Positions 1 through 64,000 of a stretch of 64,000 bases of DNA are shown piece by piece. Each line of letters begins with the position of its first letter. Positions within the stretch are counted from its first letter, which is position 1. Under the pieces are notes generated by a model. That model saw only the letters and a list, made by a program, of their open reading frames with translations, ran no database searches and was not told the DNA's origin. Origin of the DNA: an uncultured Acidobacteriota bacterium (GTDB lineage Bacteria > Acidobacteriota > Vicinamibacteria > Vicinamibacterales > CAVVIG01); contig CAVXGU010000004.1 of NCBI GenBank assembly GCA_963761615.1, forward strand, positions 543,537-607,536, written 5' to 3'. The position numbers and the translations under genes are program-made.

Positions 1-723
1 GGTGACGATGAAGGGCGTCGGGATGCCGTTCAGCATGAGCGGGGAGTACTGCCACTGCTTGACGGCGTCGACGGCCGCCTGATCGAGAAGGCCCAGCGAC
101 CGCAGCACGTTGACGTTGGTCACCCGTCCGGCTTCGTTCACCGTGATCTCCAGGATGACGGTGCCGGTCAGCTTGGCTGCGACGGCGACCGGTGGGTACT
201 TCGGATCGACGCGCGTCACGAGCTCGGGCGTCTGAATCTGTCCACCCACGCGCACCGGCGCCGGCGGCGCCGCGGGCTTCGGCGCGGGCGGCGGAGGCGG
301 CGGCGCTCCGACGAGTCCGCCGACGATTCCGCCGGCCACGCCGCCGACGACGCCTCCCTCGACACCGCCCACCACGCCCGCCGTGGCATCGCTCACCGGA
401 ACGGGTGTCTCCGGGAGCACGGCGCTCGGGGCCTCGACCGGCGCAGCCATCGCGCTGGCGGCTTCAACCGGCTTCGCCTGCGGCTGCGCCGGCCGCGCTT
501 TCGGCGCGGGCGGCGGCGGCGGCGGTGGTGGGGCGGGAGAAGGCGCCGTCACGACGAAGGCCGCGATCTGGCCGACCTTCGGCAGCTGCTCGGTGGCAAA
601 GAGCAGAGGGATCGCGAAAATCGCCGTCAGCAGGACCACGTGCACGACGATCGACCCGACTCTCACGCTCGGCTTTCGGTCCCTGAATGGTCGTTCGACG
701 CGTCCTGTCACCAGATCGAACAT
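1..723 (-). CDS. tonB: TonB family energy transducer; C-terminal end cut by the window edge (not in the supplied ORF track)
   Basis: Hand translation of the minus strand from ATG 723..721 gives MFDLVTGRVERPFRDRKPSVRVGSIVVHVVLLTAIFAIPLLF (single TM). A Pro-rich spacer follows (PSPAPPPPPPPAPKARPAQPQAKP ... APPPPPPAPKPAAPPAP). Then comes a TonB C-terminal domain, YPPVAVAAKLTGTVILEITVNEAGRVTNVNVLRSLGLLDQAAVDAVKQWQYSPLMLNG. The frame stays open to base 1. Confidence 0.85.
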   Translation of the reverse strand, partial: MFDLVTGRVERPFRDRKPSVRVGSIVVHVVLLTAIFAIPLLFATEQLPKVGQIAAFVVTAPSPAPPPPPPPPAPKARPAQPQAKPVEAASAMAAPVEAPSAVLPETPVPVSDATAGVVGGVEGGVVGGVAGGIVGGLVGAPPPPPPAPKPAAPPAPVRVGGQIQTPELVTRVDPKYPPVAVAAKLTGTVILEITVNEAGRVTNVNVLRSLGLLDQAAVDAVKQWQYSPLMLNGIPTPFIVT

Positions 724-891
724 GTTGGCCTCGCCCTTATCCGGGCGATCCAAGAGTAGGCAAACACCGTACCTCGGCTGGGGGCGCGGTTTTCCGGGTT
801 CGGCAGCCCGGCGCCGACGGATTTCCGCTGGAAAAGCCGCGTCGGTGGGGGCTTTTCCCCGATCGAGGACGCGCCGGGGGGGCGGCGCGGG

Positions 892-2827
892 TCAGCCGAC
901 GTGGACGCGCGGGCGCCGGAGCGGGTCGGGCTCGGTCTGGCGGAGCACCTCGCGGGTGACCGGCGCCGTGTCGCCCTCGCCGAAGGCGAGGAACTTGAGG
1001 AGATAGGTGATCGGATTGCCTTCGGTCCAGCCGAAGTACGCGTGGGGGATCTGGCCGGTCTGGTCGCGCACGTACAGCAGCAGCGCGGCGATGGCGTTCG
1101 GAATCGCCGGGCTCTGGCACCGCAGCACCCGGTATCCGTCCACGCGCGCGCCCTGCACGTGGAGCACCTCGCTGAACTCCGAGGCGTCGCCGGCCCGCAC
1201 TTCCAGGAAGAGCACGGGCGAATCGGAGGGGAGGTGGTGGGCGTCGCGCGCCTCGCGCAGCTTGTCGTCGTACTCGCGGACCGTCCCGGGGCCCGGTCGG
1301 TTCGCGATGATGCGGATGGTCTCGTGTCGTCCGGCGTCGGCGATGAAGCTCGACGCGAGGGTGTCGGGCTGCACGCCCTGGACGCGCAGCTCGGTGGATC
1401 GGAGGGCCCGCGAGACGAGCGAGGTCGCGATGATCGTCAGGATGAACGTGGAGGCGATCTTGATGCCCTCCGGACGCTCGAAGATGTTGGCGACCGTCGT
1501 GTACACGAACACCACGGTGATGGCGGCGAAGACGGGCCAGCGGTGCCGCGCCCGCCAGGCGGCGACGGCGACGGCGAGGGCCGCCGAGCTCATGAGCACG
1601 AGCACCCCAGTCGCGTACGCGCCCGCCCTGCGCATCCACGTCCGCGTTGAAGATGAACGTGACGAAGAAGGTGATGCCCGTGAAGATGATGACGAGGGGC
1701 CGGGTGGCGCGCGCCCACTCGGGCGCCATGCCGTAGCGGGGCAGGTACCGGGGCACCAGGTTCAAGAGGCCGGCCATGGCGGACGCGCCGGCGAACCACA
1801 GGATCGGAATCGTGCTGATGTCGTAGGCCGTGCCGAACACGGGCCCGAGGCGATCATGGGCGAGGTACGCGAGGGCGCGCCCGTCGGCCGGCCCGCCTTT
1901 CTGGAAGAGCTCGGGACGAATCAGGAGGACGCTCACGAGGGTGCTCCCGAGGAGCATCACGCTCATGATGAGCGCCGCGGTGCGGAGCAGCTTCTTCGTG
2001 TTCCGGATCCGTCCCGTCGGCTGCTCTTCGGTGTCGGTCGGATCCCCCTTGACGAGGGGCATCACGGCGACGCCGGTCTCGAAGCCCGAGAGACCGAGCG
2101 CGAGCTTCGGAAAGAGCAGGGCGGCCAGGGCGATCATCATCACGGGGTTGCCGTGTGCCGCGAACAGCGCCGATCGCCAGTTGGCCAGGACCTCGGGGTG
2201 GGCGGCGACCTCGCGCAGGCCCGTGATGATGACGACCACGTTGAGCATCAGGTACGTCGCCACCAGCCCCACGGCGAGCACGATGGCCTCGTGGAAGCCG
2301 CGCAGGAAGATGGCGCCCAGCACCGTCAGCAGCCCGATCGTGACGAGCATCGGGTGGTCGATCCAGGCGGGCGTCAGCGGGTTCTCGATGAGGTGCGCGC
2401 TCGCGTCGGCGGCCGACAGGGTGATGGTGATCACGAAGTCGGTGGCGGCGAAGCCGAGGAGGCACAGGACCACGAGCTTGCCCTTCCAGCGGGGGAAGAG
2501 CTGCTCGAGCATGAAGATGCTGCCCTGCCCGTGCGGGCTGACGGCCGCGACGCGGTTGTACATGGGCAGCGCGCCGAAGATCGTGACGAGAATGAGGACG
2601 AGCGTGGCCAGCGGGGCGAGCGCACCCGCCGCGAGGAACGCGATGCTCGGCTGGTAGGCGATCGTCGAGAAATAGTCCACGCCGGTCAGGCACATCACCT
2701 TCCACCAGTCGGTGACGTGCGAGGCGGCGTCGCCGTGCTCGACGGGCTCGGCGGGCTCGGCGGTTCCCGTGAAGAACCAGCGGCTCAGACGTTCGTGCAG
2801 GCGCGTGCGGAGGGTGGCAGGGGACAC
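892..2827 (-). pseudogene. APC-superfamily amino acid/polyamine transporter with a soluble C-terminal domain; frame broken near 1625-1630
   Basis: ORF 737..2827 is a convincing polytopic permease up to ...[13 protein letters not shown] and then becomes Arg/Pro-rich junk. ORF 892..1635 continues in another frame with [24 protein letters not shown]... plus a soluble tail. The junction is gatgcgcagGgcgggcgcg on the minus strand. Confidence 0.7.
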
Positions 2828-2882
2828 AGGGCTCTCGTCGACGCGGGTCGCGCCGACAGTCTAACTCACGGGAGCCCGGAAC

Positions 2883-5342
2883 CTAGTGCGGCAGATAGTG
2901 CAGCAGCTTCAGGATGTCCGAGAAGACGCCCATCGCCGTCACGTCGGCGCCGGCGCCGGGCCCCTGGACGACGAGCGGCGTGCGGCTGTACCGCCTGGTG
3001 GTGAAGGCGATGATGTTGTCGCTGCCGCGCGCGCGCGCCACCGGGTGGCCCTCGGGGAACTCGCGCAGCCCCGCGCTCGCCCGCCCGTCCTCGAGCGATC
3101 CGACGTATCGGAGGACCGCGCCTCTGGCCCGCGCCGCCTCGAACCGCTCGCGCATCGCGTCGTCGTGGCGCGCGAGGGCCGCGAAGAAGGCGGGCGTGAA
3201 CCGGCCGGCGGCGAGGCCGCGCGGCACGAGGCTGTCGACCCGCACGTCGCGGATGTCCATCCGCAGCCCGAGCTGGCGCGCGAGGATGAGGAGCTTGCGC
3301 GCGACGTCCTCGCCGGACAGATCGTCGCGGGGATCGGGTTCGGTGTAGCCGAGCGTCAGGGCCTGGCGGACCAGGTCGCTGAAGGCCATCGATCCGTCGA
3401 ACGTGTTGAACAGGTAGCTCAGGGTGCCCGAGAAGATCCCCTCGATCTTCAGCACCTGGTCACCGCTGTCGACCAGGTCCCGCAGCGTCGACATGACGGG
3501 CAGCCCCGCGCCGACGTTGGCCTCGTAGAGGAAGTGCTTGCGCCGGCGCCGCAGGCGCTCCATGAGCGCGGTGTAGCGGGGCCACGGCAGCACGTTCGCG
3601 CGCTTGTTCGGCGTGATGATGTGCAGGTCGTTGTCGACGAACGCGTCGTACGCGTCGACCACCGCGGGATCGGCGGTGCAGTCGACCAGCGCCGCGTTGG
3701 CGAGGGAGAGGCGTCCCAGTTCGCGCGCGAGGCCTTCCGGATCCATCCGCCGGCGCGACCGGCCCAGCGCCTCGCGCCACTTCGTCAGGTTGATGCCGGC
3801 CGGGTCGACCACGACCCGCCGGCTGTTGGCCAGCGCGACGACGCTCACGTCGAAGCCCTGCTCGAGCAGGTAGGCGCGCTGCTGCCGGAGCTGCGCGAGC
3901 AGGGCGCCACCGATGTTGCCGACGCCGACCACGGCGAGCGCGAGCCGCTTGCGCGCCTCGAAGAACGCCTGGTGGATGACGTTCAGCGCACGCTCCTGGT
4001 CCGCCGCGGCGATCACGCACGAGATGTTCCGCTCCGACGCGCCCTGGGCGATTGCCGTGACGTTGATGTTGTGCCGGCCGAGGGCGTCGAACACCTTGCC
4101 CGACACGCCCGGTACGCCCTGCATCCCGTCGCCGACGACGGCGACAATCGCCTGGCCGCCCTTGACGTCGAGCCCGGCCAGCGTCTGTCGCAGCTCGAAC
4201 CGGAACTCCTCGTGGATCGCCCGTTCCGCGGTCGCCTGGTCGACGGCGCGGACGGCGAAGCAGATCGTGTGCTCGGAGGACGCCTGCGAGATGAGGATCA
4301 CGTTCACGCGGCTCGCCGCCAGCACCCGGAAGAGACGCTCGGCGATGCCTGGCACGCCCACCATGCGCGCGCCCCGCAGCGTCAGCAGCGAGAGGCCGTC
4401 GACCGAGGTGATGCCCTTGGCCACGCGGTCGTGGACCGTCTTGCGGGAGATGCGGGTGCCCGGCGCCGACGGGTTCAGCGTGTTCTTGATCAGGATCGGA
4501 ATGGCCTTGGCGATGGCCGGTGCGATCGTCGCCGAGTGGATCACCTTCGCGCCGAAGTACGAGAGCTCCATCGCCTCCTCGTAGCTGATCTCCGGCAGCA
4601 CGAACGCCGAGGGCACGATCCGCGGGTCGGCGCTGAGGACGCCGTCGACGTCGGTCCAGATCTCGATCGCCGACGCGCCAATCGCGGCGCCGACGATGGC
4701 GGCGGTGTAGTCCGAGCCGTTCCGGCCGATGGTCGTGGTGCGGCCGTCGCGGGTGGCCCCGATGAAGCCGGTCACGACCGGGATGGGACGCCGGCCGCGT
4801 CGGCGGGGGAGACCCCCGAGGCGCCGCCGCGTCGCGCGGTTCGTCGGCGCGAAGACGACGTTGGCCTCGGTGAACTGGTCGTCCGTCACCACGAGCTCGC
4901 GCGCGTCGACGGACACTGCGGGGGCGCGCCGGTCGAGATGCGCGGCGAAGACCGAGGCCGAGAGCCGTTCGCCGAAGCTGGCCACCAGGTCGAGCGCGGG
5001 CGGCGGGCACTGCCGGAGCAGATGGATCCCGCGCAGGGCGTCATGGAGGCGCGCGAGCAGCTCGTCGATCGCGGCGAGCGTCCGGCGGCGGCCCGGTCCG
5101 GTGACGAGCGCGCGGACCGCGGCCCGGTGGCGCGTCGCCAGCGCGCGGAACGCCGGCTCGAAGCCGCCGTCGCCCTGCTCGGCCAGCCTGGCGCAGGCCA
5201 GCAGCTGGTTGGTGACGCCCTGGAACGCCGAGACCACGACGACCACGGGCTCGTGGCGCGCGGCCTGGACGACGATTGCGGCCGCGTCGCGCACGCGTGC
5301 CGGCGTGGCGAGTGACGAGCCTCCGAATTTCAGTACGCGCAT
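2883..5342 (-). CDS. thrA: Bifunctional aspartate kinase / homoserine dehydrogenase
   Basis: The aspartokinase N-terminus is MRVLKFGGSSLA (start moved to ATG 5342). ACT-like middle region. Homoserine dehydrogenase half has LAVVGVGNIGGALL (NAD site) and a C-terminal GPGAGADVTAMGVFSDI. Confidence 0.9.
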   Translation of the reverse strand: MRVLKFGGSSLATPARVRDAAAIVVQAARHEPVVVVVSAFQGVTNQLLACARLAEQGDGGFEPAFRALATRHRAAVRALVTGPGRRRTLAAIDELLARLHDALRGIHLLRQCPPPALDLVASFGERLSASVFAAHLDRRAPAVSVDARELVVTDDQFTEANVVFAPTNRATRRRLGGLPRRRGRRPIPVVTGFIGATRDGRTTTIGRNGSDYTAAIVGAAIGASAIEIWTDVDGVLSADPRIVPSAFVLPEISYEEAMELSYFGAKVIHSATIAPAIAKAIPILIKNTLNPSAPGTRISRKTVHDRVAKGITSVDGLSLLTLRGARMVGVPGIAERLFRVLAASRVNVILISQASSEHTICFAVRAVDQATAERAIHEEFRFELRQTLAGLDVKGGQAIVAVVGDGMQGVPGVSGKVFDALGRHNINVTAIAQGASERNISCVIAAADQERALNVIHQAFFEARKRLALAVVGVGNIGGALLAQLRQQRAYLLEQGFDVSVVALANSRRVVVDPAGINLTKWREALGRSRRRMDPEGLARELGRLSLANAALVDCTADPAVVDAYDAFVDNDLHIITPNKRANVLPWPRYTALMERLRRRRKHFLYEANVGAGLPVMSTLRDLVDSGDQVLKIEGIFSGTLSYLFNTFDGSMAFSDLVRQALTLGYTEPDPRDDLSGEDVARKLLILARQLGLRMDIRDVRVDSLVPRGLAAGRFTPAFFAALARHDDAMRERFEAARARGAVLRYVGSLEDGRASAGLREFPEGHPVARARGSDNIIAFTTRRYSRTPLVVQGPGAGADVTAMGVFSDILKLLHYLPH

Positions 5343-5445
5343 AAGTGAACAGGGCGCCTGGTGCCCGGCACCCAGTAACCGCCAATCATGACACAACCCG
5401 CGGGCGAAACGGTCGGCAGGCCTACGCTAAGATGGGTGGAGAACC

Positions 5446-7014
5446 GTGGCGGAATCCATCGACGTCTACGACACCACGCTGCGCGACGGCACCCAGGGGC
5501 AGGGAGTCTCGTTCTCGGTCGCCGACAAGCTCCGCATCGCGGAGCGGCTCGACGCCTTCGGCGTGCACTTCATCGAGGGCGGCTGGCCGGGCTCGAACCC
5601 GCGCGACATCGAGTTCTTCGAGCGCGCGCGCGGCAGGACGTTCGCGCACGCGCGCCTGGCCGCCTTCGGGTCGACGCGCCGGAAGGACATCCGGGCCGAC
5701 GCCGACGAGCAGGTGCGGCTGCTGATCGACGCGGGCACTCCCGCGGTGACGATCTATGGCAAGACCTGGCTGCTGCACGTCCTCGAGGTGCTCCAGACGA
5801 CGCCCGACGAGAACCTCGCCATGGTGGCCGACACCGTCCGGCACCTGAAGTCGCACGGCCGCTTCGTCGTCTACGACGCCGAGCACGCCTTCGACGGCTA
5901 CAAGGACGACGCCGAATACGCCTTGAAGACCTGGGAGGCGGCCGAGCGCGCCGGCGCCGACGTCGTGACGCTCTGCGATACCAACGGCGGCTCCCTGCCG
6001 GGAGAGGTCGCCGAGATCGTCCGTCGCGCGCGGGGACGTCTCCGGGGGCCGATCGGGATCCACACGCACGACGACATCGGCCTCGGCGTGGCCAACGCCC
6101 TCGCCGCCGTCGAGGCGGGCGCCACGCACGTCCAGGGGACGATGAACGGCTACGGCGAGCGCACGGGCAACTGCAACCTGACGTCGGTCATCCCGAACCT
6201 GGAGTTCAAGCTGCGCCGGACGTCGGTGCCGTCCGCCTCGCTCGCCCGGCTGACCGAGCTCTCGCAGTTCGTCGACGAGATCGCGAACCTCCAGCCGAAC
6301 CCCCGCCTGCCCTGGGTCGGGTCGGCGGCCTTCTCCCACAAGGGCGGCACCCACGTCAACGCCGTGCAGAAGGTCCTGCGGAGCTACGAGCACATCGACC
6401 CGGCGCGTGTGGGCAACACGCGACACGTCCTCGTGAGCGACCTCTCGGGCCGCAGCAACATCGTGATGAAGGCGCGCGAGCTCGGGTTCACGGTGACGAA
6501 CGAAACGCCGGAGCTACGCGCGATCCTGCAGCGCATCAAGACGCTCGAGCACGAGGGATACGAGTTCGAGGCGGCCGACGGCTCCCTGGCGCTGCTCATC
6601 GCCCGGGTCATGAAGCCCGGCCCGCCGTCGTTCGTGGTGGATGCCTACCACGTGTCGATGCGCACCGACGGCACCTCGTCGCTGTGCGAGGCCACGGTCA
6701 AGGTGCGCGTGGGGAGCGACCTGGCGCACACGGTCGCCGAAGGCGACGGCCCGGTCAACGCGCTCGACGGCGCCCTGCGGTCGGCCCTGCTGGAGTTCTA
6801 CCCGGAGCTGGAGCGCGTCCGCCTGACCGACTACAAGGTGCGGATCGTGAACTCGGCGGTCGGCACGGCCGCGACGACGCGCGTGCTCATCGAGTCGACC
6901 GACGGAGCCGGGTGGTGGACCACCATCGGCGTCAACGCCAACATCATCGAGGCCAGCCTGGCCGCCCTGGTCGACAGCTTCGAATACGGCCTGCTCCGGG
7001 GCACGCGGGCGTGA
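5446..7014 (+). CDS. cimA: Citramalate synthase / 2-isopropylmalate synthase family (CimA-like length)
   Basis: GTG start preceded by GGTGGAG. HMGL-like barrel motifs DTTLRDGTQG and HTHDDIGLGVANALAAVEAG. C-terminal LeuA-dimer-like regulatory domain. Choosing CimA over LeuA rests on architecture and length only. Confidence 0.75.
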   Translation: MAESIDVYDTTLRDGTQGQGVSFSVADKLRIAERLDAFGVHFIEGGWPGSNPRDIEFFERARGRTFAHARLAAFGSTRRKDIRADADEQVRLLIDAGTPAVTIYGKTWLLHVLEVLQTTPDENLAMVADTVRHLKSHGRFVVYDAEHAFDGYKDDAEYALKTWEAAERAGADVVTLCDTNGGSLPGEVAEIVRRARGRLRGPIGIHTHDDIGLGVANALAAVEAGATHVQGTMNGYGERTGNCNLTSVIPNLEFKLRRTSVPSASLARLTELSQFVDEIANLQPNPRLPWVGSAAFSHKGGTHVNAVQKVLRSYEHIDPARVGNTRHVLVSDLSGRSNIVMKARELGFTVTNETPELRAILQRIKTLEHEGYEFEAADGSLALLIARVMKPGPPSFVVDAYHVSMRTDGTSSLCEATVKVRVGSDLAHTVAEGDGPVNALDGALRSALLEFYPELERVRLTDYKVRIVNSAVGTAATTRVLIESTDGAGWWTTIGVNANIIEASLAALVDSFEYGLLRGTRA

Positions 7015-7658
7015 CCGCCGCGCTGCGGGCTGGACTGGTGGCGGCGTGCCTGACCGCCGCCGCGTGCTCCGGGGGCTCGACGCCGGCCTCGACGCCAGCG
7101 TCGGCGGAGGCGTCCCAGGCGGCCGCGCCGGCGCCGGCCGGCCATCGAGTGCGCGGCACCGCGCCGCACGCCTCCGCCGGCGTCGTGGTCGTGACCCTCA
7201 CGCCCGTCCCGCCGAAGACGTACGCGCCGCCCGCCGACCAGGCTCAGATGGACCAGGAGAACCAGACCTTCGTCCCCGCGCTCCTGCTGGTGCGCACGGG
7301 CCAGCCCGTGCTCTTCCTGAACAACGACGACACGTTGCACAACGTGCGCGTGCGCGAGGCCGCGACCAAGGACGGGATGTTCAACGTCGCCATCCCCACC
7401 GGCGGCAAGTACACCTTCACCTTTCCGCGCGACGGCTTCTACATCGTGGGTTGCGACATCCATCCCGGCATGGCCGCCGCGATCTTCGCGGCGTCCACGC
7501 CGTACGTGACCGTGGCCGAGGACTCCGGCGACTTCTCGTTCGACGACGTCGACCCGGGCAGCTACATCGTGACGGCGTACCTCGACGGACGAACGGTCAC
7601 GAGCCGGGTGGACGTCCAGGGCCCCGTCACCGCCGTCACCTTCGACCGCGCGTCCTGA
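7011..7658 (+). CDS. Cupredoxin (type-1 copper) lipoprotein with a C-terminal CarboxypepD_reg-like beta-sandwich
   Basis: This is the last ~215 codons of ORF 5388..7658. GTG 7011 overlaps the cimA stop. Lipobox LTAAAC. T1Cu ligand pattern H (DDTLHNV) ... C-x2-H-x2-M (GCDIHPGM). Tail is GDFSFDDVDPGSYIVTAYLDGRTV. Confidence 0.55.
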   Translation: MTAALRAGLVAACLTAAACSGGSTPASTPASAEASQAAAPAPAGHRVRGTAPHASAGVVVVTLTPVPPKTYAPPADQAQMDQENQTFVPALLLVRTGQPVLFLNNDDTLHNVRVREAATKDGMFNVAIPTGGKYTFTFPRDGFYIVGCDIHPGMAAAIFAASTPYVTVAEDSGDFSFDDVDPGSYIVTAYLDGRTVTSRVDVQGPVTAVTFDRAS

Positions 7659-7742
7659 TCTGCACACCATTGCGCGCGGCGGCAGGGCGGAGGGCCGTGC
7701 CGGCTCTGGCGCCCGATCCCGAACCAGCCGAAACAGCTACCG

Positions 7743-10190
7743 ATGTCGTGGCTCGCGGCGGGCGTCGTGTATTCGCTGGCCTATGTCGCCGTCGGCTGGG
7801 GCCTCCACGGCTACCCGACGGCGCTTCTGTGGTTCCGCGGTGTCGCGCTGCTCGTGCCGCCCACGGCGGGCGTCGCGGTCATCGTCAGGCGCCGGCGCCA
7901 GTGGGCGGGCTGCCAGTGGCTCTTCTGGGCGACAATCGCCCTCGGTCTCACCATGTCGGCGGTCGGTCTCGTCGGCTGGACGGTCGACGAGCTGCTGCTT
8001 GCGCACGAGACCTCCTGGCTCGGCTGGTACTCGGTGTTCTCCCTGTTCGGGGGGGCAGCGCCGCTGCTGGCCCTGCTGGCGCAGCCGCATCGCGGCTCGC
8101 GCGAGGGGGTGACGGCGAGCACCGCCGTGGACATCGCCGGTATCGCGGTGATGACCGGGTTTCTCTACTCGCACTTCGTCGTCGGTCCCGGCCTGATCCC
8201 GCTCGGATCCCGGGCGCCGTCGCTCTCGCTCCTTCTCCTGTCGGAGTTCCAGCAGGTCGTCGCGCTGGCCGGCATGACCACTGCGGCGGTCGTCGCCCGC
8301 GGCGGTCCCTGGGCCCCGACCTACCGGAGGCTGACCCTCGGTCTCTTCGTGCAGTTCGTGATCCTCTCGATCTCCAGCCTCGAGATCCTGCAGGGCCTCT
8401 ATCGTTCGGGATTCCTGTACGACCTCGTGTGGATCTTGCCGTTCGCCTTCTTCCCGTGGGCGGCCGAGGCCGCGCCCGCCTCCTCGGCGGCGGACGTCAA
8501 CGACGACGGCGCCGGAGAGACGCCGTCGCGACCGTGGATCGTGTTCGGCGCCCTCGGCCTGACGCCCGTGCTCGACTACGGCCTGCGCCAGGTGCTCCCG
8601 CTCGGGCCGCTCGAACCGTTCCGCGACCTGTTCATGGTGATCACGGTCTTCTCGGTCCTGCCGCTGCTCCTGGCGCGTCTGGTCGTCGAGCGCGGGGAGG
8701 CGCGCGCGGCGGACCGCCGGCGCCGGCTGCTGGCGACCGCGATCGAGCAGGCCGACGACCAGATCGCGATCCTGACCCTCGACGGGCGCATCGAGCACGC
8801 GAACCCGGCGTTCGGCCGGGCGCTGGGCTACGAGGCGGCGGAGCTCGCCGGCGTCGCCGAAGCGGACCTCCTCGCGCCGCCGTCCCGCGAGCAGATCGGC
8901 GTCGTGCTCGAGGCCGCGCGCACCGGCGGCGCCTGGCGCGGGACGCTCGTCCGGCGGCGCCGCGACGGCAGCACGTACCTCGCCTCGTCGGCGATGGTGG
9001 GGATGCGTGAGGGCGCCGGTTCGCCGGGGCACCTGGTCAGCGTCGAGCGCGACGTCACGAACGAGCAGCGGCTGCGCGAGCAGCTCATTCACAGCGAGCG
9101 GCTGGCGGCGGTCGGGCAGCTCGTCTCGGGTGTGGCGCACGAGCTGAACAACCCGCTCCAGTCGATCATCGGCTTCACCGAGCTGCTCATGGATGGCGAA
9201 CGCCGCGAGCAGCAGCGGCTCGACCTCGAGCAGGTGCGCAGCGAGGCCGGCCGCGCCGCCCGCATCGTCCACAACCTGCTTTCGTTCGTGCGCCGGTCGT
9301 CCAGCCAGCGCCACGTATCCGACGTCAACGATCTGGTGCGCGGCACGGTCGATCTGCGTCACTACCACTTCGCGACGGCGAACATCGATCTGCGGGTCGA
9401 CTACGGTGAGGACCTGCCGGCGGTCATGGTCAACCGCGAGGAGATCCAGCAGATCCTGCTGAACCTGTTCCTGAACGCCGAGCAGGCGATCGCGGCCGCG
9501 GGCGTCGCCGGGCGGTTGTGGGTGCGCACGGCCGCGGCCGACGCCGGCGTCGTGATCGACGTGCACGACAACGGCCCGGGCGTGCCCTCGGCGCTGGTCG
9601 GCCAGATCTTCGAGCCCTTCTTCTCGACGAAGGAGATCGGACAGGGCACCGGGCTGGGACTCTCGATCGCGCTCGGCATCGCCGAGTCGCACGGCGGCCG
9701 GCTCGAGCTCGTGTCGACCGGGCCGGGCGCGTGCTTCCGGCTGACGCTGCCGCCGACCGAGGTCTCGCAGCCCGTCGCCGCGGCGGCCCGAACACACTGC
9801 TGGGCCGACATGACGGGCCGCCACGCGCTGGTGGCCGACGACGAAGCCGGCTTGCGGGGCCTGCTGCAGCGGCTGCTCACGCGGCGGGGATTCGCCGTGG
9901 AAGTGGCGTGCGACGGCGCCGAAGCCGCCGACCTGCTCGGGCGCGGCCGCTACGACGTGATCTTCTGCGACGCGAAGATGCCCGCCCTCACCGGCGCGGA
10001 CCTCTACGAGATGATCCGGCGGCGCCAGCCGCACCTGCTGGACGCGTTCGTCTTCATGAGCGGTGACGTCGTCGATCCCACGCTCCAGCGGCTCGTGACG
10101 GCCTCACGCACGCCGTTCCTGCCCAAGCCGTTCACCACCGAGCAGCTCGACGCCGCGCTCACGCGCGTCCTGTCGCAGCGAGTGCACTAG
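7743..10190 (+). CDS. Hybrid sensor histidine kinase (membrane domain-PAS-HisKA-HATPase-REC)
   Basis: About 290 aa polytopic N-terminus. PAS (IEQADDQIAILTLDGRIEHANPAF). H-box VSGVAHELNNPLQSI. N/G boxes LNLFLNAEQA, DNGPGV, GTGLGLSI. Receiver domain ALVADDEAGLRGLL...IFCDAKMPALTG. Confidence 0.85.
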   Translation: MSWLAAGVVYSLAYVAVGWGLHGYPTALLWFRGVALLVPPTAGVAVIVRRRRQWAGCQWLFWATIALGLTMSAVGLVGWTVDELLLAHETSWLGWYSVFSLFGGAAPLLALLAQPHRGSREGVTASTAVDIAGIAVMTGFLYSHFVVGPGLIPLGSRAPSLSLLLLSEFQQVVALAGMTTAAVVARGGPWAPTYRRLTLGLFVQFVILSISSLEILQGLYRSGFLYDLVWILPFAFFPWAAEAAPASSAADVNDDGAGETPSRPWIVFGALGLTPVLDYGLRQVLPLGPLEPFRDLFMVITVFSVLPLLLARLVVERGEARAADRRRRLLATAIEQADDQIAILTLDGRIEHANPAFGRALGYEAAELAGVAEADLLAPPSREQIGVVLEAARTGGAWRGTLVRRRRDGSTYLASSAMVGMREGAGSPGHLVSVERDVTNEQRLREQLIHSERLAAVGQLVSGVAHELNNPLQSIIGFTELLMDGERREQQRLDLEQVRSEAGRAARIVHNLLSFVRRSSSQRHVSDVNDLVRGTVDLRHYHFATANIDLRVDYGEDLPAVMVNREEIQQILLNLFLNAEQAIAAAGVAGRLWVRTAAADAGVVIDVHDNGPGVPSALVGQIFEPFFSTKEIGQGTGLGLSIALGIAESHGGRLELVSTGPGACFRLTLPPTEVSQPVAAAARTHCWADMTGRHALVADDEAGLRGLLQRLLTRRGFAVEVACDGAEAADLLGRGRYDVIFCDAKMPALTGADLYEMIRRRQPHLLDAFVFMSGDVVDPTLQRLVTASRTPFLPKPFTTEQLDAALTRVLSQRVH

Positions 10191-10254
10191 GCTTCGGACT
10201 CCGGGCTTCAGGCTCCGGGCAGATCACGAGTGCACCGGCGCCACGGAACTCGCC

Positions 10255-10288
10255 GAGAGCCCAGAGCCAGAGCCGAGAGCCGAGAGCC
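10255..10288 (+). repeat. Short heptamer microsatellite (GAGAGCC/CAGAGCC, ~5 units) abutting the stop of the M3 peptidase gene
   Basis: Read directly: gagagcc cagagcc agagcc gagagcc gagagcc, followed by cgctag (stop at 10291). Confidence 0.8.
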
Positions 10289-10290
10289 CG

Positions 10291-12162
10291 CTAGAGCCCC
10301 GAGCCTGGAGCGGGGTACCGCTCGCTGATCCACGCCTCGAACCGGTCGCACATCGCGTCTTCACCCTGGCTCGAGTCGGCGAGTACCTCGGTGCCATGGA
10401 CGATGCGGATCTCGGCGTCGAGTGAGGACGGGACGTCGTGCGGATACTCCCGCGACGCCGCGGCGGCGATCGAGGCGCGGGCCTGCGTCCAGGCTTCCTC
10501 GACCGATTGGTTGCACTCCTCGGCGAGGTGACGCGCCGAGAAGCCCTCGCCGGTCAGGCTGCGCAGCGTCGCATCGTGGTCCACGCTGTTGCCCGGCGTC
10601 CAGTAGTGCTCGGCGAGCGCGGGGCCGACCGCCGGATTGTCGGTGAGGTAGCCGTGGGTCCGCAGGAAGAACGCGCGCGTCTGGTAGACGGCCATGTGGG
10701 CGAGCAGGTAGCCCTGGTACGACGCGGCGGACTCCTGGTTGAGCAGGTGCGGGATGGCGAGCATCGGACGCGGGCTCTCGATGCCGAGCACGCGGACTTC
10801 CGTCTCGCGCGCGAGCGCGAGCACCGCGTCGGGCGTCAGCGCCGCGTCGGAGAGCGCGTAGAGCGCGGACTCGAAGCAGGGCACCACGGCGATCGAACAC
10901 TCGTCGAAGGCGCGCATGGGCTGCCGGCTCGCCACCCGCTCGCGAATCAACGCCTCGGGAATGGGCGAGCCCTGCGCCGTCCGGGCATACCGGGCGAGCC
11001 AGTCGGCATCGTCGAGCAGGCTGTCGCAGAACATCGACTGCGTCTCGGCGTACGCCATCGAGGTCGGGGGATACTCCTGCGAGAAACAGGGAGCGTTCTG
11101 CACGACGTTGGCGAACTGCGCGGCGTGGCCGCCCTCGTGGAAGAGGGTGTTGATCGCACGCAGCCCGCTGCCCACCTGGTTCGGCGTGGCCTCGGAGGTG
11201 AAGTTGACGTGCGCGGGCACCCAGCGGCCGTGCTCGTCCACCCAGGCGGGGACGGGCGCGTGGCAGAAGCCGTTCTGGTACTTGCCCGGACGCTCGAGCA
11301 GGTCGAGTTGCATGACCGCGCCGCGGAACTGGATGCCGAGCCGGCGGAAGCTTTCCACCCAGCGCCGGAGCGCGAGGCCGAACGGCATGTACGGGTCCAT
11401 CTGGCGGACGACGCCGCCGGTGGCGAAGAACCGCAGGTTCCACGGCTGGAGCGCCTGGGCGCCGTGCGCCTGCCGGAGGGCGTCCAGGCTGCGCGCGCGG
11501 GCCGCACGGGTACGGGCGATGAAGTCGTCCAGGATGGCTTCGAGCGACTCGGGCGCCATCCGCTCGTTCCTGTGCAGCTTGAAGGCGAAATAGTTGTCGT
11601 AGCCCAGGGCGCGGGCCAGCCGGTTGCGCAGCTTCACGAGATCGAGGAAGCCGTGGTCGAGCACCCAGCGCTCGATCTCGCGGAACGCATCGAAGGAGCT
11701 GCGCCGCCGGGCTTCGATCGGATTGGTCGCCTGGTTGGTGGCGAGCATCGCGAGCGTCGCCGGCTCCAGCTCGCCGCGGTCGTTGACGTGGCGGGGTTCC
11801 CACTCCCGGCGCTTCGCGAAGAGCGCGGCCTCGGCCTGGATGAGCGCGCGCATCAGACCGCGGCCCTCGTCGTTGTCGATGATGTTGGCGTCGAACATCG
11901 CGAACCAGCCGTTCAGGCCGTGCAACAGCCGGTCGCGCTCGGTGCCGGGCGGCATCGCGTGCAGCCGCACGATGTGCTCGCGCGTGGCATGCAGCCTGGC
12001 CGGATCCGAGATGAAGCCCTTGAAGGCGTCCTCGGCGCGGGCGAACCCCGCCTGGTCGTCGCTGATGCCCATGTAGGTGGCCCAGAAGAGATCCTCCTTG
12101 GCCTTGTGGACGGCGTTGTAGTCGTGGTTCAGCTGCTCGAAGTACGCGCGGGCGGAGTCCAT
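10291..12162 (-). CDS. M3-family zinc metallopeptidase (oligoendopeptidase-like)
   Basis: 623-aa ORF with HExxH zinc motif (LFHEGGHAAQF) in the C-terminal half and coherent non-biased composition. Family assignment is from motif position and length. Confidence 0.7.
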   Translation of the reverse strand: MDSARAYFEQLNHDYNAVHKAKEDLFWATYMGISDDQAGFARAEDAFKGFISDPARLHATREHIVRLHAMPPGTERDRLLHGLNGWFAMFDANIIDNDEGRGLMRALIQAEAALFAKRREWEPRHVNDRGELEPATLAMLATNQATNPIEARRRSSFDAFREIERWVLDHGFLDLVKLRNRLARALGYDNYFAFKLHRNERMAPESLEAILDDFIARTRAARARSLDALRQAHGAQALQPWNLRFFATGGVVRQMDPYMPFGLALRRWVESFRRLGIQFRGAVMQLDLLERPGKYQNGFCHAPVPAWVDEHGRWVPAHVNFTSEATPNQVGSGLRAINTLFHEGGHAAQFANVVQNAPCFSQEYPPTSMAYAETQSMFCDSLLDDADWLARYARTAQGSPIPEALIRERVASRQPMRAFDECSIAVVPCFESALYALSDAALTPDAVLALARETEVRVLGIESPRPMLAIPHLLNQESAASYQGYLLAHMAVYQTRAFFLRTHGYLTDNPAVGPALAEHYWTPGNSVDHDATLRSLTGEGFSARHLAEECNQSVEEAWTQARASIAAAASREYPHDVPSSLDAEIRIVHGTEVLADSSQGEDAMCDRFEAWISERYPAPGSGL

Positions 12163-12236
12163 GGGCGTGATCTTAACGACTCTCGGCTCCCGGCTCTAGG
12201 CCCTCGGCAGATCACCGCGTGACGGCGTGACCGGCC

Positions 12237-12362
12237 GAGAGCCGAGAGCCGAGAGCCGAGAGCCGAGAGCCGAGAGCCGAGAGCCGAGAGCCGAGAGCCG
12301 AGAGCCGAGAGCCGAGAGCCGAGAGCCGAGAGCCGAGAGCCGAGAGCCCAGAGCCGAGAGCC
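12237..12362 (+). repeat. Heptamer microsatellite, 18 tandem units of GAGAGCC (one CAGAGCC variant)
   Basis: Counted by hand: 126 nt of perfect 7-nt periodicity. It runs from just after ccggcc at 12236 to the stop codon (cta, 12362-12364) of the FAD-subunit gene. It lies about 75 nt upstream of the M3 peptidase start. Confidence 0.95.
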
Positions 12363-13351
12363 TATACGAACGACGCGACCGTTCTCTTGACGAGGTTCCT
12401 CGTGAGCGGCAGCTTGTAGGCGTTGTGGGCGAGGGGACGCGCGCCTTCGACGGCCGCGGCGCCGGCGCGCTCGGCGAGGGCCGGCGTGATCCGCTGGCCT
12501 TCGAGGATCCGCTCGACGGCCGGCAGCCGCCACGGGATCGGTGCGACGCCGCCCAGGACGAGACGGGCCCGGCGGCACACTGCGCCCTCGATCTCGAGGA
12601 CCGCGGCGGCGCTCACGACGGCGTGGGTCCACGCCTCGCGATCGAGCACCTTCTGGTAGGTGCTGCGGACGGCGCCGCCCGGCGCGGGGACGCGCACCGA
12701 CGCCAGCATCTCGCCCTCGCCGAGGACGTTCTCCCGGGCGGCGTTCTGGCTGGGCAGCAGGAAGAAGTCGGCCGCGGGCACGTCGCGATCGCCGCCGGGG
12801 CCGGCCAGATGGAAGGTCGCGCCCAGGGCCACGAGGGCCGGCGCCGTGTCGGAGGGATGCACGATGTAGCTCGGGCCGCCGCCGAAGATGGCGTGGAACC
12901 GGTTCTCGCCCGTGAACGAGAAGCACTGATTCCCTCCGGCCTTGTAGCAGGGGAAGCCGTTCCGATAGTACCAGCACCAGGGGCGCTGGCAGAGGTTGCC
13001 GGCGAGCGTGCCGACGTTGCGGATCTGCGGCGTCGCGACGCCGTCTGCGGCTTCGGCCAGCACGGCGTAGCGTCCGCGCACCTCGGCGTGACGGGCGAGC
13101 GCGTCGAGCGTGACCAGCCCGCCGATCTGGAGGCCGGCCGGGCCGGCGTCGACGCGGTCGAGCCCGGCCGCGCGCCCCATCGCCTTGAGGTTCACGACGA
13201 CGTCGGGCGTGACGAGCCGATCCTTCATCATCCCGAGCAGGTCGCTGCCGCCGCCGGCGAAGGCCGCCGCGCGGCCCTCGGCGCGCGCGCGGCGGGCGAG
13301 CGCGACGGCATCCGCGACGTCCTTCGGGTTGGCGTTGGTGAAGGCCTTCAT
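12362..13351 (-). CDS. Xanthine dehydrogenase/CO dehydrogenase-family FAD-binding subunit (PaoB/CoxM-like)
   Basis: C-terminal 329 codons of ORF 12362..15847, starting MKAFTNANPKDVADAV. Motifs AFAGGGSDLLGMMK and VGTLAGNLCQRP. The ATG (13351) overlaps the upstream stop as ATGA. Confidence 0.85.
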   Translation of the reverse strand: MKAFTNANPKDVADAVALARRARAEGRAAAFAGGGSDLLGMMKDRLVTPDVVVNLKAMGRAAGLDRVDAGPAGLQIGGLVTLDALARHAEVRGRYAVLAEAADGVATPQIRNVGTLAGNLCQRPWCWYYRNGFPCYKAGGNQCFSFTGENRFHAIFGGGPSYIVHPSDTAPALVALGATFHLAGPGGDRDVPAADFFLLPSQNAARENVLGEGEMLASVRVPAPGGAVRSTYQKVLDREAWTHAVVSAAAVLEIEGAVCRRARLVLGGVAPIPWRLPAVERILEGQRITPALAERAGAAAVEGARPLAHNAYKLPLTRNLVKRTVASFV

Positions 13352-16092
13352 GCCAGGGCTCCCAGGATCTTGTCGCGGGTGATCGGCAGGTCTTTCACGC
13401 GGCGGCCGATCGCGTTGTAGACCGCGTTGGCGACGGCGGCGACTGCCGGCACCTTGCCCGACTCGCCGATGCTCTTGGCGCCGTAGGGCCCGTAGCCATC
13501 GTCGGTCTCGATGAAGATGACGTCGACGTCCGGCGCGTCGAGGTGCGTCGACAGGCGCGCGCCGTAGAAGCCGGCGGTCAGCGGCTTGCCCGACCGGCGG
13601 TCGTAGATCAGATCCTCGTGGAGGGCCATGCCGATGCCCATGATCGCGCCGCCCTTGATCTGGCTGGCGGCGGTGAGCGGGTTCATCAGGCGCCCGGCGT
13701 CGTGCACGGCCAGATACTCGGTGACGTGCACGCGTCCGAGCTCCACGTCCGCCTCGACCTCGACGAAGTGCGCGCCGAAGGCGTCGCGCGTCTTGCCCTC
13801 GACGCGCTCGGTCGGGGTCTGGGAAGCGATGAGCACCGTGTCGCCGGTCGGCATGCCCTTGGCGGCGATCTGCTGCCTGAGATCCCTGGCCGCGGCGATA
13901 ACGGCGTCGCCGGTCTGGATGGTCGTGCGGCTGCCGGACTCGCCGACCGAATAGGGACAGGTGTCGGTGTCGCCCCAGACGAGATCGATCGACGAGAGGG
14001 GGACGCCGAGCGCTTCGGCCGCGATCATCGCCATCGTCGTCTTGGCGCCCGCGCCGACGTCGGTCACGCCGACGTGGACGGCGTAGCGCCCCCGCGCGTC
14101 GAGCTTGATGACTGCACTGCTCCGGCCGACGAGCGACCGGAACACCATGAACGCCATGCCGACGCCGCGCTTGACCGGCCCGGGATCGGCCCCGGGCTTG
14201 TGCCAGCGGCGCTGCCAGCCGAACGCCTCGGCGCCACGGCGGACGCACTGCTCGAGGGTGTAGTTGGTGAAGGGGACGCCGCCGCGCCCGGTCCGCGCCA
14301 TGTTCTTGAGGACGAACTCCACCGGGTCCAGACCCAGCTGGTCGGCCACCGAGTCCATCATCGACTGGATCCCGTAGAAGCCCTGCGGGAACTCCGGGCC
14401 GCGGAAGTTCGCCGAGACGGTCTTGTTGGTGTGGACGGGCCGGATCACGCTCGACGTGTTCGCGACCTGGTACAGGTCCATGCCGCCGATGGCGCCCGAG
14501 CTCTTGTGGTACGGCCCCATGCCGCTCACGCCGTCGAGCGCGATCGCCGTCAGCGTGCCGTCGTGCGTGACGCCCACGCGGTACTTCTGCGTCGTCGGCC
14601 AGCGGCCGTGCACGCCGACGAAGTCCTCGTAGCGCGAGAGCTCGAGCTTGACGGGCGAGCCCGCGGCTCTTGCGAGGGCGGCCGCGATCAGGTCGGCGTC
14701 CTGGTTCTGGTTCTTGTTGCCGAACCCGCCGCCCATGTAGTGGCAGATCACGCGCACGTTCTCGGCCGGGATCCCCAGATCGCGGGCCGTGTCGGTGCGG
14801 CAGTTGGAGATGCCCTGCGTCGGCGTGTAGAGCGTGAGCGAATCGCCGTCCCAGCTGGCCACCGCGGCGCGCGGCTCCAGCTGCGCGTTGTGCACGAACG
14901 TGGTCGTGAAGCGATCCTCGAACACGCGGTCCGCGGCGGCGAACCCGGCGCCGACGTCGCCCTCGGTGGCGACCATCGGCTGCGGCTCGTTCTTCGCGTC
15001 GAGCGCGAGGTTGCCCTCCGGCCAGACGAGCGGCGCACCCGGCTCGAGCGCGGCGTCGTGATCGAGCACGAAGGGGAGCGGCTCGTACTCGACGTCGATC
15101 AGATGCAGCGCGTCCTCGGCGATGTGCCGATCGACGGCGGCGACGGCGGCGACCGGCTCCCCGACGAAGCGCACGGGGTTGCTGAAGATGGGGCGCTTGT
15201 GCTTCGTGATCTTCTTGATCTGATCGCTGTACTGGCGGCCCCCGGCCACCGATCCGGCGCCCCAGACGATCTGCGTCGTCTCGTGCGTGAGGATCGCGCG
15301 CACGCCGGGCAGCGCCTGTGCGCGGCTCGTGTCGATGCGCCGGATCCGCGCGTGCGGGTGGGGGCTGCGCAGCACCTGCGCGTACAGCATCCCGGGCAGC
15401 TTCACGTCGTCGGTGTAGGCGGCCGCGCCGGTGGATCGCTCGACGGCGTCGATGCGCGGCGCGGGCCGGCCGACGACCGCCAGGGGCGGCAGTCCCTCGG
15501 TCGACGCGTGGGGCGGGGCGCTGCGGCCGCCTGTCGCGACGACGGCCTCGATGTAGCGGTTGTAGTTCGAGCAGCGGCAGAGATTGCCCGTCATCGCCGC
15601 GCGCGCCTCGGCGGGGGTCGGCGTCGGGTTGGCCGCGAGCAGCGCCGTGGCGGCCATCAGCTGGCCGGACGTGCAGAAGCCGCACTGCGGGCCGTCGTGC
15701 TCGACGAACGCGTCCTGCAGCGGGCTGAGGTGCCCCTGCGGGGCGAGCCCCTCGACGGTCTGGATCGATCGCCCGTCCACCCACACCGCCAGCTGGCTGC
15801 ACGAGTACACGGGCTTGCCGTCGAGGAGCACGGTGCAGGCGCCGCACTCGCCGCGGTTACAGCCGATCTTCGTGCCGGTCAGATCGAGCTGGTCGCGCAG
15901 GACTTCGGCGAGCGTCGATCGATCTTCGACCGCGATCTCCCGCGGCGAGCCGTTCACGGTCAGGCGAATCGTCGTCTGCGGGGCCGGCGGTGCGTCGGCG
16001 GCGCCGGCCGCGGCGACGTGCGGAAGCGTGGTGGCGACGGCGACGGCTGTTCCCGTGCGTTCGAGAAATGTCCGGCGGGAAATCGGTTCCAT
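13348..16092 (-). CDS. TAT-exported molybdopterin oxidoreductase with fused N-terminal [2Fe-2S] domain (PaoA::PaoC-like fusion)
   Basis: Start MEPISRRTFLERTGTAVAVA (twin-arginine signal). 2Fe-2S motifs CNRGECGACTV and CGFCTSGQ...CRCSNY. These are followed by ~700 aa of aldehyde oxidase/xanthine dehydrogenase Moco-binding domains. Confidence 0.85.
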   Translation of the reverse strand: MEPISRRTFLERTGTAVAVATTLPHVAAAGAADAPPAPQTTIRLTVNGSPREIAVEDRSTLAEVLRDQLDLTGTKIGCNRGECGACTVLLDGKPVYSCSQLAVWVDGRSIQTVEGLAPQGHLSPLQDAFVEHDGPQCGFCTSGQLMAATALLAANPTPTPAEARAAMTGNLCRCSNYNRYIEAVVATGGRSAPPHASTEGLPPLAVVGRPAPRIDAVERSTGAAAYTDDVKLPGMLYAQVLRSPHPHARIRRIDTSRAQALPGVRAILTHETTQIVWGAGSVAGGRQYSDQIKKITKHKRPIFSNPVRFVGEPVAAVAAVDRHIAEDALHLIDVEYEPLPFVLDHDAALEPGAPLVWPEGNLALDAKNEPQPMVATEGDVGAGFAAADRVFEDRFTTTFVHNAQLEPRAAVASWDGDSLTLYTPTQGISNCRTDTARDLGIPAENVRVICHYMGGGFGNKNQNQDADLIAAALARAAGSPVKLELSRYEDFVGVHGRWPTTQKYRVGVTHDGTLTAIALDGVSGMGPYHKSSGAIGGMDLYQVANTSSVIRPVHTNKTVSANFRGPEFPQGFYGIQSMMDSVADQLGLDPVEFVLKNMARTGRGGVPFTNYTLEQCVRRGAEAFGWQRRWHKPGADPGPVKRGVGMAFMVFRSLVGRSSAVIKLDARGRYAVHVGVTDVGAGAKTTMAMIAAEALGVPLSSIDLVWGDTDTCPYSVGESGSRTTIQTGDAVIAAARDLRQQIAAKGMPTGDTVLIASQTPTERVEGKTRDAFGAHFVEVEADVELGRVHVTEYLAVHDAGRLMNPLTAASQIKGGAIMGIGMALHEDLIYDRRSGKPLTAGFYGARLSTHLDAPDVDVIFIETDDGYGPYGAKSIGESGKVPAVAAVANAVYNAIGRRVKDLPITRDKILGALA

Positions 16093-16295
16093 GGATCCCC
16101 CCGCTGCAGGTGTGCGAGCGTGCGCCGAGTCTACGCTTCGGAACCAGAAGCCGCAACCCACCGGATCTCACCAGTTCTTGTGGTCCTCTCGCGTTTTCAT
16201 ACCTTATCTTGTGGGTCGCGACTTCGCCTCATCCGACAGATACTCTGCACGCGCGGAGGAATGTCATCGATTATCATGGCGCGCCCGGAGGTCCG

Positions 16296-18431
16296 ATGAG
16301 ACGAACGATCACTCGATTGGCGGCAGCGTGCGGGTTGCTGGCGGTGGCGGTGTGGGTGACGCCGACGCTGTCGGGCCAGCAGCAACAGCAGCGCATGCCG
16401 AGCACGGCGAACGGCGAATGGCCGATGTACACGGCGAGCCTCGATGGCAGCCGGTACTCGCCGCTCGACCAGATCAACGCCAGCAACTTCAACAACCTCG
16501 AGGTTGCCTGGACGTTCAGCACGAACAACCTGGGTCCGCGCCCCGAGAACAAGCTCGAGGGCACGCCGATCATGGTCAACGGCACGCTGTACGCGACGGC
16601 AGGCACCAGCCGTTCCGTCGTGGCGCTCGATCCGGCGACGGGCCAGCTCCTGTGGACCTATCACCTCGACGAAGGTGATCGCGCCTCGCGGTGGGCGCCG
16701 CGCCAGCTCTCGGGCCGCGGGCTGTCCTACTGGACCGACGGACACGGCGACGAGCGCGTCATCTACATCACGATCGGCTACCGGCTGGTCGAGCTGAACG
16801 CCAAGACGGGCCGTCCGATCGAGACCTTCGGCACGCACGGCATCCTCGACCTGAAGGTCGGCGCCTACATCGGCAACGACAAGCAGGTGGACCTCGAAAA
16901 GGCCGAGATCGGCGTGCACTCGACGCCGACCGTCGTCAACGACACGGTGATCGTCGGGTCGTCGATGTTCGAGGGGCTGGGCTACCGCTACAGCACGAAC
17001 GTCAAGGGGCTGGTGCGCGCGTTCGACGTGCGGACGGGCAAGCAGCTCTGGCGGTTCGACACGATCCCGAAGCCGGGTGAGTTCGGCAACGAGACGTGGG
17101 AGGAGGGTTCGTGGGAGTACTCGGGCAACACCGGCGTGTGGACGCAGATCAGCGTCGACCCGGCGAACAACCTCGTGTACCTGCCGGTCGAGACGCCGAC
17201 GATCGACGAGTATGGCGGCAACCGCCCCGGCAATAACCTGTTCGCCGAGAGCATCGTCGCCGTCGACCTGCATACCGGCCAGCGCAAGTGGTACTTCCAG
17301 CAGGTGCACCACGGATTGTGGGACTTCGACAACTCGTCGGCGTCGTTGCTGATCGACACGACGGTGAACGGGCAGCCGCGGAAACTCCTGGCGCAGCCGA
17401 CCAAGCAGGGCTGGCTGTACGTCTTCGACCGGATCACGGGCGAGCCGATCTGGCCGATTGTCGAGACGCCGGTTCCGCAGACGGACATCCCGGGCGAGAA
17501 GACGTCGCCGACGCAGCCGATTCCCTCCGCGCCGCCGCCCTACTCGCGGACGTTCATCAGCAAGGACGACGTCGTGGACTTCACGCCGGCCATCCACCAG
17601 CAGGCGCTGGACAACCTGAGCCACTACCGCTGGGAGCAGTCCCCGTTCGTGCCGCCGACCGGTCCGGACTCGAAGTGGGCCGGCGCGATCAACATCGGCA
17701 ACACGGCGGGCGGGATCAACTGGCCGGGCGCGGGCTTCGATCCCGAGACGGGCATCGCCTACATGCCCGCGAGCGACGCGAACGTGTCGATTGGTTCCTT
17801 CACCCGGGAAGAGTTCGAGCAGATCCGCGTCGAGAACCAGACCCAGCCGCGGAAGCCGCGCTGGGAGGCCGAGCCGAACTACGGGCTCCCCAGTGCCCGT
17901 GGCGGTGCGCCCGCGGCGGCAGGACGTGGGGCGGCCGGCCGTGGCGCCGCAGGACGGGGCGCGGGCGGCGGCGCGGCGGCCTTCCCGGGCGGCCGGGCCG
18001 GGCTGGGCGTCGGTCTCGACGGGCTCCCGATCGTCAAGCCGCCCTACGGCGTGCTCTCGGCGATCGACCTCAAGAACGGCACCTTGAAGTTCAGCGTGAC
18101 GCGCGGCAGCACGCCGGACAACATCAAGAACAACCCGCTGCTCAAGGGTCTGGACATTCCGAAGACCGGCCAGACCGGCAACGTGGGCGAACTGATCACC
18201 AAGACGGTCGTCGTCGTCGGTGAGCCGACGGAGACCACCCAGCCCGACGGCACGCGCGCCGCGAAGCTGGAAGCCTTCGACAAGAACAACGGGGCGGTGG
18301 TCGGCGCGGTGCTGATGCCGGGGCATCAGAGCGGGTCGCCGATGACCTACTCGGTCAACGGCAAGCAGTACATCATCGTGGCGGTCAGCGGCACCGACGG
18401 CGCCGAGTACGTCGCTTACACTCTTCCATAA
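16296..18431 (+). CDS. PQQ-dependent dehydrogenase (8-bladed beta-propeller quinoprotein), paralogue 1
   Basis: RBS GGAGG precedes ATG 16296, and a signal peptide is present. Recurrent propeller motifs: DPATGQLLWTY, DVRTGKQLWRF, DLHTGQRKWYF, DRITGEPIWPI. Contains a Gly/Arg/Ala-rich insert. About 90 percent identical to the next gene. Confidence 0.8.
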   Translation: MRRTITRLAAACGLLAVAVWVTPTLSGQQQQQRMPSTANGEWPMYTASLDGSRYSPLDQINASNFNNLEVAWTFSTNNLGPRPENKLEGTPIMVNGTLYATAGTSRSVVALDPATGQLLWTYHLDEGDRASRWAPRQLSGRGLSYWTDGHGDERVIYITIGYRLVELNAKTGRPIETFGTHGILDLKVGAYIGNDKQVDLEKAEIGVHSTPTVVNDTVIVGSSMFEGLGYRYSTNVKGLVRAFDVRTGKQLWRFDTIPKPGEFGNETWEEGSWEYSGNTGVWTQISVDPANNLVYLPVETPTIDEYGGNRPGNNLFAESIVAVDLHTGQRKWYFQQVHHGLWDFDNSSASLLIDTTVNGQPRKLLAQPTKQGWLYVFDRITGEPIWPIVETPVPQTDIPGEKTSPTQPIPSAPPPYSRTFISKDDVVDFTPAIHQQALDNLSHYRWEQSPFVPPTGPDSKWAGAINIGNTAGGINWPGAGFDPETGIAYMPASDANVSIGSFTREEFEQIRVENQTQPRKPRWEAEPNYGLPSARGGAPAAAGRGAAGRGAAGRGAGGGAAAFPGGRAGLGVGLDGLPIVKPPYGVLSAIDLKNGTLKFSVTRGSTPDNIKNNPLLKGLDIPKTGQTGNVGELITKTVVVVGEPTETTQPDGTRAAKLEAFDKNNGAVVGAVLMPGHQSGSPMTYSVNGKQYIIVAVSGTDGAEYVAYTLP

Positions 18432-18444
18432 AGTCTGGTTCTGT

Positions 18445-18480
18445 CAGCGGACACGCCTTCGGGCGTGTCCGCTGCGTCTT
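18445..18480 (+). terminator. Stem-loop after PQQ dehydrogenase 1
   Basis: Perfect 13-bp stem cagcggacacgcc / ggcgtgtccgctg with loop ttcg, starting 14 nt after the stop. The tail cgtctt is only weakly U-rich. Confidence 0.5.
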
Positions 18481-18703
18481 CCGGCGGTGCGATCGCGCGA
18501 TTCCCGCCTGTTCCCGTCTTTTGTGCTCCCACCATCGAGTCAGCCGGACGCGGCCCGCGGCGCCGCGGCGGGCCCGCCAGGCGAGGCGCTATAATTTCCG
18601 AATCGACACACGGCGAAGTGGGGCCGATAGACCGTTTTTTCACAATTCGGACTCTGCGCGGAAAGCCGCGTAATCGCATATCATTGCGACCCTTGGAGGT
18701 CTA

Positions 18704-20857
18704 ATGGGACGAACGCTCACTCGATTGACGGTAGCGTGCGGGCTACTGGCGGCGGCAGTGTGGGGGATGCCGACGCTTTCCGGCCAGACGCAGCAGTCGT
18801 ACGCACCGAGCACTGCGAAAGGCGAGTGGCCGAGCTACACGGGCAGCCTGGATGGCAGCCGGTACTCACCGCTCGACCAGATCAACGCCAGCAACTTCAA
18901 GAACCTCGAGATTGCCTGGACGTTCAGCACCGATAACCTGGGCCCGCGCCCCGAGAACAAGCTCGAGGGCACGCCGATCATGGTCAACGGCACGCTGTAC
19001 GCGACGGCAGGCACCAGCCGTTCCGTCGTCGCGCTCAACCCGACGACCGGCCAGTTGCTGTGGGCCTACCATCTCGATGAGGGCGAGCGCGCCACGCGGT
19101 GGGCGCCCCGTCAGCTGTCGGGCCGCGGGCTGTCCTACTGGACCGACGGACACGGCGACGAGCGCGTCATCTACATCACGATCGGCTACCGGCTGGTCGA
19201 GCTGAACGCCAAGACGGGCCGTCCGATCGAGACCTTCGGCACGCACGGCATCCTCGACCTGAAGGTCGGCGCCTACATCGGCAACGACAAGCAGGTGGAC
19301 CTCGAAAAGGCCGAGATCGGCGTGCACTCGACGCCGACCGTCGTCAACGACACGGTGATCGTCGGGTCGTCGATGTTCGAGGGGCTGGGCTACCGCTACA
19401 GCACGAACGTCAAGGGGCTGGTGCGCGCGTTCGACGTGCGGACGGGCAAGCAGCTCTGGCGGTTCAACACGATCCCGAAGCCGGGCGAGTTCGGCAACGA
19501 GACGTGGGAAGAGGGCTCGTGGGAGTACACCGGCAACGTCGGCGTGTGGACGCAGATCAGCGTCGACCCGGCGAACAACCTCGTGTACCTCCCGGTCGAG
19601 ACGCCGACGATCGACGAGTACGGCGGCAACCGGCCCGGCAACGACCTGTTCGCCGAGAGCATCGTCGCCGTCGACCTGCACACCGGCCAGCGCAAGTGGT
19701 ACTTCCAGCAGGTGCACCACGGCCTGTGGGACGACGACAACTCGTCGGCGTCGCTCCTGATTGACACGTCGGTCAACGGGCAGCCGCGCAAGCTCCTGGC
19801 GCAGCCGACCAAGCAGGGCTGGCTGTACGTCTTCGACCGGATCACGGGCCAGCCGATCTGGCCGATCCCGGAGACGCCGGTTCCGCAGACCGACATCCCG
19901 GGCGAGAAGACGTCGCCCACGCAGCCGATTCCTTCGGCGCCTCCGCCCTACTCGCGGACGTTCATCAGCACCAACGACGTGGTCGACTTCACGCCGGCCA
20001 TCCACCAGCAGGCGCTCGACAACCTGAGCCACTACCGCTGGGAGCAGTCGCCGTTCGTGCCGCCGACCGGTCCGAACTCGAAGTGGGCTGGGGCGATCAA
20101 CATCGGCAACACCAGCGGCGGCATCAACTGGCCGGGCGCGGGCTTCGACCCGGAGACGGGCATCGCCTACATGCCGGCCAACGACTCGAACGTCAGCATC
20201 GGGAGCTTCACTGAAGAAGAGTTCGAAGCGATCCGTGTCGAGAACCAGACCCAGCCGCGGAAGCCGCGCTGGGAGGCCGAGCCGAACTACGGGCTGCCCA
20301 GCGCGCGTGGCGCCGAGGCGGGTCGCGGCGGTCGTGGCGCGGCGGGCCGCGGTGCGGCAGCCGGCCGCGGCGGTCGCGGTGCGGCGGCGGGAGGCCGTGG
20401 CGGGTTCGTCGGCGGTCGCGGCGGCCTCACGCAGGGCCTGGACGGTCTTCCGATCGTCAAGCCGCCCTACGGCGTGCTGTCGGCGATCGATCTGAAGGAC
20501 GGTAAGCTGCTGTTCTCGGTGCCGGCCGGTGACACGCCGGACAACATCAAGAACAACCCGCTGCTCAAGGGCCTCAACATCCCGAAGACCGGCCAGGGCG
20601 GCAACGTCGGCGAGCTGATCACGAAGACGGTCGTGGTCGTCGGCGAGCCGCAGGAGACCACCCAGCCCGACGGCACGCGCGCCGCGAAGCTGGTGGCCTA
20701 CAACAAGCAGACGGGCGCGGTCGAGGGCGAAGTGCTGATGCCGGCGCATCAGAGCGGGTCGCCGATGACCTACTCGATCAACGGCAAGCAGTACATTGTC
20801 GTCGCGGTGAGCGGCAACGGTGGCGGCGGCCGGTACGTCGCCTACAGCCTGCCCTAG
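18704..20857 (+). CDS. PQQ-dependent dehydrogenase, paralogue 2
   Basis: RBS GGAGG, signal peptide, and the same propeller motifs as paralogue 1. Colinear along the full length. Confidence 0.8.
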   Translation: MGRTLTRLTVACGLLAAAVWGMPTLSGQTQQSYAPSTAKGEWPSYTGSLDGSRYSPLDQINASNFKNLEIAWTFSTDNLGPRPENKLEGTPIMVNGTLYATAGTSRSVVALNPTTGQLLWAYHLDEGERATRWAPRQLSGRGLSYWTDGHGDERVIYITIGYRLVELNAKTGRPIETFGTHGILDLKVGAYIGNDKQVDLEKAEIGVHSTPTVVNDTVIVGSSMFEGLGYRYSTNVKGLVRAFDVRTGKQLWRFNTIPKPGEFGNETWEEGSWEYTGNVGVWTQISVDPANNLVYLPVETPTIDEYGGNRPGNDLFAESIVAVDLHTGQRKWYFQQVHHGLWDDDNSSASLLIDTSVNGQPRKLLAQPTKQGWLYVFDRITGQPIWPIPETPVPQTDIPGEKTSPTQPIPSAPPPYSRTFISTNDVVDFTPAIHQQALDNLSHYRWEQSPFVPPTGPNSKWAGAINIGNTSGGINWPGAGFDPETGIAYMPANDSNVSIGSFTEEEFEAIRVENQTQPRKPRWEAEPNYGLPSARGAEAGRGGRGAAGRGAAAGRGGRGAAAGGRGGFVGGRGGLTQGLDGLPIVKPPYGVLSAIDLKDGKLLFSVPAGDTPDNIKNNPLLKGLNIPKTGQGGNVGELITKTVVVVGEPQETTQPDGTRAAKLVAYNKQTGAVEGEVLMPAHQSGSPMTYSINGKQYIVVAVSGNGGGGRYVAYSLP

Positions 20858-20885
20858 GACAGGGACACACCGGAGTACCGACCGG

Positions 20886-20926
20886 GGGGAGCGGATCGAC
20901 AGAATCCGCTCCCCCTTTCTATTTCT
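20886..20926 (+). terminator. Rho-independent terminator between convergent genes
   Basis: Stem ggggagcggat / atccgctcccc with loop cgacaga, followed by ctttctatttct. Confidence 0.7.
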
Positions 20927-21749
20927 GCAGGGTGTCTTTGACGCGGCCGAGCATGAAGCCGAGCGCTTCCTTCGGTACCTTGGTGATGAACGGCTTGATG
21001 ATCCAGCCGAGGGCGAAGGGCACGTCGCGCGAGAGCGACACCGACTCGCACTGGACGTAGGTCCCGCCGTCGCGTTCGAGAAACCGCCAGTACGTGTTCA
21101 TCGCCCAGAGGAAGCCGCTGTCGTGGCCGGGTTGTCGCTCGTGCTCGTCCGGCCCGCCAGGGTCGGCGACCTCGGTCACCTTCGTGCTGCGGATGCTGCT
21201 GTAGGCGCGGTCGGAGGCCGGACGGACGAACTCCACCTCGTTCTCGGTGTCAATCGTCGCCGAGATCACGGTCTTCATGTGGAAGCGGAGGAACACCCGG
21301 AAGTGATCGCCGTCGCGGCTCAGCGTCTTCGACTGGACGATCGCCGGCGAGAAGATTCTCGCGTGGTCGTCGTAATCCTGCATCAGCGAGACGGCGGCGG
21401 CGACCGTCGCGCCCGGCACGAAGACGACGCCGATCCAGTCGTGAATCAGCCCGTCGTCGATCTTGACGGCGTGGCCGGCGTCGAGGGTCGTCATCTTCTC
21501 GACGACCACCAGCCCCCGCTGCAGCCGCGAGAGAACGTCGCGCCGTTTCCCGGCGTCGGTGATGGTGTCGGACCAGAGGAACGACGAGGGCTCGGCGACC
21601 TCGGTCGCGATCCGGCGGTCGGTCAACTCCACGTAGCGCTGGAACGACGCCAGGGTGTGCGGCTGCAGGTCGGCGGCTGCGGCCGGACGCGCCGCCAGCG
21701 CGGCCAGCGCACACGCGCCCGCGAAGGACGACGTTCGCCGACGCATCAT
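20919..21749 (-). CDS. Secreted protein of unknown function
   Basis: 276-aa ORF with signal peptide MMRRRTSSFAGACALAALAARPAAAA. Balanced composition with many K/E/F/Y/W, unlike the junk frames. No motif recognised. Confidence 0.65.
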   Translation of the reverse strand: MMRRRTSSFAGACALAALAARPAAAADLQPHTLASFQRYVELTDRRIATEVAEPSSFLWSDTITDAGKRRDVLSRLQRGLVVVEKMTTLDAGHAVKIDDGLIHDWIGVVFVPGATVAAAVSLMQDYDDHARIFSPAIVQSKTLSRDGDHFRVFLRFHMKTVISATIDTENEVEFVRPASDRAYSSIRSTKVTEVADPGGPDEHERQPGHDSGFLWAMNTYWRFLERDGGTYVQCESVSLSRDVPFALGWIIKPFITKVPKEALGFMLGRVKDTLQK

Positions 21750-21807
21750 GTCGTGAATCTAGCACAGGGGCGTTCGGCCGCCCGGCGTTGGGTAGAATGC
21801 CTGTATC

Positions 21808-22698
21808 GTGTCGATTGACGGCGCGCCCGTCCTCGAGCTCACCGACGCCGTCGTCGTCAAGGACGGGGCGCGCGCGCTCGACGGTCTGACGCTCACGATC
21901 CGGACCGGCCAGCACACGGCCATCGTCGGACCCAACGGCTCCGGCAAGACGACGCTCGTCAATCTGCTGACCCACCACGACCGGGCGCTCGCGCGGCCGG
22001 GCGGCCCAGCGCCCGTGCGGGTGTTCGGGGGAGAGCGCTGGGACGTCTTCGACCTGCGGTCGCGCCTGGGCGTCGTGTCCGCCGACCTCCATCAGCGGTT
22101 CGTCGCGGGGAACAGCAACGGACGCATCCGGGGCGAGGACGCCGTGGTGTCGGCGTTCTTCTCGAGCCACGGCGTCCAGGCGCACGTGCGCGTGACGGCG
22201 GCCATGCGCCGGCGCGCCGGCGAGGCGCTCGACCGCGTCGGCGCCAGCCACCTCGCGGACCGCACGATGGACCGGATGTCGACGGGGGAGGCGCGTCGCA
22301 TCCTGATCGCCCGCGCGCTGGTCCGCGAGCCGGCCGCCCTGGTGCTCGACGAGCCCACGGCGGGTCTCGACGTGGTGGCGCGCCACCGCTTTCTCCACGA
22401 TGTGAACCGCGTGGCGGCGGAAGGGACCACGCTCGTGCTGGTCACCCACCACGTGGAGGAAATCGTGCCCGAGATCGACCGGGTGGTGCTGATCAAGGCA
22501 GGCCGGGTGGCGGCCGACGGACCCAAGGCCGCGATGCTCGCCGACGGCCCGCTGAGCGACGCCTTCGGCGCGCCGATCACCGTCGGCCGCGACGGCGCCC
22601 ACTACTTCATGCGGGCCTACGGCGCTTTCGAGATCGGTGTCGCCCCGAGATCGGTGTCGCCGCGGACCTTCAGGTCCGCCGATGCGGAGCCGACCTGA
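21808..22698 (+). CDS. ABC transporter ATP-binding protein (stand-alone, ModF-like)
   Basis: Walker A GPNGSGKTT, signature MSTGEARR, Walker B LVLDEPTAGLD, H-loop VTHH. The last ~25 codons and the stop are encoded by repeat copy A. Confidence 0.8.
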   Translation: MSIDGAPVLELTDAVVVKDGARALDGLTLTIRTGQHTAIVGPNGSGKTTLVNLLTHHDRALARPGGPAPVRVFGGERWDVFDLRSRLGVVSADLHQRFVAGNSNGRIRGEDAVVSAFFSSHGVQAHVRVTAAMRRRAGEALDRVGASHLADRTMDRMSTGEARRILIARALVREPAALVLDEPTAGLDVVARHRFLHDVNRVAAEGTTLVLVTHHVEEIVPEIDRVVLIKAGRVAADGPKAAMLADGPLSDAFGAPITVGRDGAHYFMRAYGAFEIGVAPRSVSPRTFRSADAEPT

Positions 22699-22734
22699 AG
22701 GTCGGCCGCCACAGCGAAACGAAGACGGCTCGAG
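22617..22734 (+). mobile_element. MITE-like repeat, copy A (twin-hairpin element)
   Basis: ctacggcgctttcgagatcgg...gcggaccttcaggtccgc...gccgacctgaaggtcggc...cgaaacgaagacggctcgag. Alignable by eye to copies at 24763-24863 (reverse) and 49759-49876. Confidence 0.7.
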
Positions 22735-22749
22735 CCGGGCGCACGGGCC

Positions 22750-23121
22750 TCAGAACGACGCGATCAACAGACAGGCCCAGCCGGCGAGGAACGCGACGCC
22801 GCCGATCGGCGTGATCGCGCCGAGGATGGATACGCCGGACACGGCGAGCGCGTAGAGGCTGCCGGAGAAGAGCACGATGCCCGCGGTGAAGGACCAGCCC
22901 GCGGCGGGCAGCAGCCGGCTGTCGACGCGCCCGATGAGCGCCGCGACCGCGAGGATCGCCAGCGCGTGATACATCTGGTATCGCACGCCGGTTTCGAAGA
23001 CGGCGAGCATGTCGGGGGAGAGCCGCCCGCGCAGGCCGTGCGCCGCGAACGCACCGAGCCCGACGCCCGTCGCGCCCGCGAGCGCGCCGACGAAGAGAAA
23101 TGTTCGAGTCATAGACAACAC
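22750..23121 (-). CDS. DUF423-family small membrane protein
   Basis: Four predicted TM helices. LGAFAAHGL motif typical of DUF423/YgdD. An alternative start is MTRTFLF (23112). Confidence 0.7.
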   Translation of the reverse strand: MLSMTRTFLFVGALAGATGVGLGAFAAHGLRGRLSPDMLAVFETGVRYQMYHALAILAVAALIGRVDSRLLPAAGWSFTAGIVLFSGSLYALAVSGVSILGAITPIGGVAFLAGWACLLIASF

Positions 23122-23169
23122 GGCATGATATCAGCGAACCGGAGCACACCGGGAACCTGGGAGGTCCAC

Positions 23170-23598
23170 ATGATGGCACGACGGCAGTTGCTGGGCGGCG
23201 CCGTACTCGGTGGATGGCTCGGCGCCGAGGCGCTGCAGGCCCGTCCCGCAGCGGCGGCTCAACTGGACGACGAGGCGCGACGCATCGAGGACATCGTCGG
23301 CAAGCTGGGCGCGCTGCGCGACGCGATGGTCTCGCAGAGCGACTTCCACGAGATTGCGGCCGTCCGTGACCAGCAGAAGCAGTTCCTCCGAGCCCAGGGC
23401 AAGTTCCCCGACTTCATCGAAGTCGGCACCGACGTCTGGTTCGACGTCTACGACTGGCACTTGCGCAACCGGCTGGTTCCGACTGTGGGCACCGACGCCA
23501 GCGGCCGCTACACGATCACGCTGCTGACGACGACCGTGATCATGCGTCCCGACATGCCGCAGTCACGCTACGTCGGGCTGCCCTACGATGCGCGTTGA
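23170..23598 (+). CDS. Small exported protein of unknown function (TAT-like signal)
   Basis: RBS GGAGG 7 nt before ATG 23170. N-terminus MMARRQLLGGAVLGGWLGAEALQARPAAAA. Balanced composition thereafter. Overlaps the next ORF by 11 nt. Confidence 0.55.
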   Translation: MMARRQLLGGAVLGGWLGAEALQARPAAAAQLDDEARRIEDIVGKLGALRDAMVSQSDFHEIAAVRDQQKQFLRAQGKFPDFIEVGTDVWFDVYDWHLRNRLVPTVGTDASGRYTITLLTTTVIMRPDMPQSRYVGLPYDAR

Positions 23599-24766
23599 CG
23601 GGGCCGAGGCGTCTGGCCCCTACAATAGCCGGATGACCGAGGCCTATCCGGCGGCCCGCGCCGCGGCGCCGCGCATCCGGGCGCACTTCGTCCGGCACCT
23701 CGAGGCGGCACGCGATCGCGGCCTCTCGCCGTCGACGGTCGTGCCCTCGGTCGACGCGCTCGAGACGATCCTGAACGCGGCGTTCTGGGGCAGCCTGCGG
23801 CGCGAAGAAGGCTACGTCCCGAAGATCTCGCTCGCGCTCGTGTCCCCGACGCAGGCGCCGGCGTCGCTGCTCTTCGAGCGGCCGCTGGCGCTCGGCCCCG
23901 TGGCGCTGGCGCGTGTCGCGCCGGCGGTCGAGCGTGCCGGTGTGCATCTCGGCGTCTGGCCCGGCGGCGACGGCCTCGCCGTCTGGGGGACCACGCGCGC
24001 GATCCCGACGTACTGCCTGGTCGTCGAAGTCGCCGAGCCGGGGCTCATCGTGGTGAAGCACCAGCGCGGGGCGGAGGACTCCGGCAAGTTCGTCAACATC
24101 GCCGTGCTCGAGGGCGACGAGGTCAAGCTGATCGACGAGGACGCGTCGCGTCGCCCCGAGTGTCCACCGATTCTCGCGGCCATGCTGGGGGCGGGCGATC
24201 GCGACGATCGCGCCGGCGTCAACGTGCCGGTGCAGATCGCGGTATCGATGCGCGCCCATCGCCGGGGCGGCATCCTGCTCGTCGTGCCGTCGGATGGCGA
24301 CGCCTGGCGTGAATCGATCGTGAAGCCGATCGCCTACGCGGCGTCTCCGCCCTTTGCCGAGCTCGCGGACCTGATGGCGGCGGCCCCGGGGGAGTATCCG
24401 CACCGCTGGTACGAGGCCGTGGCCGGCGCGGTGGACGTGCTCGGCGGCCTCACGGCCGTCGACGGCGCCGCGATCATGACCACCCGCTACCATGTCCTCG
24501 CCTTCGGCGCGAAGATCGCGAGGCGCGACGCCGCACCGCAGGTCGAGCGGGTCGTGGCGACCGAACCGGTCGAGGGCCGCCCGGCGATCGAGCTGCACCC
24601 GACCCTGCTCGGCGGCACGCGCCACCTGTCGGCGGCGCAGTTCGTCCAGGATCAGCGCGACGCCGTCGCGATGGTGGCGTCGCAGGACGGGCGCTTCACG
24701 ATCTTCGCGTGGTCGCCCTCGGAGGGCATGGTCCACGCCCACCGGGCGGAAGCCCTGTTGCTCTAG
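23588..24766 (+). CDS. Diadenylate-cyclase-like (DisA_N/DAC) protein with an uncharacterised N-terminal sensor-type domain
   Basis: The C-terminal ~150 aa carry RGGILLVVPS, AVDGAAIM (DGA motif) and LGGTRHLSAAQF (GTRHxxA motif, RHL instead of RHR). An alternative start is MTEAYPAA at 23633. Confidence 0.6.
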   Translation: MRVDGAEASGPYNSRMTEAYPAARAAAPRIRAHFVRHLEAARDRGLSPSTVVPSVDALETILNAAFWGSLRREEGYVPKISLALVSPTQAPASLLFERPLALGPVALARVAPAVERAGVHLGVWPGGDGLAVWGTTRAIPTYCLVVEVAEPGLIVVKHQRGAEDSGKFVNIAVLEGDEVKLIDEDASRRPECPPILAAMLGAGDRDDRAGVNVPVQIAVSMRAHRRGGILLVVPSDGDAWRESIVKPIAYAASPPFAELADLMAAAPGEYPHRWYEAVAGAVDVLGGLTAVDGAAIMTTRYHVLAFGAKIARRDAAPQVERVVATEPVEGRPAIELHPTLLGGTRHLSAAQFVQDQRDAVAMVASQDGRFTIFAWSPSEGMVHAHRAEALLL

Positions 24767-24863
24767 CGCGGTTTTCGTTTCGCTGTAGCGGCCGACCTTC
24801 AGGTCGGCTTCGCATTGGCGGACCTGAAGGTCCGCGGCTACCCCGATCTCGAAAACGCCGTAG
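24763..24863 (-). mobile_element. MITE-like repeat, copy B (reverse orientation)
   Basis: Fills the whole spacer between the convergent DAC-like gene and dut. Its terminal ctag supplies the TAG stop of the DAC-like gene. Confidence 0.7.
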
Positions 24864-24865
24864 CC

Positions 24866-25315
24866 TCAGTGTCCCGTATGTCCGAAGCCGCCGGAGCCCC
24901 TGGGTGTCTCCGGAAGCTCCGCGACGATCTGCCACTCCACCTGCGCCACCGGAGCGATGACGAGCTGGGCGATCCGCATCCCCGAGGTGACGATGAACGG
25001 CTCGGGACCGTGATTCACGAGCAGCACCTTCACCTCGCCGCGGTAGTCGCTGTCGATCGTTCCAGGCGCGTTCAGCACGGTGACGCCGTGGCGGCTGGCC
25101 AGGCCCGATCGCGGCCGCACCTGGCCCTCGAACCCCGGGGGAATCGCGATCGCAAACCCGCAGCCGATGAGCTGCCAGCGTCCGGGCTCGAGACGCACGG
25201 GGGCGTCGATGGCGGCGGGCAGATCCATGCCGGCGGCTCGCTCCGAGAAGTACTCCGGGAGCGGAGCGTCCGCCGATCCGGCGAAACGGGTGATGGGTAC
25301 GCGCAGCGTCGGCAT
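24866..25315 (-). CDS. dut: dUTP diphosphatase
   Basis: 149 aa. Motifs AAGMDL, RSGLASRHGV, GTIDSDYRGEV, and a C-terminal RGSGGFGHTG. Confidence 0.92.
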   Translation of the reverse strand: MPTLRVPITRFAGSADAPLPEYFSERAAGMDLPAAIDAPVRLEPGRWQLIGCGFAIAIPPGFEGQVRPRSGLASRHGVTVLNAPGTIDSDYRGEVKVLLVNHGPEPFIVTSGMRIAQLVIAPVAQVEWQIVAELPETPRGSGGFGHTGH

Positions 25316-25330
25316 GGGGGAGTCCGGGGG

Positions 25331-27095
25331 TCAGTATAGCGAACGACGGCGCCAGAGCCAGGCAGCCGCGGCCAGCCCCGACACGAGGAGCAGCGCCCCG
25401 CCCCCCAGGCCGGGCGGGAAGAACGAGAAGGCGAACGTGCCGGCCGCCCCAGGGAGGAGGACGACCGAGGGCCGCCCCGATCGATCCCGCACGACCGGGC
25501 CCGCCGTGCTGCTCCAGCCCTCGACATCGTTCTCGTTGAGCATGATCGCGGCCGGCGCGTCGCCGACGGTTACCGCGAACTCCACGCGGTTCGGAGAGAA
25601 GCGGGTCCTGAAGATCCGGGCGTCGCCGTTGGCCACCACGATCGGCTGCCGCGGGTTGGCGACCCGGCGCACCTCGAGGGGCTCGTAGCAGTTGTAGAAC
25701 GCCTGACCGGACATGAGCGACCGGAACATCTTCGATCCCGCGCCGGTCGGATTGCGTTCCAGGTCGTACGTCGGCGGTCCCGGCCGCGCCAGCAGGTGGA
25801 AGCCCGCCGGCGCCGGATCGAAGCGAAACAGGTTCTCGAAGCGCCACCGATTGGCTAGGGCGAGCTGCCCGACGATCGCGGCGGCGAGGACAGCCGCCGT
25901 CACGCCGGCCGTCCGGCCGGCGAGCAGCGGGTCCAGGCCCCGCGCCGCCCATCCGGCGGCGACGACCCCGAACAGGGCGAACGCAATGCTGAAGCGACTG
26001 GGAATGCGGAAGCTCGAGAAGAACGGGAGGCGGGAGAGGAGCGCCGCCGGCGCGACACGGCTGAAGTTGCCGAAGGAGACGACGAGGAGCGCGAGGGCGG
26101 TGATCGAGATCGCTCGCCCGATCCAGGGCTCGCGACGCCCGGGCCGGATCAGCGTCCACACGAGGCCGAATGCAATCGCGAGCCCGCCCGGCCAGCCCAC
26201 GTAGTTGCCGTACTCCTGCCACCCGTAATGCTGGCCGGGAAACGGCGGGTCGTCGGCGTGATCGGCGTCGAAGTAGGTGTGCCAGGCGATCTGCGCCGAG
26301 ATGCGGTCCGCGGATCGCGATCTCGCGTCCACGAACCGATCGCTCGTGACGAAGAGGGACGTCGGGACCAGCCGCGGGCCGGCGCAGGCGGCGCCGACGC
26401 CGAGGACGACCGCGGCGACGACCACCGGACGCCAGTCGCGCCACAGGAGGCCGGCCGACGCGGCGAACACGCTCGTCGAGACGATGACGAGCGGCACGAC
26501 GTGAAGCCCGCCCGCGTACACGATCCACGCGAAGACACCGGCGCCGGCGACCGCGTCGCGCAGCGAACCCGACCGGAGCGAGTGCAGGAGGAACAGCAGC
26601 AGAAGCGGCAGGTAGAACGCCGGGAGGAAGACGCTGTGCCCCGCGGCGACGTGCAGCGCCAGGGCGCCCGAGAGCACGAACACCGACGAGAGGCACACCA
26701 CGAGCGGCAGCGACGAGAGGCCGACCCCTTCGGTGAGCAGCAGGTGCATGCCCACGAACCCGACCACGTAGTGGATCACCACGTTCACCTTCATCGCCAG
26801 CGCGAGCGGCATCAACCCGGCGAGCGGGTACGCGGGGCTCACCAGCGCGACCTGCGGGTTCTGCCACAGCACGTCTCCCCCGCAGTACCACGGGTTCCAG
26901 AACGGGGGTTGGCCGGTACTCGACGATGCTCTTGAGCACCGACCCGTAATAGAACAAGTGCTGATCCCAGTCGAAGAGTCCGAGGTTGTCGGGGTGCGAG
27001 AAGAGCGGCGCACAGAACGCCACGCTGATGGCGGCGTACAGCAGGCCGAGGAAGGTTGGACGTCTCCAGCGGGCGACCCGCCAGCGATGACCCAC
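25331..27095 (-). pseudogene. Large polytopic membrane protein (function unknown, possibly GT-C-like glycosyltransferase); frame broken near 26915
   Basis: The N-terminus MGHRWRVARWRRPTFLGLLYAAISVAFCAPLFSHPDNLGLFDWDQHLFYYGSVLKSIVEY is in the frame of ORF 24696..27095. It continues as GQPPFWNPWYCGGDVLWQNPQ... in ORF 25331..27013. The junction is gagtacCggccaaccc. Confidence 0.6.
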
Positions 27096-27178
27096 GGCGC
27101 GATATTCTAGCGCCGGTTCCCCGCTCGCCCCGTTGCCCGCGGAGCGTGTACCGTAAGGAGAACGTCAGGAGGCAGGGC

Positions 27179-28186
27179 ATGCAAATCGGAATGGTCGGGC
27201 TGGGGCGCATGGGCGCCAACATGGTGCGCCGCGTCATGGCTCGCGGCATCCGCTGCGCGGGCTTCGATCCGTCACCCGGTGCCGTGAAGGCGGTCGCGCA
27301 GGACGGCATGACGGCGTGCGGCTCCCTCGCCGAGCTGGTGGACGCCCTCGAGGCGCCCCGCGCGATTTGCCTGATGGTGCCGGTCGGCGTCGTCTCGCGG
27401 GTGCTCGACGAGCTCGTGCCGCTGCTCGGCGCGGGCGACGCCGTCATCGACGGCGGGAACTCGCACTACCAGGACGACATCACCCGCTTCGACCGCCTGC
27501 GCGCCCTCGGACTGCACTACGTGGACATGGGGACGAGCGGCGGCGTCTGGGGGCTCGAGCGCGGCTTCTGCCTGATGATCGGCGGCGAGCCGGAGATCGT
27601 CGGTCGCCTGGATCCGTTCTTCGCCGCCCTGGCGCCCGGCGCGGACGCGGTGCCCCCGACGCCTGGCCGGCCCGACGACACGGCCGCGAAGGGCTACCTG
27701 CACTGCGGCCCTCCTGGCGCCGGCCACTTCGTGAAGATGGTCCATAACGGAATCGAATACGGGATCATGGCGGCGTACGCCGAGGGCCTCAACATCCTCA
27801 ACCACGCGAACGCAGGCAGGACCGACCGCCCCGTCAACGCGGAGACGGCGCCGCTCCGGCACCCGGAGTGGTATCGATACGAGCTCGACCTCGGCGCCAT
27901 CGCGGACGTCTGGCGGCGCGGCAGCGTGATCGCGTCGTGGCTGCTCGACCTCACGGCCGCCGCCTTTGCCAAGGACCCGGCGCTCGGCGGCTTCGAGGGC
28001 CGGGTGTCGGACTCGGGCGAGGGCCGCTGGACGCTGGAGGCCGCCAACGAACTGGCCGTGCCCGCGCACGTCCTGGCGTCGGCGCTCTTCGAGCGGTTTG
28101 CGTCGCGCGGCGAAGGCGAATTCGCCGACAAGGTGCTCTCGGCGATGCGCTTCGGCTTCGGCGGCCACGTGGAGGTCAAGTCATGA
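27179..28186 (+). CDS. gnd: 6-phosphogluconate dehydrogenase, decarboxylating (short YqeC/Gnd-like form)
   Basis: [15 protein letters not shown] Rossmann N-terminus, [42 protein letters not shown] lies upstream. Confidence 0.88.
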
Positions 28187-29574
28187 CGACGCCCTCCGGT
28201 CCGGCGCCGGACGCGCTGGTGCTCTTCGGCATCAGCGGCGACCTGGCGCACAAGAAGATCTTCCCCGCGCTGCTGGGCCTCGTACGGCGCGGACGGCTCG
28301 ACATCCCGGTCATCGGCGTGTCCAAGGCGGACTGGACCCACGATCAGCTCGTCGCGCGCGCGCGCGACAGCGTCGCCGCGCGGCGCGACGTCGACCCGGA
28401 AGCCTTCGAAAAGCTCGCCGCGCTGCTCCGCCACGTGTCGGGCGACTACAAGGACCCCGGCACCTTCACCCGCCTGCGGGACGCGATCGACGGGTCCAAG
28501 CACCCGCTGTATTACCTCGCCATCCCGCCTGGCCTGTTCCCGGTCGTCATCGAACAGCTGTCCGCCGGGGGGGGCACCGAGTCGGCGCGCGTCGTGGTGG
28601 AGAAGCCGTTCGGCCGCGATCTCGACTCGGCGCGTGCGCTGAACAAGACCCTGCTGGCTGCGTTTCCCGAGCAGTCCATCTTCCGAATCGATCACTTTCT
28701 CGGGAAGGAGGCCGTGCAGAACATCCTGTACTTCCGGTTCGCCAACGCCTTCCTCGAGCCGATCTGGAACCGCCAGTACGTCGACAGCGTGCAGATCACC
28801 ATGGCCGAGCAGTTCGGCCTCGAGGGGCGGGGCCGCCTGTACGAGGAGCTCGGCGTCGTGCGCGACGTGATACAGAACCACCTGCTCGAAGTGGTGAGCT
28901 ACCTCGCCATGGAAGCGCCGTCGTCCACCTGGGCCGAGGCCATTCGCGACGAGCAGGCGAAGGTGCTGCGGACGATCCGGCCGCTGGCGCTCGACGAGAT
29001 CGTCAAGGGGCAGTTCGCCGGCTACCACGACGCGAAGGGCGTGGCGGCCGATTCCCGGGTCCCGACCTACGCGGCGCTCCAGCTGCACATCGACTCGTGG
29101 CGCTGGGAGGGTGTGCCGTTCGTGGTCCGCGCCGGCAAGGCCCTGGCCACGACCTGCACGGAAGTCGTCGTGGAGCTGAAGCCGGCGCCGCCCGTCGTGT
29201 TCCAGGAGGCGCGCCCCGCCGACGGCAACTACGTGCGCTTCCGCCTCACGCCCAATCTCGCGATTGCCATCGGCGCGCGCGCCAAGCGACCGGGGGAGGC
29301 CATGACGGGGGAACTCGTCGAGCTCTCGGTCGTCGAGGGGCCCGAGCAAGGCAGCGGGGGGCGCATGGACGCGTACGAGCGTCTCATCGGCGACGCCCTG
29401 GCGGGCGACTCGACCCTGTTCGCCCGGCAGGACATCGTCGAACAGTCGTGGGCGATCGTGGATCCCGTCCTGGCCGACGACCAGCCACCGCTGCCGTACG
29501 AGCCCGGCACCTGGGGGCCCGCGGACGCCGATCGCCTCGTCGCCGGAGTGGGCGGATGGACGCGGACGTTGTAG
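28183..29574 (+). CDS. zwf: Glucose-6-phosphate 1-dehydrogenase
   Basis: [19 protein letters not shown], active-site [18 protein letters not shown]. The ATG overlaps the gnd stop (ATGA). Confidence 0.92.
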
Positions 29575-30269
29575 TCGCGGACCCGGGCACGCTCGCGGAT
29601 CGGCTGGCCGCGGTGCTCGAGGCCGACGCCCGATCGGCGTTGGCGGAGCGCGAGGCGTTCACGCTCGCGCTGTCCGGCGGATCGGTGGCAACCGAGCTCT
29701 TTCCGAGGCTCGCGGCGGCCGACGTGGACTGGGATCGGACCGAGTTCTTCTGGGTCGACGAACGGGGCGTGCCGCCAGCCAGCCCGGAATCGAACTACGG
29801 GGTGGCCGCCGCGCTCTGGCTCTGGCCGGCAGGTGTGCCGCCCGAGCGGGTCCACCCCATGCCGGCCGACGATCCCGATCTCGCGCGGGCGGCTCGACGC
29901 TACGCCGCCGAGTTGGAGCGGCGTGCCGGCCAGCCGCCACGTCTGGATCTCGTGATCCTCGGCGTCGGTCCCGACGGGCATGTCGCCTCGCTGTTTCCCG
30001 GACACCCGACGCTCGACTCGGAAGCGCTCGTCGTGGCGGTCGAGGATTCTCCCAAGCCGCCGCGCCGCCGGCTGAGCCTGACCCTTCCCGTGCTCACCGG
30101 CGCGCGCCGCATCGTCGTCGGCGCCTTCGGCGAATCGAAAGCCGAGGCGATCCGCGCCGCACTCGAGGATCCCGCCTCTCCGCTCCCCGTCGCCCGGCTT
30201 GCCCGCCTCGCCGCCCGTCCGCTCTTTCTGCTCGATTCCCACGCGGCCTCGCAGCTGACTCGGCCTTGA
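29565..30269 (+). CDS. pgl: 6-phosphogluconolactonase
   Basis: C-terminal 234 codons of ORF 27966..30269. [32 protein letters not shown]. Confidence 0.88.
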
Positions 30270-30449
30270 CGCGCCGGGGTGCCCGGCGCTCACGCAGCAC
30301 GGTGCCGGGCGCTGACGCCACAACGGGCTGGACGCTGACGCGGCACGGTGCTCGGCTTTCGCACGGCAGGGTGCTGCGGTTGTGAAGCACGCTCAGCCTG
30401 AGGCCCCGCACTCTTCAGCGTCAGTTCCAAGCACCGTGCGTCAGCCCGC

Positions 30450-32798
30450 TCAGAAGCGATACGACACGTTCACATAGACGTTGCGTCCGGGCTCCCGGAC
30501 CCGGACCGTCGAGCGGAACGGATCCCGCAGGTACGAGAGATAGTCGAGATAGAGCTTGTCGAAGACGTTGTCGATGTCGAATGTCAAACGCAGCGACCTG
30601 ATCTGACGCCCCGCGCGCAGATTGAGCACGCCGTAGCCGGGCGTCGGCTGTTCCAGCAGGTCGCTGTCGACGTGCCGCTGGGAACCGGCCACGAGGAGTT
30701 CCGCCTCGCCAAAGACCATTCCCCGATCGTACCGGAGCCCCAGCGAGCCGTTGAGCGGCGGAATCTCGGGGAGGTTGGTGCCGGTGATCCCGTGACCCGG
30801 GTCTGGCGTCTTCGGTACCGCGTGTGTACGCCGCCTTGGCCGTCGCGAACCAGCGATCGGACAGCGAGTAGGTGACGCTGGCCTCGCCGCTCGTCATGCG
30901 GGCGCTCACGGCCTGGTACGACTGTGCGGTTTGATTCATCACGCCGCTGACCGCGTTGATCTTCGGTTGCGGTCCGACCGTGATGAAGTTGTCGAGCCAG
31001 TCGCGGTAGACGCTGACGGAGGCGACCGCTCGCCGATACTGATACGTGACGTCGGCGTTGACGCCCGTGTTGCCGGTGGGCGCGAGCGCCGGGTTGCCCA
31101 CCCAGTCCGACCCCATGCGCTGGAGGCCGTAATAGCGCTCCTGCGGATCGGGCACCCGCTCGGTGTGGCCGATGCCGCCGCCGATTCTCAGGCTGTCCGA
31201 GGCGCGATGAGTCACGCGGAGGCTTCCCGACGGCATCACGTCCGACGCCGAGGTCGATCGGGTTCCGTTGTAGGCGAAGTACAGATTCGTGTTTGCCTTG
31301 CCCGGGTCGGCCGCGCTGTGCGCCCAGTCCAGGCGGCCGCCGAGGTCCAGGCGCGTCGTCGCGGAGAGCGACCGACTGTACGCGACGTACGCGCCGACGC
31401 TGTCCGTGGTGACATCGGGGATGGCGTATCGAGGCTGGAACTGACTGGCCATCATCGACGTCGTGGCGTTCCAGGTCACCGGCGCGACACTTCGACGCCG
31501 GCGGTGACGCCGGCAATGTCGGCCTGGACCTTCCCGCCCGCCACGCTCGAATCCGCTTGGGTCATCATGCTGTACGGCCGCGGCGAGCCGATCGACGAGG
31601 TGCGGAATTGATCGGTCATCGCGTGGGACACGCGCGTGTAGTACGCCTCCGAGGAGAACGCCCTGATTCGTCCGCCTTCGTTCGGCACGTCGTAGCCGAC
31701 CCTGAACCGGTCGGCGTGGTCGCCGGTGGCGTCCATCTGCAGGTACGGGTACAGCACGTCGTTGGCCTGCTGGCCGGTGTACGAGACCTGGACGGTGTGC
31801 CCGGCGCGCGGCGACAGAAACAGCTGGAGCCAGCCGGTGTTCGCCCCGAACGCCTGCGAGTCGATGCTGGCCGGGCGGTAGTTCGCGTAGTCGGTGAATC
31901 TCGCGCCGGAGGCGTCGCGATAGGGATTCGACGCCCGGTACGAGTAGCCGCCAAGCAGGGACCAGCGGCGGCTCCCGTACGACATCGTGCCGGACGGGTT
32001 GAGGTAGCCGAACGACCCGGCGGAGACGTTCGATTCCGAGTGGAATCCCTCCGTCGGCTTCTTCGTCACGATGTTGATGACGCCGCCCAGGCTGCCCGGG
32101 TTCAGGACGTCGAACGGCCCCTTGCCGACCTCGATGTGATCGACTTCGGCGAAGTCCGCGTGGAAGACGGCCGGATCCATGTCGTTGGGGCAGGCGCCGT
32201 ACACTGTCTGGCCGTCGATGAGAACGGTGAGGTCCTTCCCGCGGTACCCGTGCAGGACCACGTCGTTGCCCAGGCCGCCCTTGCGGATCATCGAGATGCC
32301 GTTCATGTGGGACAGGGCCTCGCCGATGTCACGCGCCGTGCTCTCGCGGATCTCGGATGCCTGGATGTCGTCCCGCGTTTCTGGCGCGACCACGCTCACG
32401 ACGTCCTTGTAGGTGGCCGGCGCCATCGTGAAGTCCACTTCGCGGGTCTGTCCCTCGGCCACGACCAGGTCCCGAAGGATCTGCGTCTGGAACCCGTCCA
32501 GGTCCGCGCGGACCTCGTAGCGCCCCGGCGGGAGCCCGGTCCCGCGATAGCCGCCGTGTTCGCCGGTGACCACGGTCACGCTCGCGCCGCTCTCGGCCTC
32601 GGTGATCGTCACGACGACGCCAGGCAGGCGCGCGGCGTCCGGATCCGTGACGAAGCCTGTGACCGCGCCGGGATCCGCGAGCCCGGGCGCCGCCTCGGGA
32701 CGCGGGGGCGTTTGCGCCGCACCGGGCGGTGGAAATGACAGGACGAAAGACAGGAGCGCCACTCCTGCGACTGCCGACCGATGAGCTCGTGATCGCAT
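30450..32798 (-). pseudogene. TonB-dependent outer-membrane receptor with an N-terminal CarboxypepD_reg domain; two frame breaks
   Basis: Three consecutive minus-strand ORFs (31476..32876, 30421..31479, 30450..30719) concatenate into one TBDR. It has a signal peptide, GVVVTITEAESG...YEVRADLDGF, plug DIGEALSHMNGISM, barrel, and terminal ...NVYVNVSYRF. Breaks are at ~31478 and ~30790-30830. RBS GGAGG precedes ATG 32798. Confidence 0.75.
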
Positions 32799-32891
32799 AC
32801 ACACACCCTCCTCGAGATGACGTGATCGCGGGGCGGACCTCCCGCCACGCGGCCGGCGGACGCCGGGCATCGACACGACGCGAACGAGGAG

Positions 32892-33278
32892 TTACGCGCG
32901 AGGCGGGGGTGCGTCGGGGACGAGGAACAGGTCGAGGGGGCGACTCCGGGCGGGCTGGACGGCCCGTTCGCCGAGAGACGGCTCGGCGGCGGCGCGGGTG
33001 GGTGCCGTGAGGACCGCGCTGTCGCCGAGCAGCGATGCGATGACGGTGAGGCCGTCGTCGGAGGCGCTGCGGCACGAGCACGCGTTGGAGTCGTGGCCCG
33101 GCGCCGCGTGATGCATCGGGCACTCCACGCCGTCGCCGTGGGCGCACGTGCACTGGACGGCCGAGGCGTCACTCGACGCGCCGGCGCACAGGGCGACCGG
33201 GGCGGCGCTCACGAACGTGAGCTGGAGTGCGAGCCAGCCGCCGGCGAAACGCGTGAGCCGATGACGTATCGCTCGCAT
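32892..33278 (-). CDS. Small exported Cys/His-rich protein, putative metal binding
   Basis: Signal-like N-terminus, then CAGASSDASAVQCTCAHGDGVECPMHHAAPGHDSNACSC. Lies immediately upstream of the TBDR on the same strand. Confidence 0.5.
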   Translation of the reverse strand: MRAIRHRLTRFAGGWLALQLTFVSAAPVALCAGASSDASAVQCTCAHGDGVECPMHHAAPGHDSNACSCRSASDDGLTVIASLLGDSAVLTAPTRAAAEPSLGERAVQPARSRPLDLFLVPDAPPPRA

Positions 33279-33287
33279 CGGGAGTGG

Positions 33288-33831
33288 CTACTTCTGCACC
33301 GTAACCGGATCGCCGGTCTCGTGCTCCGTGATTTGATACCGGAGGAAGTCGTGGATGGCGTCCAGGGCGTTGGCGTTCGACGAGGCAATCCGGACGACGC
33401 CCCCGTGCCCGGTGGCCTCGGTACGTGTACGTGATCGCCGCCTCGAGGCGCTGCATCGTCGCCACCCCGGGCGGCATTTCGCCGTGGGTCATGAGCGGTT
33501 TCTCGAAGTCGCCCTGCGCGAACGCCCTGGCGATCTCCTGCAGGTGCGTCCGGATCTGAGCGAGGGTCGTCTCGTCGGCCGCGTCGTTGGCGTCGACGGC
33601 GATTGCGCCACCCTCGGCGGTCAGCGTGAAGTGATGCGTGGCCTTGTCCTGGTCGAAGCCCATGGCCATCTGGCCGCGCTGTTTCAGTTCGGCCTCCTTC
33701 TTCATCTGCGCCATGTGCTCTTCGTGCGTCATCCCGGCAGGCATGGCTGGATGCTGCTGGGCCGCGGCGACGGGCCCGACGACGATGCCGACGACGGCGA
33801 GGATCAGCGAGAGCCGGGTCAGGACTTTCAT
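33288..33831 (-). pseudogene. Periplasmic Met/His-rich protein of unknown function; frame broken near 33419-33431
   Basis: MKVLTRLSLILAVVGIVVGPVAAAQQHPAMPAGMTHEEHMAQMKKE...MQRLEAAITYTY is followed by junk. Shifting one frame restores TEATGHGGVVRIASSNANALDAIHDFLRYQITEHETGDPVTVQK and a stop at 33288. Confidence 0.6.
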
Positions 33832-33844
33832 GACACCAGCATAA

Positions 33845-33866
33845 ACCCTCGAATTGGTTCGAGGGT
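33845..33866. promoter_or_regulatory. Perfect 9-bp dyad (accctcgaa ttgg ttcgagggt) between merR-like gene and the downstream periplasmic gene
   Basis: Read directly. It lies 14 nt upstream of ATG 33831 on the minus strand and is followed there by tttat. It could be an operator or an intrinsic terminator/attenuator. Confidence 0.4.
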
Positions 33867-33896
33867 CAAGGCCGCCGTTCGGCAGCGGCTCGCGGG

Positions 33897-34361
33897 TCAG
33901 GCCCGGGTCTTGACGTTGGCGAGCGGAGGGCGGGCCGGCAAGTGGTCGTCGCGCTGCAGCGCCTCCAGCAAGTGCGCCGGCCGGTCCGGTGACGTGCGCG
34001 CCAGCCGGCGATCCCAGTCCCGGATCGTCCGCCTGATGTCTTGTCGGGCTGCCGTCAGTTCCGCGATCCGCCGGTCGACGGCCGCCAGGATGCGATCTGC
34101 CGCGACGCGCACATCGCGGCAAGGTGTGCCGCCTGCCGCCCGGACCTTCAGGAATCCCGCGACGTCGCGCAGGGAAAACCCGAACCGCAGCGCATGACGC
34201 ACCAGCTTGACGCGGTCCACCGCGGACGCGGGGAACTGCCGGTAGCCCGCGGCCGTTCGGGTGGCCCTGGGCAGCACGCCGAGGCGCTCGTAGTGTCGGA
34301 TCGTGTCGACGCTGACCCCCGCGCGCTCGGCAATCTGCCCGATCTGCAACACTTCGGCCAT
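33897..34361 (-). CDS. MerR-family transcriptional regulator
   Basis: C-terminal 154 codons of ORF 33897..34736. N-terminal HTH MAEVLQIGQIAERAGVSVDTIRHYERLGVL, then a coiled-coil dimerisation helix. Only one Cys, so not a classic CueR/MerR metal site. Confidence 0.8.
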   Translation of the reverse strand: MAEVLQIGQIAERAGVSVDTIRHYERLGVLPRATRTAAGYRQFPASAVDRVKLVRHALRFGFSLRDVAGFLKVRAAGGTPCRDVRVAADRILAAVDRRIAELTAARQDIRRTIRDWDRRLARTSPDRPAHLLEALQRDDHLPARPPLANVKTRA

Positions 34362-34399
34362 GTCGTGATGATAGTCGCTGTGCCCGGCGCCTTGCGGCG

Positions 34400-35935
34400 T
34401 CAGTTCCCGGTCTCCCGAAGTGCCATCAATCGAACGATCTCCCGCCGGTCCTCGGTCGACAGGGAAGGCATTCCGTCGTCGTAGCCGAACACCTCGGCCA
34501 GGCTCTTTGCGCCGAAGCGCGCGTCGAGGAGCTCGAGCTGGCTGGACGGGATGAGCGCGGGGTGCACCGCGCCGCAGGCGTGGCTGAGGGCCAGCAGCTC
34601 CTTGCGCATCGTGACGACGTAGTTGGCCAGGCGCGAGGACTTGAGCGTCGGGTCGAGGCCGCGCGTCAGCCACCGGTTCTGTGTCGCGACGCCCGTGGGG
34701 CAGCGGTTCGTGTGACAGCGCTGCGCCTGGATGCACCCGATCGCGAGCATCGCTTCGCGGCCGACGTTGATGACGTCGCAGCCGAGCGCGAGCCCGAAGA
34801 GCGCCGCCTCGGGAAAGCCGAGCTTGCCCGATCCCGCGAACGCGACACGCTGGTGGAGGGCGTGCTCGACGAAGATCTTGTACACGCGGCCGAAGCCCAC
34901 CTTGAACGGCAGCGCCACGTGGTCCGAGAAGACGAGCGGGCCGGCGCCCGTTCCGCCTTCGCCCCCGTCGATCGTGACGAAGTCCACCCCGCGGTCACCG
35001 CGCGCCATCAGGCGCGCGAGCTCTCGCCAGAACGCGAGGTCGCCCACGGCCGACTTGATGCCGACGGGCAGGCCGGTCTCGCCCGCGACCGCCTCCACGA
35101 AGTCCAGCAGGCCGTCGGTGTCGCAGAACGCCGTGTGCCGTGGCGGGCTGATGCAGTCGCGATCACGAAGCACGCCGCGGATCGCGGCAATCTCGGCCGA
35201 GATCTTCGCCTTGGGCAGGATGCCGCCGACGCCCGGCTTGGCGCCCTGACTCAGCTTGATCTCGACGGCCCGGATCGTCGGGCAGGCCGCGACCGTCTCC
35301 TTCAGCTTGGCCATGCTGAAGTGCCCGTCCAGCTCGCGGCAGCCGAAGTAGCCCGTGCCGATCTGCCAGATCAGATCGCCGCCGTTGCGATGGTACGGCG
35401 ACACACCGCCTTCTCCCGTGTTCTGCAGACAGCCGGCTGCCTTCACGCCCCGGTTGAGCGCTTCGACGGCCGGGCCGCTCAGCGCGCCGTAGCTCATCCC
35501 CGACACGTTGACGACCGACGCCGGCCGGAACGCCTTGACGCGCCCGCGCGCGGCGCCCAGGACCTTCGCGGCCGGAAGCCGATAGAGCGGGTCGTACCCG
35601 ACGTCACCCGGATGCGGGGAGTTGAGCGGAAACGTCTGGTGCTTGATGATCAGGTAGTTCGGCTCGAGCTCCATGTCGTTGTCCGAGCCGAAGCCGAAGT
35701 AGTTGTTCTCGCGCTTCGCCGAGGCGTACACCCAGCGCCGCTGGTCGCGGCTGAACGGCCGCTCCGAGTTGTTGTCGGTGACGATGTACTGGCGGAGCTC
35801 GGGGCCGATGGCCTCGAGCATGAAGCGAAAGTGTCCGATGACGGGGAAGTTGCGCAGGACGGCATGCCGTCGCTGTACGAGGTCGTAGACCACGACCGCG
35901 CCGAGCACGGCGGCGATCACCCAGAGCCAAATCAC
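34400..35935 (-). CDS. FMN-binding glutamate synthase-family protein (GltB domain-2-like) with an N-terminal TM helix
   Basis: 511 aa. EIKLSQGAKPGVGGILP, IDGGEGGTGAGP, CIQAQRCHTNRCPTGVATQ motifs. Confidence 0.8.
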   Translation of the reverse strand: MIWLWVIAAVLGAVVVYDLVQRRHAVLRNFPVIGHFRFMLEAIGPELRQYIVTDNNSERPFSRDQRRWVYASAKRENNYFGFGSDNDMELEPNYLIIKHQTFPLNSPHPGDVGYDPLYRLPAAKVLGAARGRVKAFRPASVVNVSGMSYGALSGPAVEALNRGVKAAGCLQNTGEGGVSPYHRNGGDLIWQIGTGYFGCRELDGHFSMAKLKETVAACPTIRAVEIKLSQGAKPGVGGILPKAKISAEIAAIRGVLRDRDCISPPRHTAFCDTDGLLDFVEAVAGETGLPVGIKSAVGDLAFWRELARLMARGDRGVDFVTIDGGEGGTGAGPLVFSDHVALPFKVGFGRVYKIFVEHALHQRVAFAGSGKLGFPEAALFGLALGCDVINVGREAMLAIGCIQAQRCHTNRCPTGVATQNRWLTRGLDPTLKSSRLANYVVTMRKELLALSHACGAVHPALIPSSQLELLDARFGAKSLAEVFGYDDGMPSLSTEDRREIVRLMALRETGN

Positions 35936-35971
35936 GGGACGATCTTAGTCCGAGAGCCGGGCGCCCGTGGC

Positions 35972-36364
35972 CTACTCGTCTCCGTGCGTCCTGCGCGCGG
36001 CCTTCAATTCTCCGCGGCGCTTCTTCGTGTGCAGCCGTTTCTCCCGCGCCTGGCGCCCCGGCCTGGTGGGCGTGCGCTTCCGCGGCGCGCGCATCGCGCG
36101 CTGGATCAAGGCCTCGAGCCGCTCGCGCGCGGCCTCCCGGTTCTGACCCTGCGTGCGGAGCGCGCGGCTGTCGATGACGAGGACACCCGCCTCGGTCATC
36201 CGCCGCCCCGCCAGTTTCGCGAGGCGCGCCTTCACGTCGTCCGGCAGCGACGAGCCGCGGACGTCGTAGCGCAGCTCCACGGCCGTCGCCACCTTGTTGA
36301 CGTTCTGGCCGCCAGGTCCCGAGGCGCGGACGAACCGCTCCTCGAGGCAGCGTTCGTCGATCAC
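35972..36364 (-). CDS. arfB: Alternative ribosome-rescue factor ArfB (peptidyl-tRNA hydrolase, GGQ domain)
   Basis: RASGPGGQNVNKVATAVELRY plus a basic C-terminal tail RKRTPTRPGRQAREKRLHTKKRRGELKAARR. The GTG start at 36364 was chosen because the upstream part of ORF 35972..36640 is antisense junk. Confidence 0.75.
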   Translation of the reverse strand: MIDERCLEERFVRASGPGGQNVNKVATAVELRYDVRGSSLPDDVKARLAKLAGRRMTEAGVLVIDSRALRTQGQNREAARERLEALIQRAMRAPRKRTPTRPGRQAREKRLHTKKRRGELKAARRTHGDE

Positions 36365-36378
36365 CGCGACCTCAAGGC

Positions 36379-36406
36379 GAGAGCCGGGAGCCCGGAGTCC
36401 GGAGCC
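36379..36406 (+). repeat. Four heptamers of the GAGAGCC family (gagagcc gggagcc cggagtc cggagcc)
   Basis: Read directly. Abuts the stop of the PEBP gene. Confidence 0.7.
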
Positions 36407-36410
36407 CGGT

Positions 36411-36983
36411 TCACCGATGGAAGCGGCCGACGAGCACGGCCTTCCCCAGGATGTGGCCGTCGATCGCGGCCAGGACCTGATCCCGCGTGGCGTCCGGCCC
36501 GAGAGTGAGCTTCGTGTCGAGCGCGAAGAGCTCCCACGTGTAGTGATGATCCGGGCCCTGCGCCGGCGCGCCCGGTCCCCGGTAGCCGACGGTGCCGCCC
36601 CCGTTCTTGCCCTGGACCGTGCCGTCGGGCAGTTGCGCATTCGCGGGCACGCCTTCGGGCAGCCCCGTGGCCGAGCCCGGGATGTTGAAGATCAGCCAGT
36701 GCAGCATGTCCTCGGTCTTGCGCTGGCGCGCCACGTCCGGATCGTGCATCACCATCGCGAAGCTCACCGTGCCGGAGGGCACGTGCGTCCAGTCGAGCTT
36801 CGGCGAGACGGGGTTGTCGACCGACGCCGTGAAGCGCCCGGGGATGACCCCGCCGTCGGGAAACGCCGTGGTCGTCAGCGTCAGGCCGGGCTGTGCCGGG
36901 CCGCGCCCGCCGCCGCGCTGCGCCGACGCGGTGCCCGCCACCGCCAGTACTGCGGCGGCCAGAATCAGCGATCTCGCTTTCAT
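36411..36983 (-). CDS. YbhB/YbcL-family (PEBP/Raf-kinase-inhibitor-like) exported protein
   Basis: Start MKARSLILAAAVLAVAGTASA with RBS GAGGAG. PEBP core motifs VMHDPD, HHYTWELFALD. Confidence 0.8.
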   Translation of the reverse strand: MKARSLILAAAVLAVAGTASAQRGGGRGPAQPGLTLTTTAFPDGGVIPGRFTASVDNPVSPKLDWTHVPSGTVSFAMVMHDPDVARQRKTEDMLHWLIFNIPGSATGLPEGVPANAQLPDGTVQGKNGGGTVGYRGPGAPAQGPDHHYTWELFALDTKLTLGPDATRDQVLAAIDGHILGKAVLVGRFHR

Positions 36984-37004
36984 GGTTTTTCGTCTCCTCG
37001 GGCC

Positions 37005-37032
37005 GGGAGCCCGGAGTCGAGAGCCGGGAGCC
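37005..37032 (+). repeat. Four heptamers of the GAGAGCC family (gggagcc cggagtc gagagcc gggagcc)
   Basis: Read directly. Lies in the divergent spacer between the PEBP gene and the M29 aminopeptidase gene. Confidence 0.7.
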
Positions 37033-37080
37033 TGTATCATTTCAGCCCGGTATTCTAACGGAGGGAGCGGGAATCACGTC

Positions 37081-38349
37081 ATGACGACCGAGTTCGAACG
37101 GATGCTCGGGACCTACGGCGACCTCGCCGTCTCGGTCGGCCTCAACCTTCGGCCCGGGCAGCGCCTCCTCGTCATCGGCCCCATCGCGAACGGCGGCGCC
37201 TCCCTCGAGGCGGCGCCCCTGGTCCGGGCCATCGCCGCGAGCGCCTATCGAGCCGGCGCGCCCCTCGTCGAGACCCTGTGGGGCGACGAGGCGCTGCAGG
37301 TGACGCGCTTCCGCCATGCGCCGCGTGATTCCTTCGGCCAGGTGTCGCGCTGGCTCGCGCGCGCCCTGGTCGAACACGTCGAGTCGGGTGGGGCGACGCT
37401 GTCGGTCTACGCGAACGATCCGGATCAGCTCAAGGGCCAGCCGCCGGAGCTCATCGGCGCGCTCCAGCAGGCGACCGCTCGCAGCATCCAGCCCTTCCGC
37501 GAGCTGATCGCACGGAACCAGACGAACTGGACGGTCGTCGCGGCGGCGGGATCCGGCTGGGCGTCGCGCGTGTTCCCGTCCCTTCCCGCGCACGAGCAGG
37601 TGGAGCGGCTGTGGGAGCTGATCGTGCGGATGTGCCGGCTCGATCGGCCCGATCCCGTCGCGGCCTGGCAGGTCCACCTCGCCGAGCTCGCCGCACGGCG
37701 CGACTTTCTGAATGCGAAGCGCTATACCGCGCTGGAGTACACGGGACCCGGGACCCGCCTGACGATCGGGCTGCCCGAGGGCCATCTGTGGGTCGCCGGC
37801 CAGAGCACGAGCCAGACGGGCATCACCTTCGCGCCGAACCTTCCGACGGAGGAAGTCTTCACGATGCCGCACAGGGAGCGCGTGGACGGCACGGTCCGAT
37901 CCTCGAAGCCGCTCAGCTACGGCGGGACGCTCATCGAGGACTTCGCGCTGCGCTTCGAGGGCGGCCGGGTCGTGGAGGTGGAGGCGAAGTCGGGCCGGCA
38001 GATGCTGCAGCAGCTCGTCGACACCGATCCTGGGGCCGCGCGGCTGGGCGAGCTCGCGCTGGTGCCCCACAGCTCGCCCGTCTCGCAGGCGGGACGCCTG
38101 TTCTACAACACCCTGTTCGACGAGAACGCCGCCAGCCACCTGGCGCTGGGCGCGGCCTACAAGTTCACCCTCGAGGGCGGCGAGGACATGGACGCACAGG
38201 CGTTCGAGGCCGCCGGCGGGAACCGCAGCGCGACGCACGTGGACTTCATGATCGGCAGCGGGCAGCTGGACATCGACGGCGTCGCCCGCGACGGCCGGCC
38301 GGAACCGCTCATGAGGCGTGGTGAATGGGCGGAGAACATCGCCACGTAG
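37081..38349 (+). CDS. M29-family aminopeptidase (AmpS/PepS-like)
   Basis: Last 422 codons of ORF 36592..38349, starting MTTEFERMLGTYGDLAVSVGLNL. NLPTEEVFT, FDENAASHLALG, HVDFMIG motifs. Confidence 0.8.
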   Translation: MTTEFERMLGTYGDLAVSVGLNLRPGQRLLVIGPIANGGASLEAAPLVRAIAASAYRAGAPLVETLWGDEALQVTRFRHAPRDSFGQVSRWLARALVEHVESGGATLSVYANDPDQLKGQPPELIGALQQATARSIQPFRELIARNQTNWTVVAAAGSGWASRVFPSLPAHEQVERLWELIVRMCRLDRPDPVAAWQVHLAELAARRDFLNAKRYTALEYTGPGTRLTIGLPEGHLWVAGQSTSQTGITFAPNLPTEEVFTMPHRERVDGTVRSSKPLSYGGTLIEDFALRFEGGRVVEVEAKSGRQMLQQLVDTDPGAARLGELALVPHSSPVSQAGRLFYNTLFDENAASHLALGAAYKFTLEGGEDMDAQAFEAAGGNRSATHVDFMIGSGQLDIDGVARDGRPEPLMRRGEWAENIAT

Positions 38350-38355
38350 CCCGCC

Positions 38356-39264
38356 TCACCGATGCCGGATGAAGGTCCCCGTCCGCAGTTCGCCGAACGC
38401 CTGACGCAACTCCTCCTGGGTGTTCATCACGATCGGACCGCGCCACGCGACCGGCTCGCGCAGCGGACGGCCTGACACGAGCAGGAAGCGGATGCCCTGG
38501 TCGCCGGCCTGCACGGTCACGGCGTCGCCGCGGTCGAACAGCACGAGCGACCGGTTGCCCACTTCGTCCAGTCCCTGCGCCTCGCCGCCCGCGCCGACCT
38601 GCTCGGTCGGGACCGGCCGTGGATCGGAGGACTCGCGGAAGCTCCCGGAGCCGGCGAAGACGTAAGCGAACGCGTGGCGGTCCAGCTCGACCTTCAGGGT
38701 CTTCCTCCGGCCCGGCGGCACCGAGACGTCGAGGTAGCGCGGATCGGCGGCGATGCCTTCGACCGGGCCGCGCACGCCCCAGAAGTCCCCGCACACGACC
38801 CGCACCGTCGTGCCGTCGTCGTCGGTGACCGCGGGGATGTCCCCCGCGGCGATGTCCTGGTAGCGCGGGTGTGTCATCTTGAGGGCCGCCGGGAGGTTCG
38901 CCCACAGCTGGAAGCCGTGCATCCGGCCCTGCGGATCGCCCTTCGGCATCTCCTGGTGCAGGATGCCGCTGCCCGCCGTCATCCACTGGACGTCCCCAGC
39001 GCCGAGGGCGCCGCGATTGCCGAGGCTGTCGCCGTGCTCGACCGTCCCGGCGAGCACGTAGGTGATGGTCTCGATCCCGCGATGCGGATGCCACGGGAAT
39101 CCCGCCAGGTAGGCCTCCGGGTTGTCGTTCCGGAAGTCGTCCAGGAGCAGGAACGGATCGAACTCGTCGGTGTCGCCGAATCCGAACGCCCGGCGCAGGC
39201 GGACGCCCGCGCCTTCGAGGGTCGGCGTGGACTCGATGACACCCTTGACCGGTCGAATGGACAT
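38356..39264 (-). CDS. Pirin-family protein
   Basis: FPWHPHRGIETITYVLAGTVEHGDS cupin metal site. Bicupin length of 302 aa. Confidence 0.88.
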   Translation of the reverse strand: MSIRPVKGVIESTPTLEGAGVRLRRAFGFGDTDEFDPFLLLDDFRNDNPEAYLAGFPWHPHRGIETITYVLAGTVEHGDSLGNRGALGAGDVQWMTAGSGILHQEMPKGDPQGRMHGFQLWANLPAALKMTHPRYQDIAAGDIPAVTDDDGTTVRVVCGDFWGVRGPVEGIAADPRYLDVSVPPGRRKTLKVELDRHAFAYVFAGSGSFRESSDPRPVPTEQVGAGGEAQGLDEVGNRSLVLFDRGDAVTVQAGDQGIRFLLVSGRPLREPVAWRGPIVMNTQEELRQAFGELRTGTFIRHR

Positions 39265-39374
39265 ATCGTCTCTCGCCTCTGGGCTCTCGGCCCTGCGGCT
39301 CGCGCTTCTGTCGATCTCGGCGCCCCGGCCGCCCTATCTCAATAAGACTCGCCGGAGACGCTCGGGGATCCCGT

Positions 39375-40508
39375 TCATCGTCCAATCATCAGGATGGTGA
39401 ACGAGCCGGGGACGGCCGCGCCTCGACCGCCGCGCCCCCGGGGTGCGCCGGCGCGCGCCGGGGACGGCGGGCCGAACGTCTGCGACATCGTGAAGACGTG
39501 GCCGGTCTTCGTATCGAGCGCGATGGTCCGCGCGCCGTTCATCGTCTCCAGGTCCTGCTCCATCTCGAAGGACGTCGGACTCGTCTCCTTCACGACGGCG
39601 AGGCGTCCGTTGCCCAGCGTCGCGAAGGCTTCCATCGTCGCGGGATTGAACTGGGCGCCGTCGGATCCTCCCGGCAGCGGCAGGGTCGTCAGGATCTGTC
39701 CGTCCTTCGCGCTCATGACGATCATCGTGGGCTGCGCGGGCTGGCCTTGCGGCGGCGCCATGGACGAGGCCGCGCAGGCGATGAAGAGCACGCCGTTCTT
39801 CGCGTCGAGGGCGAGGCCGTTGCAGCGACCGCCCTTCGCCGCGAAGTCGTAGTGCGCCGTCGTCTTCATCGTCTTGACGTCGACGACCGCCACGTTCGAC
39901 TCGGCCTGCATCACCACGTAGAGCGTACCGCGACCGTCGGCCACACTCTGCTCCGGCGTGCCGCCGAGGTCGACGGTGCCGAGCACCGCGCCATCGGCGC
40001 CGTTGATGACGAGCGCGTTCTTCGTCGGGTGGCTGAAGACGTAGACGTGATCGTCGAACGCGTCGCAGTTGATGCCGTCGGCGCGGAAGCCCTCCGGCAC
40101 GTCGATCTTCTTGACGAGACGCAGCGTCTTGACGTCGAACATCGACAGGCTCGGATGGCTGCTGGCGAACCCGCGGCCGGTGCCCGGACAGACGGCCACG
40201 CCCTGGCCTCCCGTGTCGGGAATCTCGCCGACGGGCGCGAGCGTGTCGAGGTCGTAGGCCATGATGCGCTCGGCCGCCGCCGGAACGGCCGGGGTCGCAG
40301 CCGTCGCCGGGATCTCCCGGGTCGCACCCCGTGGAATGAAGAGACGCCGGTCGGCGACGTCTGCGTAGATGTAGTCCCAGCCTCCCTCTCCGCCGACGCT
40401 CGCTTGTTTGACCACCTTGTACGGACCGGCCGCCTGGGCCTGGGCGGCCAGACCGACGGCCCCCGAGAGAGCGGCGACCGCAATCGCCGACAGCAGCGCT
40501 GGACGCAT
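39375..40508 (-). CDS. YncE/YVTN-like beta-propeller repeat protein, exported
   Basis: Start MRPALLSAIAVAALSGAVGLAAQA with RBS GAGGAGG. Repeated propeller strands. C-terminal RGRGGRG low-complexity tail. Confidence 0.65.
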   Translation of the reverse strand: MRPALLSAIAVAALSGAVGLAAQAQAAGPYKVVKQASVGGEGGWDYIYADVADRRLFIPRGATREIPATAATPAVPAAAERIMAYDLDTLAPVGEIPDTGGQGVAVCPGTGRGFASSHPSLSMFDVKTLRLVKKIDVPEGFRADGINCDAFDDHVYVFSHPTKNALVINGADGAVLGTVDLGGTPEQSVADGRGTLYVVMQAESNVAVVDVKTMKTTAHYDFAAKGGRCNGLALDAKNGVLFIACAASSMAPPQGQPAQPTMIVMSAKDGQILTTLPLPGGSDGAQFNPATMEAFATLGNGRLAVVKETSPTSFEMEQDLETMNGARTIALDTKTGHVFTMSQTFGPPSPARAGAPRGRGGRGAAVPGSFTILMIGR

Positions 40509-40627
40509 GGCGAACCTCCTCGATGATGACGACAGGACGAGCCGGGACGCTCCGGAGGGCCTGCCCGACAATCCTACCCCTCTCGGCGGGGCGGCGGCGG
40601 ACGTATAATCCGCGCGTCGCCCGAGCC

Positions 40628-41716
40628 ATGTGCCTCCAGTCCCGCCGCGCGTTCCTGCAGACCATGGCCGTTGCGCTCGGGGCCGCGAGGCTTCGCGCGC
40701 AGGGGCCGCGCATCCGGACCATCGCCGGCACCGGTCAGGCCGGCTACGACCCTTCCATCGCCGACGCGCGCGCCACCCGCATCACCGATCCCTACGGCCT
40801 CGTCGTCGGTCCCGACGGCGCGCTGTACTTCGTCGAAGTGGATCCGGGGCGTACACGCCGGCTCGATCTCGCGTCGAGGCAGCTGACGACGATCGCCGGC
40901 AACGGCGAGAAGGGCTATCGGGGCGATGGCGGTCCGGCGCTCCAGGCCTCGTTCACGATGCCGCACGAGATCCGGTTCGACGCGGGCCGCAACCTGTTCC
41001 TGGTCGAGCGCGACGCCCACGTCGTCCGGCGTGTGGACGCGCGGACGGGCCTGGTTTCGACCGTCGCGGGCACCGGCACCCCGGGCTTCTCCGGCGACGG
41101 CGGCCCGGCGACGAAGGCGATGCTGCACCAGCCGCACAGCATCGCGTTCGATGCCCGCGGACGGCTGCTCATCTGCGACATCATGAACCGGCGCGTGCGC
41201 GTGGTCGACATGACGACGGGCCTCATCACGACGCTGGCCGGGACGGGCGAGAAGGGCGCCACGCCGGACGAGGGCGCCTTCGACGAAGTGCCGCTCAACG
41301 GCCCGCGCTCGCTCGACACCGATCCGGACGGGCACGTGTACCTGGTGCTGCGCGAGGGCAATGCCGTCTTCCGGATGGACCTGGCGGCGCGGCGGCTGCA
41401 TCGAATCGCGGGCACCGGCAAAACGGGCTTCTCGGGCGACGGCGGAGCGGCGATGACCGCGACCTTCAACGGCCCGAAGGGCATCGCGTACGCTGCCGAC
41501 GGCAGCTTGTACGTGGCCGATACGGAGAACCACGCGATTCGCCGCATCGATCGGCGCGGCATCCTCACCACCCTCGTCGGCACCGGTCAGCGCGGCGACG
41601 GTCCCGACGGCGACCCGCGGCAGTGCCGTCTGGCTCGCCCGCACGGCGTCTGTCATCACGGCGGCGTGCTCTACATCTCCGACAGCGAAAACAACCGCGT
41701 GCGGGCGCTCGCCTGA
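40628..41716 (+). CDS. NHL-repeat protein with a TAT-like signal
   Basis: MCLQSRRAFLQTMAVALGAARL. Six repeats of the type IAGTG..GFSGDGGPA....L..P.GIA.D..G.LY.AD..N..IR. Confidence 0.75.
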   Translation: MCLQSRRAFLQTMAVALGAARLRAQGPRIRTIAGTGQAGYDPSIADARATRITDPYGLVVGPDGALYFVEVDPGRTRRLDLASRQLTTIAGNGEKGYRGDGGPALQASFTMPHEIRFDAGRNLFLVERDAHVVRRVDARTGLVSTVAGTGTPGFSGDGGPATKAMLHQPHSIAFDARGRLLICDIMNRRVRVVDMTTGLITTLAGTGEKGATPDEGAFDEVPLNGPRSLDTDPDGHVYLVLREGNAVFRMDLAARRLHRIAGTGKTGFSGDGGAAMTATFNGPKGIAYAADGSLYVADTENHAIRRIDRRGILTTLVGTGQRGDGPDGDPRQCRLARPHGVCHHGGVLYISDSENNRVRALA

Positions 41717-41741
41717 CGCGGCTTCAGACTGGAAGGACCCG

Positions 41742-42821
41742 ATGACGAGGACTGGAAAGCTGTGGCTCGCGTGTGCCTTCGCGTGCCTCCTGCCGGCGGC
41801 CGCCCTCGCGCAGGCGCCCGCGCCGGCGCGCACGCCGGCCGCCTCCACGCCGGCTCAGGACGAGACGATCAAGGCGGGCGTGGCGCTGCACGACCAGGGC
41901 AAGTTCGACGAGGCCATCGCGAAGTACCAGACCGTGCTCGCCGAGAACCCCGACAACGTCACGGCGCAGTTCGAGATGGCGTTCTCGTATCTCGCGAAGA
42001 AGGACTTCACGAAGAGCCTCGAGGTCGCGCGGGCCGGTGCGGCCTACGACTCGGAGCTGCAGCCCGAGTTCTACGACCTGATGGCCGCCGCGCTCGACTC
42101 GAGCGGGCAGTCCGAGCAGGCGATCGACACCTACAAGAGAGGGATTGCGATCGCGCCGGGGGCGGGCTTCCTGTACTACAACATGGCCGTCACCTACCTG
42201 GAAAGCCTCAAGAACGAGCCGGACGCCCGACGCACGCTCGAGCAAGGCGTGGTCGCGGATCCCACGACGCCGTCCACGCACCTGCTCCTCGGCCAGCTCT
42301 TCCAGAAAGGCGGCTACCAGACGCCGGCGCTGCTCGCGCTGTCGACCTACCTCATCTACGAACCCGCGTCGGCGCAGTCCCTGCAGGGCTACGGCCTGTG
42401 GCGGATCGTGCTGCGCGGAGGGCTCGGCATGATGGGCGACATGATGCCGGGGCCCGGCGCTGTCGGTCCGTCGAAGACCGACGAAGGCAACTTCGCGGAG
42501 GTGGACGCGCAGCTGGCGCCCAGCTATCAGGCGCTGGTGGCGGCGCAGGGGCAGGGCACGGACGAGATCCGGGCCCTCGTCGTGCAGATGGACCGCATCC
42601 TCGCCGCCGTGCAGGCGTCGGCCGCGAAGGGCGGGTCGTCGTTCGTCGGCTCGCACTACGTGCCCTACTTCGTGGAGCTGAAGCGCCGGGACCTCGTGGA
42701 GCCGTTCGTCTACTGGGTGTGCCAGAACGCGCCGATCACGGGCGTCCGCGACTGGCTCGTCGCGAACCCCGATCGCGTCAAGGCATTCGTGGAATGGACG
42801 AGGGGATACAAGTGGAACTGA
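41742..42821 (+). CDS. TPR-repeat exported protein
   Basis: Signal peptide. TPR-like units include GKFDEAIAKYQTVLAENPDNVTAQFEMAFSYLAKKDF. Confidence 0.7.
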   Translation: MTRTGKLWLACAFACLLPAAALAQAPAPARTPAASTPAQDETIKAGVALHDQGKFDEAIAKYQTVLAENPDNVTAQFEMAFSYLAKKDFTKSLEVARAGAAYDSELQPEFYDLMAAALDSSGQSEQAIDTYKRGIAIAPGAGFLYYNMAVTYLESLKNEPDARRTLEQGVVADPTTPSTHLLLGQLFQKGGYQTPALLALSTYLIYEPASAQSLQGYGLWRIVLRGGLGMMGDMMPGPGAVGPSKTDEGNFAEVDAQLAPSYQALVAAQGQGTDEIRALVVQMDRILAAVQASAAKGGSSFVGSHYVPYFVELKRRDLVEPFVYWVCQNAPITGVRDWLVANPDRVKAFVEWTRGYKWN

Positions 42822-42872
42822 GGCGCTCGGGAACCGGGGAACTGAGGAACCGGGGGTGATAATCTGGGCGAC

Positions 42873-45497
42873 ATGTGCCCCTTGCGGCGACGGGCCGCGC
42901 TCCCGTGCGTCGGTCTGGCGCTCGTCGCGTGCCTTCTTGCCCGTCCGGTCCTCGCGCAGCGGCTCCCGACGACCGTCGTCCCTTCGCACTACGACCTCGC
43001 CCTGTCGGTCGATCTGCAACACGAGCGGTTCGACGGCGACGAGACGATTCAGGTGGACGTCCGTGAGCCGGGCGCGTCCATCGTTCTCAACGCCAACGGC
43101 CTCGACTTTCACGAGGTGACGATCGACACCGGCGCCGGGCCGCGGCCGGCGACGGTGACGCTCGACCGGACGCGTCAGACGGCGACGCTGACCCCGCCCG
43201 GCGCGGTGCCGCAGGGGCCGGCGACGATTCGGATCCGGTACGGCGCGCCGCTCGACCACGACCTCCGCGGCTTCTACGTGAGCAGGGGCAACGGCCGCAC
43301 CTACGCGGTGACGCAGTTCGAGTCGACCGACGCCCGCCGCGCGTTTCCCTGCTTCGACGAGCCGGCGTTCAAGGCGACCTTCTCCCTGTCGGTCGCGATC
43401 GACGCCGGCGACACGGCGATCTCGAACGGCCGGGTGGTCTCGGACACGCCCGGCCCCGGTCGGGGCCGGCACACGATCCGGTTCTCGACCTCGCCGAAGA
43501 TGTCCTCCTATCTCGTGGCGATGGCCGTCGGCGACTTCGCGTGCCGCGCCGGCACGGCCGACGGGATCCCGGTCCGCGTGTGCGCGCCGCCGGACAAGCG
43601 GGATCTGACCGCCCTGGCGCTCGAGGACGCCGAGCACATCCTCTCGTTCTACGACTCGTACTTCACGATCAAGTACCCGTACGGCAAGCTCGACCTCCTC
43701 GCCGTGCCGGACTTCGCCGCAGGCGCCATGGAGAACACGGGGGCCATCTTCTTCCGGGAGACCGAACTGCTCGCCGACGCGAAGACGGCGTCGGTCGGCG
43801 TCCAGGAGGGCATCGCGTCGACGGTGGCGCACGAGATGGCCCACCAGTGGTTCGGCGATCTCGTCACGATGGCGTGGTGGAACGACATCTGGCTGAACGA
43901 AGGCTTCGCGACGTGGATGGCCAACCATCCGCTCGCGGCGTGGAAGCCGGAGTGGAACGTCCCGGTGGACGAGGAAGACGAAGACCAGGAGGCGCTGGGC
44001 CTGGACGCTCTCGGATCCACGCGGCCGGTGAGTGCCGAGGTGAGCACGCCGGCCCAGATCGAGGCCGCGTTCGACCAGACCATCTACGTCAAGGGCGCCG
44101 CGATCCTGCGCATGGTCGAGAGCTACGTGGGGCCGGACACCTTCCGCCAGGGCGTCAACGCGTACCTGGAGGCGCACGCCTACGGCAACGCGACGTCCGC
44201 CGACTTCTGGAACGCGATTGCCGGCGCCTCCGGCAAGCCGGTCGACGGCATCTTCCGAAGCTTTCTCACCCAGCCCGGCGCCCCGCTCGTCGGCGTGTCG
44301 TCCCGCTGCCGGGACGGCCGGATGCAGGTGACCCTCGAACAGCGCCGGTACGGCGCGGCGGCGGGCGGCGGCGCGGACGAGCTGTGGCAGATTCCGGTGT
44401 GCCTGCGCCGCGACGGCCAGACGGGCGCGTCGTGCCGTCTCCTGTCCCGCCCCTCCCTCACGGTGGACGCCGGGGCCGGCTGCGACGCGTGGCTGCTGGC
44501 GAACGCGGGCGGGCAGGGGTACTACCGGACGGCGTACGCGCCGGAGATGCTGCAGGCCCTCACGCCCGTCGTGGAGACCAGGTTGACCGGGCCCGAACGC
44601 CTGTCCCTCGTGGCCGACGAGTGGGCGCTCGTGCGGTCGGGGATGCAGAGCGCGGGCGCCTACCTCGGCCTCGCGTCCGGATATGCCCGCGAGCCGCTGT
44701 CGGGCGTGCTCGACGAGGTGATGGGCCGCCTCGGGTTCATCGAGCAGTACCTGACGACGGACGCCACGCGGTCGTCGCTTTCGGCGGTCATCCGGTCGAC
44801 GTGGGGGCCCGTGCTCGACGATCTCGGCTTCGTCGCGCGTGCGGGAGACAGCGACGAGACGCGGTCCCTTCGGGCGGTCGTGATCGGCATCCTCGGCGGG
44901 CCCGGAGGCGACGACGAGGTCGCGACCCGGGCACGGGCGGCGCTCGACCGGGCGCTGTCCGGCGGCGCGCCGCTCGAACCCGAGCTGGCATCGGTCGAAG
45001 TGTCGGTGGCGGCGTCCCGCGGCGACGAGGCGCTGTTCGACAAGCTCGCGATCACGGCGGCGAGCTCGAAGGATCCCGAGGATCATTACCGCTACCTGTA
45101 CGCGCTGACCCGGTTCCGCGACCCCGCGCTGATCGATCGGGCGCTCGACCGCGTCCTCACCCCGGATATCCGCGACCAGGACGCCTGGCTGTATCTCGCA
45201 CGCTTCTTCCAGAACCCGGCCGCACGGGCGCGCGCGTGGGCCTTCGCGAAGGAGCACTGGACCCGGCTCGAGCCCAGACTGCACGTCGCGGAAGCCGCCG
45301 CCGGCTTCATCGGATCGCTCGGCTCCTTCTGCGACGCCGGCACCCGCCGCGACATCCAGTCGTTCTTCGCGGCGCATCCGCAGCCGGTCGCGGAGAAAGC
45401 GCTCGGCCAGACGCTGGAGCGTATCGACCAGTGCATCGCCCTCGAGGCGCAGCAGACGCCGACGGTCACGCAGTGGCTCGAGGGGAGAGGGAAGTGA
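42873..45497 (+). CDS. pepN: M1-family aminopeptidase N, exported
   Basis: GAMEN exopeptidase motif, and HEMAHQWFGDLVTMAWWNDIWLNEGFA (HExxH-x18-E). 874 aa with a signal peptide. Confidence 0.9.
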   Translation: MCPLRRRAALPCVGLALVACLLARPVLAQRLPTTVVPSHYDLALSVDLQHERFDGDETIQVDVREPGASIVLNANGLDFHEVTIDTGAGPRPATVTLDRTRQTATLTPPGAVPQGPATIRIRYGAPLDHDLRGFYVSRGNGRTYAVTQFESTDARRAFPCFDEPAFKATFSLSVAIDAGDTAISNGRVVSDTPGPGRGRHTIRFSTSPKMSSYLVAMAVGDFACRAGTADGIPVRVCAPPDKRDLTALALEDAEHILSFYDSYFTIKYPYGKLDLLAVPDFAAGAMENTGAIFFRETELLADAKTASVGVQEGIASTVAHEMAHQWFGDLVTMAWWNDIWLNEGFATWMANHPLAAWKPEWNVPVDEEDEDQEALGLDALGSTRPVSAEVSTPAQIEAAFDQTIYVKGAAILRMVESYVGPDTFRQGVNAYLEAHAYGNATSADFWNAIAGASGKPVDGIFRSFLTQPGAPLVGVSSRCRDGRMQVTLEQRRYGAAAGGGADELWQIPVCLRRDGQTGASCRLLSRPSLTVDAGAGCDAWLLANAGGQGYYRTAYAPEMLQALTPVVETRLTGPERLSLVADEWALVRSGMQSAGAYLGLASGYAREPLSGVLDEVMGRLGFIEQYLTTDATRSSLSAVIRSTWGPVLDDLGFVARAGDSDETRSLRAVVIGILGGPGGDDEVATRARAALDRALSGGAPLEPELASVEVSVAASRGDEALFDKLAITAASSKDPEDHYRYLYALTRFRDPALIDRALDRVLTPDIRDQDAWLYLARFFQNPAARARAWAFAKEHWTRLEPRLHVAEAAAGFIGSLGSFCDAGTRRDIQSFFAAHPQPVAEKALGQTLERIDQCIALEAQQTPTVTQWLEGRGK

Positions 45498-45506
45498 GAC
45501 GGGGGA

Positions 45507-45567
45507 GAGAACCTAGAGAACCCCGAGAACCTTGAGAACCCCGAGAACCCCGAGAAGCCCGAGACTC
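45507..45567 (+). repeat. Seven tandem 9-nt units (GAGAACCnn) filling the pepN-pfp spacer
   Basis: gagaacc ta gagaacc cc gagaacc tt gagaacc cc gagaacc cc gagaagc cc gagactc, ending 2 nt before ATG 45570. Confidence 0.85.
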
Positions 45568-45569
45568 GC

Positions 45570-46904
45570 ATGGAACACCACAAGAACCTCGCCATCCTGG
45601 TGGGCGGAGGGCCCGCGCCAGGGATCAACAGCGTCATCGGCGCCGCGACGATCCGCGCGTGCCTGGAAGGGCTGGACGTGCTCGGCCTCCGCGACGGCTT
45701 CGAGTGGGTCATGCGGGGCGACATCGAGCACGTGACGCCGCTGACCATCGACGCCGTGAGCCGGATCCACTTCCGCGGCGGCTCGCACATCGGGATCTCG
45801 CGCGCGAATCCGACGACGAAGCCCGAGTATCTGGAGGCCACGATCACGTCGCTGCTGCGGCTGAACGTCTCGCAGCTCATCACGATCGGCGGCGACGACA
45901 CCGCCTACTCGGCGATGATGCTCGAACGCCATGCCCACGGGCGCCTGCGCGTGGTCCACGTGCCGAAGACCATCGACAACGACCTCGAGCTGCCGTCGCA
46001 CATCGACACCTTCGGGTTTCAGACCGCCCGGCACGTCGGCGTGGAGATCGTGAAGAACCTCATGGTCGACGCGAAGACGACCTCCCGCTGGTACTTCGTG
46101 ATCGCGATGGGGCGCAAGGCGGGGCACCTGGCGCTCGGGATCGGCAAGGCCGCGGGCGCGACGCTGACGCTCATCAACGAGGAGTTCCCGCGTCCGCTCC
46201 GGCTGAAGACGATCGTCGACACCCTCGTCGGCGCGATCATCAAGCGCCTGAGCTACGGCCGGCGCGACGGCGTGGCGATCATCGCCGAGGGCGTCGTCCT
46301 GGACGTGGCCACCGAGGATCTCGAGGGCCTGCGTGACGTCGAGCGCGACGCGCACGGCAACCTCCGGATCGCCGAGGTCAATCTGGGCGAGATCATCAAG
46401 GCCCAGGTGCAGCAGCGCCTCAGGAGCTTCGGGATCAAGACGACCGTCGTGGCGAAGAACATCGGGTACGAGCTGCGCTGCGCCGACCCGGTGCCGTTCG
46501 ACATGGAGTACACGCGGGATCTCGGCTACTGCGCCGCGAAGTACCTCATCGCCGGCGGCAACGCCGCGATGGTGTCGCTCGACGGCGGGCACTTCGTGCC
46601 GGTGCCCTTCGAGAAGCTCATCGACGCCGAGACCGGGCGCGCGCGCGTCCGCCTGGTGAACGTGGCCTCGACCCGCTACGCCATCGCGCGGCGCTACATG
46701 ATCCGCCTGCGCCGCGACGACTTCGAAGACCCGCACGAGCTCGCCAAGCTCGCCGCGGTCGCGGGGGTCCCCCTCGAGGAGTTCCAGCGACAGTTCGAAT
46801 ACCTCGCCGGGTTCGAGCCCCCACCCCTCGTGATGGATGAGCACGGCGAGAAGCTCGGCGATCAGGAACTGAGGAACGAAGCGACGAAGAACCTGAGGAA
46901 CTGA
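45570..46904 (+). CDS. pfp: 6-phosphofructokinase, probably PPi-dependent
   Basis: PFK fold motifs GGGPAPGIN, IGGDDT and VPKTIDND. The Asp in GGDD and the Lys in PKTIDND are the residues known to distinguish PPi- from ATP-dependent PFKs. Confidence 0.75.
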   Translation: MEHHKNLAILVGGGPAPGINSVIGAATIRACLEGLDVLGLRDGFEWVMRGDIEHVTPLTIDAVSRIHFRGGSHIGISRANPTTKPEYLEATITSLLRLNVSQLITIGGDDTAYSAMMLERHAHGRLRVVHVPKTIDNDLELPSHIDTFGFQTARHVGVEIVKNLMVDAKTTSRWYFVIAMGRKAGHLALGIGKAAGATLTLINEEFPRPLRLKTIVDTLVGAIIKRLSYGRRDGVAIIAEGVVLDVATEDLEGLRDVERDAHGNLRIAEVNLGEIIKAQVQQRLRSFGIKTTVVAKNIGYELRCADPVPFDMEYTRDLGYCAAKYLIAGGNAAMVSLDGGHFVPVPFEKLIDAETGRARVRLVNVASTRYAIARRYMIRLRRDDFEDPHELAKLAAVAGVPLEEFQRQFEYLAGFEPPPLVMDEHGEKLGDQELRNEATKNLRN

Positions 46905-47063
46905 GGGACGCTCCCCCGCCTCCCGCGCGTCACGACGCCGTCACTTCACCGCGACCGTCACCCTGACGGTGATCGGCACTTCCGCCGCGGCGCAGTCGAG
47001 GAGCGTCGGACTGAATTGCCATTGACGTGAGGCGCGGAGGAGTCGGGCGCCTGGGCGCGGCGG

Positions 47064-48128
47064 TCAGCAGATTCTCGGCAGCTGTTCGCCCGTCAGCATG
47101 TCCACGATCCGCGTGGCGCCGATGCGGCTCGTCATCGTGACCAGGCCCGTCGTCTCGGCGCCGACGGCGCCGATCACCGCGGCGTCCGGACAGCGGGAAT
47201 CGCGCCGGAGGCGCTCGACGGTCCGGCCGGCGTCGGCGGCCGCCACGAAGGCGACGAACCGGCCCTCGTTGGCGACGTAGAGGGGATCGAAGCCGAGGAT
47301 CTCGCAGGCGCCGCGCACGTCCTCGCGCACGGGAATCCGGCGCTCCTCGACGTGGATCGACCGGCCGGACGCCTCCGCGATCTCGGCGAGGGCGCTCGCG
47401 AGGCCCCCGCGCGTCAGGTCGCGCAGGCAGTGCACCTCGATCCCGTCCTCGAAGAGGGCCATCACCGGCTCCACCAGCGGCGCACAGTCGCTCTCGATGG
47501 ACGACTCGAACTCGAGGTTCTCGCGCACCGCCATGATCGCCATGCCGTGGCGCCCGAGGTCGCCGCTCACGATCACGGCGTCGCCGTCGCGCACGCGCGC
47601 CGGCGACACGGGCGCCGGCGCCACGACGATGCCGATGCCGGCGGTGTTGACGAAGATGCCGTCGCCCTTGCCCCGATCGACCACCTTCGTGTCGCCGGTC
47701 ACCAGCTCGACGCCGGCCTCCGCGGCGGCCCGCTGCATCGACTGGACGACCCGCCAGAGCGTCTCCATCGGCAGGCCCTCCTCGAGGATGAAGCCGGCGC
47801 TCAGGAATCGCGCCCGGGCGCCGCACATCGCCAGGTCGTTCACCGTGCCGTTGACGGCGAGCGCGCCGATGTCTCCGCCCGGAAAGAACAGCGGGCGGAC
47901 CACGTACGAGTCGGTCGTGAACGCGAGGCGTCCGCCGCCGACGTCGAAGACGGCGCCGTCGTGGCGCGTCTCGAGACGCGTCGTGAAGGCCGGCAGGAAC
48001 ATCTGCTCGATGAGCTGGTGCATCAGATGTCCGCCGCCGCCGTGGGCGAGGAGCACGTGCGGGTAGCGCGCGATCGGGATCGGGCAGGAGAACCCGGCCG
48101 CCTCGTCCTTCGAGCGTTCAGGCGCCAT
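47064..48128 (-). CDS. hypE: Hydrogenase maturation protein HypE
   Basis: AIR-synthase-like fold ending in the HypE signature C-terminus ...GEQLPRIC. Start set at MAPERSKDE (48128), overlapping the hypD end. Confidence 0.9.
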
Positions 48129-49230
48129 GGACCCGCTCGTGCGCCTGCAGGCGGCGATAGCGGTAGTACGCGGCGCAGGCACCCTCCGACGAGACCATCG
48201 TCGCGCCGAGCGGATGCTCCGGTGTGCAGCGCGTGCCGAAGGCCGGGCAGTCGTGCGGCTTCGTCAGGCCCTGGAGCACGAGGCCGCTGATGCACTCGCT
48301 GGGCTCGTCCTCGGTGAGCTCGGCGACGCCGAACCGGCTCTCGGCGTCGTACGCGGCGTAGCGATCGGTCAGCGCGAGGCCGCTCTGCGGGATCTCGCCC
48401 ACGCCGCGCCACTTGCGCGGCACGATCCGGAACACCTCGCGCACGAGACGCTGCGCCGGCCGGTTGCCGTCCCGGCTGACCGCCCGCGCGTACTGGTTCT
48501 CGACTTCCGCGCGCCCGTCCTCGAGCTGCTTCACGCACAGGTAGACGCCCTGCAGCAGGTCCACCGGCTCGAACCCGGTCACCACGATCGGCACGCGATA
48601 GCGGCGTGCGATCGGCTCGTACTCCGTGTAGCCCATGACCGTGCAGACGTGTCCGGCCGCGAGGAACCCCTGCACGCGGTTGTTGGGCGAGGAGAGGATC
48701 GCCTCCATGGCCGGCGGCACGAGGACGTGCGAGACGAGCAGCGAGAAGTTCGTGACGCCCTGGGCATCCGCCTGATAGACCGCCATCGCGTTGGCCGGTG
48801 CGGTCGTCTCGAAGCCGACGGCGAAGAAGACGACCTCGCGGGACGGATGCGCGCGGGCGATGGCGACGGCGTCGAGCGGCGAGTAGACGATCCGGACGTC
48901 GCCGCCCCCGGCCTTGACCGAGAGCAGATCGCGCGTCCGCCCGGGCACGCGCAGCATGTCGCCGAACGAGCAGAAGATCACGCCGGGCCGCGAGGCGATC
49001 TCGATCGCTTTCTCGATCAGCTCGAGCGGGGTGACGCACACGGGACAACCCGGACCGTGCACGAGCGTGATGCCGTCGGGCAGCAGGTCGTCGACGCCGA
49101 ACTTGACGATCGAGTGCGTCTGGCCGCCGCAGACCTCCATCAGCGTCCAGGGGCGCGTGGTGATCCTCGCCAGCGCCCGGGAGAAGGCGCCCGCCGCGTC
49201 GGCGTCGCGGTATTCGTCGATGTACTTCAT
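48118..49230 (-). CDS. hypD: Hydrogenase maturation protein HypD
   Basis: MKYIDEYRD..., [20 protein letters not shown] motifs. Confidence 0.92.
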
Positions 49231-49487
49231 GACGCGTCTCCGTCGACGTCGAGCTCGGCGAGCTCGCCCATCTCCCGGAGATAGTCGAACACCTGATGCG
49301 CCTCGGCTTCGTCGATCGTGTTGATCGCGAAGCCGACGTGCACCAGCACGTAGTCGCCGACCCGGGCGTCGGGCACGTACGCCAGGTTCACCTGCTTGAC
49401 GATGCCCGAGAAGTCCACGCGTCCCGTGCGCAGCAGCGGGTCGTCACCCTGGATGCTCACGATCTTCCCGGGAACGGCTAGGCACAT
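49227..49487 (-). CDS. hypC: Hydrogenase maturation chaperone HypC/HupF family
   Basis: N-terminal [10 protein letters not shown] with the essential Cys2. 86 aa. Confidence 0.9.
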
Positions 49488-49508
49488 GATGGCCTCGCAT
49501 TCATCACT

Positions 49509-49715
49509 GGCGGCGGGGCCCCACCCCCGCCGCGAACTGACGCCGATGCTCGCCCTCGGATTCGCAGGTCCTCGGGCTCGCCTGGCCGCAGGCGCCGGCT
49601 TCTCTCACGGGCGGCGGGGCCGCGCCCCCGCCGCGAACTGACGTCGATGCTCGCCCTCGGATTCGCAGGTCCTCGGGCTCGCCTGGCCGCAGGCGCCGGC
49701 TTTTCTCCCCGGCGG
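49509..49715 (+). repeat. Tandem direct repeat, two ~101-bp units plus a degenerate partial third
   Basis: The unit ggcggcggggcc..ccccgccgcgaactgacg.cgatgctcgccctcggattcgcaggtcctcgggctcgcctggccgcaggcgccggctt.tctc occurs at 49509 and again at 49610, with about 6 differences by eye. Confidence 0.9.
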
Positions 49716-49758
49716 CCGGGTCCCGCCCAAGCCCATCAAACCTGTCCACCCGCCCACC

Positions 49759-49876
49759 CTACAGCGTTTTCGAGATCGATGTCGCCCCGCGATCGGTGTA
49801 GCCGCGGACCTTCAGGTCCGCCAATGCGAAGCCGACCTGAAGGTCGGCCGGTACATCCAAACGAAAACCGCTCTAG
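49759..49876 (+). mobile_element. MITE-like repeat, copy C
   Basis: ctacagcgttttcgagatcg...gcggaccttcaggtccgc caatgcgaa gccgacctgaaggtcggc...cgaaaaccgctctag. Its terminal ctag contains the hypF stop codon on the minus strand. Confidence 0.7.
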
Positions 49877-52218
49877 TCAACGCGTCCTGCGCCCCGCGCC
49901 GGTACCGCCCATCCTGCCACGACCGCCTGCCCGAGCGCGATGCCGCCGTCGTTGGGCGGCACCCGCTGGTGCCAGTACGCCCGGAGGCCCGCGCGCTCGA
50001 GGCCGCCGATTGTCTGCTCCAGCAGGCAGCGGTTCTGGAAGCAGCCGCCGGTCAGCACGACGCGAGGAAGCTCCATGCGGCGGGCGACCTCGACGATCGC
50101 CGACGCGAGGGTGCGGTGAAAGCGCGACGCGATGACTCCCGTCGCCGCGCCACGTTCACGCTCCTCGACAATCGCCTCGATCGTCGGCCCCCAGTCGACC
50201 ACGAGGGGGCCGCCGACGCCTTCGACGAAGCCGACTGGGTACTGGCCGCCCGCCCCTTCATCGACGGCGAACTCCAGCGCCATGGCCGCCTGGCCCTCGA
50301 AGCTCATGCGATGGCAGAGGCCGCAGAGCGATGCGACCGCGTCGAACAGGCGCCCGGCGCTCGAGGTGACGGGCGAGTTGAGGCCCTTGGCGAGCATCTG
50401 CACGAGCACGCGCCGTTCGGCCTCCTCGAAGGCCGCCACCGGCGCGAGATCGCCGCGCGAGACGAGCGCGGCGCCGTAGATCGCGTGCAGCAGGCCGAAT
50501 GCGGTTCGCCTCGGCTCGCGAACCGCGCGCTCGCCGCCCGGCAACCGGAACGGCCGCAGGGTGGCGACGCGCTCGAATTCCCCGCCGCGCGGCACGAGGA
50601 ACTCGCCGCCCCAGATCGTGCCGTCGGTGCCGTAGCCGGTCCCGTCCCATGCGACGCCGAGCACCGGCGCCTCCAGGTCGTTCTCGGCCATGCAGGCGGC
50701 CACGTGCGCGAAGTGATGCTGGACGCGCAGGACCGGCAGCCCCAGCCCCGTTGCGTACCGCGTGGAGCGGTAATCCGGATGCAGGTCGGCCGCCACCCGG
50801 GCGGGCTGAACGCCATAGAGGTCCCGGAACGCGGCGATCGTCCGCTCGAAGGCGTCCGCGGCCTGCGGCGTCTCGAGGTCGCCGATGTGCTGGCTGAGGA
50901 AGAACTGGCGGCCGACGCTGAGGCCGATCGTGTTCTTCAGATGACCGCCGACGGCCAGCGTCGGCGGCGGCGCGTCCGGCAGCGGGACGGGCAGCGGGGC
51001 GTATCCGCGAGCGCGCCGCAGCACCATCTCGCGGCCGCCGAGCACGCGGACGATCGAATCGTCCACGTGGCGGACGATCGGCCGGTCATGGACGAGGAAG
51101 AGATCCGCGACGCCGCCGAGCCTCGTCAGCGCCTCGCGCTCGTCGGTGCAGATCGGCTCGTCGGTCAGGTTACCGCTCGTCGCGATGACGGGACGGCCCA
51201 GATCGCGCATCAGCAGGTGATGCAGCGGCGTACACGGGAGCATGACGCCGAGCTGCGGGTTGCCCGGCGCCACCGACGGGGCGATCGTCGTCGGTCCGCG
51301 GCGCCGCGCGAGCAGCACGATCGGCGCCTCCGGCGAGCAGAGCAGGCGCGCCTCGAGCGGAGAGACGACACACTCGGTCTCGACGCCGTCCAGGCCTGGA
51401 AACAACAGGGCGAACGGCTTCTCCTCCCGGTGCTTCCGCGCGCGCAGCCTCCGTACGGCCTCGTCATCGGCCGCGCCGGCCATCAGGTGAAACCCGCCCA
51501 GGCCCTTCACGGCGACGATGGCGCCGCTGGCGATTGCGTCGACCGCACGCCGAAGGGCCTCGTCACGCTCCGCGAGCACGTGGCCGGTCCCGTCCCACAG
51601 CGCGAGCGAGGGACCGCACGCCCGACAGGCATCCGGCTGGGCGTGGAAGCGCCGATCGCGTGGATCGCCGTACTCGCGCGCGCACGCCGGGCACATGGCG
51701 AACGCCTTCATCGAGGTCCGCGCCCGGTCGTACGGCAGGCGTTCGACGATCGTGAACCGCGGTCCGCAGTTCGTGCAGTTGATGAAGGGATAGCGGAACC
51801 GGCGGTCGCCGGGGTCGAGCAGCTCGCGCAGGCAGTCGGAACAGGTGGCGATGTCGGGGAGGACGAACGCCGACGGCTGCGCGGCCGTCTCGCTCTCGCG
51901 AATCTCGAAGCCCGCGTAGCCCGCCGGGTCGAGCAGTGAGCACTCGCGGCTCACCACGACCGCCCGCGGCGGACGCTCCTCGTCGAGCAGGACGAGAAAG
52001 CGATCGACGGTCGGGCGGGTGCCTTCGATCTCGACGAACACGCCGTGCCCCGTGTTCGATACCCACCCGCAAAGCCCGAGGTCGGCGGCCAGCCGGTAGA
52101 CGAACGGACGGAATCCCACCCCCTGGACGGCGCCGTGCACGACGACGCGGGCGCGAACCTCGCCCGGGGTGGGGCCGGCTGCGCGGGTGGGGCGGGTGGG
52201 GCCGGCCGGGGTCTTCAT
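49873..52218 (-). CDS. hypF: Carbamoyltransferase HypF
   Basis: Acylphosphatase domain (VHGAVQGVGFRPFVYRLA), two zinc-finger pairs (CSDCLREL...CTNCGPRF, CPACAREY...CRACGP), and YrdC and Kae1-like domains. 781 aa. Confidence 0.92.
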   Translation of the reverse strand: MKTPAGPTRPTRAAGPTPGEVRARVVVHGAVQGVGFRPFVYRLAADLGLCGWVSNTGHGVFVEIEGTRPTVDRFLVLLDEERPPRAVVVSRECSLLDPAGYAGFEIRESETAAQPSAFVLPDIATCSDCLRELLDPGDRRFRYPFINCTNCGPRFTIVERLPYDRARTSMKAFAMCPACAREYGDPRDRRFHAQPDACRACGPSLALWDGTGHVLAERDEALRRAVDAIASGAIVAVKGLGGFHLMAGAADDEAVRRLRARKHREEKPFALLFPGLDGVETECVVSPLEARLLCSPEAPIVLLARRRGPTTIAPSVAPGNPQLGVMLPCTPLHHLLMRDLGRPVIATSGNLTDEPICTDEREALTRLGGVADLFLVHDRPIVRHVDDSIVRVLGGREMVLRRARGYAPLPVPLPDAPPPTLAVGGHLKNTIGLSVGRQFFLSQHIGDLETPQAADAFERTIAAFRDLYGVQPARVAADLHPDYRSTRYATGLGLPVLRVQHHFAHVAACMAENDLEAPVLGVAWDGTGYGTDGTIWGGEFLVPRGGEFERVATLRPFRLPGGERAVREPRRTAFGLLHAIYGAALVSRGDLAPVAAFEEAERRVLVQMLAKGLNSPVTSSAGRLFDAVASLCGLCHRMSFEGQAAMALEFAVDEGAGGQYPVGFVEGVGGPLVVDWGPTIEAIVEERERGAATGVIASRFHRTLASAIVEVARRMELPRVVLTGGCFQNRCLLEQTIGGLERAGLRAYWHQRVPPNDGGIALGQAVVAGWAVPARGAGRVD

Positions 52219-52889
52219 TTCCGGCGGCCGCGTGTCGAAGCCAGCTCGTCGAGGCGCGCCAGCCAGTCGTCCATGCCGGCGCCCGTCTTCGCGGAGACTT
52301 CGAGGATCTCGAGGCCGGGGCGCACCTCGTGGATGTTGTGGCGCGCCGCGGCGCGATCGAACTCGACGGCGGCGGCGAGGTCCGTCTTCGTCACGATCGC
52401 CAGGTCGGCCGTGTTGAAGATCGTCGGGTACTTGAGCGGCTTGTCCTCGCCTTCGGTGACCGAGAGGAGCACCACGCGGACGTGCTCGCCGAGGTCGTAG
52501 CTCGACGGGCAGACGAGATTGCCGACGTTCTCGAGGAAGAGCCGATCCAGCGTTTCGAGGTCCCAGCCTTCCTCTTCGAGCGCCCGCTCGATCATCTCGG
52601 CCTCGAGATGGCAGACGGTGCCGGTCGTGATCTGGCGCACGCGCGCGCCGGTCCCGGCGAGACGCCTGGCGTCGTTGTCCGTCGCGAGATCGCCCACGAG
52701 GACGCCCGCGCGCCGCCGGTCGGCGAGCCGCTCCAGCGTCTTCTGCAGGAACGTCGTCTTGCCGGCGCCCGGGCTCGACACCAGGCTCGCGACGAAGACG
52801 CCGGCCGCATCGAACCGCGCGCGCAGCGCACGGGCGAGCAGGTCGTTCTTCTTGAGGATGCCCTCGCGGACCTCAACGATGCGCGGCAC
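52215..52889 (-). CDS. hypB: Hydrogenase nickel-incorporation GTPase HypB
   Basis: P-loop SSPGAGKTTFL, ENVGNLVCP, TKTDL. No His-rich N-terminal stretch. Confidence 0.9.
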   Translation of the reverse strand: MPRIVEVREGILKKNDLLARALRARFDAAGVFVASLVSSPGAGKTTFLQKTLERLADRRRAGVLVGDLATDNDARRLAGTGARVRQITTGTVCHLEAEMIERALEEEGWDLETLDRLFLENVGNLVCPSSYDLGEHVRVVLLSVTEGEDKPLKYPTIFNTADLAIVTKTDLAAAVEFDRAAARHNIHEVRPGLEILEVSAKTGAGMDDWLARLDELASTRGRRK

Positions 52890-53235
52890 GGTCCTCCACC
52901 TCCAGCGCGGTCAGCTCGAGCTCCCGGCCGCCGGTCACGTCGGGCGTCGCCGCGCCGCAGACCGGGCAGTGCAGGTGCTGTGCGCTGATGATCTCACGGT
53001 CCTCGCCGCACTGCGGGCAGAACGCGGCGAGCGGCACGTCCTCGATCTCCAGCCGGGCGCCGGCGATTGCGGTCCCCTGGGCCGCCAGGTCGAAGCAGAA
53101 GAGCAGGGCGTCCTTGACGACGCCCGAGAGCGGGCCGAGGCGCACGTAGACGGCGTCGACGCGGACGTCGCCGAGGCCGCGCGCCCGGTCGCTGGCCGCC
53201 TCGACGAGCGCCAGCGCGACCGACAGCTCATGCAC
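52873..53235 (-). CDS. hypA: Hydrogenase nickel-insertion protein HypA
   Basis: MHELS N-terminus, and a zinc site CPQCG...CPVCG. Confidence 0.9.
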   Translation of the reverse strand: MHELSVALALVEAASDRARGLGDVRVDAVYVRLGPLSGVVKDALLFCFDLAAQGTAIAGARLEIEDVPLAAFCPQCGEDREIISAQHLHCPVCGAATPDVTGGRELELTALEVEDRAAHR

Positions 53236-53256
53236 GGCCGGTGCTCCGGGACCGGG

Positions 53257-53658
53257 TCATGGGTGCGCTCCGAGCGATAGGACGTACGCCGTGAGATCCC
53301 AGGCGTCCGTCTGGCTCAGGGCCCTCCACGCCGGCATCGGCGTCCCGGCGAGACCCTCGCGGATCGCGAAGAAGACGCGTCGGGGCGACGTGGACGCGCG
53401 CCACGCCGCGTCGGTGAAGTCGCGCGGCGGCTGGCTGAGGCCCTCGCGGCGGACGCCGTGCCCGTCGCCGCGCGCGCCGTGGCAGAGCGCGCAGTGCGCG
53501 AGGAACAGCACGCGGCCCCGCGCCCGGGCTGCCGGCGAGTCCAGCGTGGCGGACGGCACCGCGATCCGGCGGTACGCCGCCGGAAGGTCGCGGTCAGGAC
53601 CGCCGCAGGCCGGGCAGGAGAGGATCATCAGCAGTGCGCTCAGCGCGAGCGGTTTCAT
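53257..53658 (-). CDS. Mono-haem c-type cytochrome lipoprotein
   Basis: Lipobox LMILSC. A single CALCH haem motif, with a distal GTPMPAW Met candidate. Embedded between hupD and hypA; overlaps the hupD 3' end by 65 nt. Confidence 0.7.
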   Translation of the reverse strand: MKPLALSALLMILSCPACGGPDRDLPAAYRRIAVPSATLDSPAARARGRVLFLAHCALCHGARGDGHGVRREGLSQPPRDFTDAAWRASTSPRRVFFAIREGLAGTPMPAWRALSQTDAWDLTAYVLSLGAHP

Positions 53659-54148
53659 CGGTCCTGGGGCGGAAGGGGAATCCCAGCGCTCCCGCCTCCT
53701 CGACGATTCGGTCGACCAGTCCGGGCAGGCCGGGGGCGACCTGCGGCGAGAGGCCGACGGCCAGCTCCATCGACGCGGGCACGAGCCCGACGAGGATCAC
53801 GCGGCGCGGGTACCGGTCCAGCCAGCGGGCCCCGTCCAGCAGATCCGCGACGCCCACCTGGTGCGGCGACAACCGGGTCGCCACGGCCGGCGGCACCTCG
53901 TCTCCCTCCAGGCGGACGAACGTGCCGGGCGGCTCGCCCGTGCGGATCGCGTCGACGAGGATGGCCACGCCGGCATTCTCGAGATAGGGGAGCAGCGCGA
54001 GTCCGAGCGTGCCGCCGTCGAGGACGCGCGTCCCTTCTGGAGCATCGTAGCGCGCATTCAGTTCCGCGACGGCCGCGGCGCCGACGCCATCGTCCTCCAG
54101 CAGGAGGTTGCCGAGGCCCAGCACGAGGAGCCTGGCCGGTTCATTCAT
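53594..54148 (-). CDS. hupD: [NiFe] hydrogenase maturation endopeptidase (HyaD/HupD family)
   Basis: LVLGLGNLLLEDDGVG, LVDA, and SPHQVGVADLL motifs. Confidence 0.88.
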   Translation of the reverse strand: MNEPARLLVLGLGNLLLEDDGVGAAAVAELNARYDAPEGTRVLDGGTLGLALLPYLENAGVAILVDAIRTGEPPGTFVRLEGDEVPPAVATRLSPHQVGVADLLDGARWLDRYPRRVILVGLVPASMELAVGLSPQVAPGLPGLVDRIVEEAGALGFPFRPRTDETARAERTADDPLLPGLRRS

Positions 54149-54866
54149 CGACGTCCCCGTGATGCAGCCACCGGTAGGGGCCGAGGCGGAGCGCGCTCCT
54201 GGGCACCCATTTGTAGCCGCTGAAGATCGAGTCGAGCGTGCCCATCTTCTCGACGATCGCCACCAGCCACGCGCTGTAGACGTGATGCACCACGAAGCCC
54301 AGGAGGAGCCACATCGTCACGTGGTGAATCCAGCGCGCGGTCTGGAAGCCGCCGAAGACCGGCGCGAGCACCGTGAACCACCGGAGCGGCGACGTCACGC
54401 CGGCGTGGGACGCGTACATCGTCAGTCCCGTGAAGATGGCGATCAGGTACAGCACGTACACGAGCGCGTACGTGACGCCTGCCAGCGGGTTGTGGCCGAC
54501 GTAGCTCGGCGGCGTATCCTGGGCGAACAGGTAGAACGAGAGGGTGCCCGGGACGCCGCGGCGCCGCGTGGCGTGCACCGGGACGAACTTGTCCCAGCGC
54601 GCGTACTTGTTGCCCGTGAACATCCAGATGACCCGCATGACGACCGCCGTGACGAACACCGCGGCGGCGTAGAAGTGGATCACCTTGGCCCAGCCCATCA
54701 CGAAGGAGAACCGGGCCTCGCCCGGGACCGTGATGAACGGATGGCCGATGTAGATCCCGGTCGCGGCGAGCACGACGATCGAGAGCGCGATGAGCCAGTG
54801 CGCGATGCGCACGGGCCGCTGCCACACGTAGACGCGGACGATCTCGCCGTCGGATTCGGGCGTCAT
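54141..54866 (-). CDS. hupC: Ni/Fe-hydrogenase b-type cytochrome subunit
   Basis: Last 241 codons of ORF 54141..56414, starting MTPESDGEIVRVYVWQRPVRIAHW. Four TM helices with conserved His residues (IAHW, VIHFY, HNPLAG, WIHHVTMW). The ATG overlaps the hupL stop (ATGA). Confidence 0.85.
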   Translation of the reverse strand: MTPESDGEIVRVYVWQRPVRIAHWLIALSIVVLAATGIYIGHPFITVPGEARFSFVMGWAKVIHFYAAAVFVTAVVMRVIWMFTGNKYARWDKFVPVHATRRRGVPGTLSFYLFAQDTPPSYVGHNPLAGVTYALVYVLYLIAIFTGLTMYASHAGVTSPLRWFTVLAPVFGGFQTARWIHHVTMWLLLGFVVHHVYSAWLVAIVEKMGTLDSIFSGYKWVPRSALRLGPYRWLHHGDVDE

Positions 54867-56569
54867 ACGACCTTCACCCGCGCCAGCTCGCGGCGGCTGG
54901 CGTCCACCACGTGCACGCCGCAGGCCATGCACGGGTCGAAGGAGTGCACGGTGCGCAGGATCTCGACCGGCCGCTGGGGATCGGCCACCGGCGTGCCGAC
55001 GAGCGCCTCCTCGTACGGACCGCGGCGCCCGCCCGCGTCGCGGGGCCCCGCGTTCCACGTGCTCGGCACGACGCACTGGTAGTTCGCGATCGTCCCGTGC
55101 TCGATGTGCACCCAGTGGCTGAGCGCGCCACGGGGCGCCTCGTGCAGCCCGGCGCCGGTCGCGCTGGCGGGCCAGGTCGACGGATCCCACTTGGAGCTGT
55201 CGTGGATGCGGAGCTCCCCGGAGCCCATGTTCGCCGCGAGCCCCTCGACCCAGTCGTCCATCTTCTCGGCCAGGACCTGCGTCTCGATGCCCCGGGCCGC
55301 GACGCGGCCGAGCGTCGAGAAGAGGGCGTCGGCGCCCACGCCGAGCTTCGTCAGGACGCCGTCGACCAGCGTCTTCACGCGGGCGTGTCCGGAGACGTAC
55401 GCGACCAGCATCCGCGCCAGCGGGCCGACCTCCATCGGTTCGTCCCCATAGCGCGGCGCCTTGAGCCACGAGTACTTCTTGTCGGTGTCGAGCCGCTGGT
55501 AGGGCGGCGTCGGCCCCGTGTAGTTGGGCGTGGTCTCGCCGTCGAACGGGTGGAGCGACACGCCGTCGCCGCCCTGGTAGCCGTACCACGAGTGCGTGAT
55601 GTACTCGGCGACCCGGGTCTGGTCGAAGGGCTCGATCTTCGAGATGTCGCGGCCGCGGATGATTCCCTGCGGCAGGAAGAGCGCCGGCGTCGGCGCGTCG
55701 TTCTCCGGGTACTCGCCGAACGCCATGTAGTTCCCGACGCCGCGACCGTACCCTGCCCAGTCCTTGTAGAAGGACGCGACCGCGAGCAGGTCGGGCAGAT
55801 AGACGCGCGTGACGAAGTCGCGCGCCCTGGCCGTCAGCTCCCTGAGGGCCGCGATCGTTCCCGCGTTGAGCGCCGCCTGGCTGTCGGGATCGACCGGCGT
55901 CGCCATGCCGCCGACGAGGAAGCTCTGGAGGTGCGGGTTCTTGCCGCCGAGGATCGCGTGGAGCTTGATGAACTCGCGCTGCCAGTCGAGCGCCTCGAGA
56001 TAGTGCGCGACCGCCATCAGGTTCGCCTCCGGCGGCAGCCGGTACGCGGGGTGGCCCCAGTAGGCGTTCGCGAACGGCCCGAGCTGTCCGCGATCGACGA
56101 ACGCCTTGATCCGGTCGCGTACGCCGGCGAAGTACTTCGCGCCCGAGAGCGGCCAGTCCGAGATCGACTCGGCGAGCGACGAGGTTTTCGCCGGGTCGGC
56201 GGACAGTGCCGAGACGATGTCGACCCAGTCGAGCGCGTGCAGGTGGTAGAAGTGGATGACGTGGTCCTGGATGCACTGCGCACCGATGATCAGGTTCCGC
56301 AGGAGCCGCGCGTTGGGCGGCGGCACGGCGCCGATGGCGTGCTCGACGGCGCGGATGGACGCGATGGCGTGTACCGTCGTGCACACGCCGCAGATCCGCT
56401 GGGTGAACGCCCACGCGTCGCGAGGATCGCGCCCTTTCAGGATCAGCTCGATCCCGCGGAACATCGTCGACGACGACCAGGCGTCGCGGACGACACCGCC
56501 GTCGACCTCGGCCTCGATCCGGAGGTGCCCTTCGATGCGGGTCACCGGGTCCACGACGACGCGGCTCAT
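54863..56569 (-). CDS. hupL: [NiFe] hydrogenase large subunit, group 1 (membrane-bound uptake type)
   Basis: Starts MSRVVVDPVTRIEGHLRIE. N-terminal RICGVCTTVH and C-terminal DPCMACGVH nickel ligands, plus a 15-aa C-terminal extension for proteolytic maturation. Confidence 0.92.
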   Translation of the reverse strand: MSRVVVDPVTRIEGHLRIEAEVDGGVVRDAWSSSTMFRGIELILKGRDPRDAWAFTQRICGVCTTVHAIASIRAVEHAIGAVPPPNARLLRNLIIGAQCIQDHVIHFYHLHALDWVDIVSALSADPAKTSSLAESISDWPLSGAKYFAGVRDRIKAFVDRGQLGPFANAYWGHPAYRLPPEANLMAVAHYLEALDWQREFIKLHAILGGKNPHLQSFLVGGMATPVDPDSQAALNAGTIAALRELTARARDFVTRVYLPDLLAVASFYKDWAGYGRGVGNYMAFGEYPENDAPTPALFLPQGIIRGRDISKIEPFDQTRVAEYITHSWYGYQGGDGVSLHPFDGETTPNYTGPTPPYQRLDTDKKYSWLKAPRYGDEPMEVGPLARMLVAYVSGHARVKTLVDGVLTKLGVGADALFSTLGRVAARGIETQVLAEKMDDWVEGLAANMGSGELRIHDSSKWDPSTWPASATGAGLHEAPRGALSHWVHIEHGTIANYQCVVPSTWNAGPRDAGGRRGPYEEALVGTPVADPQRPVEILRTVHSFDPCMACGVHVVDASRRELARVKVV

Positions 56570-57678
56570 GACGGCTCTCCCTTCGACGGCTTGGGCGGAA
56601 TCGGTTCGGCCTTGTCGCCGACGCGCTTCATGATCTGGATCAGGCCGTGGCCCGCGAACGCGGCGCCGACCGCCGCGACGGCACCGATGCCGATGGTGTC
56701 GATGTTGGACGCGGCGCCGAAGCCCGGGATGCCCGAGAGGTGCTGGTAGAAGGGCGTCATCTTGTCCCAGAAATCCGGCTCCGCGCAGCCGATGCACGGA
56801 TGCCCGCACCCGATCGGCCAGTTGGTCCCGCCGTTCCAGAGGATGTTGGGGCAGTTCTGGAAGGTGACCGGCCCCTTGCAGCCCATCTTGTAGAGGCAGT
56901 AGCCGTCGCGGTGCCCCTGGTCGCCCCACGCCTCGACGTATTGGCCGGCGTCGTAGTGCGCGCGGCGCTCGCAGGCATCGTGAATCGAGGTGCCGTACGC
57001 GAAGAGCGGCCGGCGGAGGTGATCGAGCGCCGGCCACCTCTTGAACGTCAGGTAGTGGACGAGCAGCGCCGTCAGGTTCTCGACGTTGGCCGGGCAGGCC
57101 GACAGGTTGATCAGGTTCTTCACGCCCGGGACGGCGTCGGCCACGCCGAGCGCGCCGGTCGGGTTCGGCGACGCCGCGGGGATGCCGCCGAACGACGCGC
57201 AGGTGCCGATCGCGATCGTCGCCGCGGCGCCGCCGCACACCTCGCGCGCGATGTCGAGCCCCGCCTTCCCGCCGATCGTGCAGTACGCGCCGTTCGCGCC
57301 GGTCGGGATCGAGCCCTCGACGACGGCGATGTAGCCGCCCTTGCGCTGGTCGACGACGTTCGCCAGGTTCTGCTCGGCCTGGACGCCGGCCGCCGCCATG
57401 ATCGTCTCGTGATAGTCGATCGACAGCAGGTCCAGGACCACCTCGGCGGCGGTCGGACGGCTGGCGCGCAGGAAGGACTCGGTGTTGCCCGCGCAGTCCT
57501 GGAACTCGAGCCAGACGAGCACGGGTTTGTCGGTGGAGGTGATGGCGCGCGCGATCTGCGCCGCCACGGAATCGGGCAGGGCCAGCGCCGCCGCCATGGT
57601 GGCGCAGAAGCTCAGGAACTCACGTCGTGACACGCCGCGCCGTTCGAGCTCGGCGGCCAGCCATCCGTGTTCGCTCAT
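56566..57678 (-). CDS. hupS: [NiFe] hydrogenase small subunit with TAT signal and a C-terminal membrane anchor
   Basis: RBS GGAGGAG precedes ATG 57678. N-terminus MSEHGWLAAELERRGVSRREFLSFCATMAAALALP. FeS motifs GTCASFGG, HDACERR, CLYKMGCKGP, GCGHPCIGCAEPDFWD. The proximal motif reads DCAGNTES instead of ECTGC(S/T)ES. Confidence 0.9.
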   Translation of the reverse strand: MSEHGWLAAELERRGVSRREFLSFCATMAAALALPDSVAAQIARAITSTDKPVLVWLEFQDCAGNTESFLRASRPTAAEVVLDLLSIDYHETIMAAAGVQAEQNLANVVDQRKGGYIAVVEGSIPTGANGAYCTIGGKAGLDIAREVCGGAAATIAIGTCASFGGIPAASPNPTGALGVADAVPGVKNLINLSACPANVENLTALLVHYLTFKRWPALDHLRRPLFAYGTSIHDACERRAHYDAGQYVEAWGDQGHRDGYCLYKMGCKGPVTFQNCPNILWNGGTNWPIGCGHPCIGCAEPDFWDKMTPFYQHLSGIPGFGAASNIDTIGIGAVAAVGAAFAGHGLIQIMKRVGDKAEPIPPKPSKGEPS

Positions 57679-57774
57679 CAGCTCCTCCGTCGATCGACCG
57701 GGTCCGTCGATCGCGCGAGGGAAGCGCGCGGCGGCCGCGCCCCTCCGCCTTTCCGGCACCGGTGGCGCGCGGAC

Positions 57775-57789
57775 GCAACTCCCGTGCCC
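57775..57789 (-). promoter_or_regulatory. Candidate sigma-54 (-24/-12) promoter for the hydrogenase operon
   Basis: The minus strand reads GGGCAC GGGAG TTGC, which fits GGCAC-N5-TTGC (GG-N10-GC), about 97 nt upstream of the hupS ATG. Confidence 0.4.
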
Positions 57790-57923
57790 GTACCGCTCGC
57801 GGCGCGGGTCAGGTTGGAGTCATGCGCCCTGCCGGAAAATCGGCGCGCGGTGGAGATCTGGAGATATCGTGATTGGGGTGATGGGGTGATGGGAACCTGG
57901 AGGCTCGCGGGGGCGCCCGAACC

Positions 57924-58325
57924 ATGAGACCCGCTTACTACGACGAGTCTCCTCCGCCGGCGCTCCTCGAGGGCGTCGCGCAGTTCAATCGCGGCGAGTA
58001 CTTCGAGCAGCACGAAACCCTGGAGCTGCTCTGGCGTGCCGAGCGGCGCGACGTCCGCTACCTGTATCAGGGGATCCTGCAGATCGGCGTGGCTTTCCAT
58101 CACCTCCGACGGGGGAATCACCACGGGACGGTCTACATGCTGATGCGGGGCGCGCGGTACCTCGCGCCGTTCGCGCCGGCCTGTCAGCGGATCGACGTGG
58201 CGGCGCTCCTCGCCGCGGCGGCGGTGGCCCTCCGGGAGGTCGAGCGTCTGGGCCCGCGGCGCCTCGACGAGTTCGACTGGGACCTGGCGCCGAAGGTGGT
58301 GCTGGTGCCGGATCTCGAGCGCTGA
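57924..58325 (+). CDS. DUF309-domain protein
   Basis: GVAQFNRGEYFEQHETLELLWR...YQGILQIGVAFHHLRRGN matches the remembered DUF309 pattern. Confidence 0.7.
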   Translation: MRPAYYDESPPPALLEGVAQFNRGEYFEQHETLELLWRAERRDVRYLYQGILQIGVAFHHLRRGNHHGTVYMLMRGARYLAPFAPACQRIDVAALLAAAAVALREVERLGPRRLDEFDWDLAPKVVLVPDLER

Positions 58326-58427
58326 AGGCTTCGAGAACCATTTCGACGGCGATTTCGTCGATAATCGTCGGTGGCGGCCAGACCGGGCCGCCGTCGGGAC
58401 TTCTCGCGGTTCAGATAGGCGGTATCG

Positions 58428-59012
58428 ATGGCGGCTTCATCCGGACGCACGCTGGTCAGCACCTGGGATCGCCTGGTGGACAGCTCGTGGAACTACCGGA
58501 TCGCGATGGTCGCCGACCTGCTCGCGCCGCTCGGTTGGCTGGCGTTCGCGGTCAGACGCTTCCAGGGCGCGCCGGTCGCGGGCCTGGCGTGGGCGGTCGG
58601 CGGGTTCTTCTGCTTCGGTTTTTTGGAGTACGCCGTGCACCGGTGGGTGCTCCACGGGCCGTTTCCCGTCTTCCGCCGCAGCCATGCGCGCCACCATGCC
58701 CACCCGCTGGCGCTGTACAGCGCCCCGCTCCTGGTGATGATGACGGTCTCGCTGGCCATCTTCGGCGCGCTCGACCTCGCGCTGCCGACCACGGCAGCCG
58801 CCCTGCTGGTCTTTGGCCTCTACGCCGGTTATGACTACTTTGCGGTGCTGCACCACCTGCAGCATCACTCGGTCGACGAGCTCGGACAGATGCCGTACTT
58901 CCACGATCTCGAGCGCTTCCACGACCGCCATCACCACCGGCCGTCCGTCAACTTCGGCATCACCACGACCTTCTGGGACCGCGTGTTCCGCACCTTCGAG
59001 CGCCGCGCCTGA
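58428..59012 (+). CDS. Fatty acid hydroxylase / sterol desaturase-family membrane di-iron protein
   Basis: Histidine boxes HRWVLH, HARHH, HHLQHH and HDRHHH, interspersed with TM helices. Confidence 0.75.
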   Translation: MAASSGRTLVSTWDRLVDSSWNYRIAMVADLLAPLGWLAFAVRRFQGAPVAGLAWAVGGFFCFGFLEYAVHRWVLHGPFPVFRRSHARHHAHPLALYSAPLLVMMTVSLAIFGALDLALPTTAAALLVFGLYAGYDYFAVLHHLQHHSVDELGQMPYFHDLERFHDRHHHRPSVNFGITTTFWDRVFRTFERRA

Positions 59013-59127
59013 GGTGGCCGCACGGGGGAGCCGGAGGGGCGCGCACGCCCGTCCGGCGGTCCGATCCAGGAAAGTGGGCGGATTCGCCTCATCCGCAGGC
59101 CATTTCGTAAAAAGTTGTCACGACGCC

Positions 59128-59156
59128 TTGTGTACAGGGGCGCTCGAGGCGATACT
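59128..59156 (+). promoter_or_regulatory. Candidate sigma-70-type promoter (TTGTGT-N17-GATACT) of the copper-cluster paralogue 1
   Basis: The same architecture recurs at 62632-62660 (TTGCAG-N17-GATACT), at the corresponding place upstream of paralogue 2. Confidence 0.4.
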
Positions 59157-59251
59157 TACGGCGAGCCCAGCTCGTGTATACAGTTGGAGCAGCAAGGGAT
59201 ACGGGGACGGTTAGTTTGAGCACCAATGTTTTGACCTGCAAGGAGGGTGTC

Positions 59252-60655
59252 ATGAAAGGTTCGAAGGGGCCACACTGGCGGGGAGTGTGGCGGGCCGGCC
59301 TCGTCTCGGCGGCCGCACTGTGCATGGCTGCGCCAGCTCTGGCAGCGGGCGCGCCGACAGACGTGACGTTCACGAAGGACGTCGCGCCAATCCTGCAGGC
59401 GAAGTGTCAGGATTGCCACCAGCCAGGATCCATCGCGCCGATGTCGCTCATCACGTACGAAGAAGCCCGTCCATGGGTTCGCGACATCCGCGAGAAGGTG
59501 GCCCAGCGCGAGATGCCACCCTGGCACATCGACAAGTCCGTCGGCATCCAGAAGTTCAAGAACGACTTCTCGCTGAGCGACGAGCAGATCGCGACGATCG
59601 TGAAGTGGGTGGACGAAGGCGCCCCGAAGGGCGACCCCGCCGACATGCCGCCGCCCAAGAAACTGGCGGACCCGAACGAGTGGCGCGGTGTGGTCGACGG
59701 TCTCGGCCAGCCCGACCTCGTCATCACGTCGCCGTCGTGGACCGAGCCGCCGGTGCACCAGGACCTCTGGTGGCGTCCGGAGCAGGCCATTCCCATCACC
59801 GAGCCGCGCTGGGTGCGGGCCGTTGAGATCCGGCCCTCGACGGTTCCGGGCCGCCGGATCATGCACCACATCATCGCCTATCGCGTGCTGAACGCGGACG
59901 AGGCCGATGCCGTGAACACCGGCACGGGCCAGGGCGCGCGCTTCGCGCTGGCCGACAACATCGTCAACGCCCGGCCGCAGCTCATGGAGTGGGCCATCGG
60001 GAAGGGCTACGACATGTACCGCGCGGGCACCGGCAAGCGGATCGAGCCGGGCGAGAAGATCTCGTGGGAGATGCACATCCACGCCGTCGGTGAGCAGATC
60101 ACGTCTGGCGCCCAGATGGCCATCTGGTTCTACCCGAAGGGTCAGGAGCCGACCAAGCAGAGCTACCTCGTCGGCTTCCAGGCCGTCGGCGACCGGACCC
60201 CGGGCAGCTCGGGTCTCGACATCCGGCCGAACAGCATCTCGATGTCGGAAGGCTTCACGACGCTGAACAAGCCGGCCATCCTCGAGAACTTCCAGCCGCA
60301 CATGCACCTGCGCGGGAAGGCGATGGAAATCGAAGCCATCCTGCCGAACGGCAACCACCAGGTGATCAGCTTCGTGCGGAACTTCAACTTCAACTGGATG
60401 ACGAACTACGTCTACGCCGACGATGCGGCGCCGGCGTTCCCGAAGGGGACGATCATCCACGTGACCGCCTGGTACGACAACACGGCGGGCAACCGGAACA
60501 ACCCCGATCCGAACCAGTGGGTCGGCTACGGCGATCGCACGGTGGACGAGATGGGCCACGCCTGGGTGAACGTGACCTACCTCTCCGACCAGGAGTACGC
60601 TGACTGGCTCAAGCAGCACTCCAAGACGCCGGACCGGAGTCAGCAGCAGCAGTAA
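59252..60655 (+). CDS. Secreted cytochrome c fused to a PHM/DBH-like (copper type II monooxygenase-like) domain, paralogue 1
   Basis: RBS AAGGAGG, signal peptide, FTKDVAPILQAKCQDCH...REMPPW. Ordered ligand candidates follow: MHHII (205/206), MHIH (275/277), PHMH (350/352), DEMG (434). Confidence 0.7.
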   Translation: MKGSKGPHWRGVWRAGLVSAAALCMAAPALAAGAPTDVTFTKDVAPILQAKCQDCHQPGSIAPMSLITYEEARPWVRDIREKVAQREMPPWHIDKSVGIQKFKNDFSLSDEQIATIVKWVDEGAPKGDPADMPPPKKLADPNEWRGVVDGLGQPDLVITSPSWTEPPVHQDLWWRPEQAIPITEPRWVRAVEIRPSTVPGRRIMHHIIAYRVLNADEADAVNTGTGQGARFALADNIVNARPQLMEWAIGKGYDMYRAGTGKRIEPGEKISWEMHIHAVGEQITSGAQMAIWFYPKGQEPTKQSYLVGFQAVGDRTPGSSGLDIRPNSISMSEGFTTLNKPAILENFQPHMHLRGKAMEIEAILPNGNHQVISFVRNFNFNWMTNYVYADDAAPAFPKGTIIHVTAWYDNTAGNRNNPDPNQWVGYGDRTVDEMGHAWVNVTYLSDQEYADWLKQHSKTPDRSQQQQ

Positions 60656-60688
60656 CGGCGGCTGTCTGATCGCTGTAGATCAACGACG

Positions 60689-60729
60689 CGAGGCACCCGC
60701 CGAAGGGGGCGGGTGCCTCGCCCTTTCTC
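60689..60729 (+). terminator. Rho-independent terminator
   Basis: 13-bp stem cgaggcacccgcc / ggcgggtgcctcg with loop gaaggg, followed by ccctttctc. Confidence 0.65.
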
Positions 60730-60751
60730 ACAGGGGCGGGAAGGTATCGCG

Positions 60752-61636
60752 ATGAAGTCGGTGATGTGGGTACTCGGTGCAGTAGCGGTTTCGGCGGTGG
60801 CCGTCGCAGTCGCGGGAGCCCAGCAGATCGTGCTCCCCGGCCAGCCGCATGCGGAGTTCGGCGACAGTGTCACGCCCGCCTTCGAGGGTTGGTACGATCT
60901 TCCCGACGGCTCTCACAACTTCCTGTTCGGGTACTACAACCGCAACAGCAAACAGGTCATCGACATTCCGGTCGGACCGAACAACAACGTGCAGCCCGGA
61001 GGGCCCGACCTCGGGCAGCCGACGCATTTCCTGACCGGTCGCAACTGGGGGCTGTTCGCCATCAACGTCCCCAAGACCTACACGCTGCAGGACAAGCCGT
61101 TCGTCTGGTCGATCAATGCCAACGGTCAGCAGGTCCAGATCCCCACGGACTTCAAGCCTGAGTACAACATCGACGTCTTCAGCGACGCGGAGCACAACAC
61201 ACCGCCGGTGATCAAGTTCGATGAGCGCGGGCAGACGGTTCAGGGACCGGTGAACACGTCGTTCGAGCGGACCGCGACGGTCGGCAAGCCGCTGGACCTT
61301 CCGATCTTGGCGAACGACGACAACATCTACACGAGCGGCAGCAACGCGCCGCGCAGCCGCATGGGCGATCCCGTGCGGTTCACGTGGACCCTGTACCGAG
61401 GGCCCGCGGACGTCACCTTCGCCAAGGCGGAGCCGAAGTTCGAGGTGACCTCCGGCGGCGCTGAACTCGGCAAGCCCGTGTCCGGCAAGGGCGATACCAC
61501 GGTCACCTTCTCCGAGGCCGGCGACTACTGGCTCCAGATCGTGGCGAACGACTACTCCGGGCCGGGTGGATCCGGATCCGGGGCGGCCGGGTGCTGCTGG
61601 ACCAACGCGCTCCTCAAGGTCAAAGTCACGCAGTAA
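60752..61636 (+). CDS. Secreted protein of unknown function (two beta-rich domains, C-terminal GCCW motif)
   Basis: Start MKSVMWVLGAVAVSAVAVAVAGAQQ. Balanced, aromatic-rich composition. Ends ...GSGSGAAGCCWTNALLKVKVTQ. Confidence 0.65.
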   Translation: MKSVMWVLGAVAVSAVAVAVAGAQQIVLPGQPHAEFGDSVTPAFEGWYDLPDGSHNFLFGYYNRNSKQVIDIPVGPNNNVQPGGPDLGQPTHFLTGRNWGLFAINVPKTYTLQDKPFVWSINANGQQVQIPTDFKPEYNIDVFSDAEHNTPPVIKFDERGQTVQGPVNTSFERTATVGKPLDLPILANDDNIYTSGSNAPRSRMGDPVRFTWTLYRGPADVTFAKAEPKFEVTSGGAELGKPVSGKGDTTVTFSEAGDYWLQIVANDYSGPGGSGSGAAGCCWTNALLKVKVTQ

Positions 61637-61792
61637 GCATGTTTCGACCGCCCCGGCCGCCCACGTGGCGCGGCCGGGGCCGTTCGCCGTTCGTCCCCGC
61701 CTCCTCCCACCCGTCTCGACGGCTTTCCCAGACACTCCACCTCGCATCGACATACGGTCCGCCGGGAATACCGCGAGCACGTCCGGGGTTCT

Positions 61793-61869
61793 GAGAGCCC
61801 AGAGCCCAGAGCCCAGAGCCCAGAGCCCAGAGCCCAGAGCCCAGAGCCCAGAGCCCAGAGCCCAGAGCC
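61793..61869 (+). repeat. Heptamer microsatellite, 11 units (GAGAGCC then 10x CAGAGCC)
   Basis: Counted by hand. Ends 1 nt before the RBS gaaggag of the histidine-brace gene. Confidence 0.95.
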
Positions 61870-61882
61870 CGAAGGAGCCGTG

Positions 61883-62497
61883 ATGCAGCCGTTTGCCCGT
61901 CTGTCGCTGGCCGCCCTCGTCGCGGTCGCCCTGCCTGCCGTGGTGAGTGCCCACTTCGTCCTCGTGCAGCCGGCCCCGACGCTGCAGCAGGACCGTCTCG
62001 GCAATCCCCAGAAGCTCGGACCGTGCGGCGGGACGTCCGCGGACGCGGGCACGCCGTCCGGCGCCGTCACGCCGGTCCAGGGCGGCACCACGCTGCACAT
62101 CGAAGTGCAGGAGACCGTCTTTCACCCGGGGCACTACCGCGTGGCGCTCGCCGTCAACGCCCTCAGCGAACTGCCGGCCGAGCCGGACGTCACCACGGAG
62201 GCCACGGCGAACGGCCCACGGTCGGTGTCGGCCGTGATCGACCAGGATCCGAAGCCGCCGGTGCTCGCCGATGGCGTGTTCGTCCACACCGACCGCGCCG
62301 CGATTGCCGCGCCGTTCGAGGCCGACGTGTCCGTGCCGAACATCACCTGCCCGAGGTGCACGCTGCAGGTCATCGAGTTCATGGCGCAGCACGGCTACAA
62401 CGCCGACGGCGGCTACTTCTACCACCACTGCGCCGCGCTCGCGATCACGGCGGATCCGTCCAAGCCGATCGACACGCGCTGGCCCTCCGCGCGGTAG
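61883..62497 (+). CDS. Secreted histidine-brace-type copper protein (LPMO-like)
   Basis: The signal peptide MQPFARLSLAALVAVALPAVVSA is followed directly by HFVLVQP, so mature residue 1 would be His. Second His candidate in FHPGHYRV, aromatic YFYHH, and four Cys. GTG 61880 is an alternative start. Confidence 0.65.
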   Translation: MQPFARLSLAALVAVALPAVVSAHFVLVQPAPTLQQDRLGNPQKLGPCGGTSADAGTPSGAVTPVQGGTTLHIEVQETVFHPGHYRVALAVNALSELPAEPDVTTEATANGPRSVSAVIDQDPKPPVLADGVFVHTDRAAIAAPFEADVSVPNITCPRCTLQVIEFMAQHGYNADGGYFYHHCAALAITADPSKPIDTRWPSAR

Positions 62498-62631
62498 CGG
62501 CCGCACGTCGGTTCTTCCCTCCGGGGCCGTCGCCGCGGCCGCAGGGCGGCATCCGGCGACCTCGGCCATTCGACCCGAATCGGGCGGGCTCCTCGTCGTT
62601 TGTCGACGTTTGTAAAAATCACGACAGACCC

Positions 62632-62660
62632 TTGCAGTCGCGGCGCCGCGGCGCGATACT
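62632..62660 (+). promoter_or_regulatory. Candidate sigma-70-type promoter (TTGCAG-N17-GATACT) of paralogue 2
   Basis: Positional and sequence counterpart of 59128-59156. Preceded by tttgtaaaaa (compare ttcgtaaaaa upstream of paralogue 1). Confidence 0.4.
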
Positions 62661-62781
62661 GCACGCCTCATGCGTACCATTGGAGCACCAATGATTGGAG
62701 CACAAATGGCTCAGTCTGTCTGGTGTGAGCGCGCGACGTGGCGATGGTGCGCGATGGCGAATGACCGGCAAGGAGGGTGAC

Positions 62782-64000
62782 ATGGAAGGTTCGAAGCGAC
62801 CACGCTGGCGGGCCGTGCGGCGTGCCGGCCTCGTGTCGGCAGCTGCGCTGTGCATGGCCGCGCCAGCCCTGGCGGCGGGTGCGCCGCCGACCGTGACGTT
62901 CACCAAGGACGTCGCGCCGATCCTGCAGGCGAAGTGTCAGGACTGCCATCAGCCCGGCTCGATCGCGCCGATGTCGCTCATGACCTACGAGGAGACGCGC
63001 CCGTGGGTGCGTGACATCCGCGAGCGGGTCGCCAACCGCGAGATGCCGCCGTGGCACATCGACAAGTCGGTGGGCATCCAGAAGTTCAAGAACGACTTCT
63101 CGCTGAGCGACGAGCAGGTCGCGACGATCGTCAAGTGGGTGGACGAGGGCGCGCCGAAGGGTGACCCGGCCGACATGCCGCCGCCCAAGAAGATGCCGGA
63201 TCCGAACCAGTGGAAGGGCGTGCTCGACGGGCTCGGCCAGCCGGATCTCGTGATCACGTCGCCGATGTGGACGGAGCCGCCGGTGCACCAGGACGTCTGG
63301 TGGCGTCCGGAGCAGCCGATTCCGATCACCGAGCCGCGCTGGGTGCGGGCCGTCGAGATTCGACCCTCGACGATTCCGGGCCGCCGGATCATGCACCACA
63401 TCATCGCCCACCGCATCCTGAACGCGGACGAGGCCGACCAGGTCAACACCGGCACGGGGTCGCGCAACATCGCGCTGGTGGACACCCTGGTCAACTCGCG
63501 CCCGCAGTTGATGGAGTGGGCCATCGGCAAGAGCTACGACCTGTATCGCGCGGGCACCGGCAAGCGGATCGAGCCGGGCGAGAAGATCTCGTGGGAGATG
63601 CACATCCACGCCGTCGGCGAGCAGATTACCTCCGGCGCGCAGATCGCGATCTGGTTCTATCCGAAGGGCCAGGAGCCGACGAAGGAGACCTATCTCGTCG
63701 GATTCTCGGCGGTCGGCGACCACACCCAGGGCAGCTCGGGTCTCGACATCCGGCCGAACAGCATCTCGATGTCGGAAGGCTTCACCACGCTGCGGAAGAA
63801 CGCGATCCTCGAGAACTTCCAGCCGCACATGCACCTGCGCGGGAAGGCGATGGAAATCGAAGCCATCCTGCCGAACGGCAACCACCAGGTGATCAGCTTC
63901 GTGCGGAACTTCAACTTCAACTGGATGACGAACTACGTCTACGCCGACGATGCGGCGCCGGCGTTCCCGAAGGGGACGATCATCCACGTGATTGCCTGGT
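62782..64000 (+). CDS. Cytochrome c::PHM/DBH-like fusion, paralogue 2 (3' end beyond the window; not in the supplied ORF track)
   Basis: RBS AAGGAGG precedes ATG 62782. Hand translation gives MEGSKRPRWRAVRRAGLVSAAALCMAAPALAAGAPPTVTFTKDVAPILQAKCQDCHQPGSIAPMSLMTYEE... colinear with paralogue 1. Open to base 64000. Confidence 0.75.
   Translation, partial: MEGSKRPRWRAVRRAGLVSAAALCMAAPALAAGAPPTVTFTKDVAPILQAKCQDCHQPGSIAPMSLMTYEETRPWVRDIRERVANREMPPWHIDKSVGIQKFKNDFSLSDEQVATIVKWVDEGAPKGDPADMPPPKKMPDPNQWKGVLDGLGQPDLVITSPMWTEPPVHQDVWWRPEQPIPITEPRWVRAVEIRPSTIPGRRIMHHIIAHRILNADEADQVNTGTGSRNIALVDTLVNSRPQLMEWAIGKSYDLYRAGTGKRIEPGEKISWEMHIHAVGEQITSGAQIAIWFYPKGQEPTKETYLVGFSAVGDHTQGSSGLDIRPNSISMSEGFTTLRKNAILENFQPHMHLRGKAMEIEAILPNGNHQVISFVRNFNFNWMTNYVYADDAAPAFPKGTIIHVIAW

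Follow-up and report, generated by a model that had tools for sequence, protein, structure and literature searches.

GTAG-tagged REP sequences, their head-to-head (HH) dimers and heterodimers, and REP-RAYT units, in which such repeats accompany the gene of a REP-associated tyrosine transposase (RAYT, HUH/Y1), have been described previously (PMC3733652). An arrangement in which the two tags lie on the outside corresponds to an HH dimer in this nomenclature (PMC3733652). The same paper describes REP termini that supply TAG stop codons, as well as REP dimers that are nested in longer palindromes in Anabaena variabilis and Halothiobacillus neapolitanus (PMC3733652), and for Acidobacteria, TIR-flanked tyrosine transposases are the only kind that it reports. 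Mobile REP doublets are known as REPINs (PMC3337134, PMC3116915). RAYTs act on single-stranded DNA, where they bind REPs in the folded state; they depend on the GTAG tetranucleotide, which guides cleavage at the C|T dinucleotides that flank the REP on both sides (PMC8266576).

Here we describe a palindromic element that occurs in three copies in the window, i.e., the whole 64-kb stretch of DNA from an uncultured member of the Acidobacteriota (Vicinamibacterales) that was analysed. Judging from base sequence and predicted folding, the two hairpins at the centre of the element are GTAG-tagged REP units that together make up a head-to-head heterodimer, and in our view the element probably represents a non-autonomous, REPIN-like mobile repeat that RAYT mobilises. 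The particular repeat family and its host group are what is new here: a REP/REPIN family and a candidate RAYT clade are documented in Acidobacteriota (Vicinamibacterales), an abundant and rarely cultured soil group, and no description of such repeats in Vicinamibacterales was found in the literature searched. REP termini that supply or overlap stop codons, and palindromic repeats that have turned coding, are already known in other bacteria.

The nearest described GTAG REPs and REPtrons are the short perfect-palindrome types, such as Marinomonas REPtron Mb, and the GTAG-1/2 families (Di Nocera et al. 2013). REPtron Mb is built from GTAG, 2 nt, a short stem and a 4-nt loop, and the units described here share with GTAG REPs the unpaired GTAG, a 2-nt linker, a perfect stem of 7 bp and a 4-nt loop. 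Further features in common with GTAG REPs are the occurrence of HH dimers (mostly heterodimers), inverted REPs around a RAYT gene, TAG-supplying termini and a location between convergent or co-directional genes. Unlike in known GTAG REPs, the spacer between the paired units is very short, mostly 7–9 nt (range 5–11), and the host belongs to the Acidobacteriota (Vicinamibacterales). No instance of the stem and loop combination seen here (GCSGACC / TTCA) turned up in the literature searched.

As in the REPINs of Pseudomonas fluorescens (Bertels and Rainey 2011), two inverted REPs form one long hairpin that is apparently copied as a unit, a single-copy RAYT partner is expected, and decaying copies leave REP singlets behind. 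However, the REPs of the present element differ from those of REPINs in lying at the centre of the palindrome, about 9 nt apart, with GTAG facing outward and with conserved arms outside them, and replication as a unit is suggested here by one common indel and not by population analysis. A REP dimer inside a longer palindrome with TA ends has counterparts in GTAG-15 of Anabaena variabilis (TATAGGA...TCCTATA) and CGTC-1 of Halothiobacillus neapolitanus, and in these systems the outer palindrome is likewise not seen without the dimer (PMC3733652). The arm sequences are nevertheless unrelated to those of GTAG-15 and CGTC-1, and the present family has at least four arm variants that share one terminus. 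The fixed asymmetry of the dimer's two REP units is reminiscent of the E. coli BIMEs, which are heterodimers of Y and Z REPs, but the BIMEs have longer REPs with bulged stems, separated by IHF or L motifs.

Architecture of the element in the window

Alignment and repeat finding delimited three copies of an imperfect palindrome of 101–118 bp in the 64-kb window. Copy A (22617-22734, plus strand) represents a long form of 118 bp that shows decay, with mutations in both GTAG tags (GTCG, and CCAC for CTAC) and a right terminus that reads CGAG, not CTAG. Copy B (24763-24863, minus strand) is a short form of 101 bp with both GTAG tags intact, and copy C (49759-49876, plus strand) is again a long form of 118 bp. 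The copies are 88% (A and C), 93% (B and C) and 90% (A and B) identical to each other.

The palindrome is laid out as arms of 46 nt around a 9-nt centre, and the element ends CTAC...CTAG. Hairpin 1 reads GCGGACC-TTCA-GGTCCGC and hairpin 2 GCCGACC-TGAA-GGTCGGC; each is the reverse complement of the other but for one compensated pair, G:C to C:G. REP unit 1 of copy A (22656-22679, plus strand) consists of the degenerate tag GTCG, a CC linker and the hairpin GCGGACC-TTCA-GGTCCGC, and REP unit 2 (22689-22712, minus strand) of the degenerate tag GTGG, a CG linker and the hairpin GCCGACC-TTCA-GGTCGGC. The corresponding units of copy B are GTAG-CC-GCGGACCTTCAGGTCCGC (unit 1; 24818-24841, minus strand) and GTAG-CG-GCCGACCTTCAGGTCGGC (unit 2; 24785-24808, plus strand). 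Copy C has GTAG-CC-GCGGACCTTCAGGTCCGC as unit 1 (49798-49821, plus strand), and its unit 2 (49831-49854, minus strand) carries one change in the tag, GTAC for GTAG. When folded as a whole, the element forms one long hairpin, with z scores of -5 to -7 for copies B and C; in DNA folds the scores are -5.5 for copy B and -6.0 for copy C, whereas copy A is weak (about -2).

The left arm of copy A contains a 17-bp tandem duplication (two units of cgagatcggtgtcgccc; 22629-22662, plus strand) that is present in copy C too and absent from copy B. Copies A and C, which lie 27 kb apart, thus have this derived duplication in common, and arms and REPs are conserved together, which suggests that the element may be copied as a unit.

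A preliminary description of this DNA had reported an element of about 100–118 bp occurring three times in the window, twin hairpins that are reverse complements of each other, and imperfect terminal inverted repeats. The three occurrences are corroborated by pattern matches, alignment and repeat finding, the relation between the hairpins holds bar the one compensated base pair, and the inverted repeats were recovered as (Y)TA-GAGCG-N-TTTC at both ends, imperfect in the window copies. An attC (integron) reading of the palindrome was dismissed on its sequence, which has no GTTRRRY core, and a CRISPR reading on the spacing, which is not regular.

Conservation of the REP units beyond the window

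A first search for the core pattern, conducted with one genome per species, yielded 17 loci, all in five Acidobacteriota MAGs and 12 of them in one fragmented Vicinamibacterales MAG. Bases beyond the searched pattern proved to be conserved at these 17 loci (GTAG-CC to the left, AG-CTAC to the right), so that each hairpin has an outward GTAG tag two bases from its stem. The single-unit pattern matched at least 120 loci in a metagenome scan. Among the matches listed, the G+C content of the metagenome contigs was mostly 62–71%, with eight contigs at 41–53%, and the units took the form of singlets, HH dimers with spacers of 5–11 nt and head-to-tail arrays. By the strict unit pattern, singlets made up 114 of the 180 REP units among the matches listed, and head-to-tail arrays were also common, both of which speak against the doublet as the replicating unit. 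The family is abundant in sequences of soil Acidobacteriota (Vicinamibacterales). That the repeat is a dispersed, MITE-like non-autonomous palindrome and not a local duplication, as had been suggested from the window, is borne out by the 17 MAG loci and the at least 120 metagenome loci.

For structural analysis, 40 clean HH dimers from at least 30 contigs were aligned (alignment A3). Across these 40 dimers the GTAG/CTAC tags are more than 90% conserved, though they lie outside the initial search pattern, and nearly all dimers are heterodimers of a GTAG-CC-GCGGACC unit with a GTAG-CT-GCCGACC unit. Each REP unit spans 24 nt, with a 7-bp stem and a 4-nt loop. A model of two small hairpins is 98.6% paired in A3, a value that is inflated because the dimers were gathered by hairpin-containing patterns; the informative part is the compensatory changes, which affect 5 pairs, with 15 cells changed on both sides. 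The covariation score of this two-hairpin model is 0.106 compared with 0.043 for shuffled alignments, and none of 500 shuffles reached 0.106. A model with a single long helix is 84.5% paired and leaves three positions mismatched in almost all sequences. As the two-hairpin model fits and the long helix is mismatched, the conserved structural unit is the individual REP hairpin.

The small number of copies in the window is the one observation that would suit a chance palindrome or a local duplication that belongs to no family. Within the window, however, the 18-nt hairpin pattern (up to three mismatches) has nine matches where 0.19 are expected, a count that 0 of 100 shuffles reached, and the genome loci, the metagenome loci and the compensatory stem changes speak against a chance origin as well; we regard its probability as negligible.

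Beyond each REP lies an arm of 25–45 nt. At least four sequence variants of the arm exist across lineages, all of which end (Y)TA-GAGCG-N-TTTC, and terminus and REP are conserved over four variants. Since the REP units extend outward into these arms with their conserved terminus, the whole element amounts to a palindrome of about 100 bp. REP units are also found without arms, as tandem arrays and around RAYT genes. The arm variant of the window (…TTTTCGAGATCG…) occurs at two further loci, L128 and L138, with CTAG as the left end. All three window copies have CTAC at their left end, so this base is carried by the element.

Stop codons and the appended tail of an ABC ATPase

The reading frame of an ABC transporter ATPase (21808-22698, plus strand; 296 aa; Pfam ABC_tran, 2.4e-23) runs into copy A. 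Its last native residue is an alanine (codon 22615-22617), which is followed by an element-encoded extension of 26 codons (YGAFEIGVAPRSVSPRTFRSADAEPT) and a TGA stop (22618-22698, plus strand), with the TGA itself (22696-22698) falling within the hairpin 2 loop. P0001 (91% identical) and P0002 (86%), which are the closest orthologues, terminate in ...YYFMRA, at the residue just before the element. The 120 homologues listed are mostly 266–275 aa in length, and none of the 120 has a repeat-derived tail. The contig of P0001 is syntenic with the window and has an empty site, where 16 nt separate the ATPase stop, TAA, from the stop of a convergent DUF423 gene; in the window, 15 nt lie between the end of copy A and the stop of the DUF423 gene. 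The site is also empty in a second relative, L021, and REP units are absent from both syntenic empty-site relatives, L018 and L021 (4.7 and 20.8 kb).

Because the orthologues end at the element boundary and a syntenic site is empty, only the stop has been displaced and nothing was replaced. On this comparison of sequences, copy A sits on the stop codon of the ATPase gene, with the native C-terminus left intact and a tail of 26 aa appended to it. The preliminary description had held that the final residues and the TGA in the hairpin 2 loop are element-encoded, which the open reading frame and the orthologue alignment support for all 26 codons. It had further held that the insertion replaced the native 3' end, and here it needs to be corrected, as P0001 and P0002 end at the junction and the empty site has 16 nt. 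The alignment of ATPase orthologues that it had proposed as a check shows homology stopping at the element boundary, the orthologues being without the tail. Filled and empty site together provide an unusually clean case of a REP-type element on a stop codon that lengthens a protein. The Rickettsia palindromic elements (RPEs) are similar in that a palindromic repeat joins a coding frame and the protein is not destroyed; they differ in being inserted in frame inside genes, whereas here insertion at the stop codon gives rise to a C-terminal tail.

A composite transposon formed by the inverted pair A...B (22618-24862) was considered as well, and was rejected because the genes in between are syntenic in relatives without the elements. 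As a separate observation, the length of the C-terminal tail varies naturally in this ATPase family.

A stop codon is located at one end of all three window copies. The CTAC end of copy A is found at the native stop position of the ATPase. Copy B lies between convergent DACNV-domain and dUTPase genes, and its terminal CTAG contains the TAG stop (24764-24766, plus strand) of the DACNV-domain gene (23588-24766), the orthologue of which in L021 has the same ending, ...LLL-TAG. Copy C is located in the hyp operon between the hypF stop and the hypC start, and its terminal CTAG contains the TAG stop (49873-49875, minus strand) of hypF (49873-52218, minus strand). The terminal TAG is the in-frame stop of a genuine gene at four further loci (L001, L057, L111 and L138). 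Reconstructed targets read C-TA-G for the three window copies and T-TA-G or C-TA-A at other loci, and C-TA-G sites in this genome, with its G+C content of 70%, are often TAG stop codons.

Where the CTAG end faces the gene, the TAG stop is retained, as happened at the DACNV gene (copy B) and at hypF (copy C). Where it is the CTAC end that adjoins the gene, TAC (Tyr) takes the place of the stop, and the ATPase at copy A then runs 26 codons to a TGA; it is because the CTAC end of copy A faces the ATPase gene that the frame continues to the TGA in the loop of REP hairpin 2. Two further read-through candidates, in L111 (minus strand) and L132, were rejected since their upstream 'ORFs', with a GC3 of about 0.5 and a GC1 of about 0.87, are non-genic.

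All copies are located at gene 3' ends, A and B where two genes converge and C within the hyp operon. Such a position would also be expected of a structure that serves the host by stabilising mRNA 3' ends, by terminating transcription without a U-tract or by regulating an operon, and that is kept at gene ends by its function. Folded as RNA, the element gives a hairpin with an energy of -52 to -58 kcal/mol and z scores of -5.5 to -7, and a role of REPs in stabilising mRNA and in termination has been reported (PMC3733652). The hairpin, however, has no U-tract: TTTT stands upstream of the hairpins and AAAA downstream, no terminator-like site was found in 22300-25200, and a scan for terminators and promoters found nothing. 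Rfam gave no match at the gathering threshold over the whole window and, by E-value, a single chance-level match in 22400-25000 (E = 0.19). Copy A is decaying, and close relatives have intact genes with empty sites, so that the element is dispensable there. Moreover, function would explain the retention of copies and not the spread of a family with common derived indels. We therefore consider a host-serving structure to be a decidedly improbable explanation of the family; as an addition, the RNA hairpin may play some part for the host at 3' ends.

RAYT genes and the proposed mode of mobilisation

The REP class found in the window flanks RAYT genes in five metagenomic or MAG contigs (L040, L146, L142, L147 and L148), all of which come from genomes other than that of the window. 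In L040, an ORF of 163 aa matches the NCBIfam model NF047646 REP_Tyr_transpos with 113.6 bits (cutoff 80) and also passes for Pfam Y1_Tnp. Inverted copies of GTAGCCGCCGACCTT(C/T)AGGTCGGC flank this RAYT, and the downstream copy overlaps the stop codon of the ORF. L146 encodes a homologue of the L040 RAYT in the same layout and with an identical REP, and in L142, L147 and L148 the RAYT is flanked by GTAG-NN-(G)GCGACC-TTCA-GGTCG(G/C)C. Related RAYTs in L143 and L145 occur with GTAG-NN-GAGGCC-TT(C/T)A-GGCCTCC. The stems found at REPtrons were GCCGACC, GCGACC and GGCGACC, and none with the exact GCGGACC unit was among them. The position of the REP class around RAYT genes indicates that it belongs to this RAYT clade. 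The flanks of the L040 RAYT show a suggestive resemblance to the outer arms in the alignment, of which the repeat finder detects only 27 nt of inverted repeat. Neither an HMM of at least 50 RAYTs run against the six-frame translation nor regex searches detected a RAYT in the 64-kb window, which is expected of a single-copy gene in a 64-kb sample. This negative result, the lack of a GCGGACC unit at the REPtrons and the short similarity of the L040 flanks to the arms count against mobilisation by RAYT.

Under the explanation that we favour, the element would be copied by the RAYT, which would recognise the REP hairpin and its GTAG tag in single-stranded DNA and introduce C|T cuts. The substrate would be the centre of the palindrome, i.e., GTAG-CC-GCGGACC-TTCA-GGTCCGC, a spacer of about 9 nt and GCCGACC-TGAA-GGTCGGC-NN-CTAC. 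The C|TAG and C|TAC termini may represent the cut sites: if the left end were cut at C|TAC, the right end at C|TAG and the product joined into a C|TAG target, the observed junctions would arise with no duplication at all. For the genome of the window, both mobilisation by RAYT and the precise position of the cuts are inferred.

The junctions can also be read as those of a classical MITE, a deletion derivative of an IS630/Tc1-mariner-like DDE element with GAGCG-N-TTTC as its TIRs and a TA duplication at CTAG/YTAR, in which the REP dimer would be a passenger or a secondary insertion. IS630 prefers CTAG and duplicates TA, and such a duplication at CTAG would yield a junction sequence identical to that of RAYT cutting, so that filled and empty sites fit both models equally. 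The imperfect TIRs, the TA at both ends, the flanks that rebuild C-TA-G (three in the window) or T-TA-G or C-TA-A (elsewhere) and the terminus that is conserved over arm variants all agree with this reading. The TA found at both ends of all intact copies might, however, just as well be part of the element itself if a RAYT made the cuts at C|T, a reaction that gives the same junctions without duplication. A 4-bp target duplication is contradicted by TTAG versus CTAG at L001 and L052 and by CTAC versus CTAG in three of three window copies.

Conservation is highest over all lineages in the REP cores and GTAG tags, whereas a true MITE would be constrained at its termini only, and the cores also occur alone, in tandem arrays and around RAYT genes. 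A non-exhaustive search of the window and of 0.8 Mb of flanking loci revealed neither a long element with these termini nor a DDE transposase, and no transposase was found among the window ORFs scanned. Pairs of termini 0.12–4 kb apart were likewise absent from the sequence searched, except for the coincidental A/B ends around syntenic host genes. The Correia elements of Neisseria and other TA-duplicating MITEs resemble the present element in size (about 100–150 bp), TIRs, TA ends and RNA hairpin, but lack a GTAG-REP core and an association with RAYT.

An IS630/Tc1-like or IS5-like partner, as had been envisaged in the preliminary description, accordingly finds no support: the search for an autonomous partner with matching termini turned up no longer element in the 0.8 Mb examined, and GTAG-tagged REPs flank RAYT (HUH/Y1) genes in five contigs. 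We judge a classical MITE to be unlikely and prefer mobilisation by RAYT because no other part of the element is as conserved as the REP units with their tags, because REPs occur without arms and because they flank RAYT genes.

More speculatively, the family may prefer C|TAG stop codons, with the orientation of the insertion setting the outcome, in that either TAG is regenerated or the CTAC end erases the stop and appends a hairpin-encoded peptide, and the near-identical 24-nt REP may stay with its RAYT clade across hosts of 41%–71% G+C; we offer this proposal as a doubtful one with some chance of being correct. If true, the element would be a systematic generator of C-terminal protein extensions in lineages with a CTAC master copy, and the pairing of REP and RAYT over 41%–71% G+C would imply either that enzyme and substrate have been conserved together with unusual strictness or that there has been horizontal spread. 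For genome annotation, elements of this kind account for odd C-terminal tails and for called ORFs with peptides such as TFRSA or DLKV. At single units, the TAG within the GTAG tag is the in-frame stop of a long upstream ORF in 11 of 19 cases, compared with about 6 expected, which constitutes a weak signal.

Organisation and host range of the REP class

Whereas the elements in the window are head-to-head dimers, five other loci (L036, L039, L045, L093, and L095) carry a different organisation, i.e., head-to-tail arrays of two to four units separated by spacers of 13–20 nt. The 24-nt G+C-rich REP was also detected in contigs with a G+C content of only 41–53% (L101, L062, L075, L040, L027, L022, L122, and L053), and L040 additionally encodes a REP-associated tyrosine transposase (RAYT). 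Consequently, neither the REP class nor the RAYT that accompanies it in L040 is restricted to high-G+C Acidobacteriota.

In the RAYT-encoding loci L143 and L145, the stop codon of the RAYT gene lies within the loop of the downstream REP (TAAA or TGAA). This resembles the ABC ATPase gene of the window (21808–22698), whose stop is likewise located in a REP loop. A 36-bp direct repeat, consisting of the 3' terminus of the AMP-binding gene located upstream, lies on both sides of a RAYT gene; the positions noted for these loci are 2230–2266 and 2830–2866 in L143 and 2470–2510 in L145. In-frame REP-like peptides (…SLKASPT…) were observed within the catalytic domain of the RAYT homologues P0168, P0180, P0223, P0233, and P0145, the last of which contains KRSGGALAPSDN four times.

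A palindrome matching the REP unit 2 core within PQQ-dehydrogenase genes

The 14-nt palindrome CGACCTGAAGGTCG occurs at 16847–16860 and 19255–19268 of the window, within two paralogous PQQ-dehydrogenase genes, and exactly matches the REP unit 2 core. Since both of these copies are devoid of the GTAG tag, they probably represent coding sequence passed on by gene duplication. The paralogous genes correspond to one of two large direct repeat pairs in the window (16287–18311 and 18695–20734), the other being located at 59232–60242 and 62762–63769; the pairs are 83–89% identical.

Repeats at the copy B and copy C sites and elsewhere in the window

The intergenic site between the DACNV-domain and dUTPase genes holds REP copy B (24763–24863, minus strand) in the window but tandem repeats in the relative L021, where about 1 kb (12850–13790) is occupied by units of about 150 bp. 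This site seems to accumulate repeats.

Copy C (49759–49876, plus strand) lies in a hydrogenase maturation cluster (47064–57819) comprising hypE-like, hypD, hypC, hypF, and hypB genes, which is adjoined by the gene for a NiFe hydrogenase large subunit. In the hypF–hypC intergenic region, a 101-bp unit is present in two tandem copies (49504–49705) that are 95% identical, and this pair directly adjoins copy C. Long heptamer arrays were additionally found at 12223–12362, (GAGAGCC)n, and at 61793–61870, (CAGAGCC)n.

Follow-up and report, generated by a model that had tools for sequence, protein, structure and literature searches.

PHM and DBH are animal copper enzymes that make amidated peptides and noradrenaline, respectively. 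They are type II, non-coupled binuclear copper monooxygenases (Pfam PF01082 and PF03712; structures 1phm and 4zel), and they depend on ascorbate, cytochrome b561 or DOMON. The substrates of PHM are peptides, and PHM carries a carboxylate-binding Arg at the position where DBH has a Gln before its HxH motif. Haem-fed redox enzymes are known from other settings, namely cellobiose dehydrogenase (CDH) serving LPMOs, cytochrome c-fused variants of NirK, and eukaryotic cytochrome b561-DOMON-DBH-like proteins. The logic common to these systems, and probably to the locus described here, is that a haem domain is joined to the copper site, which makes electron transfer internal to the protein, as opposed to supply by a diffusible small reductant.

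The studied locus lies at the end of a 64,000-nt stretch of DNA from an uncultured Acidobacteriota bacterium (the window). The core of its first gene product, g1, is similar to PHM and DBH in predicted fold and in the order and spacing of the ligands (HH...H...HxH...M). A Gln two residues before HxH is common to g1 and DBH; since PHM has its carboxylate-binding Arg there, a peptidyl-glycine substrate is not implied. Unlike the animal enzymes, g1 is bacterial and predicted to be periplasmic, possesses an N-terminal domain predicted to bind haem c covalently, and is encoded with a near-obligatory partner, g2, of which animal PHM and DBH have no counterpart. Its predicted fold is of the PHM type, whereas the haem-fed enzymes used for comparison have cupredoxin or LPMO folds, and its haem would be c-type and Sec/Ccm-dependent, whereas the haems of b561 and CDH are of another type. 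Soil Acidobacteria very commonly carry the g1-g2 pair, whose g1 member is related to animal PHM/DBH. Our literature search revealed no study of the pair and, in agreement with an earlier note on this DNA, no characterised bacterial system of such composition. We interpret g1 and g2 as a periplasmic module in which a two-copper monooxygenase has its own haem c as electron supply, and estimate the probability of this reading at roughly 0.6. The features of the locus are as follows.

59252-60655, plus strand: g1, 467 aa (open reading frame and translation)
59363-59626, plus strand: cytochrome c domain of g1, approximately residues 38-125
59405-59419, plus strand: the single CxxCH motif of g1, C52-H56
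59513-59515, plus strand: M88 in the MPPW motif of g1, probable distal haem ligand by conservation
59711-60586, plus strand: putative PHM/DBH-like catalytic core of g1, approximately residues 154-445, a domain of about 300 residues
59864-59869, plus strand: H205 and H206, putative CuH ligands by invariance
60074-60076, plus strand: H275, putative CuH ligand by invariance
60299-60307, plus strand: H350 and H352, putative CuM ligands by invariance
60551-60553, plus strand: M434 in a D-E-M motif, putative CuM ligand by invariance
60752-61636, plus strand: g2, 294 aa (open reading frame and translation)
61794-61870, no strand: perfect 7-bp tandem repeat AGAGCCC, 11.0 copies, ending about 10 nt before the start of g3
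61883-62497, plus strand: g3, 204 aa (open reading frame and translation)
62782-64000, plus strand: g4, second copy of g1, 406 aa seen, running past the window end

Each of the four genes is preceded by a Shine-Dalgarno-like sequence located 5-8 nt upstream, and their GC3 values vary between 0.87 and 0.93. Inspected by eye, all four products start with a basic n-region followed by a hydrophobic core and an AxA-type cleavage site, and the export signal of g1 appears to be of the Sec type, without a twin-arginine motif. The four same-strand genes with signal-peptide-like N-termini described in the earlier note are thus confirmed for positions 59252-64000; the start given there, 59128, precedes the true start of g1 by about 120 nt. 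The products are more likely periplasmic than further secreted, because the attachment of c-type haem is periplasmic.

The AlphaFold2 model of g1 has moderate confidence (pLDDT 72.8, falling below 50 in the M434 loop) and predicts a core of two beta-sandwich subdomains of the PHM/DBH type. In a Foldseek search of this model against the PDB, ranks 1-31 were all occupied by PHM and DBH (probability 1.00, E 1e-10 to 6e-08), with TM-scores of 0.49-0.62, normalised to PHM length, and sequence identities of 11-15%. The ordered His-His / His / His-x-His / Met pattern noticed earlier is present: HH 205/206, HxH 275/277, HxH 350/352, and M434 are invariant in 47 g1 homologues, and across 7 relatives at 27-37% identity the sole invariant His and Met residues are H205, H206, H275, H350, H352, and M434. 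Three other histidines (H277, H403, and H436) are lost in the wider set of relatives.

A PDB sequence search gave no match for g1, and neither g1 nor g4 matched Pfam Cu2_monooxygen (PF01082/PF03712) at E <= 1. A profile of divergent g1 relatives matched human DBH (4zel, E 5e-4), aligning the HH, H, and HxH of g1 with H262/H263, H333, and H412/H414, the copper ligands of DBH, with numbering based on the alignment and on the established DBH ligands; the alignment ends before the Met ligand, and M434 falls outside the aligned part. Among divergent paralogues, only one with 37% identity (L028:12472-13542) reached the Cu2_monoox_C threshold (E 5.8e-5; 23.1 bits, cut-off 23). P0417, P0444, and P0513 matched it below the threshold, and relatives other than the L028 paralogue scored 16-20 bits. 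Predicted fold, ligand conservation, the DBH profile alignment, and the Cu2_monoox_C matches in divergent paralogues all uphold the earlier proposal that g1 and g4 are fusions of a cytochrome c with a PHM/DBH-like domain. Of the analyses it had recommended for them, profile searches left g1 and g4 below the Pfam thresholds and placed one divergent paralogue at the cut-off, and structure prediction recovered the PHM/DBH fold, with the loop of the proposed Met ligand at low confidence.

Non-copper proteins also have the PHM fold, and a weaker Foldseek match of the g1 model was to a peptide:N-glycanase (E 2.6e-5). Together with the sub-threshold Pfam scores of g1, this leaves room for a non-catalytic PHM-like domain, i.e., a binding or structural module such as a PNGase-F-like or carbohydrate-binding beta-sandwich, whose His and Met residues are kept for a different metal or for structure. 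We consider it the most doubtful of the readings weighed here, given that the PHM/DBH ligands occupy exactly the six positions that never vary, correctly ordered and spaced, even across deep divergence, that five of the histidines align with DBH ligands, and that a redox haem domain is fused in every member inspected.

The N-terminal domain of g1 is, judged from its motifs, a class I-like mono-haem c-type domain exported by Sec, with a CxxCH site and M88 as the probable distal ligand. None of the divergent relatives inspected, N-truncated fragments included, lacks CxxCH or MPPW. Pfam matches of the domain are weak (Cytochrome_CBB3, Haem_bd, and PccH; 18.7 against a cut-off of 27). The g1 family profile matches the haem domain of hydrazine synthase alpha (5c2v) and PccH (4rlr), although all matches to Planctomycete-type and PccH-like domains are marginal (E 0.002-0.4). 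The pattern F-x-K/R-D-[IV]-x-P-I-[LF]-x-x-x-C-x-x-CH, with a later MPP...W[IV]..GA, is common to these mono-haem c domains and g1; they have other fusion partners, whereas the g1 domain is joined to a PHM-like core.

A fused c-type cytochrome domain is a typical feature of dehydrogenases that work in the periplasm and deliver electrons to the respiratory chain. By this token, g1 might operate in reverse, as a copper oxidase or dehydrogenase that passes electrons from a periplasmic substrate via haem c to the respiratory chain and conserves energy. The g1 paralogues are numerous within genomes, reaching 4 on a single 4-Mb contig, and in this respect are reminiscent of substrate-diversified dehydrogenase families in soil bacteria, and PQQ dehydrogenases are found close to some of the loci. 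However, the ligand set of g1, including the CuM-like Met, is that of PHM and DBH for O2 activation with electron input, and we know of no member of the PHM/DBH fold with dehydrogenase activity. Reversed electron flow is in our view distinctly improbable, and monooxygenase function is the most likely reading of g1.

Described earlier as an orphan, g2 turned out to accompany g1 almost without exception, on its downstream side, and its family comprises at least 3,832 homologues, all of them unnamed. It follows g1 on the same strand in 77 of the 79 evaluable loci, the two genes being separated by a median of about 26 nt; this count includes 75 loci detected by script plus L024, where the genes overlap by 4 nt, and L046, where g2 lies past a second g1 copy. 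The genes flanking g1 loci show no conservation. Within one genome the most similar g1 paralogue adjoins the most similar g2, and the divergent g1' proteins of L049 and L036 (42 and 36% identity) are paired with their own divergent g2' (28 and 32%). Thus, g2 has co-duplicated with g1, and the conserved unit, as far as gene order indicates, is the two-gene g1-g2 module and not a four-gene cluster.

The predicted architecture of g2 (AlphaFold2 pLDDT 73.4) is a signal peptide followed by two beta-sandwich domains, a novel N-terminal one and a PKD-like C-terminal one. Weak PKD matches occur in 12 of 40 family members, and PDB matches of the model revealed nothing beyond generic Ig-like folds. The main g2 family is characterised by an invariant CCW motif after a flexible Gly-rich loop. 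Universally conserved metal ligands and a recognisable catalytic motif were both absent from g2.

This combination brings to mind the MauG/preMADH and MbnH/MbnP pairs, i.e., a protein-modifying maturase (g1) with a dedicated protein substrate (g2), where g1 would hydroxylate or cross-link g2, for example at the Gly-rich loop and CCW, to yield a cofactor or metal site. The synteny of the pair is tight, co-diversifying, and 1:1 in most genomes; g2 is devoid of a catalytic motif of its own and carries the invariant CCW; and PHM likewise acts on peptides. Nonetheless, we regard g2 as an unlikely substrate of g1. The divergent g2' of L049 and L036, which still stand beside g1', have lost CCW, the NDYSG-Gly loop, and the single invariant His of g2; one g2 is common to several g1 copies in tandem arrays; and no universally conserved g2 residue exists to which the modification chemistry could be pinned.

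In the preferred two-copper monooxygenase module, g1 would be exported by Sec with a haem c domain (C52, C55, and H56, with M88 as the probable distal ligand) fused to the PHM/DBH-type core. The latter would hold two mononuclear copper sites, a CuH-like one formed by H205, H206, and H275 and a CuM-like one formed by H350, H352, and M434. If g1 works as PHM and DBH do, CuM would be the site of O2 binding, and the reaction would hydroxylate a C-H bond in the bound substrate. Two electrons would be needed per turnover; they would enter through CuH, with the fused haem c as donor in place of ascorbate and the pool of periplasmic or respiratory cytochromes as their ultimate source. The most likely role of the partner g2 is that of a dedicated accessory subunit that binds or presents the substrate or acts as a scaffold, and g2 may form a complex with g1. 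If g3 is functionally linked to the module at all, copper handling would be a more plausible role than that of a fixed catalytic partner.

The array continues beyond the window, as the earlier note had stated: the 823,511-bp contig to which the window belongs also encodes P0002, another paralogue of g1 (91% identical to g4), and P0122, a paralogue of g2. The deduced order is g1-g2-g3-g4 followed by at least one more copy each of g1 and g2. The g1 copies of the array outnumber those of g2, several g1 sharing one g2, which argues against a strict 1:1 stoichiometry. The paralogy of g1 and g4 recognised in the earlier note is confirmed by the 89% identity of their proteins. Their dN/dS is 0.18, and therefore both copies in the window are under purifying selection. 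A run of 187 nt with perfect identity (60278-60464 in g1) suggests gene conversion between the two. Clustering at 90% identity divides the g1 family as a whole into at least 8,000 clusters.

The third gene belongs to NCBIfam NF043005 ("SCE4755 polysaccharide monooxygenase-like"; E 7.8e-32; 110.3 bits, cut-off 75), with an invariant His right after the signal peptide. Cleavage of g3, placed by eye between VSA and HF, would leave H24 as the N-terminal histidine postulated earlier, and indeed [AG]-H-F with an invariant His directly follows an AxA-type site in 35 g3 homologues. Also invariant in this set are H81, H84, H135, H170, H181, H182, and four Cys residues; the six histidines together with the invariant Y85 and Y180 are candidates to complete the brace. 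Of the LPMO-type profiles tried on g3, a kind of search that the earlier note had advised, NF043005 alone scored above its cut-off: AA9 and LPMO_10 scores for the family are weak and sub-threshold, and so are the BIM1-like_dom matches found in 15 of the 35 members, whose alignments begin at the mature His. The PDB contained no sequence relatives of g3. In sum, the sequence data support g3 as a histidine-brace, LPMO-like protein of the SCE4755 or Bim1-like kind, and its relatives bear a weak resemblance to the Bim1-like copper-acquisition proteins, of which the fungal Bim1/X325 group (PF20238) has been reviewed (PMC10952591; PMC7924993).

Adjacency, a common strand, and signal-peptide-like N-termini in all four genes, three of which (g1, g3, and g4) encode predicted copper proteins, might point to a single copper-oxygenase system, where g3 is an LPMO-type enzyme or copper loader obligatory for g1/g4 and g2; the remaining product, g2, is without conserved metal ligands. 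A full-length, distantly related cytochrome c-PHM-like gene (29-35% identity) does occur within 1 kb of g3 in L156 and L162, i.e., in 2 of the 80 g3 loci, slightly above a rough chance estimate of about 0.3. However, g3 is present in none of the 82 sampled g1 loci, and g2 in none of the 80 sampled (metagenomic) g3 loci, so that the quartet put forward earlier as a functional unit is not conserved; absence of co-occurrence in other genomes, here seen throughout the sampled loci, is an outcome that the earlier note had itself named as refuting it. Furthermore, in a close relative (DNA identity about 90%) another g1 copy stands in place of the segment 61690-62630, which contains g3, and g3 is set apart by intergenic gaps of 246 and 284 nt and by its own ribosome-binding site, GAAGGAG. 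An obligatory four-gene system is thus very unlikely, and the array is an amplified g1-g2 pair into which g3 was recently inserted in this lineage.

The AGAGCCC repeat is located within the segment missing from the close relative, immediately upstream of the GAAGGAG site of g3. Similar repeat arrays are present elsewhere in the window.

Four consecutive genes near the window end, designated g1 to g4, were analyzed:

59252-60655, plus strand: g1, 467 aa, a mono-haem cytochrome c domain fused to a PHM/DBH-like core
60752-61636, plus strand: g2, 294 aa, the gene directly after g1
61883-62497, plus strand: g3, 204 aa, a putative histidine-brace-type protein
62782 to the window end, plus strand: g4, a paralogue of g1, 406 codons seen, cut by the window end

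All four genes have a high GC3 (0.87-0.93) and are preceded by Shine-Dalgarno-like sequences, and the N-termini of their products, as read by eye, run from a basic segment through a hydrophobic core to an AxA-type site. The g1 and g4 proteins are 89% identical, and their dN/dS of 0.18 indicates that both copies are maintained by selection. The differences between them are concentrated in a loop of low model confidence (residues 220-240), which, speculatively, may tune specificity. A 187-nt run of perfect identity (60278-60464 in g1, about 63805-63991 in g4), in paralogues with about 88% identity elsewhere, spans the codons of H350 and H352 and probably reflects gene conversion.

Four independent lines of evidence tie g1 to PHM, namely the fold, the invariance of the ligands, a profile match to DBH, and Pfam matches in divergent members. 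The best 31 Foldseek matches of the AlphaFold2 model of g1 (pLDDT 72.8) in PDB are all PHM or DBH structures (E from 1e-10 to 6e-08, probability 1.00), followed by unrelated proteins at E 1e-05. Residues H205, H206, H275, H277, H350, H352, and M434 are invariant in 47 g1 homologues, and exactly six of them (H205, H206, H275, H350, H352, and M434) are the invariant histidines and methionines left in seven relatives with 27-37% identity. Read from the alignments, these six putative ligands reproduce the HH / H / HxH / M pattern of PHM in both order and spacing. A profile of the same seven relatives (A3) matches human DBH (4zel) with E 5e-4, placing vvHH on H262/H263, elH on H333, and PHxH on H412/H414 (DBH residue numbers counted from the printed alignment, with a construct offset of 39), which are established copper ligands of DBH. 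Finally, a g1-like paralogue at one homologous locus (L028:12472-13542) matches Cu2_monoox_C with 23.1 bits against a cut-off of 23 and, weakly, Cu2_monooxygen; further sub-threshold matches to the Pfam PHM models were obtained for the protein clusters P0417, P0444, and P0513.

The sequence of g1 itself was linked to PHM by no sequence method (Pfam/NCBIfam scan, PDB sequence search, or family profile). Pfam and NCBIfam scans of g1, g2, and g4 yielded only weak cytochrome c and PKD matches, and PDB searches with the single sequences of g1, g2, and g3 and with two other family profiles (A1 and A4) returned nothing relevant, DBH being reached by the broadened profile A3 only. A rival, less probable reading, in which the PHM-like domain is a non-catalytic module, has to be weighed between this silence of g1's own sequence and the persistence of all six putative ligands in the divergent relatives.

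The haem domain of g1 contains one CxxCH motif (C52-H56), preceded by the motif F-T-K-D-V-A-P-I-L and followed by an invariant M88-P-P-W. All cytochrome c matches of this domain in Pfam are sub-threshold (Cytochrome_CBB3, Haem_bd, and PccH), and the g1 family profile gives weak matches to PccH and to the haem domain of hydrazine synthase alpha. Both CxxCH and MPPW are kept in every divergent relative read and M64 is not, which points to M88 as the probable distal haem ligand.

Taken together, we assign a probability of roughly 0.6 to the reading of g1 as a periplasmic, haem-fed PHM/DBH-type monooxygenase with g2 as its accessory subunit. Electrons would be drawn from the periplasmic cytochrome pool via the fused haem c, not from ascorbate, and would enter at the copper bound by H205/H206/H275, while O2 activation and C-H hydroxylation would proceed at the copper bound by H350/H352/M434. 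In a rival, less probable explanation, g1 is a reverse-direction dehydrogenase. To our knowledge, the well-studied non-coupled binuclear copper monooxygenases are limited to PHM, DBH, and tyramine beta-monooxygenase. All three are eukaryotic and ascorbate-dependent, whereas g1 is bacterial and carries a fused haem c.

The gene g2, regarded as an orphan in the earlier note, turned out to be the partner of g1. It lies directly downstream of g1 on the same strand in 75 of the 82 g1 loci by script, and two more loci, one with a 4-nt overlap (L024) and one with g2 after a second g1 copy (L046), bring the count to 77 of 79 evaluable loci, three others ending too early to be judged. The only evaluable loci missing g2 are L038 and L066, and the median gap between the two genes is about 26 nt. 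At least 3,832 homologues of g2 were found, every one of them unnamed. In a given genome, the g2 adjacent to the paralogue closest to the window g1 is also the closest g2, and the distant g1 relatives at L049 (42% identity) and L036 (36%) are each accompanied by a distant g2 (28 and 32%, respectively); this agreement of similarity ranks indicates joint duplication and divergence of the pair.

The AlphaFold2 model of g2 (pLDDT 73.4) consists of two beta-sandwich domains, for which Foldseek returned generic Ig-like matches only; in 12 of 40 members, the C-terminal domain shows weak similarity to PKD domains. The main family has the invariant motifs EGW, GYxNRN, PxGPxN, GQPTHF, DD, NDYSG, and CCW. 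In the divergent partners the loop motifs of the N-terminal domain are kept, and CCW, the Gly-rich loop, and the sole invariant histidine are gone, which argues against a metal-binding or cofactor-bearing g2 and weakens CCW as a candidate cofactor or metal site. Judged from these sequences, an accessory, substrate-binding, or docking role of g2 is favored. A maturase-substrate relation would likewise involve a tightly linked pair, but it is less probable, given the loss of the candidate cofactor or metal site from the divergent partners.

The third gene, g3, belongs to the NCBIfam family NF043005, "SCE4755 family polysaccharide monooxygenase-like protein" (E 7.8e-32, 110 bits against a cut-off of 75), and has at least 5,110 homologues. 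A histidine immediately after the signal peptide, H81, H84, H135, H170, H181, H182, and four cysteines are invariant in the family. Searches of PDB revealed no sequence relative of g3. Sub-threshold matches to the Pfam BIM1-like copper-acquisition domain were observed for 15 of 35 family members, the matched regions, where printed, beginning at or within one residue of the mature N-terminal histidine, and AA9 and LPMO_10 were touched by single members. The family match, the invariant N-terminal histidine, and the BIM1-like matches make the proposed histidine-brace reading of g3 a reasonable one. Histidine-brace proteins comprise copper binders and carriers besides enzymes (PMC10952591, PMC7924993).

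A true four-gene system, as the earlier note had proposed, has in its favor the adjacency of g1 to g4 in the window; this grouping did not hold in the comparison of loci, since g3 was found in none of the 82 g1 loci and g2 in none of 80 metagenomic g3 loci. In two of the 80 loci (L156 and L162), g3 has a distant (29-35%) yet full-length cytochrome c-PHM-like gene nearby, two more having a cytochrome-domain match alone about 4 kb off; with a rough chance expectation of a few tenths of a locus, this hints at an association faintly at most. It is the pair of g1 and g2, not the set of four, that merits study as a unit. The 823,511-bp contig of the window also encodes a further g1 copy (P0002, 91% identical to g4) and a g2 copy (P0122), the sequence past the window end being inferred from cluster membership and a sister contig. 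In a sister population (about 90% DNA identity), the order is FA_hydroxylase - g1 - g2 - g1b - g1c - g1d - g2' - MBOAT, as pieced together from L083 and L085, which are probably contiguous. This layout lacks g3, and the window segment 61690-62630 (a heptamer repeat and g3) has no counterpart there; the locus is thus a recently amplified g1(-g2) array that gained g3 by insertion or replacement.

The g1 family is large, with at least 8,000 clusters of homologues at 90% identity, nearly all unnamed or named "mono/diheme cytochrome c family protein". Searched by itself, the catalytic domain retrieves 5,005 representatives at 50% identity with E <= 1e-3 and 2,202 with E <= 1e-10. In full-length matches it begins at residue 125-170, leaving space for a cytochrome domain; two seeming exceptions are N-terminally truncated fragments starting inside that domain. 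Some cores carry extra domains, i.e., TPR repeats, AhpC/TSA-thioredoxin, or EF-hands (P0444, 1251 aa; P0513, 1064 aa; the L025/L036 paralogues, about 750 aa), and these fusions suggest that the redox or regulatory setting varies within the superfamily. A degenerate g1-like protein of 398 aa (L062:15861-15313) has kept the cytochrome c domain and lost one histidine of HH, the HxH motif, and the methionine; it may be a non-catalytic derivative.

The great majority of genomic g1 matches come from abundant soil Acidobacteriota (Vicinamibacterales, Bryobacteraceae, and Terriglobia), with a few in MAGs labeled Acidimicrobiia, and several paralogues can occur within one genome. Typical acidobacterial g1-g2 loci were also found in MAG records titled "uncultured Bifidobacterium/Bifidobacteriaceae" (L040, L045, L048, L053, and L070), whose taxonomic labels look wrong. 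In some genomes g1-g2 is followed by a third gene, a g1-like paralogue with 37-38% identity (L028:12472-13542, L041:12345-13463, and L011:12421-13671); those in L028 and L041 are extended at the C-terminus by a further domain (about 130 aa) and lack a g2 of their own.

The copper-monooxygenase fold is already known, and through the Cu2_monoox_C matches of some distant relatives the databases already connect part of the superfamily, but not the subfamily of g1, to PHM. The novelty lies in three features: the built-in electron-donor domain, the obligate partner gene, and the host lineage. Literature searches on bacterial PHM-/DBH-like or Cu2_monooxygen proteins, cytochrome c fusions of the PHM fold, and the SCE4755 family, of incomplete coverage, retrieved nothing relevant, which is absence of evidence. 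We tentatively consider, as a possibility somewhat short of even odds, that g1-g2 is the first bacterial PHM/DBH-type system, a periplasmic enzyme that would draw its two electrons from the respiratory cytochrome c pool by way of a covalently fused haem, in place of ascorbate, with a dedicated beta-sandwich subunit and many paralogues per genome, by which soil Acidobacteria could hydroxylate varied organic substrates. If active, the family would offer a bacterial model of PHM/DBH chemistry open to heterologous expression, a natural experiment in which ascorbate is swapped for intramolecular haem-to-copper electron transfer, and an unrecognized and possibly large oxidative capacity in soil carbon turnover.

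Conserved flanks hinting at a substrate were not observed: every neighbor family is limited to 12 or fewer of the 82 g1 loci, and the recurring ones are generic acidobacterial families. An NHL-repeat beta-propeller is encoded near g1-g2 in 10 of 82 loci (e.g., L043:14281-15576 and L027:12491-13477) in varying position and orientation. PAL, the partner of animal PHM, is likewise an NHL propeller; the neighbor was rejected as a PAL-like lyase completing a bacterial PAM, having generic NHL/TRIM matches only and no PAL match at E <= 1. Directly upstream of g1 are genes for DUF309 (57924-58325) and FA_hydroxylase (58428-59012) proteins; the latter has the same place in L083, and both are present in L001, with a single additional gene in between. 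This synteny was seen among close relatives only. An uncharacterized secreted family of about 290-340 aa is found near g1-g2 in 9 of 82 loci (L004, L006, L011, L028, L032, L042, L043, L060, and L065) and near g3 in 16 of 80 (e.g., L128:1713-2570). It is marked by the motifs PDLxGxW ... DGRPH ... WxGDSxGxWEGDTLVV ... EYxCxEN, and no Pfam match was obtained for the single representative scanned. The proteins at g1 and g3 loci are judged to be the same family from these shared motifs only, and the family may simply be abundant in acidobacteria.

Scanned against Rfam, the window gave no match over its entire length. Four intergenic tandem repeats of related, GAGA-containing units were identified:

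10252-10289: GCCGAGAGCCCAGA, x2.8
12234-12362: GCCGAGA, x18.4
45506-45564: AGAGAACCC, x6.6
61794-61870: AGAGCCC, x11.0, perfect

At least two of them end just before a start codon (those of g3 and of the gene at 45570). Repeats of this kind look typical of this genome and could change promoter or RBS spacing.

The minus strand at about 47000-57800 looks like a [NiFe]-hydrogenase operon, as read from translations only:

56566-57759, minus strand: hydrogenase small subunit with a Tat-like RREFLSF signal
about 54863-56600, minus strand: hydrogenase large subunit
about 54141-54830, minus strand: cytochrome b-like membrane subunit
53594-54148, minus strand: hydrogenase maturation protease
past the protease, minus strand: probable hyp maturation genes

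A gap between genes of the maturation region (49504-49728) contains 2.2 copies of a 101-bp unit with 91% identity.

Follow-up and report, generated by a model that had tools for sequence, protein, structure and literature searches.

A putative periplasmic copper monooxygenase with a PHM/DBH-like core and a fused cytochrome c domain, encoded next to a conserved partner protein in Acidobacteriota

The closest described systems for the enzyme reported here are peptidylglycine alpha-hydroxylating monooxygenase (PHM, the catalytic core of PAM), whose substrates are peptides, and dopamine beta-hydroxylase (DBH), with which tyramine beta-monooxygenase and MOXD1 are grouped. In animals, these two-copper enzymes serve the production of peptide hormones and noradrenaline. 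To our knowledge, all characterised members of this class are eukaryotic and all of them depend on ascorbate. An electron supply by a haem domain is known from other systems, namely from the cytochrome domain of cellobiose dehydrogenase, which serves LPMOs, and from the cytochrome b561-DOMON proteins (CYBDOM). For PHM, a review of copper monooxygenases from 2024 regards the copper site CuH as an electron relay to the second site CuM, which lies approximately 11 Å away, and it names PHM and DβH as the sole members of the class (PMC11234856). Within the full-text literature, a scope that leaves out most papers in subscription journals, neither a bacterial member of the PHM/DBH class nor a cytochrome c fusion was found to be described.

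In the window, i.e. the whole stretch of 64,000 nucleotides that was analysed, an earlier note had pointed to an open reading frame for a cytochrome c fused to a PHM/DBH-like copper monooxygenase domain. The open reading frame was present as claimed and the positions of all motifs named there (CQDCH at 52-56, REMPPW at 86-91, HH at 205-206, HIH at 275-277, HMH at 350-352 and M434) proved to be exact. Since none of these residues varies among 47 homologues with 63-89% identity, the motif set does not represent a chance occurrence. The features of the gene are as follows:

59252..60655, + strand: copy 1 of the gene for the predicted cytochrome c / PHM-DBH-like copper monooxygenase fusion, 467 aa (open reading frame and translation)
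59252..59344, + strand: predicted Sec signal peptide, approximately residues 1-31 (read directly from the sequence)
59360..59626, + strand: mono-haem cytochrome c domain, approximately residues 37-125, with helices at 40-55, 69-84 and 110-121
59405..59419, + strand: CQDCH haem c attachment motif (C52, C55, H56)
59513..59515, + strand: M88 in REMPPW, candidate distal haem ligand
59699..60151, + strand: N-terminal beta-sandwich lobe corresponding to the CuH domain of PHM, approximately residues 150-300 (model secondary structure and alignment)
59864..59869, + strand: H205-H206, putative first and second CuH ligands
60074..60076, + strand: H275, putative third CuH ligand
60152..60625, + strand: C-terminal beta-sandwich lobe corresponding to the CuM domain of PHM, approximately residues 301-458 (model, alignment and Cu2_monoox_C matches in relatives)
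60299..60307, + strand: H350-M-H352, with the two putative CuM histidine ligands
60551..60553, + strand: M434 in a DEM motif, putative CuM methionine ligand

A Shine-Dalgarno sequence (AAGGAGG) precedes the ATG of this copy by 6 nt. By eye, i.e. without a signal-peptide predictor, the N-terminus comprises a basic N-region, the hydrophobic stretch AGLVSAAALCMAAP and an A-L-A cleavage motif, and in the AlphaFold model residues 1-34 showed a pLDDT below 50. A proline-rich linker joins the cytochrome c domain to the copper core, resulting in the order cytochrome, linker, CuH lobe and CuM lobe.

Compared to the curated domain models, the window protein itself is too divergent to be recognised. In the Pfam scan it matched neither PF01082 nor PF03712, even at E<=1, the NCBIfam scan gave no match, and the exact-sequence look-up returned no match for either the window protein or P0002. 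When close homologues alone (A1, identity of 63% or more) were used to build a profile, its comparison with the PDB did not reveal PHM. Since the window protein lies below the curated Pfam models, the assignment of homology rests on its relatives and on a profile built from them. This second profile (A2) comprises 51 divergent full-length family members with 30-53% identity to the query, and its comparison with the PDB yielded rat PHM with an E of 2.6e-11 and human DBH with an E of 2.7e-11. When the A2 members were scanned singly, Pfam Cu2_monoox_C was matched by 23/51 at E<=0.01 (best 6e-7) and Cu2_monooxygen by 6/51. Two longer relatives exceeded the PF03712 gathering cut-off of 23, with 27.7 bits for P0251 and 25.8 bits for P0266.

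The structural model led to the same assignment. The AlphaFold2 model of the enzyme, which is of moderate confidence (pLDDT 71, pTM 0.71, most core strands at 80-95), showed a helical domain at the N-terminus and, after it, two beta-sandwich lobes. In the Foldseek comparison of this model with the PDB, the top 31 matches were all PHM or DBH with E values from 4e-12 to 3e-9, while the first other match followed at 3e-6. The superpositions on PHM and DBH gave TM values of 0.5-0.6 on the target, an rmsd of 6-9 Å and an identity of 12-14%, which, as far as a predicted model can tell, is consistent with a shared fold in which the two lobes adopt another pose relative to each other. Altogether, the proposed homology to the PHM/DBH catalytic core is supported by three independent lines, i.e. 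the A2 profile (E≈3e-11), the Foldseek result and the Pfam matches in relatives.

For the correspondence of the ligands, the window protein and fragments of PHM and DBH were aligned to the A2 HMM, the alignment of the CuH lobe starting at approximately residue 62 of PHM. Conservation was counted in 150 representatives of 50%-identity clusters, which show 30-71% identity to the query over the matched stretches; since many of them are fragments, the denominator in each case is the number of representatives covering the column. The following correspondence was obtained:

H205: H107 in PHM, His262 in DBH; 125/128 representatives
H206: H108 in PHM, His263 in DBH; 124/128 representatives
H275: H172 in PHM, His333 in DBH; 120/122 representatives
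H277: G174 in PHM, a His (HYH) in DBH; 70/122 representatives
H350: H242 in PHM, His412 in DBH; 118/118 representatives
H352: H244 in PHM, His414 in DBH; 116/116 representatives
M434: M314 in PHM, region not covered in DBH; 100/101 representatives

The numbering of the CuH ligands of PHM agrees with PMC6123673 and that of the DBH ligands with PMC4846438; adding 39 to the DBH chain indices of the alignment gives the published numbers. The region of M487 of DBH lies outside the A2 profile alignment. Accordingly, the histidine and methionine residues singled out in the earlier note fall on the copper sites of PHM and DBH and are conserved, which bears out both the CuH assignment (H205, H206, H275) and the CuM assignment (H350, H352, M434). 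Only the HIH motif has to be read differently: H275 occupies the position of a CuH ligand, whereas H277 does not correspond to a ligand position, since it aligns with Gly174 of PHM and is kept in only 70/122 representatives. The HxH form of this third CuH motif is common to the window enzyme (HIH) and DBH (HYH). Every putative copper ligand, the CxxCH motif and M88 were kept in at least 97% of the covering representatives. On the basis of the alignments, the presence of a complete predicted set of CuH and CuM ligands in the enzyme family is thus supported.

The cytochrome c domain likewise escapes the curated models at the level of the window protein. Its best cytochrome c match in Pfam was Cytochrome_CBB3 with 18.7 bits compared to a cut-off of 27, and the further weak matches, PccH and Haem_bd, were also below the gathering thresholds. 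Among the A2 relatives, Cytochrome_CBB3 was matched by 33/51 at E<=0.01, with a best value of 2.4e-6. In the PDB, the N-terminal haem motif of the A2 profile matched the C-terminal cytochrome c region of the alpha subunit of hydrazine synthase (5c2v, E=1.4e-4) and the cytochrome c 4rlr (E=3.7e-3), which we take to be PccH, in line with the match to Pfam PF22297. The cytochrome c regions of both structures share a "D(V/I)xPIL...CxxCH" N-terminal motif with the family; the alignment extends over approximately 25-30 residues, and the functional context of both is unlike that of the window enzyme.

The claim of a fusion held up in the family as a whole. The CxxCH motif was found in 119/119 representatives covering the N-terminus and the methionine of MPPW in 124/124. 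Since no representative covering the N-terminus lacks the haem motif, the cytochrome belongs to the family as an integral part instead of being fused only occasionally. As judged from its conservation, M88 within MPPW is a candidate for the distal haem ligand. An invariant fused cytochrome c together with the bacterial periplasmic location points to an electron donor other than ascorbate, and it is a reasonable inference that the fused haem replaces ascorbate as the electron source.

A comparison with PHM (1PHM/1OPM) showed the same fold of two beta-sandwiches, the same six positions of the copper ligands, a common D-E-M motif and a common G after HxHx. On the other hand, PHM is rich in disulfides, whereas the window enzyme has none of them, since its only cysteines are C24 in the signal peptide and C52 and C55 at the haem. 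PHM also lacks the fused N-terminal cytochrome c, the signal peptide for the bacterial periplasm and the near-constant co-encoded partner protein described below, and it uses ascorbate as reductant, which is presumably not the case for the window enzyme. The most informative difference concerns the substrate. R240, N316 and Y318 of PHM, which we take to be the residues binding the C-terminal carboxylate of the substrate, are replaced by Q348, H436 and W438 in the window enzyme, at positions that are variable within the family. This replacement argues against peptidylglycine as the substrate and, together with the variability, against filing the protein as a peptidylglycine hydroxylase. Instead, other positions near the CuM motifs show a family-specific conservation: R354 (96/116), W382 (108/111), Y386 (105/111), D409 (104/108) and N410 (105/108). 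Judged by its sequence, the window enzyme is a core of the PHM type with a predicted substrate other than that of PHM.

The comparison with DBH (4ZEL) gave a similar picture. The CuH ligands His262, His263 and His333 and the CuM ligands His412 and His414 align with those of the window enzyme, and both proteins carry an extra N-terminal domain before the CuH lobe. In DBH, which is eukaryotic in contrast to the bacterial window enzyme, this domain is a DOMON domain and a C-terminal dimerisation domain is added, while the extra domain of the window enzyme is a c-type cytochrome. With respect to the concept, the fusion resembles cellobiose dehydrogenase/LPMO and CYBDOM, where a dedicated haem module gives single electrons to a copper oxygenase and thus stands in for a small-molecule reductant. 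However, the folds are unrelated, the haem is of the b instead of the c type and, unlike in those systems, the haem domain of the window family is covalently fused to the PHM-type core, so that the likeness is an analogy and no homology is claimed.

The family is very large. At least 7995 homologues of the enzyme are contained in a 90%-clustered database (7,995 of 8,000 scored candidates match), and among the representatives of 50%-identity clusters, which were searched exhaustively, 14,869 matched at E<=1e-3, 1,673 of them even at E<=1e-30. These proteins come mostly from Acidobacteriota, and "hypothetical" and "cytochrome c" are the only annotations they carry. With A1 as query and each species represented by one genome, 567 relatives were found. 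The best 80 of these 567 loci originate nearly all from Acidobacteriota MAGs (Vicinamibacterales, Bryobacteraceae, Terriglobia), the closest of them being a Vicinamibacterales MAG with 84% identity. Several genomes carry three or four paralogous loci each. In the distant members P0133, P0220 and P0251, AhpC/TSA-redoxin domains are fused to the unit of cytochrome c and PHM-like core.

Downstream of the enzyme gene, the locus comprises the following features:

60688..60721, + strand: perfect 14-bp GC-rich hairpin between the enzyme and partner genes (-36.1 kcal/mol, z=-5.35)
60752..61636, + strand: partner gene for a 294-aa secreted two-beta-sandwich protein (adjacency, alignment and model)
61794-61870: perfect (AGAGCCC)×11 tandem repeat
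61880-62497: gene for a 205-aa LPMO-like protein of the SCE4755 family, between the enzyme copies (110 bits compared to a cut-off of 75), with a His immediately behind the predicted site of signal cleavage
62782..64000, + strand: copy 2 of the enzyme gene, cut by the end of the window, with 406 visible codons and the motifs of copy 1

Over the 406 codons, copy 2 is identical to copy 1 at 89% of the amino acids and 88.8% of the nucleotides and shows the same weak Pfam matches. Neither this second copy nor the partner gene had been mentioned in the earlier note.

The neighbourhood was compared in 81 loci, i.e. the best 80 of the 567 relatives and the locus L001. In 77/81 loci, a homologue of the partner gene lies on the same strand within 400 bp of the enzyme gene. 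Since two of the four exceptions end directly after the enzyme gene, the partner is present in 77 of 79 informative loci. The association extends to more distant enzymes: the partner adjoins a 42%-identical paralogue (L048) and, with a swapped gene order, a 47%-identical enzyme (L082), and no partner gene was found at the locus of a 35%-identical member (L085). In four loci (L010, L027, L040 and L074) there are two enzyme genes per partner gene. Apart from the partner, no neighbour recurs in more than approximately 12 of the 81 loci. A functional link was rejected for the LPMO-like gene, which occurs in 0/81 loci, for DUF309 and FA_hydroxylase, which only the two closest orthologous loci retain, and for the upstream [NiFe]-hydrogenase.

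In the 90%-clustered database, at least 3,832 proteins belong to the partner family; each of them is annotated as "hypothetical" and has no Pfam domain. The partner carries a signal peptide, and its model (pLDDT 73) comprises two β-sandwich domains. The comparison of this model with the PDB by Foldseek gave generic Ig-like matches only, the partner profile found no relative in the PDB, and the Pfam scan of each member found nothing beyond a weak PKD signal. The family alignment revealed the invariant motifs FEGW, YxNRN (FGYYNRN in the window), GQPTHF, DD and, near the C-terminus, CCW, whose vicinal cysteines are the only two of the protein. The invariant loop was modelled with low confidence when the partner was modelled alone. 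Diverged homologues keep FEGW, FGYxNRN, GQPT[H/Y]F and CCWTN, with Tyr replacing the His of GQPTHF in one of them. A role as copper chaperone was also considered for the partner, which offers one His and the vicinal cysteines; this His is the one replaced by Tyr. It is very likely that the enzyme works together with the partner. Candidate roles of the partner are those of a subunit which binds or presents the substrate, of a factor for assembly or copper delivery, and of the substrate itself.

We consider it reasonably probable that the protein is a periplasmic hydroxylase of the PHM/DBH type, which is fed by its cytochrome c, uses a substrate other than peptidylglycine and acts together with the partner. 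We infer the occupancy by copper and haem, the direction of the electrons, the O2-dependent hydroxylation, the class of the substrate and the role of the partner as follows. Sec export and haem attachment would result in a periplasmic enzyme of three modules: an N-terminal mono-haem c-type cytochrome with ligation by His56 and Met88, a first lobe with the three-histidine CuH site (H205, H206, H275) and a second lobe with CuM (H350, H352, M434). Electrons from the respiratory chain would enter at the haem and, in place of those from ascorbate, pass to CuH and on to CuM, where O2 would be activated and a C-H bond of the bound substrate hydroxylated as in PHM and DBH. The fusion fits this path, since the order of the domains matches the electron flow accepted for PHM. 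Arg354 beside CuM, together with W382, Y386, D409 and N410, would probably form a different pocket, and the partner may be either a subunit that binds or presents the substrate or a factor that assists in assembly.

Among the other explanations, a peroxygenase using H2O2 as co-substrate, or an oxidase reducing O2 to H2O2 or water with electrons of the cytochrome c, has to be weighed first; classical hydroxylation would then be secondary. The role of H2O2 as co-substrate is debated for LPMOs, and a gene for an LPMO-like copper protein lies between the two enzyme copies in the window. Furthermore, the redoxin fusions of P0133, P0220 and P0251 suggest peroxide or thiol redox chemistry and hint at a peroxide chemistry that would not be predicted from the simple picture of an O2-dependent monooxygenase. 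For copper enzymes in general, the choice between monooxygenase and peroxygenase is an open question (PMC11234856). However, these fusions are confined to a minority of the distant members, the neighbouring LPMO-like gene recurs at none of the 81 loci, and the full set of CuH and CuM ligands including the methionine is conserved, which in PHM and DBH supports a tightly coupled hydroxylation with O2. We regard a peroxygenase or oxidase as unlikely.

The loss of all substrate-binding residues of PHM, the many paralogues per genome and the lack of metabolic genes consistently linked beyond the partner could also be explained by a non-catalytic protein of the periplasm, which would have kept the PHM fold and the metal sites for electron transfer or copper handling (storage, delivery or redox relay). 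On the other hand, two distinct and asymmetric copper sites are strictly kept at approximately 30% identity, together with the methionine of CuM, which is the signature of a catalytic pair, and mere copper binding would require neither a fused haem nor both lobes. Accordingly, this explanation appears quite improbable to us. That the enzyme is a maturase which hydroxylates or cross-links a residue in the GQPTHF loop or CCW of the partner would fit the almost constant adjacency of the two genes, the action of PHM on peptides and the invariant Cys-Cys-Trp and poorly modelled invariant loop of the partner, but it seems very improbable, since the adjacency equally fits a subunit or a chaperone, a single partner gene goes with two enzyme genes in four loci and the His of the loop is Tyr in one diverged homologue. 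A more far-reaching version, in which both proteins would form a periplasmic protein-modification system powered by the respiratory chain, with the modified CCW/GQPTHF as a new protein-derived cofactor and the partner as end product, is likewise very improbable.

Returning to the cytochrome c-fed hydroxylase, the finding is not categorically new, since its fold, its set of ligands and its general chemistry are those of a known class. New are the occurrence of this class in bacteria, the obligatory fusion to cytochrome c, the loss of the disulfides and of the substrate residues of PHM, the tightly linked partner family and the very large scale of the family. Since domain databases flag Cu2_monoox_C in some bacterial relatives, specialists may already know such proteins.

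With this family, the PHM/DBH class would extend to bacteria and gain, with periplasmic copper enzymes from soil, a major group that is still unexplored. The attached haem would provide a built-in and spectroscopically visible entry point for electrons, by which the long-debated transfer from CuH to CuM across approximately 11 Å, and a possible closure of the enzyme during turnover, could become directly measurable. Furthermore, the substrate of the enzyme and the function of its partner bear on the turnover of carbon by Acidobacteriota.

Between the cytochrome c/PHM-like enzyme gene (copy 1) and the gene of its predicted secreted partner lies a gap of 96 nt, and downstream of the partner gene an LPMO-like gene and a second enzyme copy follow. 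The features of this side of the locus are as follows.

60688-60721, + strand: perfect 14-bp GC-rich hairpin
61794-61870: 7-bp tandem repeat (AGAGCCC), 11 copies, 100% matches
61880-62497, + strand: SCE4755-type LPMO-like protein, 205 aa, secreted (NCBIfam NF043005)
62679-62708: 15-bp direct repeat, two copies, upstream of copy 2
62782-64000, + strand: cytochrome c/PHM-like gene, copy 2, incomplete at the window end

The gap contains the hairpin, for which a folding energy of −36.1 kcal/mol was calculated (z=−5.35), while none of 200 shuffled sequences reached an equal stability. After the hairpin a weak CCCUUUCUC tract was observed. The hairpin may act as a partial terminator or as an mRNA-stability element that sets the ratio of enzyme to partner expression.

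The product of the LPMO-like gene, which is located between the two enzyme copies, scored 110 bits against the NCBIfam model NF043005, 'SCE4755 family polysaccharide monooxygenase-like protein' (cut-off 75). Its first residue past the predicted signal cleavage is a histidine (…VVSA|HFVL…), as would be expected for a histidine-brace copper site. Such a gene was found near the enzyme in none of the 81 related loci. The tandem repeat lies directly 5' of the gene start at 61880 and could represent a promoter or 5'UTR element that is subject to phase variation or prone to slippage. For the part of copy 2 within the window, a comparison with copy 1 showed 89% protein identity and 88.8% DNA identity, and the likeness of the DNA starts about 20 bp 5' of the start codons.

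On the other side of the enzyme gene, the following genes were determined.

53597-54148, − strand: HycI-type maturation protease
~54144-54860, − strand: [NiFe]-hydrogenase cytochrome b subunit (Ni_hydr_CYTB)
~54866-56560, − strand: [NiFe]-hydrogenase large subunit (NiFeSe_Hases, E=7e-234)
56566-57759, − strand: [NiFe]-hydrogenase small subunit (Oxidored_q6 and NiFe_hyd_SSU_C)
57924-58325, + strand: DUF309 gene, upstream of the enzyme gene
58428-59012, + strand: FA_hydroxylase-family di-iron membrane protein, immediately 5' of the enzyme gene

The order DUF309, FA_hydroxylase, enzyme is common to the two loci with the closest orthologues (L001 and L003) and is not kept in more distant loci. The [NiFe]-hydrogenase cluster (53597-57759) is complete, lies on the strand opposite to the enzyme gene and is not kept as a neighbour of the copper enzyme in the related loci.

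Among the distant homologues, P0133, P0220, P0251 and P0143 combine the cytochrome c and PHM-like unit with added domains, either N-terminal AhpC/TSA-redoxin or thioredoxin-like domains, with protein lengths of up to 1,251 aa, or EF-hand motifs. These additions hint at peroxide/thiol redox chemistry or calcium links in other branches of the family. A further variation was observed in a metagenomic contig (L082, 6524-11053), where the partner gene lies upstream of a 47%-identical enzyme and two genes for PQQ-dependent dehydrogenases follow the enzyme gene. A cytochrome c domain is present in one of these dehydrogenases, which resembles a quinohaemoprotein. Although a single case, this neighbourhood may point to a pathway of periplasmic oxidation.
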